A DNA stretch of 61,824 bases, filler included, from Sphacelaria rigidula (lineage: Eukaryota), in NCBI GenBank assembly GCA_964200075.2. It is 6 parts of 6 records of this genome, joined end to end, with 100 filler letters (N's around TTAATTAATTAA, not from the genome) between each part and the next. Parts side by side here need not be neighbours in the genome. Positions count along the whole stretch, not along the records: positions 30,965 to 41,184 come from CAXNAA020006908.1; 5 more parts are not named here. One strand, written 5' to 3'. The notes beneath the pieces are model-generated. The model had not been told where the DNA came from, ran no database searches, and worked only from the letters and a program-made list of their open reading frames with translations. Numbering within the stretch: position 1 is the first letter of the stretch; each line of letters opens with the position of its first letter. This document shows positions 1 to 61,824 of this stretch, piece after piece. The translations under genes were made by a program, and so were the position numbers.

Positions 1-1899
1 AACCAGGACGAATCTGAGCTGATGAGCTACGGGTTGGTAGCTCACCTACCGCAAACGTGCGTGGCTCATACAGCTCTCATACATGCTGGTTCACGCTCAT
101 CACCCCAAAACATTCCTCGGCAAAACCTCATGCCGTTTTCAGGAGTTAGACCGTGAAATTTTGCACAGATGTTCTACGGGGCATTACGCAACTTTCGAAG
201 GTCGAGGTTTTTTTTTCCCAACTTTTTTCACCGTTTTTCGGGGGTCCCAGCTTTTTTCGGGAAACATCGATCCAATGCGACCCCCGTAAAACGGTGAAGA
301 AAAAAAAACTAGAAAAAAAATCGTTCAACCAAAGTTGCATAATGACCAATAGCACAGTTGTGCAGAATTTCAGGATCTAACTCCTTACAACGGCGTGAGG
401 TTTTTTGCTTTTGTGCGATGCACTTTGACATGCCGCGGTGAAACCGCAAAGTACTTGATTTTAGTACAAAAACGGCGTTTTGGGCCTTCTTTGACGTGAA
501 CATGAAAATTCAAGCATCAGTTGATCGAGTTTTGCGACGAAAATTTGTGGGGCCCTTCCTTGGGTTATGCGGCGACAGCTCGTTCACGAAAAAACGAAAA
601 AAAAAATCGGAGGGTCGGTTTTCCGGGGTCCGAAAATGGAGACTACTTCGAAAAACGACTTCGATCCCGTCGGACACCCGAAAAACGATTAAAAACTCGA
701 AAAATGCCAAAACCTCGTCCATAGAAAGTTGCGAGATGACACATGGCGTATTTGTGCGAAGTTTCAGGTTCTAACTCTTACGAACGGCGTGAAGGTTTGC
801 GCGTTTGTGGAGGACGTGGGCTTGAAACGTGCAAGTCCTAACTACTTGGTTTTAGTATCGAAACGTCTTTTGGGGTGAATTTTACGCCAAGGCGAGAAAA
901 ACTGTAGGAGGTTTTCTAGTTTCTCGACCAAATTCTGTACATGTGTTCCTCGGACTATTCCGGGACGCAATACTTTTTTTTTTTCTGTTGGGGCATTCTG
1001 CACCGACTCCCGTGGGTCTTCATACGGGGACCCCCGGAAGCCGGTAGAGAACGGAGAAATCATTAAATATGGTCAAGGATACGATTTTTCCATGTTGACC
1101 ATCAATACCTACGGAGCTGCCAAGTTTGAGGACGACCTGAGCTTTTCATTAACAGATATAGGGAACACCCTCACGAGGCTCTCTGGGTCTTTCGTGCGCA
1201 TCATGAGTGGAAATTAGACGACGCCAACACCTGACATGACCGAAACATCACAGTTTCGGGTATGGTTCGACCCCCGTAGTAACCGTTTTAAGATATGTTT
1301 TTTTCACTGGATTCCGAAGCCGATGACGGTTACTACGATTTGAAGCATGTGGAGATGGGGTAGAAAATGGGCCTGGAATTCGTAATTTCGATCTCGGAAC
1401 AATTTGACGGGCGCTGATTGGTCGATATACATGTTCGCCCTNNNNNNNNNNGACTATTGGGTAGGTATTGCGAAAGGCATTTGCTGATGACTTTATTTTG
1501 GGTGGTGAGCGTGAACCAGCCTGTAGCTCACCCAGGACGGATATGAGCTAATGAGCTACGGGTTGGTAGCTCACCTATCGCAAACGTGCATAGCTCATAC
1601 AGCTCTCATAGCTCACCCAGGACGAATATGAGCTGATGAGCTACGGGTTGGTAGCTCACCTATCGCAAACGTGCGTGCATAGCTCATACAGCTCTCATAG
1701 CTCACCCAGGACGAATATGAGCAGATGAGCTACGGGTTGGTAGCTCACCTGTCGCAAACGTGCGTGCGTAGCTCATACAGCTCTCATAGCTCACCCCAGG
1801 GAAAACATGCGTATCTCATGTAGCTCTCATAGCTCACCAGGGAGCTACGCTCAAAAAGAGCTAGCTCGAGCTGTAGGGAGCTCATCTGTCCGACGTGTG
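1..1899. mobile_element. Non-autonomous TIR element filled with AGCTCA-rich subrepeats (right end only), interrupted by a ~1.35-kb repeat and a 10-N gap
   Basis: Diverged 'agctcacccaggacgaatatgagctgatgagctacgggttggtagctcacc' units at 1-80 and 1520-1880. Ends in CTGTCCGACGTGTG at 1899, the same terminus as 20333 and 23584. Confidence 0.7.
86..1410. repeat. Dispersed ~1.3-kb complex repeat, copy 1, with internal direct and inverted subrepeats
   Basis: Collinear with 8602-10222. Internal 'tctaactc...acggcgtga' repeats near 375 and 770, with an inverted copy near 140. Confidence 0.85.
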
Positions 1900-2029
1900 G
1901 AAAGTTTTGAGGTGTAGTATTTAATGTAGTAGGTGTTTTCCAATCAACTATGTTCATTCAACTCCCGCCATCTTCCCCGCCCCCCGGCCGTTACCTTCTA
2001 CCCCCGTGTACGAATTTAGCGATAAACAG

Positions 2030-3173
2030 TGATGGAGGTGAGGAGCACAGGGCAGCGTCGCTGGAGGTAACCCAGCTTTGCGAGTGCGAGGGGCACTCCA
2101 AGTCCATTACGTGCGTACGGATCCACTCTTCTGGTGAAGTGGTGCTGACTGCCTCCAAGGATGGCACGTGCAGGTGTGCGCAGTGCAGCTTGCAGGCTTT
2201 GCTCTGTTGTATTGGATTGGACCTTGTGGCATAGCGATGACTGTTCGAGGGCTGGGCTTTGTACGGGAGCGGCGATGCATGTCCCGTCATGTGGCCACCG
2301 GTCCCCGTGTCGTCGCGATATTCTTACCGAGATTTTTCTCCCTTTGCCTGCTACTGTATGGACTATAGTCCCTTCCCTTGGCTGTAGTTAGTGGCAGTTC
2401 TGTGTGTGCCGTAGATCGAAGGGAATGGGCGGTCCCTCGACCTATCAACACAGCTCAATGTCGGTCCAACCCCTCCCAACCCGCCCTCGGGATGAGGCGG
2501 AGGTGTACGAAAATAATGGAGCGACTCAGGATTCAAGTCACAGTAGAGCGTGTGCGAGAAGTTCATGATCATTGTTCACACACACGAATATTGAATGTTG
2601 AAGTTCAAAATTGAGGAAGAATAAATTATGTTTACGCCCGGGGTGGAGGAGGGGGGATTCTGTCGTGTTTTTTGTTTTTTCCTGTTCTTAGTCTACTGTG
2701 TTGGTCTGTTCTACCCTTCTTTTTTTTTTCCATAGTTTTCTTCAGCGAGCATTGCAGTTCCGCTGAAGTCTCGGGCATGTCGATGATGTGACCACGGCTG
2801 GATCCCTTGGCGGTCACTTAGAGTGCGATAATGAATTAATCAAAATATGACAAAAGTAGTCCAGGGGAACAACAACGAGGCCACTAGAGTAGCAAAGCAA
2901 TGATAGTTGCCCATTTACAAGATACAGGATAAGGATAGGACACGTACGACAGTAGTAGAAGTAAAATAGTGAGACAAAGCAGGGTGATGGTTTAGATCAC
3001 AGCCGCGTGGGGAGGGGTCGGCGAAGTGATGGAGGAGTTTTATTGATTGATTGATTGGTTGGTTGGTTGTCGCACTTTAACTGACCCCCAGGGGTCCAGC
3101 CGTGGTCTAATGATGGGCGTACGCAAGAAAAACGAAACTGAAACACGCTCTGAGGGAAAAAAGGATCAGAAAA

Positions 3174-3213
<40 letters not shown>

Positions 3214-4522
3214 CGAAAAAAATAACGTGTCCTGTGCAAAAAATACCAAAACTTCGTACGCTGAGCTACTCAGCCACCTCCGCACAATTTCCCGGTAAAA
3301 TAAGACATGGATGGCAGCGTCTATCTTTAGATTGGCACTCAATGTTGTATTAGTCACATGACAGACAGCTGTCCCCTCCCCGTGCCCCCCGTTCCACCAC
3401 CCTCTTGTCCAGGTTATGGGACTGGCGGAGAAACTCCCAGGCTGCCCTCCTGGCAACCACCTCCGGCCTGCCTGCTTCGGTACTGGCTCCGCAGGTCATG
3501 TGCCGCGCTTGCTGCTTCGCACCGCACAGGCCCGATTTGATATATTCGGTGCAGAGCGGCCCGCGCGGGAAAGCGTACGTGACGGAGTGGAAGTACCGCA
3601 TCGAGGAGGGGAGGCGAGAAAAACCGAGTGGGGCGATGAACGGGGGAGGGGATGGCTTGGAAGGGGTGATCACCTGCGCCGTTGAACCGTCAAAGGTCAA
3701 GTACGTTTCGCCGCATCCCGCCACAACGATGTCTGTACGGCAAGATGGGGCACGCTTGGCCGTGGGGAACGTGGAGGGTACCGTGCTGGTGTACCGACTA
3801 CCGGGGTTCGCGAAGGTGAATGTGGAAGATAACCCGGGGGACGCGCGGGCGACGTAATCTTTGTATCGGTTCAAGTCTACGTAGAGTAATGTTTTCTTCT
3901 TTCCGCGATACGTCATCACCTCAAGAAGAGTTCTAGTGATGAGACGCATACCTTACTGTGGTCTATTTCATTTCAAGGGTAGCATGAATTGACGATTCGT
4001 CTGGAAAGTAGTTGATTTTAGTGTGGTTGATTCGTACGGTACGAATCAATCCTCACGCTTTGTTTTCAGCGTCGCAACCCAGCTACGCACAGCCCAGGCC
4101 CGTGTAGTGATGTCAAAATTGCGTGGAGACCTCTTGACCTGAGGTCGACTTTTATTCTCTCTTTCAAGCAATCAGGCCTGAAATACCGCGGATTTGGTGA
4201 TTCGAACCGGCGATGATTCGTCCGAACCGTGATCTATTTCGACCGTTGACCTTTTGTCCCTCGCGATGCAGGGACCGAATCATACAAAGATTAACGCTGA
4301 ACTTGGCTGCGTTTCGCGAGAGCACTCGCTGCTGTTGTGCATAATTCTTGTGGTACTTGCACCCCAAGCCGAGGATATTTGGGGCAAGTGGGGGAAAATA
4401 ATGCTGCTATCGAGGGGGTTCTGTATGTGATCGGCGTGTCCAGACCTTGTTTCGGCGCCCGATGGATGATTAAATGTCCATATGTGCGACCACGGGTTCG
4501 CGAGATCGGACTAATGTGCGGA

Positions 4523-4571
<49 letters not shown>

Positions 4572-7139
4572 TGCGCCTGTAAAAATGGTACTGTAGGAGC
4601 ATCACCGGAGACAACAAAAAACCGATGCCGGTGCAACGGAGAGGCCGGGGAGCTCAATCTTTATATAGCTGAGTTATCAGAAATTCCTTTGGTGTGTCGG
4701 CTTCGCAGTCCTGGTGGTCTTGGGTCGAACACGCATTTTGCTCTTCCCCGTGTATTTCAGCCGTCACGTAATGTCTATCTTGAAAACATTCGGCCCGTGC
4801 GTGTTGAGTTGATCTGTTCACCGGACGCTACAATGTCCTCGCCACTCGCCGCTCGCCAGGTGATGGAGTACCCCGCGCATGATCTGCCTGTGACGGGGCT
4901 GGCGTTTGCGCCCGGGGACACCGGTGTCGCACTTGGAGGGTTTGACTTGCTTGCTGGCTCTGCCGACTATAAGATCACCCTCTTCAAAACGCAGGGTAGG
5001 TGTCATGGTGATCGACTCCATGTTGACGTGTCCGGGTCCGTTACCCATCTCTCGCTGTGTAGGATACCTAGCTCGTGGCAACAATTCAAAATCGGTGTGA
5101 AGTTCTTCACGGGGCGGCACATTAGCATGCGTGCGGGTGCGTATGCTTTTTTTTTTTCACCCGAGCCAGAGCTTTGCCCCTTGCTCTGACCTGAGTCTTG
5201 TCTTGCTCGCTTCCTTACGTTCCGTGTGTTTGCCTCCCTCGACTGGCGAATTGCTATTTGGCTGGTGAACTGGATGCTTGTGTGGCTTCGGGTGCTGTCT
5301 TCCGCGGATCGGGTTTTGGTTTGCAGGGAGCGCTGTTAAGCTCGCTTGCGGGCAAGTCCTGGTGAGTGTCTCAAGCATCGAACCCGCCACTTTGTGCTAG
5401 GGCTTGGCGGACAAAGAATCGTGCCCAAGACACCCATGGGCGGTGAAATTTGAATTATTCCATTCCACACCTTGGACAATATATGGTCAATAGATGCGAC
5501 AGACCAGGAGTGTACTGCACGAAGTATAGGCCTATTGCAACTATTGCCGGCCGACAATAGTCGCAATAGGCCTATACTCTATGCAGTACGTTTCTTGTCT
5601 ATTGCATCTATTGACCATATATTTTCCAAGGTGTGTTCTATCCCGAAGCGTCTCAGACCCGCGGTGATGGTCTAGCTTCGATACAATACTTCAGACTAGA
5701 CCGGATGTTCGATTTGAGCGTTATTCGCACGAGGTTGGTCTTTCAAGCTCCGTTCCTGTGGCGACACCTTCACACGCCACATGGAGATGAGGCCAACAAT
5801 CTAGTCTGTTCCCAGGCCGTAGCCGTGTACTTCCTCTGTATCGAGTGAGTAAGTTAAGATTCTGGAGCTTGTACGGGCCCTTAATCGTGTCCCATTATTT
5901 GTTCGTATTTTCGAATGCATTCTCTGGCGTTTCATATAGCAAGTAGCTTTTTTTTTTCCAACAGGTTTCCCTCACCCCAGTAGCCGAATGGAAATGGAAA
6001 TGGCCAAATTTCACCCCTTGTCCGGGGTCCCAAACGTCGAAAATGTCATCTTTGTTCGTCCTCACCATCACTGGGAGTTGATGCTAGAAAGCCTCAAGCC
6101 TTTTCAAAGGCCTCCTCATCGTGTTTCAACACTATTTCCGAGGTTCCCGCCCTCTGCCGCACCCTCACCTCGGTATGGTTCACACTTTAGTCGTTATCGC
6201 CTAACTTCCGGAGTGTTTGGTAAATTAAAATTTTCAAAATCCCAAGATTGGGTATGTTTTACTCTGTTCATGCCTAGTATATGTATATATATATGTGTAA
6301 CTTCGTTTTTTTCTCCCCCCACTAGCTTCATCCGCGCTTCATCTTTCCAACAAACCCAACCATGACATCGCCACTGTCACCGTTATACTCATACGACCTA
6401 ATACCAATGACTACCCTATTTTATGAGACGGAGGATAATGTCGAGGAGTGGGGTGCTATTAATGATGCTTTTTGAATTACGAAATCCAGTCAACACCCGT
6501 GCCATACGTGGCAGGTGCTGAGCTCCCTCGGGAAAAGTTAAGCAGGTTTTTGTTCCTCCGCTTCCCGGCACCCCTCCGTCCGAGCGGGTAGATTGTTGTA
6601 GGTTCTTGATCATGGCATCATCTGAATACACGCACCTTGTACTGGAGGCGAAAGAAATATCTACCTTTAGGCCACTTACCTCGCTACTGGATCCTACACT
6701 GGTCATTGCTCTCTTACACTCGCAGTGAACCCCATCCTCCCGCCCACTTCCTCCCCCCCCCTCTTGTAGCGATTCGACCTTAATGGTCATATGACTACGG
6801 CAGGCAAGATCATGAGTACCCCCCCACCCCCCACCCCCCCCTGCGCCGCGATTTTGGTTGCTTTCCATTTTGGCTTTTCAGCGAGGTCTGTGGTGGCTGG
6901 TCGTCATGGTCATAACTTCAATTTTGTTCATCTTGCGGGCTATCGTGTCGATAATTATGACGGTGATCCCTCTCATGGGATTATGTGCGATTGGAGCCGC
7001 GGTGTATTACTACCCGACCAGTTTGCGTGATGTCGCCATAAGCTTCTATGACGAAATAGCTGTAGAGTTGGGGTGGGAACCGATGTCTGTTGTAGGAGAA
7101 GATCGGGAACCCGAAGAGAGGGTACCTCTGGTTGGGTGA
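2030..7139 (+). CDS. SEC12: SEC12/PREB-like WD40 protein with C-terminal transmembrane segment(s), 5'-partial; exons 2030-2173, 3413-3815, 4860-4995, 5327-5361, 6882-7139
   Basis: All four GT-AG introns are phase-consistent. Splicing restores the WD40 repeat GHSKSITCV...LTASKDGTCR|LWDW, then AHDLPVTGLAFAP...LLAGSADY, then a hydrophobic tail (GLWWLVVMVITSILFILRAIVSIIMTVIPLMGLCAIGAAVYYY) ending in TGA. Assignment to SEC12 rests on architecture and motif recall. Confidence 0.75.
3040..3110 (-). repeat. Retroposon-like 3' end with (CAAT)n tail; other copies at ~2790-2845 (+), ~7690-7740 (+), ~18110-18168 (+)
   Basis: Shared 'ccacggctggatccc(t)ggggtcagttaaagtgcgacaatcaatc' in four places. Confidence 0.65.
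3177..3208. repeat. (AT)n microsatellite
   Basis: Direct reading. Confidence 0.95.
3975..4260. repeat. Dispersed repeat; inverted diverged copy at ~16860-17100
   Basis: 'aattgcgtggagacc...gcaatcaggcctg...ggatttggtga...accggcgatgat' is present as reverse complement at 16870-16975. Confidence 0.7.
4524..4570. repeat. (AAT)n microsatellite
   Basis: Direct reading. Confidence 0.95.
5466..5635. mobile_element. 170-bp palindromic MITE in a SEC12 intron, CAC...GTG ends, 3-bp TSD (CACTA/CMC-like)
   Basis: cacaccttggacaatatatggtcaatagatgc ... gcatctattgaccatatattttccaaggtgtg, with TTC on both flanks. Confidence 0.75.
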
Positions 7140-8509
7140 TTTTGATGTGTGCATGCTTTTTTATGATCAGTTTTTTGTTGTTCGGTGTGTGGAAAAAGTC
7201 ATAGTGTTGTGAAGCTTCGAGTTCTCTCTCAGGGTAGAGGTGATGGACTGAAGGGGGGGAGGGGGGATTCATGGCGACCGTGTGTACCATCATTTGCGAA
7301 TTTGAACAACTGCTCATACTTCCTGTTTACTTGTTTTTAATGGATATTTTGGTAAGTTTAGGACTCTTGTAGTAAGTACAGATTGAACAGGAACCGGGGA
7401 GGTATGAATGATCCCAATTTTGCCTCCAGAGCAGGGGGGCTACCGTATATTTTCATATGGGCATCGTCAGAGTAGTGTAGAGCAGACACTGCTGCTGCGA
7501 GCTGCTGCAGTGAATTGAAAGTAGTAGGGGATGGGTGGTGGATTCGTTTTTGACCGATATTGGGTGAGGTGACACTGTGAGGCTTACAGGATGTGGTTAC
7601 CAGGTGAATGTGTGCGCTATTTTTGGTGTCGCCGGCGGTTGGTCTGTCAGCTTGCGTTGGATAAAGAGCACAAATTCCTTGAGCCAAGAATCCTGGGGGG
7701 TCAGTTAAAGTGCGACAATCAATCGATCAAAATCAATCAAGAGTTGGCCTCCCGCGGGGAGGCTGGAGTGTCTTCATTTTGATATCTTGTGTGGAAATAA
7801 TCCTCAGCAAAGGAATCATCTTCATCGAAGTATCAGCAACAGCCGCTATCAAGGGTGAATGAAATGGGCCATTCCTATCGTGAACTCTGCGATGCGAGGC
7901 ACTGTACTGTAACCCTTTACCCTCAGGGGTGAGTTTCCCGCTGGATCGGCACCATTTCCTCCTTCTTAAAAAGTGTAACAAAGAGTGATATATGACCTGT
8001 GCTGGCGGTCAAAAAGGAGTTACACTTTGCATAAGCGATCGAAGCTATGGTACGCGGTCGCAAACCATGATATGCTCGGGGTAAGTGTGAAAAATGAGAA
8101 TTAGAGAGGCACGGTTAAGAACAAGGTTTGATCTACCTCCTTACACAACAATCGCTCTCGCTGGGCTACTGGTCGCTGATACAGTCCCTCGCCCTGGACA
8201 GGGAAGATCTCGGGGAACCCAAGCAACAAGAGTGTGTAAAAGACTGTACTGTGCACAGTATATCATTATTTCATTAATTGAAAATTGTTTGGGGATGGAT
8301 GGTTGGATAGTTGTTTGCATTTTGTTTTTCGGACATGGGAAAGACAATATTATAGATAAGGTGGCGTGAACCTACTTTGGGACAAAGTGTATATACTATG
8401 CAGTACAAGGCTGTGAGAGAGGGGAGTTTCGGATCAGAACTGCCGCAGTAAACAACCGATCATCGAAATTGAGGATGGAGCTTTTAGTTGAGGACGATAA
8501 CCCATAAAA

Positions 8510-10222
8510 TTAAAATATTCGTATTCACACCAAATCCTCGAAATATGGTTACATCCCCTCACCTACTGGTAGCTATTGACAAATACTACACGTCCTACAG
8601 CCTAGTTCAGGCTCATCGCCCGAAAAACGCTCATCGGCAAAACCTCACGACGTTTCAAGGACTTAGACCCTGAAATTCTGCACAGATGTTTTTTATGGGG
8701 CATTACACAACTTTCGAAGGTCGAGGCATTTCGAAATTTCGACTTTTTCCACCGTTTTTCGGGGGTCCCAGTTTTTTCCGGGAAATATCGATCCAATCGG
8801 ACCCTGTAAAACGGTAAAGAAACGAAAACAAAAAAACTCGTTCATTCGAAGTTGCGTAGTGAGCCATAGCATAGTTGTGCAATTTTTGCGGTCTAACTCC
8901 TTAGAGCGGTGTGAGGTTTTTCGCTCTTGTGCGATGAACTTTGACGTGCCGCGACGAAACCGCAAATTACTTGATCTTGATTTTAGTAGAATACGGCGTT
9001 TTTGGGCCTTCTTTGACGTGGACATGAAAATTCAAGCATCGGTTGATTGAGTCTTGCGACCAAATTTTGTGGGACCCTCTCATGGGTTATGCAGCGACAG
9101 CTCGTTCACGAAAAAATGAGAAAAAATATCGTAGTGCCGGTTCTACGGGGTCTCAGAGTGGAGACTACACGGGTAGCCACTGGGGTCTGTAACCTGGCCA
9201 TTTTGGGACCTTTTCCACCTTTGGTAAGGTCCGCGGATTGGGTAGACAACGGAGGAGCATTCGCACGGCATGGGCATCATCGAAACAAAACATGTCCCAG
9301 TCTATAGGCGGGTGACTCCCCGGTAGACTGGAACATGTTTTGTTTCGAACCTGTCCATGCTGTGCGAATGCTCTTCAGTTGTCCACCTAATCCGTGGACC
9401 TTACCAAATAATTTGGATAAGGTCCCAAAAAGGCCAGGTTACAGACCCCAGTGGCCACCCGTGTACTTCGAAAAACGACTTCGATCCCGTCGGACCCCCG
9501 AAAAACGGCAAAAAACTCCAGAAGTAAAACAAAAATGTTCATAGAAAGTTGCGTAATGACACATAGAATATTTGTGCCAAGTTTCAGGGTCTCACTCCTA
9601 ATAACGGCGTGAAGGTTTGCGTGTTTGTGGAGGACGTGGGCTTGGAACGTGCAACTCCTAACTACTTGGTTTTAGTATAAAACGTCTTTTGGGGTGAATT
9701 TTACATCAAGGCAAGAAAAACTGTAGGAGGTTTTCGAGTTTTTACACCAAACTTTGTACATGTGTTCCTTGGACTATCCCGGGACGCAGTGCTTTTTTTC
9801 TTTTTCTTATGGGGCATTCTACACCGCCTTCCGGGGGTCTTCATACTGGGACCCCCGGAAGCTGGTAGAGAACGGAGAAATCATGAGACATTGCCAAGAA
9901 TACAATTTTTTCCATTTTGAGCATCAATACCTGCGGAGCTGCCAAGTTTGGGGGCGATCTGAGCTTTTCAGCAACAAATATAGCGGACACCGCCACGAGG
10001 CTTTCTGGGTCTTTCGTGCGTATCATGAGTGGAAATTTGACAGCAACACCCGACATCACCGAAACATCACGGTTTTGAGTATAATTCGACCCCCGAAGTA
10101 ATTGTTTCGATTTTTTTCCGTTGGATTCCCGAGTCGATGACGGTTACTACGATATGAAGCATGTGGAGATTGGGTGGAAATTGGGCTTGGAATTCGTAAT
10201 TTCGATCTCGGAACAATTTGAC
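8510..10222. repeat. Dispersed complex repeat, copy 2; its 5' part is related to the arms of the 55.2-56.0 kb palindrome
   Basis: Collinear with 86-1410. 8520-8600 ('ctggtagctattgacaaatactacacg') matches 55255-55335. Confidence 0.85.
9168..9463. mobile_element. 296-bp MITE with TA target-site duplication (Tc1/mariner-type)
   Basis: TIRs cacgggtagccactggggtctgtaacctggcc / ggccaggttacagaccccagtggccacccgtg. TA at 9166-67 and 9464-65. The empty site 'gacTActtcg' is present in the paralogous copy at 641-650. Confidence 0.9.
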
Positions 10223-10322
10223 NNNNNNNNNNNNNNNNNNNNNNNNNNNNNNNNNNNNNNNNNNNNTTAATTAATTAANNNNNNNNNNNNNNNNNNNNNN
10301 NNNNNNNNNNNNNNNNNNNNNN
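10223..10322. other. Artificial spacer N44-TTAATTAATTAA-N44; identical spacers at 20544-20643, 30865-30964, 41185-41284, 51505-51604
   Basis: Six-frame-stop linker inside Ns. Segment lengths are 10222, 10221, 10221, 10220, 10220, 10220. Confidence 0.97.
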
Positions 10323-10453
10323 GGAGTGCTGACCCAAACCGCGAGACCAAAATGAAAGGCTCGTACCGGAGGAGAGACGGGTTGATCCCTTGAGACCACG
10401 GACTCATCCCGAGGAAGAGGATACGGGTTCCAAGTGTGAGGGAAAAGAAAAAG

Positions 10454-10899
10454 TGGGAGCCGTTCAAAAATTCTGTTCAAAACTGCCTTTTTGGCCTTTC
10501 TCCGTCGTTTTTCGCCTGACAAGAGGGCTAGGCGGATATTGATGCCTTGGCACGACTTGCTCTACTCATTGAGGCCGTTCCAGGGCAACTTCGCATTTTC
10601 CACTGGTTGCACTTCCATTTTTGGCCAAACACGGATTTCCAACAAAAGACGGTCAAGCGATCAACAAGAAGGGGGAAATTTTGATCACCTGACGTTTTAT
10701 ACTGAAAATTCGTGTTTGGCCTCATTTGGCCAAAAACAAAAGTGCGGCCAGCGGGAAATGCAAAGTTGACCTAGAACGGTCTCAACGAGTAGAGCAAGTG
10801 ATTCCACGGCGTCAACATGCGTCTAGCCCTCTCTTCGGGCGTAAATTGACGGAGAAGGACCCAAAAAGCAGTTTTGAACGGCTACCTTTAGAGTTGGCC
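10454..10899. mobile_element. PIF/Harbinger (Tourist-like) palindromic MITE, left end truncated
   Basis: Homologous to 46437-46914. Right end ...tagagttggcc is followed by TAA. Confidence 0.7.
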
Positions 10900-11619
10900 T
10901 AAGACACGCCCTGAAAGGGTGAAAAAAATGCGCGAACGAACGAATCAAACATTACGCTCGTGCCGGATCTTCCATCTTCTACTTATCACATATAACATAG
11001 TTTCATAACCTATATAGATATCCAACCTTTGGCTCAACCTCTTGGTAGGAGCCACTGGCTTTACCATCTCCCAAATTATATTAATCCCTCTCCTCGCCTA
11101 TCGTAGAGGAGGCGGCCCCGTCCGATCCTTGTATATATATGCTAAAACGTCCTGAACAAGTGTGAAAAAGCAATTAAAATCAACCGATGCCACTTTTTCG
11201 GTTCGTTATGGCTGAGCGAGGTCCCACACAAAGATTCAAAACACGAGTACTAAACCTTGGCCGATAAATGGGCTGTGGCAATGTTGTTCCGAATTTCGCC
11301 CGGCCCGTTTCCTGAATCGCCTCGTCTCACCTTAATTTTGCGAGTTGGACTTGAAAATCTGTTACGGAGGAAGAATAGAGCATGCTAAAAAGCTGTCGAT
11401 CGGGACGGGCAAATGTAGGTAATGATTATTGCCATTAACTCGCGAAACAAAAACAAAAACTGTTTGTTCCGATCGACAGCTTTTCAACATGCCTTATCCT
11501 TCCTCCCTACCAAAATCCGAAGTCAAACTTGCAATATTGAGGCGAAACGGGGTCTGCAGACCACAAATTCGTGTCTAGGCCGGCCCAGCTCGTAGTGTTT
11601 TCTATTGCCTTGTCTATGT

Positions 11620-11772
11620 GCTTCTGGACCCTACTGCTGTTCCTGAAATCCCCACAAAATCGTCCGCAAACATCAATCCCGATACCATTTTTTCACCCAC
11701 CTTGACTCCTTGCTTTGCTGCTTCTATTGCTATTATTAGATCATTAATAAACACCTTGAATAGAGTGGGTGA
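11620..11772 (-). mobile_element. Fragment of non-LTR (LINE) reverse transcriptase
   Basis: SPTLFKVFINDL...GVKVGEKMVSGLMFADDFVGIS, matching the RT SPxLF and F/YADD motifs. Confidence 0.85.
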
Positions 11773-12073
11773 TCCATACCCAATATTTGGGTAGAGGTCG
11801 GAGATCGGACCATCGCAACCCAAATTTGAACGAGAGTAAATACCCGAGTATTTGCCATACTCAAGATACCCTAGGAATAATTCTCCATCGCAACTGGTAC
11901 ATGGAAACACAGGTAAGAAAACATGTCACAATACGTTGAACACCGGGCGCGTGCGCTATTACAAGCTAACTTCTATATTTGGCCGATCATTTCGAACCCT
12001 TATGTTAACGTATATCCCTGTGCAACTCCTTGTGAAATGTGGAAATACTTCGATATTTCCCAGTCTAGCATCC

Positions 12074-12455
12074 TGTCGCCCCGGTGGCTCAGTTGGTAAC
12101 GTCGGTAACCTCTGACGGTTGGGTCATGGGTTCGAATCTCAGAGCGATCTTGTTTTTTTATAACAAAACGCACACCAGTAGACAGCGACGATGTTGTGGG
12201 TACACTACTTCGACTTCACGATCGACAAGGGAAAGGGAGTGCTGATCCCCTCTCGCGATGCTGATTCCCTCTCGCGATGAAGAAGAAGAGGCAAGCACCG
12301 CAGGAGGACGATGGAGCACTAGAAAGAGAAGAAAAAACTCCTGTGCTGACCTGCCTCCTGTGTGACCCCGGCTGGTGTGCCCACATATACCGAAAGGTAT
12401 AGACCGGCGTCCAGAATAGACGGGACGACAAAACACAACACACAGCATCGCACTT
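12074..12455 (+). mobile_element. tRNA-derived SINE-like element, copy A
   Basis: A box TGGCTCAGTTGG and B box GGTTCGAATC. Body and tail 'cctgtgtgaccccggctggtgtgcccacatataccgaaagg...ccagaataga' are shared with 14495-15375 and 20644-20970. Confidence 0.7.
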
Positions 12456-13430
12456 CTCGCACACTCTGTCATCATCTTCACCACTCTCCACATCTTTCCT
12501 GATCCCAGTTTCCCACAATCTTTCCCACAACCCCATTTCTCCATACTGTCATAAACCCTTTGCACGTAAAGGGGGGCGGGGGGGAGGGCGTACTCATTTG
12601 TTGCTTGCCTTGGTCGTTTGACCATTGACCACGCATCCCTTTCGAGACGGAGCATAGGGGGGGGGGGGGCTGTCAAGGGGTTGAGAGTTCAACAAGGTCC
12701 GAGTCTCGAATAAGAAAGGATTGTCTGTGTAGACTGCAGACTCGCGCTCAACACTGTCTATTACCCATTTCTCGGAGTTCGGTTTCCCACTCCGTAGCAT
12801 GAGTCTTTACAAAACGGTCTCGAAAGTGTACGATTTTGAACTGAGGCGTGTGCCCTATCCTCAACTCCATGCAACCCAAGGCATGCCGATAACCCTCGGA
12901 CAAGAGCGTTGCACAGGGTGCGCTGGGTGAAGAGTGCGTTGGCAGGACCCCAAAATCGGGACCGATTTGGACAAAGAAAAACGCATTCTGCGCACCCCAG
13001 CGATACTTCGGACCATCAGACCGCGCTAAAATATCCGAATATTGCGAGGTGTTCAGACTCAGATCAAGTAGTGGAAATTTCGGGAAAGTTCTTCAACCCT
13101 TCGACCGCTGAAGGTGTACACTTGTTGAATCGGCATCAAGGTTGGTCCCACAACATTTGTCGTGCACGAATAGGGTGTTCGCAAACACCGTAATGATCGG
13201 TACTTTAGAGGTGCCGCCAACCCTAACCCTAAAACCAAATAAAGTCTATACTCTGTTGTTTCTCATGAGATGATGATGACGCCGATTCGATCTCCGGCGG
13301 TCGAAAAGGGCATTATCTTCTCTCTATATTCGAGCGAGAATGATACCGATTCCACACGTCTACAAATGGAAATCTCCGGCAGTCAAGGAATGAGCGGTGT
13401 CGTATTGGATATTGAAGTGGAAACCCTACC

Positions 13431-13822
13431 GGTTTATTTGGTCCCGTGCCTCTTCCTACAGTACAGTACGTGCCGTTCCTACTTGAGAGTCGACATGTGC
13501 GTATTTCTGCCTAGTACTGCTGTCGTGCTCGTTCCTGTCTACTGGTGCTCTGACCCCTTCGTAATTATTGGTGCCGTTCTAAGTTCCGTTCCGGGGTATT
13601 TTTGACCCTTTCAAAACCGGACCGAACCAGCCAGGGGTTTATTTGGTCCCCCGCCTCTTCCTACAGTATAGTACGTGCCGTTCCTACTCGAGTCGATATG
13701 TGCCTCTTTCTGCCTGGCCCTGTCTACGGGTGCTATGACCCCTTGGTTATTATTGGTACCGTTGTCAGTCCCGTTCAGGGGTATTATTGACCCCTTTGAG
13801 ACCGGGATGAATCAGCCAGGGG
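13431..13822. repeat. Tandem duplication, ~205-bp unit x2
   Basis: 'ggtttatttggtccc...cctcttcctacagta' at 13431 and 13636. Confidence 0.85.
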
Positions 13823-14494
13823 ATAGCGCTCATTTATCATGAATCGGTATATTCTTCACCTGAAATCCACCGATTGGGCCCTGCGTACAGACCTCAACCA
13901 TGATTAGTGACGGTCTGGTCCAAACAGGGCATGATAGTAGGATACGAGTAGTGTACATTTTTGCGAGTCAAACAAATTTACGCCAATTCAGTAGATCACT
14001 TACTTAATCTCGCTGTCCAAGGGTTCACCTCTTGATCGCGAGGGTAGTTGATGTCAATCATACATACTCATTTCAAGTGAAACTGAACCCGATTCGAAGG
14101 GCGACATTTTTTTTCAGACTTTTTCGGTTTTGTTTATTTGTTCATTTCTAGAAAAGCTGGAGTCTTATCCCGATTTATGAAAACAAAAATAAATGACGAA
14201 AAGATCCGCCGCTGGATTTTCGCGGGATAACCTGTGATCAGTCTCAACCCTTCGACTGCCAGCGATGGTCCATTTGTTTCATTTGTGAATCGGCATAATG
14301 CTCATTATTTTCTTCTTTTCATGTGCACGTGATGCTATTTCACAAATGAACCACCGCTCGCAGTAAAACGTTTGACCCTTTCACCGCCAGCATACGATAG
14401 ATCACCCATTGGATTGGCATCAACTTCATATGAAAAAAAAAAGTTCGACCCATATAACCTACACTTGTGGTCAAGGGATTTCATTATCCAGTGC

Positions 14495-15375
14495 CGGTCG
14501 TCGGCCCAGTTACTGAGTTGGTGGCCTCGAAACCCTCTGACGGTTGGGTCGTAATGGGTTCGAGTTTCGGGTGAAGTCACACGGTCTGGGGTTTCTCCTC
14601 ACACTAGACCAACAGTGGAGAGCAACCATGTCGCGGGTGAACAAAATTCGAGTTCACGGTCGACCAGGTAAAGGGACCGCTGAACCCCTCTCGCGATTAA
14701 AAACGAGGCAAGCACCGCGAAAGGAAGGCGGGGTACCAAGGCCGCGCTTCGTATATAACAAACAAAAAACGTCTTGTGAAAATGCCATTTTGGTCCTCCG
14801 TCGTCGTTTTATGCCCCCTGAAAGAGAGCTAGGCGGGGTTTTACATCATGGAAATGACTTGCTCTTCTACTCGTTGAGACGATTCCAGGACATCTTACCG
14901 TTGTCCGGTGGCCACAGTTTTTATTTTGGCCAAATTTGAATCCGTGTCCAAGAACGGTCAAGAACAGTTAAATCTAGAAAAGACCTGTCATTTTTATCTG
15001 GACTTGGCTGACCCTCTCTGAACAAAAATCCTTAGTTGTTTGGCCAAAATAAAAACTGCGTGGCCACCGGAAAACGCGAAGAAGATGTTTTGGAACCGCC
15101 TCAATGAGTAGAGCAAGTCATTCCAAGGTGTCGAAATTCGGCGAGCTCTTATTCAGGGTGTAAAACGACGAAAAAGGACTAAAACAGCATCCCGACGGGA
15201 TTTTTGATCATGTTTGCCAGAAGGAGCCGCCTAGACGAAGAGAAAAGAAACTCCTGTGCTGGCCCTTCTTCTTTTTCCTGTCTGTGTGACCCCGGCCGAT
15301 TCGCTCACACATACCGAAAAGGTGTACACTGGCGTCCAGAGTAGATTGGATGACAAAGCGTATCACACACACATT
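14495..15375 (+). mobile_element. SINE copy B, split by a palindromic MITE (~14764-15205)
   Basis: tRNA-like head at 14495-14575 and SINE tail at 15240-15375. The insert is an imperfect inverted repeat related to the 10454/46437 family. Confidence 0.65.
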
Positions 15376-16352
15376 GCTCGACCTGGTCGCGAAATCTGTC
15401 CTTACATTTTTCTGCCAGGACAATTACTTCCCGAAAAAATTGGAGACTCCGTCTGAATAAAATGTGAATATCTCGTTCAGATTACCCTCCATCTCTTTGG
15501 GGACCAGACTCCCAGAGGTATGGTATTTGCACTCGGGGGCCTGTTGGTAAATCGGCATAATAAATTTCACTCGAAAACGACTGACGATGATACCGAGTAA
15601 TAAAATGACCCCCGCGTGCGAACATTATATTTCTGGAAACCCGGTCCCAAAAGGGTTATTGGGGGTAGAGATGTCCTGTCTGTGCTGGGCATGCTCGTGG
15701 CCGTTACCGGTTGGTCACGGTGCAACAGCAGGGTGCTGGGTACAGTAGTGGGCGCCTGAACTATTCATTCGTTGATTTCTTCATAATTGGCCATCCTCTT
15801 ATGCTCTTTCGCTTGCCACCGCTCCGTTTGGGATCTGAGGATACTTGTACCCGCTCCACACTCCAAGAAAAAAAAAAATCTGCATACTCAATATTGAGTG
15901 ATTTACGGGCTGACCGGTCATCGAGATCCTGACGTTCCAGCCCAGATTCCAACTCTCAGGTACTTTCGATCAATCGATTATGTCCTGATCGTAGACATTA
16001 AGAAATGTGCATTTTTATTTTCAAAATTTCACCTACTCATCCCACTGGAGCCGAAAAACTGTGTTTCACGGTCAATAACACCCTTCCGATGAACGGGGTA
16101 TCTACTTATATCGCCCGATAAAACCAAATGACTCTAGCTTGGGCACTGGGAGAAAATATTATCTGTTTATTTTACCAAAATCTACGGACGTCAGCACTTT
16201 CGAGTGCTATCGAAAAGTAGTCGCGAGTAAAAAATAGTTCGGGAGTCCAGCTACAATCTCGTCCACATCGTAGAGCTGCATTTCCACTCGAACAGTCGCA
16301 CCTCGCATCATAGATACAATTACAGCTCTCATAGCTCTCCCGGAAATCGGTG

Positions 16353-16459
16353 TTAACGCTTTGACCGCGAGGGTAGTCTATCTGGATCATGCATAATTTT
16401 TTCAAGTGAAATTGATGCCGATTCAACAGATGACCTACTCTCGCTGGGCCAAGGGCTAA
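16353..16459. mobile_element. ~110-bp mini TIR element with TTAA-like ends (piggyBac/Kolobok-like); relatives at ~13093, ~14025, ~14244, ~19668, ~23760
   Basis: ttaacgctttgaccgc...gccaagggctaa, with shared core 'ttttttcaagtgaaa.tga.gccgattcaacagatgacc'. Confidence 0.55.
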
Positions 16460-19056
16460 ATGCCAACTGCACGGCAAGTACCAAACCCACCCAGACACGA
16501 GCACTATATAATGTTCGCCATCCTTTGATGATGACGGTAGGACGTGAGAGATTTTCGCCCGAGGAGAGTAATGTCTGGATCTGTGCATACGAATGAAAAT
16601 ATGGAAATGTAAGATGCTCAGTCATCTAGTTCATCAAGTTTGACCAAGTTTTGCGATGATGTGTCCGAATTCGGCATGGATGGATGAAACAACTTTTTCT
16701 TCACCGCTCATCACAACATGTATATCATAATACTGAAAGGATGCAACATCCATCTCGCCAGCCGACACGGAACGATCGTGATGATACGAGGGTGCACTCT
16801 CACAGTGAGGCACCCACGTGTGAGAATGAAGCCTTTACGCGGAACGCAAATAATTCAGGGTTTGCGTGGATCATCGCCGGTCCTCATCACCAAATCCACG
16901 ATTATTTTCCAGGCCTGATTGCTCGAAAGAGGAAAAAAAGCTGACCGCTGGTCATAAAGGTCTCCACGCAATTCTTGCGCCATTCCACGTGCCTGGGCTG
17001 CGTGTACCTGGCATGCAATGCTGAAAACAAAGCCTCAGGATTGATCTGTACGATACGAATCAATTACACTAAAGTCAAGTAATTTCCAGAGGAACGATTA
17101 ATTTGTCTAACCCTTAAAATAATCAAATAAAAGTGATTAGGCTTTTCTCGTTCTAGAAGTTCGCTCAACTCTTTGACGGCTGAGAGTCCGAGGACATCCA
17201 GGGGTTGGGGATGGAAGCGGGGGGGCGCGTTCTCATTTCATGATTGCCATAGCGTTTGGCCCCTGACCACGCATATCTTGCGAGACGGGGCGGGTGGGGG
17301 GTGGAGTCGACAACGGGGTGGCTCAACAGAGTTGACAAATATTTGGAAACAGCGATTTGTTGCTTGATATCAGAATTGACACCGATATTTTGATCTTCAG
17401 AGGGGGGTTGACGCTTCCAAGCATCCTAGCTCGCCTAGAACTTGTTTTTGTCCAAATAGGTGGTGCAGGCGCCGACTTGAGGTCTGACATCGCATACGTT
17501 GCCTAGGGCACCCTCCGCCACCCCCGTGCCTGAGGATTCTTTTATGCCTTGGTCGGGGTGAGGGCTAGGGTTAGCCGTAGGATTGGCGACACCTCGTTTT
17601 ATAGCACCAACCATAGTTCCCGACCTGTTGGTAAACAACAGTCGGGTGAGTGCCGCTTCGCAAAGCGAGGGGTGCCTCCGCTTTGGTCGTAGAAGTGGCC
17701 AATAGAACGTTCTCGGAAAATTATGTTTCTGAACTACCTCTAAGCCTATACCCGTGAGCCTAATCCCGACCAAGGCGTACACGAGAACCTTTTGGATGAG
17801 GGGGGTGCTCTAGGCGAAGTGCGCGTTGGCAGACTTTGAGTCGGCGCGTGCGGTACCGATTTGAACAAAAACGCCATCTGCGCACGCTAGGAGCACTCAG
17901 GACTGTCAGCCCTCGCAAAGATCCGAATACCGGTGTTCAATTCACTGTAAAACACGCAGCAGCCATTATTCTCCGACCCATGGATGCATACATTTTGTTT
18001 TTTATTACATTGTAGTCCACCATATCGTTTTGTCCGACTTTTTTCGTTTCTCATTCTTCTTGCAGCGAGTGTGTCAGTTTTGTTCTGTGTCGGGGACGTC
18101 CATCGTGTAACCACGGCTGGATCCCTGGGATCAGTTAACGTGCGACAGTCAATCAATCAGTCAATCGATTCATACGTACATACAATGATGCGTGCTCACC
18201 AGCTGCGTGAATGACGATGCTTTGCACGAGCGCGTCGATCCTCCGAGGAAATTCTTGTAGCGCCTCCCGCGGAGTGGCCACTGCGACGCTCTCCGTAGAC
18301 TGGCCTCTTCTCCGCTGCATCATTCCACTCCTCCCCTCCGACGCTTTGTTGCTGTCGAACAGAACCTCATCGTCGCGTAGATACATCATTTATCTCGTGG
18401 GCGAAATTGCAGCCGTCGCCTGAGCGTCAAGGATAGCGCGGGTTACGGGACATCACACACGTTAAAAAAAATCTCCACGGCCATGCAAATGCCTGTTGTA
18501 CCGATGTATACCCAGAACGAGTTAGTTGGCAGTACGACGGCATCGTGTGGGTTGGGTGGTAAAATCCACGCTACAAGACAGGGGTGCACGAACTCCCCCT
18601 CCCCTACTCCCCCTTCGATCCTGATCGCCTGCAATACAATCCGGTTGCCGCTGCAAAACCAAATATTGTAACCAGTTTTCGCTTTTTCCAGGGTCGAATG
18701 CGGCCCACGTCTACGACAGTCGTTCACCCATTTCTTACTACCGAATGGATGCTGGAAGGGTTGAGGGGATGTTTCTTCGAAACTTTCGAAACTTTTCCGA
18801 AAAAAAAACTTACCCGAAAAATGTGTTACTAGCATATGTCTCAACCAGGTCAAGGAATGGAGCATTCAAGACTGACTACGCATAACTCGGAAAATCTGGC
18901 GTTGGACTCTTTTCTGGTGTTTTTTTTGTTTTTTCTCAAGTATGAAAAGTAAAGAAAAAGTAAAGAAAAAATTCTCGTTAAGAACGACCCTAATTTTAAG
19001 TACGGGGTGTGAGTAATTCTACGGTAGGGGTGCACATCTTCTTAGTGGGAAAGTTT

Positions 19057-20333
19057 CACACGTCGGACAGCTCATGAGATATTTAACAGCTCATCTGCGG
19101 GTTGTAGCTCACTTGTAGTCGAGCATGTACATACGAGCTACGTCCGATAGCTCGCCCAAGATAAACGTGCGCTGATGAGCTACGGGTTGGTAGCTCATCC
19201 TGGACAAACGTATGTAGCTCGTGTGGCTGTCACAGCTCACCCACCGCGAATATGAGCTAATGAGCTACCAACCCGTAGCTTACCCACGACAAACGTGAGT
19301 AGCTCATGTAGCTCTCATAGCTCACGCGGGGAAAACATGCGCGAGTGTGCCACGTCCGGTAGCTTACCCAGGGAAAACATGTGTAGCTCACGCAGGTCTT
19401 TTAGCCCACCCGGGGAGAACATGAGTCGATGAGCGACGCTCGGTAGCTCACCCCAGGAACACATGCTCGTCGCTCACTCACGTCACGTGCCTAAAATAGC
19501 TCGCCACTCTCGAACGGATGGTGTAACACATCATTAGGTTGTAATGCTCTGCCTCGCTCTTCGCGGCGGGAAGAAAATAAGTCAACACAAATCCTCGTTT
19601 GCATGGTCGGGTGGTTCAGAATTATATTGATGTTCGGTGTCTTTTTCAATCGACTATTTCATTTATTTTGACCGCTTGGCCGGCCGTAAGGTACAAGATC
19701 ATATGGTCTACATACTTTTTTCAAGTAAAACTGAAGCCGATTCAACAGATGACCTGTGCTCGCGGTCAAACGGTTGAGCCTTTGACCGCGACGCGTATCA
19801 ACGTGCACGAGCATTGGAACAGAAACATGCAACTCCAAAATCGGCGTAGCTCCTTCAGCTCTCAAGTTCAACCAGGGCAAACATGAGTAGCTCAACCAGA
19901 TAAATATGCGTAGCTCATGTAGCTCTCATAGCTCACCCAGGGCAAACACGCGCGATGAGCTAGGTCCGGTAGCTCATCAAGGACAATTTTGCGCCGCTCA
20001 CCCAGCTATCACAGCTCATCGAGGGCAAACATGTGTAGCTCATGTAGCTCTTGTAACACCCAGGGCGAATATGAGCTGATGAGCTACGGGTTGGTGATTC
20101 ACTTAGAGCAAACATGCGTAGCTCATGCAGCTCTCATGGCTCACTCACCGCGAATATGAACTGATGAGCTACGGGTCGGTAGCTCACCTAGGACAAACAT
20201 GCTTAGCTCATATTACTCTCATAGCTCACCGAGGGAAAACATACGTAGCTCGTGTAGCTCTCATAGCTCACAAGAGAGCTACGCTAAGAACGAGCTAGCT
20301 CGAGCTACAGGGGGCTGATCTGTCCGACGTGTG
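19057..20333. mobile_element. Complete non-autonomous TIR element with AGCTCA subrepeats and an apparent 8-bp TSD (hAT/P-like)
   Basis: TIRs CACACGTCGGACAG / CTGTCCGACGTGTG. Flanks gaaagttt / gaaagctt (7/8 match). Unrelated insert at ~19500-19860. Confidence 0.8.
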
Positions 20334-20643
20334 GAAAGCTTTCTGAGGTTGCACACTGCAGCCCAGATGTTCGTCATCGAGAGGCTCCTAAAGTGGAGAA
20401 CCTGAAAAATAAAGTGCATCCCTGCTGTAAAACCGCTCGTATCACATGTCTCAGTTCCGGTACATATCCCCCTCACCGCCGAGTGATGATACGGTAGGGG
20501 TACAGAAATAATTTCTGAGGTTAGAATTTTTAGGAGCTCCTTANNNNNNNNNNNNNNNNNNNNNNNNNNNNNNNNNNNNNNNNNNNNTTAATTAATTAAN
20601 NNNNNNNNNNNNNNNNNNNNNNNNNNNNNNNNNNNNNNNNNNN

Positions 20644-20970
20644 CATCTATTCTGGACGCCGGTCTACACCTTTCGGTATATGTGGGCGCACCAGCCGGGG
20701 TCACACAGGAGGAAGGTCAACACAGAACTTTTTTTTTTGTACTCCACCTTCCTTCTGCGGTTCTTGTCTTTCTTTTTTTGTCGCGAGAGGGGTTCAGCAA
20801 CCCCTTTCCCTCGTCGACCGCTACGTCGAATTTTGTGTACCCACGGCATAGTCGCTCTCTACGGTTGGGCATGGTGTGAGAAAAAATCCCAGATCGCTTC
20901 GAGATTTGATCCCACGACTCAACCGTCAGAAGGTTTCGAGGCTACCAACTGAGCCACCGGGACGACCGGC
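20644..20970 (-). mobile_element. SINE copy C
   Basis: Reverse complement of copy A ('ctaccaactgagccaccggg', 'cctttcggtatatgtgggcgcaccagccggggtcacacagg'). Confidence 0.7.
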
Positions 20971-21960
20971 TATGATGCTGCCGTTGTTTTTGTTCACGGA
21001 GTTTTGACGTGTTCCAGTTCTTGCTGAAATTGAAAATTACTCGGATTTTTGGTTTCGTGTTTTTTTTCTCGGCATACTCGCATATGTTGCGCGTTTTGAT
21101 GATGAACATCCCGTGTCGAAATTTCAGTGCCTTACTTCTCAAATCAAACACAGTGTCACCCGGTTTCCGACGAAGATCACAATCAGCCAGCCCAGCTCGT
21201 AGTTAACGACAAAGTAAGTACCTCGAGTAACTACTTGTACTACTTAGTTGTCGCAGACGTGATTCAATCTTGATGCTGTAGTCACCGTTCGGCAACCCAT
21301 CCCAACAACAATCGAAGAGCATGCTGGAGAATGGTCGCCAGCGACTAGGCCGAAGTTGTCACGAAACGTCACCAGAAAGCAATGAGTCCAGCATGACACT
21401 CAGTATGTGCACATGTGCAGGTATCGAAAGCCAGTTCAACGCTGTGGTGTCACAGTGCTTGAGTTCTCAAAACCAAGTTTAACCCTATAGTGTCACAATG
21501 CTGAAAAATCGGGATCTCCTCCAGTGTGTGCCTACTCTGGGTGATGGCCAGCGCGCACCACTCATACTCGGACGCAGGCATCGTTGTTTCCCATATTAGA
21601 TATTTTATGCTCAAATTGAGAAATTGGCAACTGTTCTATTTCCGTCCATCTTGGATTCGACTATGTTGTGTTCATTTACCGTCCCAAGAAAGGTATTTTA
21701 TACATTAGATGGGGATCGAACCGCACGTGACTATCCTGTGCAGCACCAAGGTATCGTGTCAACACCCGCGTAGTCTGCAATGGGTCGTGCCTACGGACGT
21801 GGGTGGGGTATCGTCACGGTTCATACCGATAACACTCGTAGTGCCTGAGGTCAGGTCTTCACGTATTGCGAATACGCCCACAATACGTCCTGTTTATCCA
21901 GGTTGACTGAAGGTAGACGCCTGTGCACTAAAACAGTTGTAACATGTAGTGACTACTACT

Positions 21961-23584
21961 CACACGTCGGACAGATCAGCTCGTGACAGATCCGGGTCAG
22001 CTTATTTGGGGGCATAGGTCGTGATCTGTCCGAGGTGTGCTATCACCAGTGCACGCTTGTCCGATGGTGGTCTGTAGGACCTGCCTGACCCGTACAGATT
22101 TGCCGAGCGACGTGCTGTACGACCCGCTTCACACACATCTTCGTGTGCAACTGACCTTCAGAACTATGTCATCTGTACAACATCACATCGTGTCATTTTT
22201 TAAAATCGGCCCAGGAAAGAGCAGCAGCTTGTCGTCGACCCGCGCGAGTTGAATCTCATGTATACCACAAGCTACCCCTTACCCGTGGAATCCGAATCTA
22301 GCATACAAGAAACACTTTCCCGCACCCGTAAGATCTGGATCAAGTATACAAGAAAACAGCAATCAGTATTCCTCACCTGCTAACCTGTATGGCCCGGGTA
22401 CAGTGTATGTTTACAAATCCATACGTTGACTGTAGCAGCCCGGCACATGGAACATGAAGCACGTGTACTTATTCCAAGTGCTTCCACGGTAGGGGTGCAC
22501 ATTTTGCTCTGAAAGTGTGCACTGTCGGAGCATCCGAATCGAGTAAACAATAAACAATATTCAGTATTTCTCACCGACTAACCTGCACGGCCCGGGTACA
22601 TTGTGCGTGCTCACGAGTCCGTAGGTTGTAGATTGACTCTAGCAGCCTGGGCACGTGGGGCATAAAGTATGTTTTTTTTTTCCCCTACCGTAAAGTAAAA
22701 TCCCTGCGCAGGACTCATTAGTAGAGTGTACGAGTTTCACTGCAGAACTTTCATCTGCTCGCATGCGCAACACCGTGTAGATCTTAGCGCTAAGGGTCGT
22801 GGCAGAACGTAATTTGGACTTCTCCACTCCGGTAGCAGTAGCAGTAGAGGTAAGGAATGATGGTTGTGATTTTGCGTAGATGACACGTATGTTTAGTTGT
22901 GCCACCGGCAGTGGAAATGACTGTTTTCGTATTTCCTCGTTCCGGGCGCGCACTCATGCTCGGCGGGACAAGGAAGAAGCATGATACAGCTATATGCTCA
23001 ACTGACGCATCATGACGTTGTTCGACCAGCTTCTAACGAAGGTTTCCGGGGAAGAGTCATCGACGTGTACATGGCCAGCGTTGAGGGAGCACGGGTACCT
23101 CCCGCAAGCCTGCTCGAAGATCAGCCGTATGACATTTTGCGATCTGCGATTAATCTGTATCCGTATGGCCCCTTTAACCTGTGCACAAATCTCTTGTGAT
23201 GACCTGAAGAACCCGGTTGCCCTGCACCCATGGCGTAATAAATGATCTGTACGACCGGTGTGATCCGTACAAGTCTGCCTGATGGTGATCTTATGACCCG
23301 AGTGTTCGTACAAAGTTGCCATAGGTGATTTGTATACTCTGTTCATCCGTATATCACCTCCTTAGGCACACCTATGCAGTCCGAATCAGGTGTACTCGAA
23401 ACGTCAACAACAACCAGTGTATCCTCATAACCCGCACACGATACCTCCCTCGTGATCGATGATACCCGGAACACGAGGACCGTTCCATAACTAGTTGCGC
23501 TGTCATTCAAATGGTGTACACAATCGTGTTCACACTCCACCTGTATGACTTGAGTCCCCTAGAAAATGATCTGTCCGACGTGTG
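21961..23584. mobile_element. TIR element with the same termini but a different interior
   Basis: CACACGTCGGACAGATCA ... TGATCTGTCCGACGTGTG. Flanks ctactact / ctactatt (7/8 match). Confidence 0.8.
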
Positions 23585-25599
23585 CTACTATTCAATGAAA
23601 GAAACGACTTCAAGCGCCCTCCTTCTCGTGCACATTGTACACGCTCAAAGCGGTTAGTCCAATCTAAAGTACACGGATCGGAATCTACAAGTAGAATCAT
23701 AGCAGCAGTCAACTCGTTTTCGAGGGATTTGCCGTCCCGTGTCGCTGTCCGTCGTGTTGTTGACTCTTCCACCGCCGGTGTTGGTCAGTTGAATAGGCAT
23801 CATTTTTACGTGAAGAATGAGTAAAACCCAGATGCCCGCCGGGGCGGTCAATGGGGCTGACCAGGTACACAAGAAGAGCACTGCAGTATCCTCTTCGTCT
23901 GTACATGAGGGGTCCGGCACGGCAATACCACCCCAGCGTGATGTCTCTACCCCACAAGGGAAACATCGCAGTACAGATACTCCACTGCAACCAATCGGTA
24001 TCGTCGACTTGTACTTGTTGTGGATATTGATATTAATTCTTGAGGACATGCCTCGACCGCCAGGAGCAGAGCACTGCCGTGACGCAGATGAGCGCCCGCT
24101 AGACTGCCATGTTCGGAGTACCACTCTCAAATGGAGGTACCCAGCTGTAAACGTCAAGAGAGAGAAACATATTTTCTATGGCAATCAAGACCAGCAGGTT
24201 GTCGTGGTGGGGGTTTATGTCACAAACCTTTTGCCGCGGGTGAATCGGCATGTGGTGGGTGACACATACTTCGTCTGCGGACAGGTGGGGTGTGATACGT
24301 TGTACATCGGTCGTCGGGAGTGCTCAGTTCTCTGTTTGTGCGCAGGCGTCTTGCAATACTAATGTCAGCCAACGTTATCCTGCACGAAGTGAAGACAGGC
24401 AATGTCGGGAGGCCACACGACGTGAACACCGGAGATTTCTACTTGATGCGACTAAGGGCATGTCTTGGTAATTTGTTTTTTCGATCGAAAAAGTGCTCTC
24501 GGTTTTGTTTTCGCCGATCTCATAGGTCCGCACATTCCTGTTCCTACAGTTGAAGGATTCAACTCAAACAGTGTAAATTGTGGCTCGCGGAGAAACCCAT
24601 GTGAGACAAAAAAAAGTATCCTGATCGATCGAAAATATGCGGTCAAGAGGCACGAAGCGGCACTTCACTCCTATCTTGCAGACCACCACGCCAGAGAACA
24701 CCTGTTCACAGGACCATGCAAACTGCATCCAACTCATTCTCAGCCACCACCGCGACCCCCTGCAGCAGAGAGCACGAATTGAGCCCAGGGATAGATACAC
24801 TGCAGTAGTGAGGAATACATTGTTTATTTTTTGTCGGCGAAAGCTTGCGTATCTTCTCTCATGGTAGGGATCAGCGACGGAACTGCGTGGTACGGTGGGC
24901 AGCCGAGTTGCGTACACGCTCATGGACAGTGCAAGCAGTACAAAACTGCACGTTGCCGAAGTCCTTTTCACGTCGCATTGTAATCAGCGAGAACTGATGG
25001 TCCTGGGCTGTCTGCACTGCACGTTGCCCGCTTCTCTTTTTATTCCCCCGTACAAAACACGCACACACACACTCAAGACACTGCTTGCAATCAGTGCAGA
25101 CGGTATAGGCTGTCCGTATTGTACACGAGTGACCATGTACCGTGTCACGAATTTCATTGTCATTTTCCATGGCAATTTTGAGAACTCGCTTGGACCCAAC
25201 TCGACAAAAATGAGCGAATTTCACCCAAATAGATTTCACCACCCCGTTTGTTCGATCGAAAGAAGAAGTGCCAAGGCACGCCCTAATACATCACAATCAA
25301 CACAACAATAACTTTCACACGAGAACTCTCGAAATATCTAGAGCACAAATGGCGGCGCGAGAGAAAGTTCCTGTCTCTTTAGCTTAAGGATTTCTTGGCT
25401 CTTCAGCTGTTGATGTTGCCGTGTCGAGAAATGGTTGGAACGATAGCACCCGAAACACGTGCACAAAACCCCAATAGATACTGCATGGGCGAAGCGGGTG
25501 TGACTTACTCTACGTGAGTTTAGTGCGCTTGATACAGACCGTGGAGTATTCTGTCTCTAGCACACGTGCAGGTGCACGATGCGCTCTAGTCCAAGCGGG

Positions 25600-28500
25600 T
25601 CTATAATAGACGTTTGTTCAGGAAACGTGCCGGTTTGTGGGTGATGTTTCTTTCCAGCTGCGGAGAGTTTGTGCCGATATGTAGACAGGGTGTACAGTCT
25701 GTAACGTGCGAGGACGTGCCCTGAACATCAGCGGGACGGCGACGTTGACTGCAAGGCCTACCAGAGCTGTTCAAGGAAGAACTGCAACGCGCAGGAAAGG
25801 TGGCGGGAGCAATACAGTCAATGAGGTGACGTTTGAACTTTGCTGAGTTGAGGGTCGGCGGTTCGTTCAACTCTCCAGGATACGCACGGTTGCTCAGCGA
25901 AAATGCGTCCATACGGCTATTTCAAACTACAGCGAGTACCAGGAAGCACTGATATGAAGTAACAAGGAACAAACACATACATTGGATGAGGCTGTACACT
26001 AAAATGAGGTTTAAGGCCCGACCAGTGCTTTCCCCACACTTACAGCGATAGTGACCAATGGTTTTTTCGTCGGCCTAATGCCCCTTGACCGATTCTGTGA
26101 GCTCACAGCGCTGACCGAAACCGTCGTTTTCCATGACGTTTTACGGGGAGGGTTGACATTAGGGAAAATGAGGGCTTCGCTCAGCGCTGTAGGCTTGCAG
26201 AGTCGGTAAAATGCGCCGAGGAAGTATATACGCGATCGAGGGGCATTAGGTCGCGACAAAAACGTGATTGCGCACCATCGCTAAAAGTGTGGAGAAAGCA
26301 GTGTTTTGGGCTTGAACCGCATTTTAGTGTACAACCTCATTTTGTAGAGCTATTCGTTGAGGGGCGTACAGTGCAGGCCGCCGTGTTGACTGTGATCGAG
26401 CTAGTGTCGGGTGAAACAGTACCGGGCTGGGAATCTGAGATGGTGCAGGCGTGGGGATCACTGAAACCTGGTGAAGTGTCAGGCTTCCAGCCTAAGAGTC
26501 TGAAGGTGGAGAACAAGGAACGGTGGTTTCTCGCTGACTTTCTGTACCGAGTGGAGAGACAAAGGGTGTTTGTCTGGTCAAGAAGATTCCAGATTCGGGA
26601 TGTGTAATGATGACCATGTCAGCGGGTGTAGCGGCGACATTGCAAGTTATGGGGCCAGATGTTCGAGTCGTCACACCAATGGTTGGTGAACAGTTGGCGA
26701 AAGGGGCAAATGACAGTGTTGAACGCGTAAAGCATAAAACTCGCCTTGTCCGAACCGCTCTACACACCAACTGAGGACCGGTTATGTTGGACCCATGTTT
26801 GGTTGCGGTCATGCCGGGTACATGTGGTGTAATAACCATGGGGAGCCCACGCTTGAGACGCTAGGTATTAATGTGTACCAGTATAAGCGCCCACGCACGA
26901 GGTAGGGTCACTTCTGTGGGTGGTGCAGACACGCCCGATTTCGAGGGTTATCGGCGTGTCAAGACCGTGATCAAGACTTTACAGCAGCCGTGATCGGGAG
27001 GAGCGTGTGCGTCCCTCAATGGAGCGGTTGGTGTCGTGCGGTCCGGTTATGAACACGATGCCAGAGCAAGAGCTCGCTGAGCGTGAGATTGCGTTGGAGG
27101 AGGCGAAACTAGCAGTTGTGAATAATGGTTTGTCAGAGAGCAGCGTGAGCAAGCTTCGCGAGCTTGTAAGGCGTCGTGCTAACGCTTGCCGGCGAGCGAT
27201 ACATGGTGATCCGCATACTCGTGTCGAGCCCGGAAAGGTGCAATTCAAACATGGTGCTGAGGCGGTGAAGGCTAGGCTGTGCGCACACTCGCCGGTCAAG
27301 ATGGTATGGTTGGCACGCTGCATGGTGACAATAGTGGCGCTCGGACTCGTATGCCGCAAGTGGCAAGCAGTGTGAGCGAGCGCGGCGCTTACCATGCACA
27401 AGGAGGGCGGTATTCGTCTGGTGAGAAACTACCGCGCCGTAAATAAAGAGATTAAGAAGGTGCTGAGTGTGATGCCACACCGCGAGGCGGAGATTGTCGA
27501 TTTCCTGGGCGCTGCGTGTTTTGGAAATATATATTTGCTGCGAGGATACTGGGAGATGCCACTGCGAGCTGTTCCCCAAAAGGTTTTCACCATCGCGACC
27601 CCTGAAGATCTGTTCACGCCTACGTGGGTGCCACTAGGACTCAATGCTCCGGGGTATTTAGAGGGCACCATGACGGAGTCATTGGCTAGACTACCCCGTA
27701 GCTTGCTAGACTACCCCGTAAGGTGTGGGCGTAACATCTCAGGGTCGGGGGCAAATGAAGGTGACTTGTTGTGCACGCTGGGTGCGATTTTGAGCAGCCT
27801 GGAGGATGCTGGTCTTTTTGCGGCTGCACATGTGTGCATGATTATGACACGCAAAAAACGTGGCGTGGTAAAGTGCTCTCGGATGGGCAAGTCGCGAACA
27901 ACCGGGAGCGGCTGAGTGGATTGACTAGTATGTGGCGTCCTCGAACAGTGGGCGAGCTGATGTAACTTCTGCTGGCGGTGAAAGGCGGCGGACGTCTCTA
28001 CTGCGCCTCGCTGAGGTGGAGCTACGTCGTGTCCTGCTAGAGGAGCATAGGGCAAACAACGTGCGCCGTACTCGGCAGGTTGCTCCAAACAGGACGATCG
28101 AGGACGCGGCGTGGATTTGAGAGCCGCAAGCATGTACTGGAGCACAAACGTCTGTGTCAGATGCTGTTACTCTGTCACACCCCAGCAGGGACATGAGGTG
28201 ATGATGTCTCCAGATGCGTCGGATCTTGATTGGGGTAGATATGTGATAGGTGCCGAGGCATGAGATGGACCGAGACGTGGGGATGGAGGGCATAAGTCAT
28301 GAGCCGCCGGGATTTCCCGGCGGGACGGTTCATGAAGCGTAGCTGCGGTGGACCACCGTGGACAAGGTAGGATGTTCCATCGTGAGAACACTTCGTAGGT
28401 TGAAGTACCTTTTGTAGGGGGGAAAGTGGCCATATTGACGTGCCATCGCGATCTCCCTCATATTTTCGATCCCAGAGCGTGTGTAGCAACAGTGTCGAAA

Positions 28501-30213
28501 CCTTCGGCCCAGCGCCTTGGGCAATTGAAGGCTGTGCTCGGGGAGTACGACTGTTCAATCGGGCATATTAGTGATTAGCGTGACTGCTGGGGGCTTCACT
28601 ACCCCGGTGCGGGAATGTTCTAGCGGTATCTGTTTCGAGCCATTGCAATTTTTGCGACTCCAGGGCTTGATGGAGCTCTACCATCGAAGGACATCATTTG
28701 TGAAGCCCAAGGGTAAGCCCATGCCGGACTGGTGGTCCTGGTTGATGGAGCCGGGTTGTTCACTGGAGCTGTTGGGCGTGCTTCAAAAGACAGTGGGGGT
28801 TTGTTTCACGTGCATGTCGCAGGAAAAGATGTGCTGTGGATCCCGCCGCAAGCGAGCTGCAATCACGCTTGATGGTATGTGCTCACATGAGAGAAGGTTG
28901 TGACCACTTCACAGCGATTGCAGGAGTATTGCTATGAATTCTGGATGGAGACCCATGTGACCGGGTTTAAGAAGCAGCACTCACACTGTTTGGATTCCAA
29001 GGTGGGAGAGAAGGTCCCGCGTTTCCCCGGGGAGACAGTGCATGGTACTCGCCCAGGGGAAGTGATGGATTTCGATTTTCTCTACGTTGGCCATCGTGGT
29101 TCTCCATGAGATGGCGGATCGGACGAAGGAGGTAGGTTCACCTATATTTCGGTGATGAGCGACCTGAGTAACTTCGCGTGGTGGGAGCCCGCGGAGTCAC
29201 ACACGGCGGCGACGACGACGGTGAAGCATCAGTTGACATGGTGCAAAACACTAGGGCTGCCGGAGGTATGGGTCAGCGATATTGCATAGCATTTTAAGAA
29301 TCGTGTGATGAGAGCACTCGAGAAGATACCAAAGTTGAGTCGACGATTCGCGGTTGCCAACTCGCCGTGATCTAATGGTACCTGTGCGCGAGTGATGCGT
29401 GTGATATTTCGTACCCGGAAGGTCGTTGTGCCGGACGAAATGCGCGATCTTAGTGAATGGGTGGTATTGATGCCTGCCGTGCAGTGCAGTGGGCACTATA
29501 CACTGCTTTCCGAGAGCGCTATGCCAGCATGCCATACCTTGTGATGTTTGGCCAGGCACCGCACACGGGCTTTTCCACCTTGGCATCGTCAACCGGTGGT
29601 GACTGGAAAGTCGATGTGCTTGACGGAAACGCTTTGCGGCAGAAGGTGATGTCATCTCAAGTTGCACAAGAAGGTGGCGCAGCGTGTCGGGAAGAATCGC
29701 AGTTTCAGAGACGTATGGCTAGTAGGGGGCAGCTTCCAAACTTCTTGGTTGGCGATTGCCTACTCGAGGTAAAGGTGCGGCGTTCGGGGACGTTGCCGAA
29801 GTCTGTGAGCTCGTGGACGGGTCCTTGGCGGATCATGACGGCGGGAAAACGGCACGTATACGAAGTCCAGAGCATTGTGACGGGCGAGGTACACGACGTG
29901 CATGTCGCCCACCTTCGATTTCATGCAGAAAAGGAACTGGAGATTACTGCTGATCTGAAGAAGGTGCTCGAGCATGCTGTTGCACTCGAAGAGTTCGAGA
30001 TGGCGGCTATTTTCGGGAAATCAGAGGAATATGCAGGAGACGGTTTCTATGCGTGAGCGAAGTGAGTCGGGTTTGATCAGAGTGAGAACTCGTGGTAGTC
30101 GTGAGAAACTGTGTCGGAAGGGGCCCCGCAGTTTGTAAAGTTGAAGCTGCGTAAGTTGGGATAAGTTAAACGGTGCGAGCAAGTCTGCAGGCAGAGCATG
30201 GTATCAAGCTTTG
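25600..30213 (+). mobile_element. Decayed Ty3/Gypsy LTR retrotransposon internal region (PR-RT-RH-IN-chromodomain); boundaries approximate, LTRs not seen
   Basis: Motifs in order: protease DSGC...VAVMPG (~26595-26850); RT GIRLVRNYRAVN...LRGYWEMPL...FTIATPEDLFTPTWVPLG (27394-27650); RNase H DASDLDWG (~28212); integrase PGEVMDFDFLYVG, WCKTLGLPEVWVSD, SSWTGPWRI; chromodomain-like K*VGFDQSENSW (~30060). Many stops and frameshifts. Confidence 0.88.
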
Positions 30214-31399
30214 AGTGCTCAGTTCATGACATCGACTGATCACAAAAGCATTGTGCTTGGCGCGTTTACTTTGTGTGTGAGTATGCTATTACCAGCAATC
30301 ACCATCGGCTGAATTACTGACCTCACTGAGTTAGAGTGAGACTCTGTATTCCAGTGTCGACGTTCAGGGTTGTGCCAAGGATCAGTTAATTTTGTGGAAC
30401 ATGACATTGCATGATCGTGTCACTAATAGGCGGGCAAAGGTGGCATGAACGTCACTTCGGTGTCTACTGTTCGTTAGCCCTTTTGGAACCGTTGATGGAA
30501 AATCGACGATTTACATTTGAGTTTTTTCCGGGCAAGAAATGGTTGTTTTTCTACAGCTTTTGAGCAATCGATTCCCCCAAAGAGTGCTTTTCAGACTCGT
30601 GCGAATGGAACGTGAAAGGAAAGAAGGTTCGAAGGTTCTCTATTTTATGAGTATGACGAATTGTTCGACCCGTCGGTGTTTTGTAACCCCGGCTAGAGTG
30701 CACGGCTGACTCTCTGTGAAGCACTTATCACGCCGCACATGCCGTAGATGCTTTGCACCGCATCATAGCAAGCATGCGCCTAAGCTGAATTAACAAAGGC
30801 GAAACCGACGGCACATTTACCTCACTTATGCCCCCGTCTACTGTCTGTATTTGCAGACGGTCACNNNNNNNNNNNNNNNNNNNNNNNNNNNNNNNNNNNN
30901 NNNNNNNNTTAATTAATTAANNNNNNNNNNNNNNNNNNNNNNNNNNNNNNNNNNNNNNNNNNNNTTTAGGCTTGAGCCTCATCTCGAAGTTAAACCTCAA
31001 TTCTCACAATTTGTTGTTCAATGCTGTACACGTAGCCCCCAAGGTCACAGTACCGTGATGCGGTTCCCATGTTTCAGCGGGGCGACGTATGTAGTCGAAA
31101 TTCTTTCCACAACTCGTCTTGCATTTCGCATAATCCGTAGCACGGCCGCAGGTCGTGATGCTTATGGATACGTCGAGCCAGCGATGTGGCGACGGACGAG
31201 GGGAACATGAGGAGTCGCGTCCATATTGATATGGGTGTACCGAGGCCACCGCCAAGGCTGTCTGTATAGTTGTACACGCTCCACTCCACTGTGTTCTCGG
31301 ACACAGCCGCCACTCCCTTGATATCCGTCCCTTGTCTCTTTTCCTCTCCCCATCTCCCTTTCCCGTGGGTGAGTGGGGGGAGGGTGGGGAGGTGCGTAC

Positions 31400-32160
31400 T
31401 AATTTGTCGCTTGTATGCAGCTGCTGTGGTGTCGATACAAAGCACTTGGGACGAGCGTGGACAGGTATTCCTTTCGCTGAACTCGGACATAGCTCATGTG
31501 TGTAAAATGCGCGTTTCTCGTCCGCTACGACGCCATATGCATCCCACGATAGCTTTAACGATGCCTATGGACTGTTTTCGTATATTACAGACGCTGTGGT
31601 GCCGATGCATGGAACATGAGACGATCGCGGACAGGTATTCCATTCGGTGGTGTTGGACATAAGCTACGTCGAAGTCGCCAACTCGCAACGTGGACGAAGC
31701 CCATGTCCAGCTCGAGTCGGGTGGCGGTATTGTTCGGCACTGTATGTAGCAGGCACGTTTCTCATCCGCTACGAGGCCGCTTGCGCTGTGCGATGACTTG
31801 AACGATGGCTGCGGGCTGTGTCAATGTACTGCAGGTGCTGTGGTGTCGATGAATGGTGCATGGGACAAGCGCGGACAGCTGTTCCGCTCGCTAGAGTTGG
31901 ACAGGAGCTACGTGCAAGTCGCGACTTGGAAAAAGCTCATGTCCAACTCCAGTCGTGCGTCGTTTTTGTGGCACCGTGCAGCAGGCGCGTTTCTCCTCCG
32001 CTACGAGGCCGTCTGCACCGTGCGATGGCTCGAACGATGGCTACGGGCTGTGTAAGTGTGTTGCGGGTGTTGTAGTATAGATGTAATGTAGATGGGACGA
32101 ATGCGGGCAGGTAGTCAAATCGTAGCCGGAGTTGAACATAACTATGTCCAAGTCGTGACT
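31400..32160. repeat. Four diverged tandem units (170-244 bp), each with a 44-nt exon-like core
   Basis: Cores at 31421-31464, 31591-31634, 31835-31878, 32067-32110. Confidence 0.75.
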
Positions 32161-33022
32161 TGAAAACAGCCTCACCCTTCACGGAAACCTTGTTTCCGGT
32201 GGGTTTCGTCGCCTATTTCGAACAAAATCATACATGATACGCTTGCGTCGTGCAACTACGCTGTACGTGACCACCTCGTATCGACGCTGTTGAGCAAGTC
32301 GAACACCAGTACCATCAACTAGGGTGGTGCCACTCGACACATCCACCGAACCACAGGTTGCGCGAGGAACACGGCAGTGGTACGAACAGCGCCCTGGCTG
32401 GCACATCTTTTTTTGTCTTACTTTCAACCTCCGTTCCTAGAGACGAGTCTGTATCCTCAAGGGATCAACCTTTTTGTTCCGCTTAGGACATGACCGACAT
32501 TTTGGTACGGCCAGCGGATTGCACTGGCAATAGCACACCGCGTCAACTGTCGTGGACTAATTCCTGCTGATCACGCCTTCACGTCTTCCAAGACGGAAAT
32601 CAGGAGTGCGTGAAAACGAACCCACCGGGATTCGAACCCTCAACCTTTCGCACCAACCAAATGCAGAGGAACTTGTTGCATCCTTCGTACGCGACGGTAG
32701 ACTGTATGGCTAGGATTGCACCTTTCTCCACGGCGACCTGCCCAAAGATGGAGGTAAATACTCCACCAGCAAAGACACCACCATGCCGCTGAAAACATTG
32801 CTGAAGAATATCTGCCTCCACACAACAATCCACAAATACGGGTTAGCTGTCTCCGCTTCCCGCAGCTACCACCCGAACACAGCGGCATATTGCAACCTGG
32901 GGAAAACCAAACTGGTATCTATCGCGACAATTTTTAAAAAATTGACCTGGGCACAAGACACATGGCGAAACGGCACTGTGCCGAATATCAGCCGGGGGCG
33001 TGCGCAGGCGTGCCCTCATAAG

Positions 33023-35830
33023 CTACCTCCCTCGCGGGCAGGATAAACCAACGGAGACACATCGAGACGAAGCAGACACGTCTAATTCTGACTTCACGTC
33101 GGCTACCCCCCCTTCGGACATCACATCATGCCCTGCTGCCACATCAAATAACGGCCCCACTTGCTCCGTCATTCGTAGCCGCTTGGTACTCCTTTCACAG
33201 GTGATGCTGCTATTGTAGCTCCTATTGACAGCATTGCTGCTGTAGCCGCTACTGTCCATGCCGTCGGGACTGCCGGATAGAGCAGTGATCAATTCGGCGC
33301 TAGTTTTTTTCCTCTCGGAACCTCCCGCGGGCGCAGCAGTCGTCTCCAGTTTCACTGTCATGCGTGTCTTTGTCCCACCTAGAGATGCACCATCTGCTGC
33401 CGCCTCGCGCCGTGACTGTCCCGAAGCGTCACGCCACGAGGTCATGAAATTTGCACCCCGTTGCCCAGCACAAACGGCACGGGAGCTGCGACGAGAATGA
33501 GCGTTTGGACCGCTATCATTCGTGTTGGCATCGGCGTCCGATGGCTGGCTGGATCTTGCCTCCCATCCATCGAAGTCGACACCAGTCTCTCCCACGGAAG
33601 ATTCATCATCCAGGCATTCTTTTTCATGGACACGTACTGCTGCATCGGACACCATATCAGGGTCATGTGCAACATGAAGGCAGGTATTCTCGTGCCCCCC
33701 CACCCGGGTGGAACGACGCTGGATGGCGCTTTGATTGCCGGTCATAGAGCCTGCACCGGCACGTGGTGCGCAAAACTCCACCGCCCTGCAATCCGCTGCC
33801 TCGACCGATGCTCGTTTTGAGCGGCCTTTGTTTCCCAATTGCTCGCTTTTATCATCAGCCCTGCCGGGCCTGGCGTGCGTAGAGCAGAGCTTCGCTTGCT
33901 CGCCACTCGCTACACCGAACGATGGTCGCGTGGAGCAGCCCTGTTTGCCGCACCGTATTGGTTTTGAGCCAACCATGCCTGGCCGAACGTGTGTAGCGCA
34001 GAACTCCACCTCCCCGCCATCGGCTGCACCGAACGACGCTCGTGTGGAGCAACTCGCCTCGCCGCACCGCTTCTTCTTCACATTGACCATGTTCGCCGAG
34101 GCGTGTGTGGCGCAGAACTCCGCCTTTCCACCATACGCTGCACCGAACGACACTGGTGTGGAGCAACTCGCCTCGCCGCACCGCTGTTTCACATTGACCA
34201 TGTTCGCCGAGGCGTGTGTGGCGCAGAACTCCGCCTTTCCACCATACGCTGCACCGAACGACGCTGGTGTGGAGCAACTCGCCTCGCCGCACCGCTTTTT
34301 CACATTGACCATGTTCGCCGAGGCGTGTGTGGCGCAGAACTCCGCCTTTCCACCATACGCTGCACTAAACGACGGTCGTTTTGAGCAACTCGCCTCGCCG
34401 CACCGCTTCTTCACATCGACCGCTCCCGCCGGGGTGTGTGTGGCGCAGAACTTCACCTTCTTGCAAGCGGCTGCACCGAACGACGCCCGTTTGGAGCAGC
34501 TGGCCTCACTGCACCGCATGCTCTCTACATTGAGCATGCCAGCTGGGGCGTGTGTGACGCAGAACTCCGCCTTCCCGCCACCGGCTGCACCGAACGACGC
34601 TGGTTTGGAGCAGCCCTTTTCGCCGCACCGCTTGTTTACATTGAGCATGCCAGCTGGGGCGTGTGTGACGCAGAACTCCGCCTTCCCACCATCGGCTGCA
34701 CCGAACGACGCCTGTTTGGAGCAGCCCTTCTCGCCGCACCGTTTGTTGACATCGACCATGCCAGCCGGGGCGTGTGTGACGCAGAACTCCGCCTTTCTGC
34801 CATTGGCTGCACCGAACGACGCTCCTTTGGAGCAGCCCTTCTCGCCGCACCACTTGTTGACATTGACCATGCCAGCCGGGGCGTGTGTGGCGCAGAACTT
34901 CGCTTTTTTGCCAGCGACTGCCCCGAACGACGCCCGTTTGGAGCAGCCCTCTTCACCGCACCGTATATGTTTGACATCCACCATGCCAGCCGGGGCGTGT
35001 GTGACGCAGAACTCCGCCTTTCTGCCATTGGCTGCACCGAACGACGCTCGTTTGGAGCAGCCCTTCTCGCCGCACCGCTTATTTACACTGAGCATGCCAG
35101 CTGGGGCGTGTGTGGCGCAGAACTCCGCCTTCTTGCTAGCGACTGCCCCGAACGACGCCCGTTTGGAGCAGCCCTCTTCACCGCACCGTATGTGTTTGAC
35201 ATCCACCATGCCAGCCGGGGCGTGTGTGGCGCAGAACTCCGCCTTTCTGCCATTGGTTGCACCGAACGACGCTCCTTTGGAGCAGCCCTTCTCGCCGCAC
35301 CGCTTATTTACACTGAGCATGCCAGCTGGGGCGTGTGTGACGCAGAACTCCGCCTTTCGGCCATCGGCTGCACCGAACGATGCTTGTCTGGAGCAGCCCT
35401 TCTCGCCACACCGCTTGTTTCTTACATTAACCATGCCAGCTGGGGCGTGTGTGACGCAGAACTCCGCCTTCCCACCATCGGCTACACCGAACGACGCTCG
35501 TTTGGAGCAGCCCTTCTCGCCGCACCTCTTGTTTCTTACATCGACCGCGCCCACGGGAGCGTGTGTGACGCAGAACTCCGCCTTACTGCCAGCGGCTGCA
35601 CCGAACGAGGCTCGTTTAGAGCAGCCCTCTTCACCGCACGGCTTTTTTTTCACATCGACCGCGCCCGCCGGGGCGTGTGTGGCGCAGAACTCCGCCTTAC
35701 TGCCAGCGGCTGCACCGAACGATGGGCATTTGAAACAGCCCTCCTTACCGCACCGTTTTGTTTTCACATCGACCATGCCTGCCAGGGTGTGTGCGGCGCA
35801 GAGGTTCGGATTGCTGCTACCTGCTAACAC
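33023..35830 (-). CDS. EsV-1-7 cysteine-rich repeat protein (17 complete 37/38-aa C-x4-C...C-x2-H repeats plus low-complexity C-terminus); true start uncertain
   Basis: Uninterrupted 935-codon ORF. Consensus KRCGEKGCSKRASFGAADGGKAEFCVTHAPAGMVDV matches the EsV-1-7 motif known from phaeovirus and brown algal proteins such as IMM. The frame is open upstream to ~35926; first in-frame ATG is at ~35776. Confidence 0.88.
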   Translation of the reverse strand: MLAGSSNPNLCAAHTLAGMVDVKTKRCGKEGCFKCPSFGAAAGSKAEFCATHAPAGAVDVKKKPCGEEGCSKRASFGAAAGSKAEFCVTHAPVGAVDVRNKRCGEKGCSKRASFGVADGGKAEFCVTHAPAGMVNVRNKRCGEKGCSRQASFGAADGRKAEFCVTHAPAGMLSVNKRCGEKGCSKGASFGATNGRKAEFCATHAPAGMVDVKHIRCGEEGCSKRASFGAVASKKAEFCATHAPAGMLSVNKRCGEKGCSKRASFGAANGRKAEFCVTHAPAGMVDVKHIRCGEEGCSKRASFGAVAGKKAKFCATHAPAGMVNVNKWCGEKGCSKGASFGAANGRKAEFCVTHAPAGMVDVNKRCGEKGCSKQASFGAADGGKAEFCVTHAPAGMLNVNKRCGEKGCSKPASFGAAGGGKAEFCVTHAPAGMLNVESMRCSEASCSKRASFGAAACKKVKFCATHTPAGAVDVKKRCGEASCSKRPSFSAAYGGKAEFCATHASANMVNVKKRCGEASCSTPASFGAAYGGKAEFCATHASANMVNVKQRCGEASCSTPVSFGAAYGGKAEFCATHASANMVNVKKKRCGEASCSTRASFGAADGGEVEFCATHVRPGMVGSKPIRCGKQGCSTRPSFGVASGEQAKLCSTHARPGRADDKSEQLGNKGRSKRASVEAADCRAVEFCAPRAGAGSMTGNQSAIQRRSTRVGGHENTCLHVAHDPDMVSDAAVRVHEKECLDDESSVGETGVDFDGWEARSSQPSDADANTNDSGPNAHSRRSSRAVCAGQRGANFMTSWRDASGQSRREAAADGASLGGTKTRMTVKLETTAAPAGGSERKKTSAELITALSGSPDGMDSSGYSSNAVNRSYNSSITCERSTKRLRMTEQVGPLFDVAAGHDVMSEGGVADVKSELDVSASSRCVSVGLSCPRGR

Positions 35831-38294
35831 GTATGATGCCGTCGCATGTGGGTGCGCCCAATGGGAATCCCCTCCACGACTATACTTGAAGAGGTAGCCC
35901 CGCTTTTGCTGCTGCGCTTTGCGCCGTCACGCAGCCGGTCACGACGACCAGCTCACCAATGCAGTCGCACCCTGCACCGATCAAACAGCAGAGACCATTT
36001 GTCGCGTCCGAATCAACGGGAGACAAACCGTTACGTTAGCACCTTAGTCACGAATGTGCCCGAGGATTGGATTCAACTGACGAGTCAACCGTGAGGTCAC
36101 CAGGGAATGTCATCATCTACTGCATCACAGTTGCTACAGGGGAGCAGTGTATTTTCTACACGACTCGTGGCCGATACTAACTTTCGAGCACGACTAGATT
36201 ACTGAACAAAGCGATGGGGGTGGAACTCTAAAGGTGCAGAAATCAATCAGTGCCATGACTGCTCGTATGGTGCCTCTACTCATCACGTTTGCCCAACACA
36301 CGACGCTTTAACGACCACTCCGCCTCGTGAGCCTCCCATCGGCAGTTGGTTAGACAGGACAGGCTGGGCAGTATGGTTCATGTGATCGATATCCGTCAGC
36401 AATGTAGGCAGATGATAACGTGGATGTGGGCAAAATAGGTCGATTCATCTCGTCTGTAGCGTGCTGGTATCCGCTGTTGGAAAATACCAACCCATCCCAT
36501 GCGGGTACGCAAAGGATGCTCCACACTGAGCACGGTGACGGTGGGCACTGGGAGAATAATGGTGCACGCTTCTGATGTCGACATACGGCACGCACCAGGC
36601 GGCATGCTAACACGGAGCTGTGCTCTCATCAGTCGCTCCTGTCGCCCCTGTATCAAAACGCTACAGAGCTTCGGATGACAGGTTTGTGGACATCCATCCC
36701 TCTCGGAGATTGGTGTGTCTTTCTTGCTGCCCATTCGCCTGGAGAGTGGTGACATTGATACGTGTGACGATTTGGCTCGGCGGAATGAGCTAAAGCAATC
36801 AATTGAAGTTCTGGGCTAGCGAGCATTCTGATACAGCGCCTGCATGCGGGAACAAGGACAACAGGATATTCTCATACCTCCACCAAACGGCGCCCTACGG
36901 CACAAGAAACCTGGCATAACGCGAGACAAGGATTGTCGGGAATTAATGCTGACGGTGGACGTGTGGAGCCATCGGGCTATAGGTACTTGAGCAGCTGTGG
37001 CCCATACGTCCATGTTCCGCTCGGTATAGTGAAGACGCTCACGGATTAGTGTACTTGGAATCGGGGCAGCTCCGAGACTCTAGATTTGCCGTGTAGATAA
37101 GCAAAGCACGAAAGAACTGCCCGTGGTTTTGCCGCTGGGGGTAGCATTACTCTGGGGTGGCGCGATTAATTGGAGGGAGGGTTCCGCAAGAACTGTACAT
37201 TATAGAAGCGCAAGCAATCGGCGCCTCCGCTATCGGGGAAATAGCTGACAAGGCACTCAGGACTACGCGATTTCCTTGGTGATTGGTGCATCACGACGTG
37301 TTGATATAGCACAGGTTCCTACACAGAAATGAACTAAGTACGATTTCGCGATTGTTGAGACTGCCGTAGCATGAGACGGAGAGGTGCGCTCAAGGAGGAG
37401 CTACGTTGTATCCAAAGGAAGACAACGCAGCAATCACCAAGTCGAATCACAGATGGGAAATGATGTTTGAAGCCGCCATGACGGACACGCACGGGTGAGA
37501 TAGAAACGGTAGGAAACACACATATAGACATCTAAAAACAGCTACAGTAGTTTAGACACCTTTTACGATAGTCCCCCCCCCCAGAAAAAAAAACGAGCCC
37601 AAATCTGTCACAAATAGAATGGTCATACAGCGCCTCATGTTTGGTTTCAGGCTGCATGAAGCGCCTCATATGAGCGACATTGGCGGAAACGTACCCAAGC
37701 GTGGGAATTCCCAGCTGCTCGTTGTACCCGGCTTTTTTCTTTTCGATTCACGTGTAGACTTTGCCTACCCAAACCAGCCCCCTTTTTTTGGTGGGGTGCT
37801 ATCGTAAAAAGTATCGTACTCCTGACACAGGGGGGATTGTAATTTCCTTGTAGTCGGGGATGTTCCAAACTGTTTTTGACTGCCACCTCTCAATCCGATG
37901 AAGGTTTGATTCCAAAGCTTGGGGATCGGGAAATATTAGGCACTCCCTCCACACTCCGAAATAAGATCACATCTCTGCAAATTATTGGACGACTTACGGG
38001 TTAAACGGTTTTCGGGGCCCCGGGAACTACCGAGCCCCGGGTGATGACCGTTGAGTATTGTTGCTCGATAGAAGCAATTCAATCGTTTGCGTGATCTAGT
38101 GAACATGATTGTTTTCCCCCATTTTACCTGTTTATTAAGCTAAAGCCGAAAGACTGTGTTTTTCGAAGCAGTTACGGTCGACAACACCCTGTGATGAATA
38201 CGGTACTTACTCCGTATCACCACGACAACGCGAACTGTGGATTGTGATTTGAGCACGACCTGCTTCTGCTCCCAATATCTATCGACTCTACTGG

Positions 38295-39800
38295 CTGGGT
38301 CAGCCTAGAAGTGGATTCAACCCTTCGGGAACCCTCCCTCCCGTCCCCGGTCCAGACGCCTCGTTATTCCAAGCGCTGACCAAGAAGAAACGATGGCAAA
38401 AGGAAATACTGACAAATTCCATTTGAAGGGCGGAAGGCCACAGAAGAATCCACCGACATACGTCATGCTCGCACCGAAAAACGTCGCCCCGGTGCGGTCG
38501 GGAAGGTTCTCTCCAATGAGCGTACACCACGGGTCAAGCATGCTCAACTTTGTGCACACAATAAAAACCAGCACCGCGGCCTCTGAATTTCACACAACAA
38601 AAATCAGCACCACCTGTATATTTCCTATTTATGTAGTACCTTGTGGTACTGCTGCACATATTTTTACAGGTGATGCACCCCACCGGGGTATTGGTGTGCT
38701 GCAGTCCGGAGGTCGTACCCGCCCAACACTTGGCAAGCGGGCTAAGGCGCCATCACACAAAAAAGTAGTAAAGTGGGGGGCTCTCGGTAGTGCTGGTTGA
38801 ATAGTGCCAACGTCCTTTATCATGCCCGTAAAATTTCCGGACACAGCCAGAGCTCGCAGTAGTGCCGCCTGGCACTACTAACATATGACTCTCAATTGTG
38901 CCGGTGTGGACGGTTTTGTACCCTCAACAGTGCCGGTTTTGGACACACTCACGCACGCCTGCACGCCTGCCTCGATGTATTTTTTTTCGAGGTCGCTTGT
39001 TTCTCCCTCTCCTCGTCTCGGTAGCCGGTAGGAAGTGAAAAGGGGTGCGGTTGATTCTTTCTCGCTCCTTCCTTCTGGAGGGCGGTGTACTCTTTCGTGA
39101 GTTGTTTTCCACGCCAGATGCCGCACCTTCATAGTTGCGTTGGGTGCAGATGCGTCCTTGTTTTTTTTTGTCGGGAAGGCCGTTTGGCATGAGCAACTTT
39201 TGTGGCCGTACTACTGCTGTTGTGCTGGTAGGGAAGAAAATGATCAACTTATGAACAGGATTAATCAAGTTAAATGTGAAGAACAAAAAAACATCGGGTT
39301 TAGTCCTGCTACCCCGAACCCTTACCAGACGTATCCTATCGAGATCCCTTGAAACAGAGGTCCTTGTCCGTTTTGTGCTTACGTTGGTCCCACAAAGGAT
39401 AAGCGTAGCACTTTACGAACGGAAGGTCGTCAGTGGTGCCAGAACCGGCACTACTGAGGTATTCAGAGCCCTCAACTGCACATGTTTTGGCACTTTTCAG
39501 AGTCGTGTCGGGCTCTCTGAGTAGTGTCGGTGTCCGTGGTGGGCACATACCGGCACTACTGAGAGCGCCCCACTGTATGGCCGAGCACACAGAAATCCCC
39601 TCACCACACGTGGTGGAAGGATTGAGGTGCAATACAGTATTTGCGCGATTCACCGCTAGTTTGAAGCGGTCACGGGTCTCAGAAACATGGCTTGGGCAAA
39701 ATAGCGGTCCTTAGAAGCTGCGCACAAACAACCGTATGTTGTTTGAAAAACAGCACCTCGAAATCAGCACTTTTTATTGCCAACAACTAAAGGGTTGAGC
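38295..39800. repeat. Dispersed repeat with an inverted copy at ~48150-48800, interrupted by an 805-bp insertion
   Basis: 'accagcaccgcggcctctgaatttcacacaacaaaaatcagcaccacctgtata' and 'gattcaccgctagtttgaagcggtcacgggtctcaga' occur as reverse complements in 48150-48800. Confidence 0.85.
38771..39575. mobile_element. Non-autonomous Tc1/mariner-type element with TA TSD
   Basis: TIRs (a/c)agtggggggctctcggtagtgctggt / accggcactactgagagcgccccactg. TA at 38769-70 and 39576-77. Empty site in the paralog near 48345. Confidence 0.85.
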
Positions 39801-40741
39801 ACTCCAAGCAATATCTCATCGACACAGACGAGTTGGGCCGTGATCTGCATGTCGTAAAAGCCGTCTAATCAACGAAAAGGTGCTCATTTGCTAAAAAATT
39901 CTGGGCCAAAAATTTCTCATTGATCAAACCCCATGTCTAGTCATTCCTATACCGTACGGAGATAGCGTCCATATCAAAATCTCCATGAACCCCGAACAAC
40001 ACATTCAGCGGATTACGACGATTTTGGTTTTGACATTTCCTGAAGCACAGGGAGACGATAGCCTCACCTGGTTCGTCATCTATCTCGGGATATGGCGCAC
40101 ATAAGGCTCCATACTAAAATCAATATACTATGAGCAGAGGCACTAGATACTCTGAGTCTGGATATCGCGTCTCAATCTTTAAGAGTTGGACTGTGAAATT
40201 TCGAATGGAGAACCGCTATTACGGTGGCGTATAGTTGATAGAAGTAAATGTATAGCGAAACAAATTTGCACACAAGTGGGGTCCCCCAACAAACGCCTGT
40301 TTTGTAGCGCTACCTAAAGCTTCAAGCCCGCTGTAGACACTATTATATTTATATCACCGCAACACATACGTAACTTGGATACATCACATAAACTTGAAGA
40401 GTGTAGGTTTCGTCAGGTGCCGGTCGCATATGCAGGAAGCAAACACAAGTTGCGGTAGCGCACGTCGAAAACGAGCACCACGTTTTCACGGGGGAATACT
40501 TTTTTCGAACCCATCTTCTAGCATCAAATAGTAGAACCAGTTCAAGTACACAGCTATGGGCCAGGCGGTTCGAACGATTTATTCAGATTTCGAATCAGCG
40601 TCCGCAATCTCGAGATATGGATATTTGACGACGGGCACCTCAGGTCAACGAGCACTTGATTCGGCCCTGGGGTAACATGGATGTTTAGGCATATCTCATG
40701 ACGAAAATATATTTTTCCCGTCTTGTTTTCTGCTGCGTGAC

Positions 40742-41085
40742 ACCCCTATCCATACAGTTCTGTTCAGCCATCGTTTTTTCTATTCCAGTCAAAATTGACG
40801 ATTTAAAAGGAAATATTCGTTCAGAAGTCTACCCCGAGCCAGCCGAAGGGCAACGTCCAAAATCATAGATATTAAGGCATAGCGTACTACGAAATCATAT
40901 TTTTTTCTCTTTTGCTTTCTTCCGCGTGATACCCTCATCCATACGGTTGTCTCAAGCGACCGATTGTTAAATTCCAATCAAAATCGACCGGTCTACAGTG
41001 CAATATTCATTCTTAAGTTCACCCCGAGCCAGGCCAAGGGTGACGTCCAAAATCATCGATTTTACGGCATAGCTCATTACGCAAA
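40742..41085. repeat. Diverged tandem duplication, ~190-bp unit
   Basis: 'accccgagccag.c.aaggg..acgtccaaaatcat' at ~40830 and ~41021. Confidence 0.7.
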
Positions 41086-43856
41086 AATCCCCCCCCCCCC
41101 CCCCACCCCCCCCTCCCTTCCCTTCCTCTCTCTCTCTCTCTGTCTTTCCCTCGCACTATGTTACGCGAAGCTCGTCGGTGTGAGNNNNNNNNNNNNNNNN
41201 NNNNNNNNNNNNNNNNNNNNNNNNNNNNTTAATTAATTAANNNNNNNNNNNNNNNNNNNNNNNNNNNNNNNNNNNNNNNNNNNNACATCAGATGTACACC
41301 ACCTAATGCGCACTCTGCACCTGAAAATAGACTGGATGAAACTTTCAGTCTTCGTCATAACCCTGCAGTTACATACGCGAATTTTCAGTAACATGCCACT
41401 GTTTCGTTTAGAAGCCAGACACGTCATTCCCGATCAGCCTCTTGATCACCCGGTCCCAAAAGGGTTAAGCCAAGGGGGTGATAGTGTCGGTTCCCAATTA
41501 CCGCAATGTACTACTACTGTCGTTGTACGTACACTGCGAGCGTGACTTGAGTCTGCGAGTCAATCACAATCAGCTTCCTTTTATTGTTCACTACAAAAGT
41601 CTCCTTTTATTATTGGCGCTGGATTCAGCCGAATCCTCACTGAAGAGCCTCTGAATGGTTGGATTTCGATACGTAATTCAAAGGATATATGACGTGGACC
41701 TATCTCGTGCAGGTTTTCTTGCCCGCCTCATGTTTTCGATCGAATTATCATTTTCATCATCAAGACACGAGTTGACATTGCGGCCCATCACAGTGTTATT
41801 CCTTTTCAATATTAGGCGCCCCAACACAGTACACCAGGCGTCTGATGATACTGAAACTTGACGTATGTGTGGACTGAAGCCGCAGGTAGTTGTTGGCGCA
41901 GCAGTTTCGGTGAACCAGGGCGTTTTGTATGCTGCGTGGCTTGAAGGGATGATTATGCACGATGCTGCAGTGATTCCGGAAACAAGAACACTTTCTGATG
42001 ACAGTTCTAGAGGGTAACGGTATGAAATCCGGGCGGAGACAGGAGTAGGAGTAGATCTTGCCATCCTTGTTGTTTACATTGCCCCCCTGTTGGTCGACGC
42101 TGGCACCAAGGCCGGAAAAAACCGCTAGTTTAGGTATTCAATATATTAGAGGCAGATACCCCTGAGTTTTATACGCCGTGCCGAGCAAGACGCGGCCCAA
42201 CAATGCAGCCAAGGAGATGAGCGTCTTCTGTCAAGGGCCACTGCGGACCTGCTTGGGCAGGGGGCAACATCTCCTCCCTCACAGTGCCAGGCCTAGCTTG
42301 GACGTTACCACGACGGTCTGAAAATGACAGGGGCAGTTGCTGTAGTTTTCTTCTATCAGAATCAATCAGATATTCTTCCGTAGTGTGCTCCCACGTGAAG
42401 ATATTCACCTTTCTCTGGCAGCCGCGTGATCACCCTTGTGCGGAGTTTTCACTTGGTTCCATAGGAGAACAGAGCGCGAGTTGCAATTTGTTTTTTTTGC
42501 ACGAATGGATCGCGGGTATTCTAGCCCTGTCGAGCCGCGGCTCGCATCGTACAGCCAGTTCTACAGTACTCGTTGTACTGGCACTGGGAACACACAGTGT
42601 CAACTTACAACTGCGTGAATACATACCGTGCAATAAATGCTTTCTGCATTCGAAGTGATAGGCATCATTTCCCATCCGGCTGTCAAACGCGCGAAAGCTG
42701 GTCTGTAGCGCCAGGTATCCGTGCTGGTGTGGAGCCCTCTCTTCCAAGGACGTCCGCCCATATTTTAGGTCTTAGAGTATGACAGTCTTCAATTGACACC
42801 GCGGATGATGAATTATAATTTCAGTACAATTCCTCCATAACGTTGAAAAGGAATAACGCTGATCAGTTCGTACGATCTTTTTCCCACCGTACCTTTTCGA
42901 TCGGACACTACTGCGAAGACGAGAGCCTTCAGGAGATCTTTGCGAAAAATTGAGACTGTGAGATATCAATGAGGGTATGTCGACAAATACAGCACATTTC
43001 GTGATCAGTACAACAGTATGATAAGGTTTGTTCGTTCGTCACTTTCAGGCCAGGTGGACGGTGCAGCAAGTCCTCAAACATCAGAACTCCAAGAGCGATG
43101 AAAAGGGTCTGAGCAGCAATAACGGCGACGGTCCTTGTCTACGCGATATGCTGCTCACATGCTCGTATGATCGTGCAAAGGAATACAAGCTCCTGCGAAC
43201 TACTGGCTGTGGAAGATCATCGGTCGTTCATCCACTGACGCACAAAACGCGCCCAAAGCACCTTCATTAAGCTTTTGATGTAATATGTTGCGGTTCACGT
43301 GCACACGCACGTCAAGTTGAACGTCGGCGTCACACATCCGTCAAGTTGGTTCTCGTAATACACCAGACAAAAGTTCCGCACACTCGATTGTCGCGAAAAA
43401 ATGAGGCTAGGTAGTGAGAGTCTGCTGACCGAAATAGCTCCCGACGTGGGCACTACAAAGCCGTCTACGGGTATTTTCGAATCCACGCGAATGTTGTACA
43501 AATGGTACAGGAAGTCCCCAAACGTTAGGAATCCAAGGGCGAGAGAAAAGATCTGTGCAGCAGCAGTGGCAGGGACAAGAGTGAATCGGCCCCACATTCT
43601 GTGGCACACAGAGGTCAAGAAAAAAAAGGCAATACTGCACGTTGTTAGCTCCCGTCGCATGCACCATCCTCCCCATTTTCAACCTCGAACAAAAATGGGG
43701 GAAACTGGGCCGGTACGCTTGAGTACCCTTCCCTCTCCCACCGAGCAGTCTGAGGAATAACCCGGTCAGCCATTGGCGCAGTGAAACAAGATGAAGAATT
43801 GTCGAGCGCATGCGTATCCCGACTGCTATACATTGACTATGGAACAATGCGCTCAC

Positions 43857-45367
43857 ATGTTCGGATGATCGTGCAGAGGAATACAAGCTCCTGGAGGTAG
43901 AACGAACACCCCTATAGAGTACGCGCCGGCCACTTGATCAATGTGAAGATAACGAATGTCTCCAGCATCCGCAGGCGGCACGATGTGCTCGTGGGCACCT
44001 GGTGCTATCCCCAAGCTTTGTGGAGTAAGCGAGGACACAAACTGAGCAATCCCACAACACGCAGTGCAGTGGATCGGACCAGCAGGAAAAGCAAGTGCAA
44101 ATCCACAGGAAACAGCAGCGCATAGTATCCGCAAATCAAGACGCGGCCAAAAGGAGGTATTAATTCAAGTCCATGTATGGCCAACGCGGAACTTGTTTAA
44201 ATATTTCTTGTATACGATTGCTCCTACTGCTGAGATTTCAAACTTCTCGTCTTGGTGGAGGTTACCGCCACGGAGAGCCATCTGCCGTAGAACGATTCAT
44301 CTCCGATTGAGAGATAACAACATGTAAGACCGAGATGACTCACGTGGCATTCAAAGGATTAAAACCGCTCGCTTTCATCGACGAGGCAGTCATGGATGGT
44401 GTGCGCCTAGCCGTTATCCACTACCATTTTAACCTCTTTCGTATCTTTCCAACCGCGCCAGCGTAGATTGCTTCGTGCGAACAGGCGGCTACCAGGCAAC
44501 GTGGCGGCCCTGTTGTATTGGCGTCATGAAGCCCAAAAAAATGCAGCGTACTTGTGCTGAGCATGCTGCCCCTCTACAACGCAGCACCCACTTCGACGAC
44601 GAGAACCAGTCGTGTAATCATAGCGCACAGCGCATCTTTTCCGTCGGATCCCATTTTCAGGTTTAAGAATCTCTAACCACACAGACTCATGTCATGGATG
44701 CAATCGAGCAGGGCAACTCCCATCGTAGGTCAACAAGAACAGATGGTTCTGTCAGATATTACTGTATCAATTCTACAGGACGTAACTTCCATCATCTTCT
44801 TGTCCCCGCCTGCAAGATATGGCACCAGAAAACAGCTACTATAAAACAAATCCAGAACCCGCCCTTCTCGACATCAGCTGTGTATTTGTTTGTACGCTGG
44901 CTTGCACGGGCGCTGATAGATCTACAGATGGCACACCAATCACAATGTAAGCTCTTCCCGCAATCACTTTGATAGTAGAGACAGTCTGTATAGGTTTTTC
45001 CAGTGTATCCCAAATCGTGCTGGATCTATACCACCGCTCAATCAACCCCATTTTTGCAGTGGTGAAGGTAGCCGATCGCGTCCAGTTTGAATTTTACACA
45101 GGTGCAGAAATAACCACTTTCGGTCATATTTGTCTCCCTTTGCCCCCCCCCCTGCCCAACCCTCCCTACCTTCGCCTGGTCTATCTCGCTGTTTGCGGGT
45201 ACATAATTTGCAGAAACACAACATGCACCAAGAAATATCACAAAGCAGACCTGCTTTATTGGGGCAACATCGTGCTCTGAGGGCAGCATCCCGTGCTCCA
45301 GGCCAATGCGGGAAGTGACGTCGGTTACAACCCTGACAAGCTCCTCTAAAGGTCGCGTGCGCTGCAT
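43857..45367 (-). CDS. ADO: Cysteamine dioxygenase (ADO)/plant cysteine oxidase (PCO)-like thiol dioxygenase, 3'-partial; exons 45367-45251 and 44041-43857
   Basis: Phase-0 splice KQ|FVSSLTPQSLG, then IRYLHIDQVAGAYSIGVFVLPPGACIPLHDHPNM, matching the PCO/ADO cupin motif (YLHI...SIGIF.LPP...IPLHDHP.M). Donor AT|GTGAGC. Downstream exons were not identified. Confidence 0.85.
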
Positions 45368-46042
45368 CCTAGATGTCGTTGGGGCTGGTCGTCGTGGCGG
45401 TTTAAAACACGGAAAAAATGACAGGTAACAAGCGAAGTGAGTGGTGCTTGCTCTGCTGCGTATGCTGTGTGCTACTGGCCACTGATACCGCTGTCGGTGC
45501 GTTCGTTGCTGTTGCGAAGAGGAGAATTGTAGCGTGATACAGGTTTTGCGGATCGTTGGGATTGAAGTTGCCGATCGAGGGAGCGGAAGAATTTCCACTG
45601 TCATAATTGAATTAAATTAACCTCATATACGATGAGTCATAATATATTTGAGGTGACGAATGCCAAACAGAACCTGAACGGCTCAGTGCTTGGAATTTCT
45701 TTGCTGGTGATGGAATCTCGAAGCGATTATCAATTTGAACGCTGAGATATGCCAGCGAAACTCATTGACTAACGTGCAGAACGGCGGCCTGAAGAGCAAG
45801 TCAGTTCATTGCTTGAATTCACGTAAAACCATTGTGGTTACGAATGCTGAAAACTTCAGGGCGGAACCCGAGGTGACGTGACTTGACATAGCTCGTTTGT
45901 CCGCAGTGATTGGCCGCAGGTTGCCTCACCAAAAATGTGACGTCATCCAATTAAAAAATACGAACGTCGGCAAGTCGGCACTGCACTACTGTACACCACA
46001 CAGTCAGTAGTCAGTGTCTGGCAAATTGAAATTAGTGTTGCA

Positions 46043-46107
<65 letters not shown>

Positions 46108-46148
46108 CGTCGTCGTCGTCGTCGTCGTTGGTGATGTTGCCGTTGTTG

Positions 46149-46203
<55 letters not shown>

Positions 46204-46211
46204 AGGTGTCA

Positions 46212-46262
<51 letters not shown>

Positions 46263-46305
46263 CGTCGTCGTCGTTGTCGTTGTTGCTGTTGCTGTTGTTG
46301 CTGTC
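46043..46305. repeat. Compound trinucleotide microsatellite (GTT/GTC/GCT)
   Basis: Direct reading. Confidence 0.95.
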
Positions 46306-46436
46306 ATCTTTACAGTCGTTCTCGTATCTGTGTAGTTGCCCTCTTTTGCCCATTTCATCATTATTATCGACAATGTTTTCGGAGATACCATGAGTTTTCG
46401 GGCTCTTCCACCAACTTTTCATTAGTCCGCTCTTTA

Positions 46437-46914
46437 GGCCAACTCTAATGGGAGCCGTTCAAAATTCCTGTCGAAAACTGCCTTTTGGGCCCTTCTCCGT
46501 CGAGTTACGCCCGAAAAGACGGCTTGGTGAATGTTGACGCCTTGCAATACTGCTCTACTCGTCGAGATTCTTCAATCGCAACTTTGCATTTCCCGCTGGC
46601 CTCACTTCTCTTCTTGGCCAAATGAGGTAAAACAGGGATATTCAGTAAAAAACGGTCAGGGAACCGAAATTTCCCCCTGTTTTTTCATCGCTTGACCGTC
46701 TATTAATTATTGTTGATAATCCGTGTTAGGCCAAAAATGAAAGTGCAACTAGCGGGAAATGCAAAGTTGCCCTGGAATGGCCTCAATGAGTAGAGCAAGT
46801 CATTCCAAGGCGTCTATATCCGCCCAAACCCTCTTTCCAGGCGTAAAACGACCGAGAAGGGCCAAAAAAGCAGTTTTAAACGGGAATATTGCCCGCCTCC
46901 CATTAGAGTCGGTC
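46437..46914. mobile_element. Complete PIF/Harbinger (Tourist-like) MITE with TTA TSD
   Basis: TTA|ggccaactctaatgggag ... ctcccattagagtcggtc|TTA, palindromic throughout. Confidence 0.85.
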
Positions 46915-47104
46915 TTAGTTAGGCCCATCATTATCGAGCAGTGTTGTCAATCGGATATCGATACTCGATACGATTTCGATAAGTATCGTCGATACCGCGT
47001 ATCGATATCGCCGATTTCCAAGTAGATATTTGTCGATAAGCATCAATATCAATATCGATGTCGGATACGAGCTGGGCCGCCGAAGATGCGCACAGGAATC
47101 CTGA

Positions 47105-47850
47105 CACACGAATCCCGGGCTCAATTTCAGGTCGTTTTCGATGAAAATTTGACACGATGTACGTACAAGACATATGTGCGAAGAACCATCCGTATCCCCT
47201 GCCCCTTTTTTTTCGTGTTTCTTCGTGAATGATTGGCAATTATGTTCCGAAAAAATGTTCTGAAATATTTCGTCGCCAATAACTCACGAAGAAGAAAACA
47301 GAAAACAGAGGGGATAATGGGTAATGGGTCTCCGCACGTACGTCCTGTCCATCATGCCAAGATTTAATCAAAAACGAATCAAAATTGAGTTCGGGAATCG
47401 CGTTATTCTGTCGAAAACCGGTACCTACAGTTATAGGGATGGAACTGCCACGAATGATTCAAACGCAATTATGCTGTTCAATTTCAGGTTGTTTTCGATG
47501 AAATTTTGACACAACGTACAGGACACATGTGCGAACCCCCGCCCCGGTGCTCGATGCTCCGTCTCGAAAGAGATGCGCGGTCAATGGTCAAGCGACTCGG
47601 GCAAGCAACAAATCAGTGCGCCATCCCACCCCGCCCCCGCCCCCCCGTTTTTTGTTTTTCTTCGTGAGTTTTTGGCAATTTTGTTTCGAAAAAATGTTCT
47701 GAAATATTCTGTCGCCAATAACTCACCAAGGAAAAGGGGGGGAAATACGGGAGGGAAAAGGGGGGTATGCGTACATACGTCTTGTACATTGTGTCAGAAT
47801 TTTATCGAAAACGACTCAAAATTGAGCACGGGAATCGCGTCATTCGCTCG
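47105..47850. repeat. Two tandem related palindromic units
   Basis: 'tcaatttcagg..gttttcgatgaaa.tttgacac' at ~47121 and ~47478, each closed by 'aaaacga.tcaaaattgag..cgggaatcgcgt'. Confidence 0.75.
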
Positions 47851-49937
47851 AAGTCGACTTGTCTTCTTCTACTTTCGTCTCAGAGATCTTCACAAATTGC
47901 TCGTTGGTTCGCACTCTACTACCAGACGCCTGGACGCGCTGGGGGCATCGTCTGCGTGCATTCTTAGAGACTACGCGCCTGATGCGACATGTGTTGTTGT
48001 ACAATCGAAGCTTGTGCGGGTACCACTCGGCACAACCGACCGTAACCGAGAATCCAATTTCAGCCGTATTTTTAGCCAATTCCGCCGCACACGGTACCCT
48101 CAGCTGTCCACACTCTGGCATTTCACCCTTTCGGTGCTGGCAATGAACACGTGCTGATTTCGAGGTGCTGTTTTCTAACAGCATGTGACTGATTGTTTGC
48201 AGCTTCCAAGGATCACTATTTTGGCCAAGGCGTGTTTTTCAGACCCGCGACCGCTTCGAATTGGCGGTGAATCGCGTAAATACTGTACTGTATCGCACCT
48301 CAATCCTTCCATGTGTGGTGAGGGGACTTCTGCGTGCTCGACCATACCACTTTGTTTCAGTGATGTGGCTTAGCATGCTGGCCAAGCGTTGGGCGGGTAC
48401 GACCTCCGGACTGCATAACAACAATACCCCGGTGGGGTGCGTCACCTGTATAAATGTGTGCCGCAGTGCCGCACGGGACTAAATACATAGAAAATATACA
48501 GGTGGTACTGATTTTTGTTGTATAAAATTCAGAGGCAGCGGTGCTGGTTTTTGCTGTGTGCACACGAAATTGAACATACTTCACCCGTTGCGTCCCCTCA
48601 ATCGATAAAACTAATCCGACCGCACCGGGGTGAACAGTGTGGTGCGCGCATGACGTATGTCGGTGGGTTCTTCTGTGGCCTTCCGCCGTAAAAATGGTTG
48701 TTTTCGCTATTTTCTTTTCGCAACTTTTCTTCTTCGTCAACGCTTGAAATAATGAGGCGTCTGGACCGGGGACGCGAGGGGAGGGTTCCCGAAGGGTCAA
48801 CTACAGTTTGGTATTTCGTTTGATGAGACTTTGTCGGATCGCTGTGCTACATGGATTTGAGGACGCGCTCTGATTTGCCGATTACCACGATGTGTCATAG
48901 TAGGCACAACTCGCGATACATCGTCAATTTGAACGGGCGGAAGGAAAGTGAGATTCTTAGGCGGCCCAGCTAGTATCGTTATGGTCGATGTATGCGTATA
49001 TTTTTTTCACTTGGGGGGGGGGGGGGGTAGACAGCATATATATCGTCCCCCCTTTTCCACATCCTTCCGCCCAGCGCCCAGCGCCCCACTGCCCAGCACC
49101 CCACCACTCACCACACTCTACCTACCACACACACATCATCCGCGCACTGCACGCCCACTTACTTGCTGCGAGCCACACCGGTCTGCAACATGAGCCGCCT
49201 TCAGACTTTCGGCTTTGTCGCCGGCGGTAGCGCAGAGTCTGCGGTCGACGTTTCTGCCAAACCGTGAGTAATCGCCGCAGTGGGGCCAACTTGTTTCCGT
49301 GTGTCTGGCGTTTCCGCAGTGTCATGTTGCAGTTGGTAGTTTAGCGGTATCTCGTGTGCAGACATCAAAAAGGGGGCGAAAGAGTATCGCGGGTGCCTTG
49401 TGAGTGTTTCAAGTCGGCGGGAGTATTTCGCGTGTGAGGGTAGGCGATCATTTCCTTTTCTCATTATATTCCTTTATTTTCTATAATTTTTAAATTCTAT
49501 TGCTTGGGCGTTTCGGCGTCTGGAGTTTATTCTGCGTTGCGCATCCAACAATGGAAAAATGGGACATATGCTGCCAACATTTTCCCTTGTTTGGAATGGA
49601 GAACAAAAAAAAAGCGAGCGTACATTTGCATTTATCGCGCAGTTTCGAAGTTTGGCGCGTTTCTTATTGAATAATGAAGAGCGCGTTTGCAGTGCGCAGG
49701 GTCGAGGTAAATGCTCTGATTCCATCGAGGCATGACAGAATAGCGGCCGCAAAATATACTTTTGTGTATCACCGAGTTGAACAACACTATATGTATCACA
49801 CATCACACCTGGCGTTGTGATCAACTACCTCTTTTTTTGCTTCTTGCCTCTTGCACGATGAACAACATTTTTTTGTCAGACGGAAGAATCACGCCGCGTG
49901 TTGTGCCGCCACTTCTATTATGTCAAATAACCACAGG

Positions 49938-50345
49938 CACCGTAGGTAAGGTACCGAATGAGCGTACCCCTGGTATTCACCGGGGTATCTCATACCGTGG
50001 TATGCGTAGGTATCGTAGGTATGAATTTTGAAAATACCGGATTTGGCGGGTACGGTAGGCATTGAAATCTCGATATACCCTTGTATCGTAGGTATCGTAG
50101 GTATGGCATTTCAAATATCGGGTTGGGCGGGCACGGTAGGTATTGAAATCTCGAAATACCCTGGTATCGTAGGTATCGTAGGTATCGTAGGTATGACATG
50201 TCGAAATACCGGATTTGGGAGGTACGGTAGGTAGTGAAATTTCAAAATACCCTGGTATCGTAGGTATCGTAGGGATGATATTTCAAAATACCGGATCGGG
50301 TCGGTATCGGTAGGGTATGAGATGTCCCAAATACCGGTACCGAGT
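49938..50345. repeat. GGTATCGTA-rich minisatellite / subterminal repeat array
   Basis: Recurring 'ggtatcgtaggtat...aaataccggatttgg...gtacggtagg'. Confidence 0.85.
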
Positions 50346-52461
50346 ACCTGCCTCACCCTCTATATCGAATTCAAAACTGCCATCTGGTAGTGCGAAGCGT
50401 TTCAGATCTGGGTGCAAGTTGAGCAGTCGAAGTTTTAATATGCCCGAGGGTGGAAGTCGCCCCCCACCTGAACACAATGCACCCGGGACCGAGGGAAAGA
50501 ACGAGAGCCAGCGCGAATGACAGCTGACGCGACATCTCTGCGCCCATATGCTATTGGAGCGATCCGAGTAGCATCTCACTTGGCTAAGTTTTGTTTTTGT
50601 TCTCTACGTGCAATACGTGGTACTCTTCTTACTTACTGCCGTCTGACATTTGCATGATTTTTCCTTCTTTTTATACTTTCCGCCCTGATCACAGCTGGGT
50701 TTGTTGTAATCAGCTGACAGGGTTAGATACCGAATCCATAGATCGATCATGGGTACCCCGCGATGATTTTCGTGGCTGTTGTCGCGGGTGCAGAGACGAA
50801 AAATATCGCTCGAAAATAGTGTAGTAGTATGTGCCAAGTTGAAATTGAATTATTCGATTTTCATTTCGAGGGGGTAGGGCCGTAATTCCTGGCACCAACG
50901 TATTGCAGTAGCACGTGAGAGCACAGGTGCAGTAGTACCCAAGAGTAGGGTTTGCCCCTCTATGTGTAGCTGTATTTTTTCATTCAGAGCACCCGGCAAT
51001 TTCGCAGTATTGACGGTATAGTAACATGGAAGGTTATTCAATTGGTATTTTGGCACTTTGTTGTGTATATTGTACGCCTGCTGCAACCCCTCGTTTTTTT
51101 TGTTCTTCCTCATTTTCGTTTTTTTCCTGCTTGTTTGCTTGCACGTGGATGATTGTTGGGTATGATGCTCATCTTCGACATGGAACAATGTATACCTTCA
51201 GATGATTATCTAATATTTATACCCAAACATCAAAAACATCAGATGACATATGAGTGATTTACTGTATTCGAATTAATCCGAACACGAAAATCAGGGGGAA
51301 TCTGGGTATTAATTACTTGTGAAAACAAGACGTGCCCGCTCCGACAGCTTCTGGCCTCAACGTGAATTGGCCCCAGCTGTTGCATCGTGGGGAGTGTATC
51401 GCGTTTGGTAAATACCGGGGGTAGGGTATTTACCGGGGTATCCCATAAAACAGCCGATTTTATATTTTGGGGTTCATGCAAAATATGGGGCTGAAGTGGC
51501 ATATNNNNNNNNNNNNNNNNNNNNNNNNNNNNNNNNNNNNNNNNNNNNTTAATTAATTAANNNNNNNNNNNNNNNNNNNNNNNNNNNNNNNNNNNNNNNN
51601 NNNNGCTGATAGCTCCGTTAGGAATCAGTCTATGCTGGGTAGTAAAACGAGTGACCAGCCTGGGGCGATACTGCAAGACCAGACTGGAATATAACGTGAC
51701 TAACGTACGGCTGAAATACGACCTATTGCCCATATCGCGCACATCGAGAACGCCTTCTATTTAAGCGACTAATATCCGCCGTCACAGTGTAACAACAAAT
51801 GGTTGGTGGCACCACGAAACCACGAGAAGAACGTACGATCTCTATTGAACGTAGGGTGACTATTTTGAAGCCCGCATTCATTAACCTTCATTCACATATA
51901 TTGTCTTTTGGATCCGCGGGCATCTACCACGTCCTCTGTAGATGTTATTATTGCCTGACATTCCGCCAAAACATGGTCCTCATCACTCAATCGATGCCGT
52001 CCGAAATGCGCTACAAGGTCCCGTTTCATACCCCACGTCACTTCCAGCCTCGACTTTTACACCCCCCCCCCCCGTCCCTCCCTGGCTTCACTCGCAGCCC
52101 TTAACGTCGCCAACACCTCAGATGGGATATTCTCCCCTTTGCCGATGAGTGCGGTGCACGTCGCAACAATAGATATGGGCTCCCAGTTGGATTCCTTTTC
52201 CCACTTCCGCTTAGAGCGCCCCCTGCTCACACCACTAGTCCCACAGGACACGTAGCTCTCCGCGAACACGATTTTCCCGTACTTGTCAAGGCTCATGGAT
52301 GCGGCACGGCAAAGAATGGCATCCCGGCACGACCGTAGCCAATGCAGATCCACCCCACTCTCTCCGTCGTCGCTAACACGCTTCGCCAAAACCTTTCCAA
52401 TGAGTAAAGGTGCCCCCGTGTCGATGAAGAAGGCAAACCAATCTTCCTCCACAGTAGAGTT

Positions 52462-53045
52462 ATCGTCTCGTGTTGGACGTCGCCCAGCCGTACCGCTTGT
52501 TGTACGCCGGGCCCGTCTACCGCCACCCGCTTCATCGTCATCCGTGCAAGCTCTGTCTGTACAACCGCCGCTGGCGAGAGTGGTGTCGTCTCGTGTTGGA
52601 CGTCGCCCGGCCGTACCCCTTGTTGTATGCCGGTCGCGTCTACCGCCACCCACTTCATCGTCATCCATGCAATCTCTGTCTGTACAACATCGTTGACGAG
52701 AGCAGTGTCATCTTGTGTTGGACGTCGCTCAGCCGTACCTCTTGTTGTACGCCGGTTCCGTCTACCGCTACCTACTTCATCGTCGTCCGTGCTATCTCTG
52801 TTTGAACAATCGCCGTTGGCGAGAGCAGTGTTGTCTCGTGTTGGACGACGCCCAGCCGTACCTCTTGTTGTACGCCGGTCCCGTCTACCGCCACCCACTT
52901 CATCGTCATCCGTGCAATCTCTGTCTGTACAACCGTCGTTGGCGAGAGCGGTGTCGTCTCGTGTTGGACGTCGCCCAGTCGTGCCCCTTGTTTTACGCCG
53001 GTCCCGGCTACCGCCGCCCGGTTCAACGTCGTCCGTGCTATCGCT
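52462..53045 (-). repeat. 123-bp (41-codon) tandem repeat, ~5 copies, one with a 1-bp deletion
   Basis: 'gtgttggacg' at 52470, 52593, 52715, 52838, 52961. Reads DDDEVGGGRRDRRTTRGTAGRRPTRDDT on the minus strand. Confidence 0.9.
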
Positions 53046-55221
53046 ATCTGCGTCAGAGGATGATGAGACCGGGGATATGCTGCTGTCAGTGCTGAATGAG
53101 TCGCCTGCAGAAGGACCTCTGCCAACGTCGGGCTAGGAAGGCATTTCGTCCTTGGACGGAAATTGGTGCACTGGGACGTCGAAGGCTCGCTCGCCCGTCT
53201 CCTCCAGACGCGTTACGGCGTCTTCCATCTCACCCTTTGCGGCTTGTTGGGCTACCGGATCTGGCGCAAGTACGCCAGTGACGACAGTATGAGGATCTCG
53301 GACGAAAAACGCAAGTTACGCCTCCTGGGCGTTCGCAATATAAAAGGAAGGCAAAAACGACATGAGGTTGGAAAGGGACGATGTAAAAAGATAGAGCCGG
53401 GTGTATCTGCTGCCGAGCAAAGCCTTGGTATGGACGTGAAGACACCACGAAAACCCAGAGTGGGCGTATACAACAAAACAACAAGATACAAGAAGAAACG
53501 CATTTGGGAGTGGAACGTGGGAAGGGAAAATGTACGACGGTGGTAGCTCACGCCGGGGAATGCAGCCGGTAGCCGCTCGTGGGAATCTTCGTACCGCTGC
53601 CGCACCGTGCGGAGGACGTCGTCAGTCACCGTGTGGAGCTGGTCCGGCGGGGTACATCGGGTGCTAGGTGTGGGGTCAACGAAGATAATATGTGGAGGGG
53701 CCTCCGGGTCTAATTAGCCGTCCGCGCATCTCCCGCTCCACTGCTTCTCGTGCATGTATCGCTTGAACGTCACCTGCACCCACCCACCACGCTTCTCCAC
53801 GCAGAAATCGCTGAAGGTCGTGATGTTCGCCACACGGTTGACAAGATCGTTCAGGAGGCCCTTGAAGTTGCCCAGATTTCGCAGGGTTAGACAGTGGACT
53901 GGGAGCTCCTGGTAGAACATCTGGGACTCAGCAGCTGGCTCCGACCTGGCGAAGATGTTCTTTCCCTTCACGCCTATGGCGAACCTACACGTGACAACGA
54001 CCGCACATGCAGTGTGAGGCGCCTACTAGTAACACACGACGACGGAGACCTTGGAGCAACTGCGAGCAGACGGCCCCCAAAACGTGCTTGGATCATCGCA
54101 ATCGAATCAAGCTTGCTCCCAGAGAAGAAATCAGTAGCATCTTGGCGTGTTCTGCAGCCACATCGCTTTGGCCAACAGACCAGCAAGACACGGGGGGAAC
54201 GATACGAAGAGCGTTCTCTCGGGTGTTGTAGCCACAAATATCCAGCGGTTGGACACACATTCGTGACGGTACACCCTATACCAAGTATCGTCACGCAGGG
54301 ACTCCCAAACCATCTGTGATATCGTGGTATTTGAGGTCGTACTCAATTTACGCAAAATATGAGTAGAGAGTTTGAGGTCGTACCCAATCTACCCGAAGTT
54401 TAGGTGGGGTATCTGAGGCCGGACCAGATGTACCGAACCCCTTGAGTATAACTTTCACTTCAATATTCAAGTTCGTGTGCAAGGTACTCAAACTCGGGTA
54501 GAGTAAACTACCGACGTATTCACTGAGTTTCCCGCCCATCATTAGGGCTGATTCCCGATCAAACTTCAGCACGCATTCGGATACAGTCTACTCGAGAAAG
54601 CATTCGGATCAAAACCACATGTTACACAACTAGGGTGGAGACAATATTGCGGTATTGTCGAACGGCGTTCGGATTGTACCGTGTAGACTGGCGGGGGTAC
54701 CAGAAAGCGTAAAAATCATGTCGAAGTATTGATAGTCGAAGTCTGGTGTACAGTCCATACCCGGACATTCGCGCATGTCAGTGAGTGCGTGACGCATCTC
54801 ACCCGCCTGCAAGTAGGGAGAAGGGGGAATAGCTGATAGCGAAAGGATCATGAGGCACATGCGCCACAGAACAAAATTCAGAATGCACAATTTGTTGAGC
54901 ACAAACGAATAAGACGGAATTTGACTAACCGGTACAACTGCATCTACACTCCTGATTTAGCCCAGACGCTGAATGAGACACGTCGTTTTTCCACAAGAGA
55001 CGTTCCACGATATTGGATCGCATCTCTACACAGCTCGGCTGGTGTCTCGCCCCTCACCCGCATATCGTGCCACCACCGTCCCACTGCCTAATTTCAAAAT
55101 ATGTACTACCATGGGTGGGTACAGGTGAGCTGGGGTAGGTAGCTTCATTCATCTGCACGTTTTGTCTTGTTTTTGTATGGCCATGATTCGCTCATGACAC
55201 GAGGTTTTGCAATGTACGGAC

Positions 55222-56022
55222 GGATTATTTATGGGGATGAGAACCCGGAGAATTCATGTATCCACACCAAATCTTCGAAACATGGTCCCATTTCTTCACT
55301 TGCTGGTAGCTATTGACAACTACTACACGCCATACAAATTTGGAGCTCGGCCATCGAAATGTCGGCGTCCTAGGTGAAAAGCCAATTTTAAGAGCCTGGA
55401 TCCGTTATTGAGGTTCAACATTCTAATGAGTTTCAACTCGAAAACAGTGCCTTCCCTGACCTGAAGTCATGACCTATGAATTTCGTATGAACAACCTCAT
55501 GCCCCCCGACCTTCTTGAAACTATTTCCGGGGGTTGCCCGTCTCCCGTGCCCCCAAAGCGTATGCGCGAAAGCACCAAATTCGGGCTGAAAGCGTCCCCT
55601 TTTTCGCCCCGATATCGAGGCTAAATAGGTACTTTCGCACATACGCTTTGGGGGCACGGAAGACGGGCAACCCCCAGAAGACGTTTTAAGGAGGTCGGGG
55701 GGCATGAGGTCGTCATTGTGAAATTCATAGGTCATGACTTCAGGTCAGGGAAATCACTGTTTTCGAGTTGAAACTCATGAAAAAGTTCAACCTCAATAAC
55801 TAATCCAGGCTGTTTTTTGGGGGATTTAGGTGATCCGATCGGACGCCGAAATTGGTTTTTCATCTAGGACCCCGACATTTCGGTTATCGAAATCCAAATT
55901 TGTATGGCGTGCAGTAGTTGGCAACAGCGACCAGAAAGTGAAAAAATGGAAGCATACTTCGAAGATTTGGTGTGGATTCGAAGATTTTATTTCTACAGGT
56001 TTTCATCCTCAATTAGAAATCC
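55222..56022. mobile_element. ~800-bp foldback (palindromic) element in a transposase intron
   Basis: 55425-55575 is the near-perfect reverse complement of 55630-55780. Outer arms 55222-55420 and 55790-56022 also pair. Confidence 0.88.
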
Positions 56023-56179
56023 ATCCCCAATTTGTAAAATCCCGCGTTTCATACTCATCGTAGCCCGTGACGTAACGCCACTTCTGTCATTGACGGCAGT
56101 CCTTCACCCATGTATTCAACGTTGTCTGTGAAGCGTCGTCACAAGTCTGCCGGCGGTCACGGTTACCCATCACACCCAA

Positions 56180-56640
56180 TTGATACTCTGTACTCACGAA
56201 TTACTGACAGTGCTTACTCAATATTTGAGTGGACTCTTGCAGGTCGTACTCGGTGTACTCAAACGTTTAGTACAGTACTCGAGGTCATACCCAATCTAGC
56301 CAAAAGTTGAGTAGAGTATTTGAGGCCGTACTCGACCTCCTCAAACACTGAGCAGAGTATTGGGGTCATAACCAAGTGATACTCTATATTCAAGTATTAC
56401 TGAGAGTGCTTGCTCAGTATTTGAGTAGAGTATTAGACGTCGTACTCGATCTACCCGAGTTTTGCGTAGAGTGTTTGAGGCCGTACTCGCCCTTCTCAAA
56501 ATTTGAGTCGAGTGTTTGAGGCCGTACTCGACCTCCCTAGAGTATTTGAGGTCGTACTCGACCTACTCAAAATTTGAGTAGAGTAAATACTCGGGTAATT
56601 TACTCGAGTTCTGAAACGTTCATACTCTACTCGACCTGTC
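56180..56640. repeat. TACTCGA/GAGTA-rich repeat array; related block at ~54325-54600
   Basis: Recurring 'gagtagagtatttgaggtcgtactcga' units. Confidence 0.75.
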
Positions 56641-57567
56641 CCTTGAAAATCTTCTGCTCAACTTCTCCCACGTACTTTCGTGGAGGCACATATGATTCCA
56701 TGGAAGTTCATTAGTCAACATATTCGCACGGACCTTCCATGAAAGCCCGAAACTTCGATGGCAGCTGCTTCGAGATAGCTGCCATCGAAGTCGGCCGTCA
56801 CAGAACTTACGAACTTTCATGGAGGCAAACTCGACCACCTTCCATCAAAGCTATCGTCGACTTCCACGAGCTTTCATGAACGCTCGTGGATACACGACAG
56901 ATAGTGTGGGAGCTCGACCACGCAGCCCAAAACAATAAATATCTACAGCAGCACATTACGTGACTGCCTGATTACAATACTCAGGCAGCGACAACACATA
57001 CACGTCACTCTTCATTGTACGACCGCTTCTCGACGTTTACGACGCTGGCTTCGTACGGTCGTCGATTGTTCTTGCCGCCTACCTAGGAAACCCCTGGTCG
57101 AGTTTGATGTGGGTGTGTCCCACTATCATGAAGTTCACCTCGATCACGTCTACGGTGTTCTCCGCCACGAACACCCTCGCGTATCGGAGACAGAAGTTGT
57201 TCTTGTTCTCCGAGGCGGCGTTGTCCACCTGAGTGGTCGCCGGTAAGAGGCGTTGGGGGGCAGGGGCTTGGAGCCGGTGATGGGAGATCATTGAAATCCT
57301 CCCTTTCGTCTATGAACATGAATATTCCAAGTAACGATTTTAGGATCGTAACTGGTAGCTCTCGGTTTGCACGTTACAGCAATGCATACACTCCAGACCC
57401 TCGATGATGTGTTGAACATACGTTTACGACGATGTGTTTCGTAACGGAGCCCACCTACCAGTGCGCATGCTTGATGATGCACCCCCCGTCGCCGCCCGGC
57501 TTGTGATGCGTGTCGATAAGGCTGGTGAGGGCGAGATGGACAGCCGTGCACGCGAGCGTGCAGCCTG

Positions 57568-57778
57568 TGTAATACGTGAGAGGACCAGGTGCTTAGAGGA
57601 CCGCATCGGCATTTGAAAATGCTTATGGTTAGTGTTAGGGTTAGGGTTAGTGTTGGGGTTAGGGTCAGGGGCGTGGTCCTTGCAGGGACTGCCCCGATTG
57701 GTTTTGAAAAACGTCGATCCTGAGGTGTTTCGAACTACGATGCGATCCTCTACGCACGCGGTCCTCTCACGCATTACA
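57568..57778. mobile_element. 211-bp TIR element (TGT...ACA, 5-bp TSD GCCTG) with internal TTAGGG-like repeats
   Basis: tgtaatacgtgagaggacc... / ...ggtcctctcacgcattaca. GCCTG at 57563-67 and 57779-83. 'ttagggttagggttag' tract at ~57627-57666. Confidence 0.8.
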
Positions 57779-60387
57779 GCCTGCATGACGAAGATTGCGG
57801 ACGAAGGGTGAGGTATTCGATACACGGTCAATCAACAAGTTCAGCCTTCCTAAACCTGTCCGATTGTGGCGGATTTTGGCATCCGTGTATTGCCGGTTAG
57901 GAAAAGGGAGTGTGGCGGTCAGTATGACACGGCCGGACGCTTGCTCCATCGGCGGGTGGCAGTATGTAGTACACGGCATGTCGTACTGCCCGATCGTTAG
58001 TTCCTGACTAGGGGAATCACGCACCTGCCCCGAGATTCTGAGGCGTGAAGAACACTTCAACACACTGATCTTCAACTAGCGCACACTGCATCTTCTGGCG
58101 CTCTGCATAGCCCCTGGCAACGCGTTTGATAAGAGCAACGTAGAACACCATGAACCGAGGGTTAGCCGACGTTATTCGGTAGTGTTGATGCAGTACACTA
58201 CATCAAGAACGGGTTGTCACCGAAGATGCGGCTGAACCCCCGTAATTGCGGCTCGTCATTAAAAATTATTCACCTCTGGCCGCCGTGCGTAGGGGGGCAT
58301 ACGTTTGGAAGAATATGCGTCGTCTGGTTTGCCGCGTCTACCGACAGCGAGATGTAGTCCAACGGTTCCCCATCGGCTTTGGCTTGCAGCGCGGCTTGCG
58401 CGGTGTCTGCGATGACCTGCCGATCAGCTTGGATCATATGTCCAACACAGCACGTGCAAGCAGCGTGGAGTGCACAATTGGAGGAATGCATTCGATTCTT
58501 GTGGAGGACTACCACCGCATAACGGAGGCCGTGTTGTTGAAGCATTTCTGACGTAGTCATAATGACGTACTGAACTCCCTTCGGATGACCACGAACCAAA
58601 CTAGTACTTACCACGATCTACTGTAGTCGTAGACAGGGTGACGTTCCATGCTTGCCCCAGCGGGTGATGCATGATCGAAACACAAGGTTGAGAATACCTC
58701 TCTTTTCGGCACCTCCTAGTATGATGTTCACCTTCCGATGCAGTGCGGGGTCGTCGGCGGCATACTTGAGGAATATTGAGTCGCTTGTGGGCTCCACGCT
58801 GGAGCTCCATGCAGGGTCTCTTCCACCTTGATGCACAGGTTGCGCGTCATCAGCTCTCCGCCTACCCTAACGTTGATGTGCGGCCTGTGCTCCCTCCAGA
58901 TTCGGCTGATTTACGTTTTCGACGCTCGCGGTTCTGGACGGTTAGGTAAGACCCGGCGAACCTCTCTGCGTAACTCATCGTAGAGCTCTTGCCAGCATGC
59001 GTTGATGTTGTCGGGGTGTTGTACTGGCGTTTTTCGTGAACGAGCAGTGAAGATCCTGCGGGGATGGTGCAGGAAACTCCCGCTCCTATGCTTCGATTGA
59101 AACGCCGAGGCGACCCCGTCGTCTTGCGACATGCAGTGGCACCCGCCTCGTTACGACAATAACTCACACGCTTTTGCTAAGAATGGGCATATATATTTTT
59201 ATTCAGGATTACCCTTCGGAACCCTTCTATTTCATCCAAATGTTTTTGAGATACAAATACAAATGCATTCCCCGGCTGCGATGAGGTAGCGCCGCTCATC
59301 CTAGAAACAATGAATCACCCGTAATTTGTGGAATCCCGTGTTTCTCAGGGATTCTGAGAAATAGGAACGGTTTCTGGTACCGTCGTGACCGAAGGGAGGA
59401 ATAGTTCTAGAATATTATTGTATTTCACAAATTGAAGATGGGCTGTTGTTGAGGATGAGCGAGGCCGAACATCATAGTCGGAGAGTGCAGATGTGTTTTC
59501 ATTTCGTGAATATTTCGATGCCGATGAAGCTTCCCAACGTCCATATTCGATACCAGCCGTCCTCAATTTTTAAAATGAGGAGGTACTGTAATCGACAAGT
59601 TGAAAAGTCGAACTCGTCAACAATCGCGGTTGGCTTCACAATAGAGTACTGTAAGATGGGTACTACTGCACAGTCACCTGCTGCTGCAGGCACAGTGTAT
59701 GCACACGATACATAAATATGGCGACGTTGACCACCAGTAGGACTTCCTTCGTCGCGGCGTAGATGACCACAGCAGTCTTGTGCTGCATGGCCTCTCCGCA
59801 CGTCTCACTAAAGTAGTCTAACCATGACAAAATGCTCTCTTTCTTGCCATCGGCTCTATGTTGGCAATCCCTACAGTACATGCACACAGCGGACACAAAC
59901 AAGACAGAGCACAAGGGGGCGAAGAGGCGCGGGTGCGGGATGAAGATCGCTCTACGTCAATTTTACACAGTCCTACAATACCTAACTACCATGTGTACCC
60001 GCTCCAGCGTGTCATTTCGCCTCAATAGAACATGCATGGCCGCAGAAAAACGCTGTCATAGTATTGTTATATGTCTTCCTCTAAAGGTGTATATCCCAAT
60101 TAAGGTGCGCTTAAGGCACCTGACGGAAAGAACTCTGGTTCGTGGGAAACACAACATGTAGAACGATGCCCAGAGTATCTGAGGAGAGGCAATTGAATCC
60201 TCTATTACCCAAGCTTTTCAAAATTGGAAAAAAATCAAACCAAGTTGCAGGAGTGGATGTGGAGTATGACTTTATCGACGTAAAAAATGTGGCCAGAACA
60301 CCCTGTCTCACTTATGGTACACTTTACACAGCAGTTGATTTCTCGCGACCTTGGACGCCTCAGGCCTTCTTCTTCAGTATAAACGTG

Positions 60388-60960
60388 CATGAGATTAGTG
60401 CGGTCCGTTTTAAAGAAGAAAAAGAGAAGAAAAATTGAATGCGGGGATGAAAATCGCTTGTCCCGTGTTTTTCAGAACAAATTCCGCCATCAAGTCGGTA
60501 TTTGGCAACGCCATACTCGGCAGAAACTACTGTTTGCCTTCGTCTTTTTTTTCCAACTCATTGCATTACGTTTTGATAGCAATCTCCTGCAGTTTGGTGT
60601 TCATTGGTTCTGATGAAGGTACTCTATCACGCACGTTGAGCGGTGCCCCCTAACCACTTATTTTTCACCAGAGATGAACAATGACTACGAAAATGGAACA
60701 CCTGGGATGTTTTAGACCTCGTCCTTTGATACAAAGGTGTACTGGTATGAGACTAGTGCAATCCGTTTCAAAACAAATTATAAGGCGGGGATGACAATGA
60801 CCCATCCCCTAGTTTTCGGAACAAATTTGGCCATCGAGTCTGGGTTTGGCAACGTTGTACTCGACGAGAACGTTCTTTTTGTCCTTTATCAATCCATCGA
60901 AATACGTTTTGACAGTAACCTCCCAAAAATTGGTGTCGATGGGTTGGATGACGAGCGTCG
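60388..60960. repeat. Diverged tandem duplication, ~358-bp period
   Basis: 'atgaga.tagtgc..tccgttt.aaa' at ~60389 and ~60747, with shared 'gccatc.agtc...tttggcaacg...tactcg'. Confidence 0.7.
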
Positions 60961-61824
60961 CCCCGGGACAGTTGTACAGGCTGACAGTACCAAGACACCC
61001 GGGGATTTCCAGAGCTCGGGGGGGGGGGTCTCTTCGCGGAGCATCGGAGAAAGCTCACGGAGGTAACCATGTGTGTTTGGAAGTTTCCCGCGGAAAATTA
61101 TGAGTCGTGCATGAGGCCCGAAAGGCGCGGGGTGACCATTCTGACCAATCACGGTCGTCAAAATAAACACGTTTGTTTCGGTAGAGGTAGACAGCTCAAG
61201 TTTCATTTTGATCATGCCAAATCAACCATAGATTATTTAACCGAAGAGCAGGTGTTCGAGCATTTTTGGTAGACTGTGTCAGTCTGTTCAGTATTGCCTG
61301 AGCATCCTACTAGCCCCACACTTCCATCTGGTATTGAACGTCATGACGCCACACGCGAGCGGCGGTCACGAGTGAATATCCTACGCACGTGGATGTAGAC
61401 AAGTACTTCGACGGTGAGGCGGCCGCCATCGCCGAGCAATTGCTCTACCGTAGTCAGGGGCGTTCGCGTCGGTATTCATGGTGCGATACCAAAACGCACG
61501 CTGCGTACACTCGGCACGTTCGACACTGGCTGTTAGATCCAGTACGCTGCAGACCGCACGTGCAGCCACGGTATGATACACTACAGACTGCACAGCAAAC
61601 ATATGAGGCGTGATAATCAGGTGGCCGACTTGTGGTCGACAACCACACGACTGTCTGTGTTATGACGCTCACAACTATGTGCATCTTGTCCACTCCCGGT
61701 CCCTTCCGCCGTAGAATAGGCGTTTTGAGTTGTGACAAAGGAAATATTCTGAACTCAAAAGAGTCATCCTACGATAGGGGGGGGGGGTATTTTGGGCCAT
61801 TTGTTGCTCGAAATTTCGAGTCAG

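What the first reader, a model, noticed from the sequence alone, without database searches (positions are those of the whole stretch)
33760..35790. EsV-1-7 zinc-finger-like array with position-specific variable residues: candidate TALE/PPR-like programmable binder
Seen: 17 contiguous 111/114-bp repeats in one reading frame, with a near-invariant scaffold (C-x4-C, SFG, FC-x-TH). The residue pair at +2/+3 after the second Cys reads KC, KR, KR, RQ, KG, KR, KR, KR, KG, KQ, KP, KR, KR, TP, TP, TR, TR. The +3 codon switches non-synonymously among CGA/CGG/GGA/CCA/CAG/CAA/TGC. A second variable patch follows SFG (AAAGS, VADGG, AADGR, ATNGR, AVASK, AANGR, AAGGG, AAYGG and others). Established: EsV-1-7 repeats occur in the phaeovirus EsV-1 and are expanded in brown algae (e.g. 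IMMEDIATE UPRIGHT); I know of no defined ligand or code. Inference: a basic CCCH array with fixed variable positions could read nucleic acid one module at a time, for example against viruses or transposons, or as a fast-evolving regulator.
Basis: partly seen in the sequence, partly recalled or inferred. Interest (0 to 1): 0.8.

Follow-up and report, generated by a model that had tools for sequence, protein, structure and literature searches.

The report
Seventeen-unit EsV-1-7 zinc-finger array gene
This is an unusually long, recently expanded member of the known brown-alga/giant-virus EsV-1-7 cysteine-rich repeat family, which probably binds DNA, but this gene shows no demonstrable one-repeat-one-base code.

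Summary
On the minus strand, 33839-35752 encodes 17 complete C-x4-C-x16-C-x2-H units of 37/38 aa. Pfam EsV_1_7_cys scores E 7.5e-204 with 18 stretches. The +2/+3 residue pairs and codons read exactly as reported.

The gene looks like a host gene. It has one coding exon (ATG 35776 to stop 33023, 917 aa) and a basic array (pI 9.3, net +50). Contigs of RNA-like runs cover it. The tail has no homologue.

In this array variation is not focused. Of 102 nonsynonymous changes, 100 are spread Poisson-like over the 29 non-scaffold columns. Omega is 0.47 overall and 0.08 on the scaffold. The +3 column ranks top but is not significant (P 0.09). The model is a beta-rich zinc knuckle, not a TALE or PPR fold.

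At least 541 giant-virus loci fuse EsV-1-7 arrays to a Vsr/EDxHD-like nuclease fold. In 56 such arrays only the +3 and +5 columns change faster than synonymous sites (1.51 and 1.63).

Verdict: a new member of a known family. DNA binding is plausible. A modular code remains an open, testable idea.

The parts
33839..35752 (-). 17 complete tandem EsV-1-7 units (C-x4-C-x16-C-x2-H plus a linker ending in MV(D/N)V-basic), each 37 or 38 aa
   Evidence: Regex hits and unit table; Pfam PF19114 E 7.5e-204; TRF period 111, score 2028
33761..33838 (-). Degenerate 18th unit (residues 697-722 of P0001). It has lost the first Cys pair and the His.
   Evidence: Pfam counts 18 stretches; translation
35777..35800 (-). 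Relic of the tail of an older unit ('CAAHTLAG') just upstream of the likely start codon, probably untranslated
   Evidence: Translation; in-frame TGA at 35927-35929 read
35774..35776 (-). Likely start codon (M51 of the open frame). It is the first in-frame ATG after the TGA at 35927-35929. The predicted protein is 917 aa.
   Evidence: Sequence; translation; colinear contigs 35659/35683-35973 in X1-X3 leave no room for an intron there. This is inference.
35972..35973 (-). Candidate AG splice acceptor. The exon would start at 35971, with a 5' leader exon further upstream that was not located.
   Evidence: Contigs of 3 of 3 RNA-like runs leave the genome sequence at 35973 with 75-85 unmatched letters. 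The DNA-like run X5 continues to 37645 (table 8). The minus strand reads ...tgcag|gg.
33026..33760 (-). C-terminal tail of 245 aa, low-complexity, with an acidic patch (net -8 at residues 757-786). It has no detectable homologue.
   Evidence: The region search 697-967 returned only the window's own protein (1 of 1 hit); charge profile; no Pfam hit there
33023..33025 (-). Stop codon
32241..33022 (-). Probable 3' untranslated region
   Evidence: Contigs of X1-X3 run colinear over 32241/32402-33492 (table 8). The library type of these runs is only guessed to be RNA.

Best explanation
[quoted passage not shown] It encodes 17 tandem CCCH zinc-knuckle modules, flanked by decayed units, and then a tail with no homologue.

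Shown: the array grew by recent tandem duplication of blocks of one to three units. The four metal ligands and the hydrophobic or turn scaffold are under strong purifying selection. Exposed positions drift at about the neutral rate.

Inferred: each module binds one Zn. The modules pack through the conserved G-M-V-(D/N)-V linker into an extended basic rod (net +50). That rod binds nucleic acid, most likely DNA, so the protein acts as a lineage-specific, fast-evolving nuclear regulator.

Inferred: column 9 (+3 after the second Cys) is the least constrained surface position, as it is across the family, and may tune what is bound. This array gives no evidence that each module reads one base.
For: Family membership:
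- Pfam PF19114 scores E 7.5e-204 with 18 stretches, and 17 of 17 units carry the motif.
- 69 homologues carry PF19114. Those named are brown algae (Sphacelaria, Ectocarpus, Scytosiphon, Pylaiella) except three named hits (Elliptochloris, Mesvir1, and EsV-1-7 of Ectocarpus siliculosus). The best identity is only 40-49%.

Selection:
- Pooled omega is 0.47 and scaffold omega is 0.08.
- On a tree of the units there are 66 synonymous and 102 nonsynonymous changes. Only 2 of the 102 fall in the 9 scaffold columns.

Recent duplication:
- Units 5, 7 and 9 are 95-96% identical in DNA, and units 14 and 15 are 97% identical.
- TRF finds higher-order periods of 225 and 336.

Host gene that is probably expressed:
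- RNA-like runs X1-X3 cover 32241-35973. They give zero depth over 36762-37443, 31306-31646 and 40172-40853, where DNA-like X5 has depth 68 to 1707.
- In 3 of 3 of those runs the contigs break at a cag| acceptor.
- There is no dense ORF packing around the gene.

Fold:
- The AlphaFold2 model of units 3-6 has pLDDT 90. It shows only short strands, and column 9 is in a beta bridge in 3 of 3 units that have a preceding unit.

Charge: array pI 9.34, net +50.

DNA binding, by association:
- 47 of 70 stored proteins carry a C-terminal PD...E.DE.QH...NPD domain after the array. So do at least 541 tblastn-confirmed loci in viral contigs, many of them giant-virus MAGs.
- A model of P0012 (pLDDT 86.6) matches Vsr (Z 8.7, rmsd 3.2, 110 aligned) and the EDxHD homing endonuclease I-Bth0305I (Z 8.6, rmsd 2.9, 93 aligned). 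In that family the N-terminal region carries the DNA-binding motifs (PMC3239194, passages).
- An Ectocarpus Tc1/mariner transposase has an N-terminal EsV-1-7 domain (PMC12477816, passage).
Against: - There is no direct evidence of zinc or nucleic-acid binding for any EsV-1-7 protein in the papers I could read.
- The nuclease fusions are in relatives that share at most about 40% identity with this array. The window protein lacks that domain.
- The nuclease assignment rests on fold similarity of middling Z. Pfam gives only 3 of 47 weak Hjc hits, and there is no PDB sequence match.
- The four-unit model has no significant fold match in the PDB. Its pTM is 0.52, so the rod geometry is uncertain.
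- The RNA label of runs X1-X3 is a guess, and all three come from one study.
- The start codon and leader exon are inferred.
- No orthologue or genome was available, so selection could be measured only between paralogous units, which may exchange sequence.
Confidence: 0.6

Rival explanations
1. Modular code reader. Each EsV-1-7 unit contacts one or a few bases, specificity is set by the residue at column 9 together with neighbouring surface positions, and the 17-unit array reads a long DNA or RNA word, as C2H2 arrays, TALEs or PPRs do.
For: - Column 9 has the highest within-array entropy in 36 homologous arrays (1.88 bits) and in 10 host-type arrays (2.09).
- In 56 unique giant-virus nuclease-fused arrays (229 nearest-neighbour unit pairs), pN divided by global pS is 1.51 at column 9 and 1.63 at column 11. 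Every other column is at or below 0.95.
- A cluster bootstrap gives CIs of 1.07-2.78 and 1.30-2.43. Taking one array per cluster gives 1.38 and 1.50, against 0.94 for the next column.
- Their residues are mostly R/Q/I/T at column 9 and T/N/V/S at column 11, with almost no acidic residues.
- In the window array column 9 is the top column by the same measure (1.96).
- The closest homologue, P0003, shows the same pattern: T, I, Q, R, C, Q, G, Q, V, V, G at column 9 in otherwise similar units.
Against: - In the window array the excess at column 9 is not significant: P 0.09 uncorrected, and 6 nonsynonymous against 4.8 expected on the tree.
- Changes are Poisson-spread over the non-scaffold columns.
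- Column 11 is an invariant Ser here.
- Between related viral arrays, columns 9 and 11 are no better conserved (0.34 and 0.32) than within arrays (0.27 and 0.29). That fits fast turnover as well as it fits a code.
- 100 distinct column 9/11 pairs occur among 429 units, so there is no small alphabet like the TALE RVDs.
- Only 10 clusters of related arrays underlie the bootstrap, and one holds 37 of the 56 arrays.
- No target sequence is known, and no model with DNA could be made.
Confidence: 0.15
2. Protein-binding scaffold. The zinc knuckles form a rigid rod that recruits proteins or other ligands, as LIM, PHD, A20 or RanBP2-type fingers do. The fast positions reflect co-evolution with a protein partner, for example a viral or host factor.
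For: - The weak fold rows for the four-unit model are mostly protein- or sugar-binding cysteine-rich modules: PZP/PHD fingers, hevein lectins and the nsp13 zinc-binding domain, all with E of about 1 or more.
- IMM is described only as a protein of unknown function (PMC7457493, passage).
- An omega above 1 at two positions is equally expected in a protein-protein arms race.
Against: - Repeated fusion to a nuclease fold and to a transposase puts the array where DNA-binding modules sit in I-Bth0305I.
- The net charge of +50 favours a polyanion ligand.
- None of the fold rows is significant.
Confidence: 0.2
3. Decaying or non-functional young tandem expansion. The array is a by-product of unequal crossing-over with no selected function, or it belongs to an integrated phaeovirus rather than to the host.
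For: - Both ends of the array are degenerate.
- Omega in the youngest unit pairs is close to neutral: 21 nonsynonymous to 7 synonymous differences in six young pairs, read.
- The tail has no homologue.
- High-copy repeats flank the gene.
Against: - The frame is open for 967 codons through a repeat that would easily acquire stops.
- Scaffold omega is 0.08, and 0 of 102 nonsynonymous changes hit the four ligand columns.
- RNA-like contigs cover the gene and show a spliced leader.
- The surrounding 61 kb has only short ORFs and no virus-like gene density.
Confidence: 0.05

Closest known systems
EsV-1-7 domain family (Pfam PF19114), including Ectocarpus IMMEDIATE UPRIGHT (IMM) and the phaeovirus EsV-1 gene EsV-1-7
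   Same: It has the same C-x4-C-x16-C-x2-H motif in tandem. Its named relatives are mostly brown algae. [quoted passage not shown]
   Different: - It has 17 complete units (18 by Pfam), against at most 11 strict units in the 68 homologues and 12 in the 80 viral loci examined.
- IMM is described with five repeats and a unique N-terminal domain. This protein appears to start directly at the array.
- Its units are unusually alike (mean column identity 78%), so the array is young.
- No other EsV-1-7 gene lies in this window.
Giant-virus EsV-1-7 array fused to a Vsr/EDxHD-like nuclease (P0012 and relatives; loci L001-L080)
   Same: The repeat family and unit length are the same, and the G-M-V-D-V linker is conserved. 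Column 9 is hypervariable in both.
   Different: - The viral proteins have 7-12 units, a CxxC..CxxC knuckle and a C-terminal domain of about 150 aa with invariant PD, E.DE..H and R.NPD. That domain has a Vsr-like fold.
- The window protein has instead a tail with no homologue.
- Column 11 is hypervariable in the viruses but is a fixed Ser here.
C2H2 zinc-finger arrays (for example KRAB-ZFPs); this comparison is from recall
   Same: It works like them in outline: tandem one-zinc modules expanded by unit duplication, a conserved scaffold, and a few fast-evolving surface positions.
   Different: - The ligand set and spacing differ (CCCH, x4/x16/x2).
- The model shows no beta-beta-alpha helix.
- There is no zf-C2H2 Pfam hit.
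- No base-contact positions are established.
TALE repeats (and PPR repeats); this comparison is from recall
   Same: The unit length is similar (37/38 aa against 33-35) and there is a candidate pair of variable positions.
   Different: - TALE and PPR units are helical hairpins without metal. Here the units are zinc knuckles with short strands only.
- TALE repeats are nearly identical in DNA outside the RVD codons. Here pS between units is 0.33, and variation is spread over 29 columns.
EDxHD homing endonuclease I-Bth0305I (PDB 3R3P) and the Ectocarpus TcMar-2_Ec32 transposase with an EsV-1-7 N-terminus
   Same: Both are architectures in which a DNA-cleaving domain is joined to a separate targeting module. 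This is the basis for inferring DNA binding.
   Different: I-Bth0305I uses NUMOD/helix-turn-helix motifs, not zinc repeats. The window protein has no catalytic domain at all.

Membership tests
EsV-1-7 cysteine-rich repeat family (PF19114) | Repeated C-x4-C-x16-C-x2-H motif | tested here: met
   17 of 17 units match the exact spacing. The motif wording is recalled from Macaisne et al. 2017, which is not held.
EsV-1-7 cysteine-rich repeat family (PF19114) | Score above the Pfam gathering threshold (25 bits) | tested here: met
   659.6 bits, E 7.5e-204, 18 stretches
EsV-1-7 cysteine-rich repeat family (PF19114) | Zinc coordination by the four ligands | not testable with these tools
   There are 0 nonsynonymous changes at C1, C6, C23 and H26. 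The model was made without metal.
IMMEDIATE UPRIGHT (IMM) orthologue | A unique N-terminal domain followed by five EsV-1-7 repeats (bioRxiv 10.1101/2024.02.19.579948) | tested here: inconclusive
   There are 17 units. Only 50 codons are open upstream and they are closed by TGA at 35927-35929. The IMM sequence itself was not fetched, so no direct comparison was made.
TALE repeat array | Helical units of 33-35 aa, near-identical in DNA, with variation confined to two adjacent residues (recalled) | tested here: not met
   The model has no helix. pS is 0.33 between units. Nonsynonymous changes are spread over 29 columns.
PPR repeat array | 35-aa helix-turn-helix units (recalled) | tested here: not met
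   The model has only short strands. There is no PPR Pfam hit.
C2H2 zinc finger | C-x2-4-C-x12-H-x3-5-H with a beta-beta-alpha fold (recalled) | tested here: not met
   The ligand pattern differs. There is no zf-C2H2 hit at E up to 1.
Vsr/EDxHD-like nuclease fusion (the viral relatives) | C-terminal domain with PD...E.DE..H...NPD and a Vsr-like fold | tested here: not met
   The motif is absent from P0001. The tail 697-967 has no homologue. The domain is present in 47 of the 70 stored proteins.

The most novel reading that the evidence does not exclude
EsV-1-7 arrays are a so far unrecognised modular DNA-recognition system. In giant viruses they aim a Vsr/EDxHD-type endonuclease. Specificity would be written mainly at two alternating, outward-facing positions that flank the conserved Pro (columns 9 and 11), which are under diversifying selection. 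Brown algae would have domesticated nuclease-free arrays such as this 17-unit one as rapidly retargetable regulators or genome-defence factors. If so, the array in this window reads a long DNA word unit by unit.
Probability: 0.15. Interest if true: 0.85.

Novelty: new member of a known kind. Interest (0 to 1): 0.55.

Why it matters
EsV-1-7 proteins form one of the largest gene-family expansions of brown algae: 2018 proteins in 31 genomes, and the largest orthogroup in a 2026 atlas. The family includes the developmental regulator IMM. Even so, the papers I could read still describe the domain's function as unknown.

This locus is a clean natural example: a long, young, open and apparently expressed array in which scaffold and surface positions separate clearly.

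Following it to relatives produced two concrete leads. First, arrays are fused to a Vsr-like nuclease fold in hundreds of giant-virus loci. Second, two positions evolve faster than synonymous sites. Together these turn the question of what the domain binds into a bench experiment.

If a readable code existed, it would be a new class of programmable DNA binder. If not, this gene is one more ordinary member of a known family.

Tried and rejected
- Whole genome: none is held for this window, so paralogues and orthologues could not be collected.
- RNA evidence: no listed holder is on record as RNA. X1-X4 are only guessed to be RNA.
- Contig joints inside the array (33952>35117 and 34628>35664, with 21-23 letters on the shorter side) were not interpreted. 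They may be assembly collapse of the repeat.
- Fold of four units: Foldseek against the PDB gave 0 matches at E of 0.001 or better among 45 listed. VIA-align against 48,161 chains gave 0 with Z of 2 or more.
- PDB by sequence: 0 hits for P0001 and for P0012. The A3 profile gave one chance row at E 1.1.
- PHROGs on 8 homologues gave only weak hits to families of unknown function, mostly inside the repeats.
- Extra Pfam hits in homologues (CoV_NSP13_ZBD, Zf_WRKY19, SBP) lie on the repeats and are at or below threshold. I took them as cysteine-pattern cross-hits.
- Ten other long ORFs of the window gave 0 Pfam families in 9 of 10, and one sub-threshold RecC_C hit. The gene context therefore stays unknown.
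- The tail search found only the window's own protein.
- Cluster look-up of 10 homologues gave no organism names.
- Earlier findings of this scan: nothing by place, words or sequence.
- Macaisne et al. 2017 is not held. Supplements were not opened (Denoeud Table S17, and Table S3 of the 2026 preprint). They may list comparable long arrays or this very gene family in this species.
- The plus-strand 720-codon ORF over the array was rejected as an antisense artefact of the repeat.
Full report
**1. Observation**

The feature is real and lies on the minus strand. Tandem Repeats Finder reports a 111-bp period with 16.1 copies and score 2028 at 33988-35802, plus higher-order periods of 225 and 336 bp. 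The minus-strand frame is open for 967 codons, from 35926 to 33023.

Seventeen of 17 units match C-x4-C-x16-C-x2-H exactly. No other such motif occurs in the six frames of the 61.8-kb window apart from low-complexity Cys runs. Units are 37 or 38 aa long. Pfam EsV_1_7_cys scores 659.6 bits (E 7.5e-204) with 18 stretches. The 18th is a degenerate unit at 33761-33838, and a relic reading 'CAAH' lies upstream of the first unit.

**2. Gene model**

An in-frame TGA at 35927-35929 closes the frame 50 codons upstream of the first in-frame ATG, which is at 35776. I laid contigs from three runs guessed to be RNA (X1-X3, one study) on the region.
- They cover 32241-35973.
- They give no depth over 36762-37443, 31306-31646 and 40172-40853, where a DNA-like run (X5) has depth 68 to 1707.
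- In 3 of 3 of these runs a contig leaves the genome sequence at 35973, with 75-85 unmatched letters. The minus strand there reads tgcag|gg. X5 runs on to 37645.

I therefore read one coding exon (35776 to 33023, 917 aa), preceded by a spliced leader that I could not locate. This is inference, because the library type is only a guess.

The window shows only short ORFs elsewhere, and nine of ten tested have no Pfam family. This looks like ordinary eukaryotic host DNA and not an integrated virus.

**3. Relatives**

69 proteins of similar length carry PF19114. One of them is the window's own. The nearest share only 40-49% identity over part of the array. The named ones are brown algae except three named hits: Elliptochloris, Mesvir1 and EsV-1-7 of Ectocarpus siliculosus. 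The C-terminal 271 residues have no homologue.

The literature I could read describes the family in these terms:
- It is hugely expanded in brown algae: 2018 proteins in 31 genomes, often as tandem gene arrays.
- It is possibly a new class of zinc finger.
- It has no known function, although it includes IMM.

The founding paper (Macaisne et al. 2017) is not held, and supplements were not opened.

With 17 units this is the longest array among those I examined. The maximum is 11 strict units in 68 homologues and 12 in 80 viral loci.

**4. Variation inside this array**

Entropy per column is highest at columns 16 (2.37), 18 (2.06), 36 (2.01), 9 (1.89), 4 (1.78) and 33 (1.66). So the +3 column is one of several variable columns.

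| Column set | pN/pS ratio (Nei-Gojobori, all unit pairs) |
|---|---|
| All columns (JC-corrected dN/dS; pN/pS 0.54) | 0.47 |
| Nine scaffold columns | 0.08 |
| Columns 8-9 | 0.81 |
| Columns 16 and 18 | 1.22 |

On a tree of the units there are 66 synonymous and 102 nonsynonymous changes, and no column exceeds the neutral expectation. The 100 nonsynonymous changes outside the scaffold are spread over 29 columns as a Poisson process would spread them (index of dispersion 0.92, chi-square p 0.58).

Among 11 nearest-neighbour unit pairs, column 9 has the highest ratio to global pS (1.96), but the binomial P is 0.09 before any correction.

The K/T difference at +2 is inherited as a block in units 14-17. 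Units 5, 7 and 9, units 13-15, and units 3, 10 and 11 are recent duplicates at 93-97% DNA identity.

The power of 17 short units is low.

**5. Structure**

An AlphaFold2 model of units 3-6, made with an alignment of 70 rows, has mean pLDDT 90 and pTM 0.52. It contains only short strands or bridges, at columns 12-13, 22 and 32-33. The residue before the first Cys and column 9 also form bridges, in 3 of 3 units that have a predecessor.

Neither Foldseek nor VIA-align finds a significant PDB match. The fold is clearly not a helical TALE or PPR unit.

Conserved Pro10 and Phe12 alternate with columns 9, 11 and 13. I infer that columns 9 and 11 point to the solvent side. This is inference from strand alternation only, not from coordinates.

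The array has pI 9.34 and net charge +50. The tail is near neutral with an acidic patch.

**6. What relatives say about function**

47 of the 70 stored proteins carry two further elements after 7-11 units: a CxxC..CxxC knuckle, and a domain of about 150 aa with invariant PD, E.DE..H and R.NPD. Pfam does not cover this domain; 3 of 47 proteins give weak Hjc hits.

A scan of viral contigs found 598 pattern matches. Of these, 541 were confirmed by tblastn and 80 were kept, many from giant-virus MAGs.

[quoted passage not shown] Many other PD-(D/E)xK nucleases follow at Z 5-6. Foldseek E-values are weak, 0.036 and above. In I-Bth0305I the N-terminal region carries modular DNA-binding motifs (PMC3239194, passages).

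Separately, an Ectocarpus Tc1/mariner transposase is reported to have gained an N-terminal EsV-1-7 domain (PMC12477816, passage).

These architectures put EsV-1-7 arrays where DNA-targeting modules normally sit. This is my main reason to favour DNA binding. A search for 'EsV-1-7' together with 'endonuclease' found only that transposon paper, so I did not find the nuclease fusion in print within the held library.

**7. Hypervariable positions in the viral arrays**

In 61 of the 80 loci with at least five strict units (462 units), within-array entropy peaks at columns 11 (1.73) and 9 (1.67). The next column is at 1.28.

In 56 unique arrays, 229 nearest-neighbour unit pairs (mean DNA identity 0.89) give pS 0.215 and pN 0.090. 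The ratio of column pN to global pS is 1.51 at column 9 and 1.63 at column 11. No other column exceeds 0.95.

Resampling the 10 clusters of related arrays gives CIs of 1.07-2.78 and 1.30-2.43. One array per cluster gives 1.38 and 1.50, against 0.94 for the best other column.

There are caveats:
- One cluster holds 37 of the 56 arrays.
- The counting method is approximate.
- Units may exchange sequence.

In 17 independent pairs of related arrays, columns 9 and 11 are about as different between matching units (identity 0.34 and 0.32) as within an array (0.27 and 0.29). Most other columns are more alike within an array than between arrays. This fits homogenised units with two positions kept diverse, but it also fits simple rapid turnover.

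100 different column 9/11 pairs occur among 429 units, so there is no small alphabet. Column 9 is also the top column in 10 host-type arrays without the nuclease, though several other columns are close behind.

**8. Reading**

Most likely (0.6), this is a functional, young, lineage-specific EsV-1-7 gene. Its zinc modules form a basic rod that binds nucleic acid, probably DNA, with scaffold positions conserved and surface positions drifting.

A unit-by-unit code (0.15) is not excluded. It gains some support from the viral arrays, but this locus does not show it. A protein-binding scaffold (0.2) and a decaying expansion or viral insert (0.05) are the alternatives.

**9. Novelty**

The locus is a new member of a known family. 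The value lies in the leads it opened: the nuclease fusion and two positions with omega above 1. These make the family's unknown function directly testable.

Noticed in passing
L001-L080 (for example L001:2226-3764); proteins P0004-P0069: EsV-1-7 arrays of 7-12 units are fused to a CxxC..CxxC knuckle and a C-terminal domain of about 150 aa (invariant PD, E.DE..H, R.NPD). This occurs in 47 of 70 stored proteins and in at least 541 confirmed loci of viral contigs, many of them giant-virus MAGs. The domain has no Pfam family. Its model matches Vsr (Z 8.7) and the EDxHD homing endonuclease I-Bth0305I (Z 8.6).
   Followed up: yes
L001-L080, repeat columns 9 and 11: In 56 unique viral arrays, only the two positions that flank the conserved Pro (+3 and +5 after the second Cys) change faster than synonymous sites (1.51 and 1.63). 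Their residues are mostly R/Q/I/T and T/N/V/S.
   Followed up: yes
L064, L066, L069; L018, L029: Several different array-nuclease genes carry the same giant-virus MAG name, so the family seems to be multi-copy within single viral genomes.
   Followed up: no
window 10223-10322, 20544-20643, 30865-30964, 41185-41284, 51505-51604 (also 1442-1451): Paired runs of 44 N separated by 12 bases recur every 10,320 bases or so. The pieces between them are 10,220 bases long, which equals the 'longest contig' recorded for the window's own protein. This looks technical rather than biological.
   Followed up: partly
window 37444-37784, 39490-40171, 30965-31305: These segments have very high depth (about 1e5 to 3e5) in DNA-like run X5, against a baseline of about 68. 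They are high-copy repeats or transposons flanking the gene. Many variant joints occur at 38739-38746 > 39575-39586.
   Followed up: no
window 33952>35117 and 34628>35664: Contigs in several runs join distant units of the array, skipping 1164 or 1035 bases with only 21-23 letters on the shorter side. This is either assembly collapse or copy-number variants of the array.
   Followed up: no
window 1524-1838, 19275-19465, 20025-20271: Related tandem repeats of 84-89 bp and 42 bp, built on 'TAGCTCACC...' units, recur at three places in the window. They look like a dispersed satellite or MITE-like family.
   Followed up: no
window 52463-53050: A 123-bp tandem repeat (4.8 copies, 86% matches) lies inside overlapping ORFs of 216-279 codons. 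The 279-aa frame has no Pfam family.
   Followed up: partly
window 57623-57670 and 46044-46304: There is an interstitial telomere-like run, (TTAGGG)8 with variants, and a long (TTG)86 microsatellite.
   Followed up: no
window 29457-30053 (+): A 199-aa open frame gives a sub-threshold hit to RecC_C (E 1.8e-4, 21.8 bits against a cut-off of 22.6).
   Followed up: no
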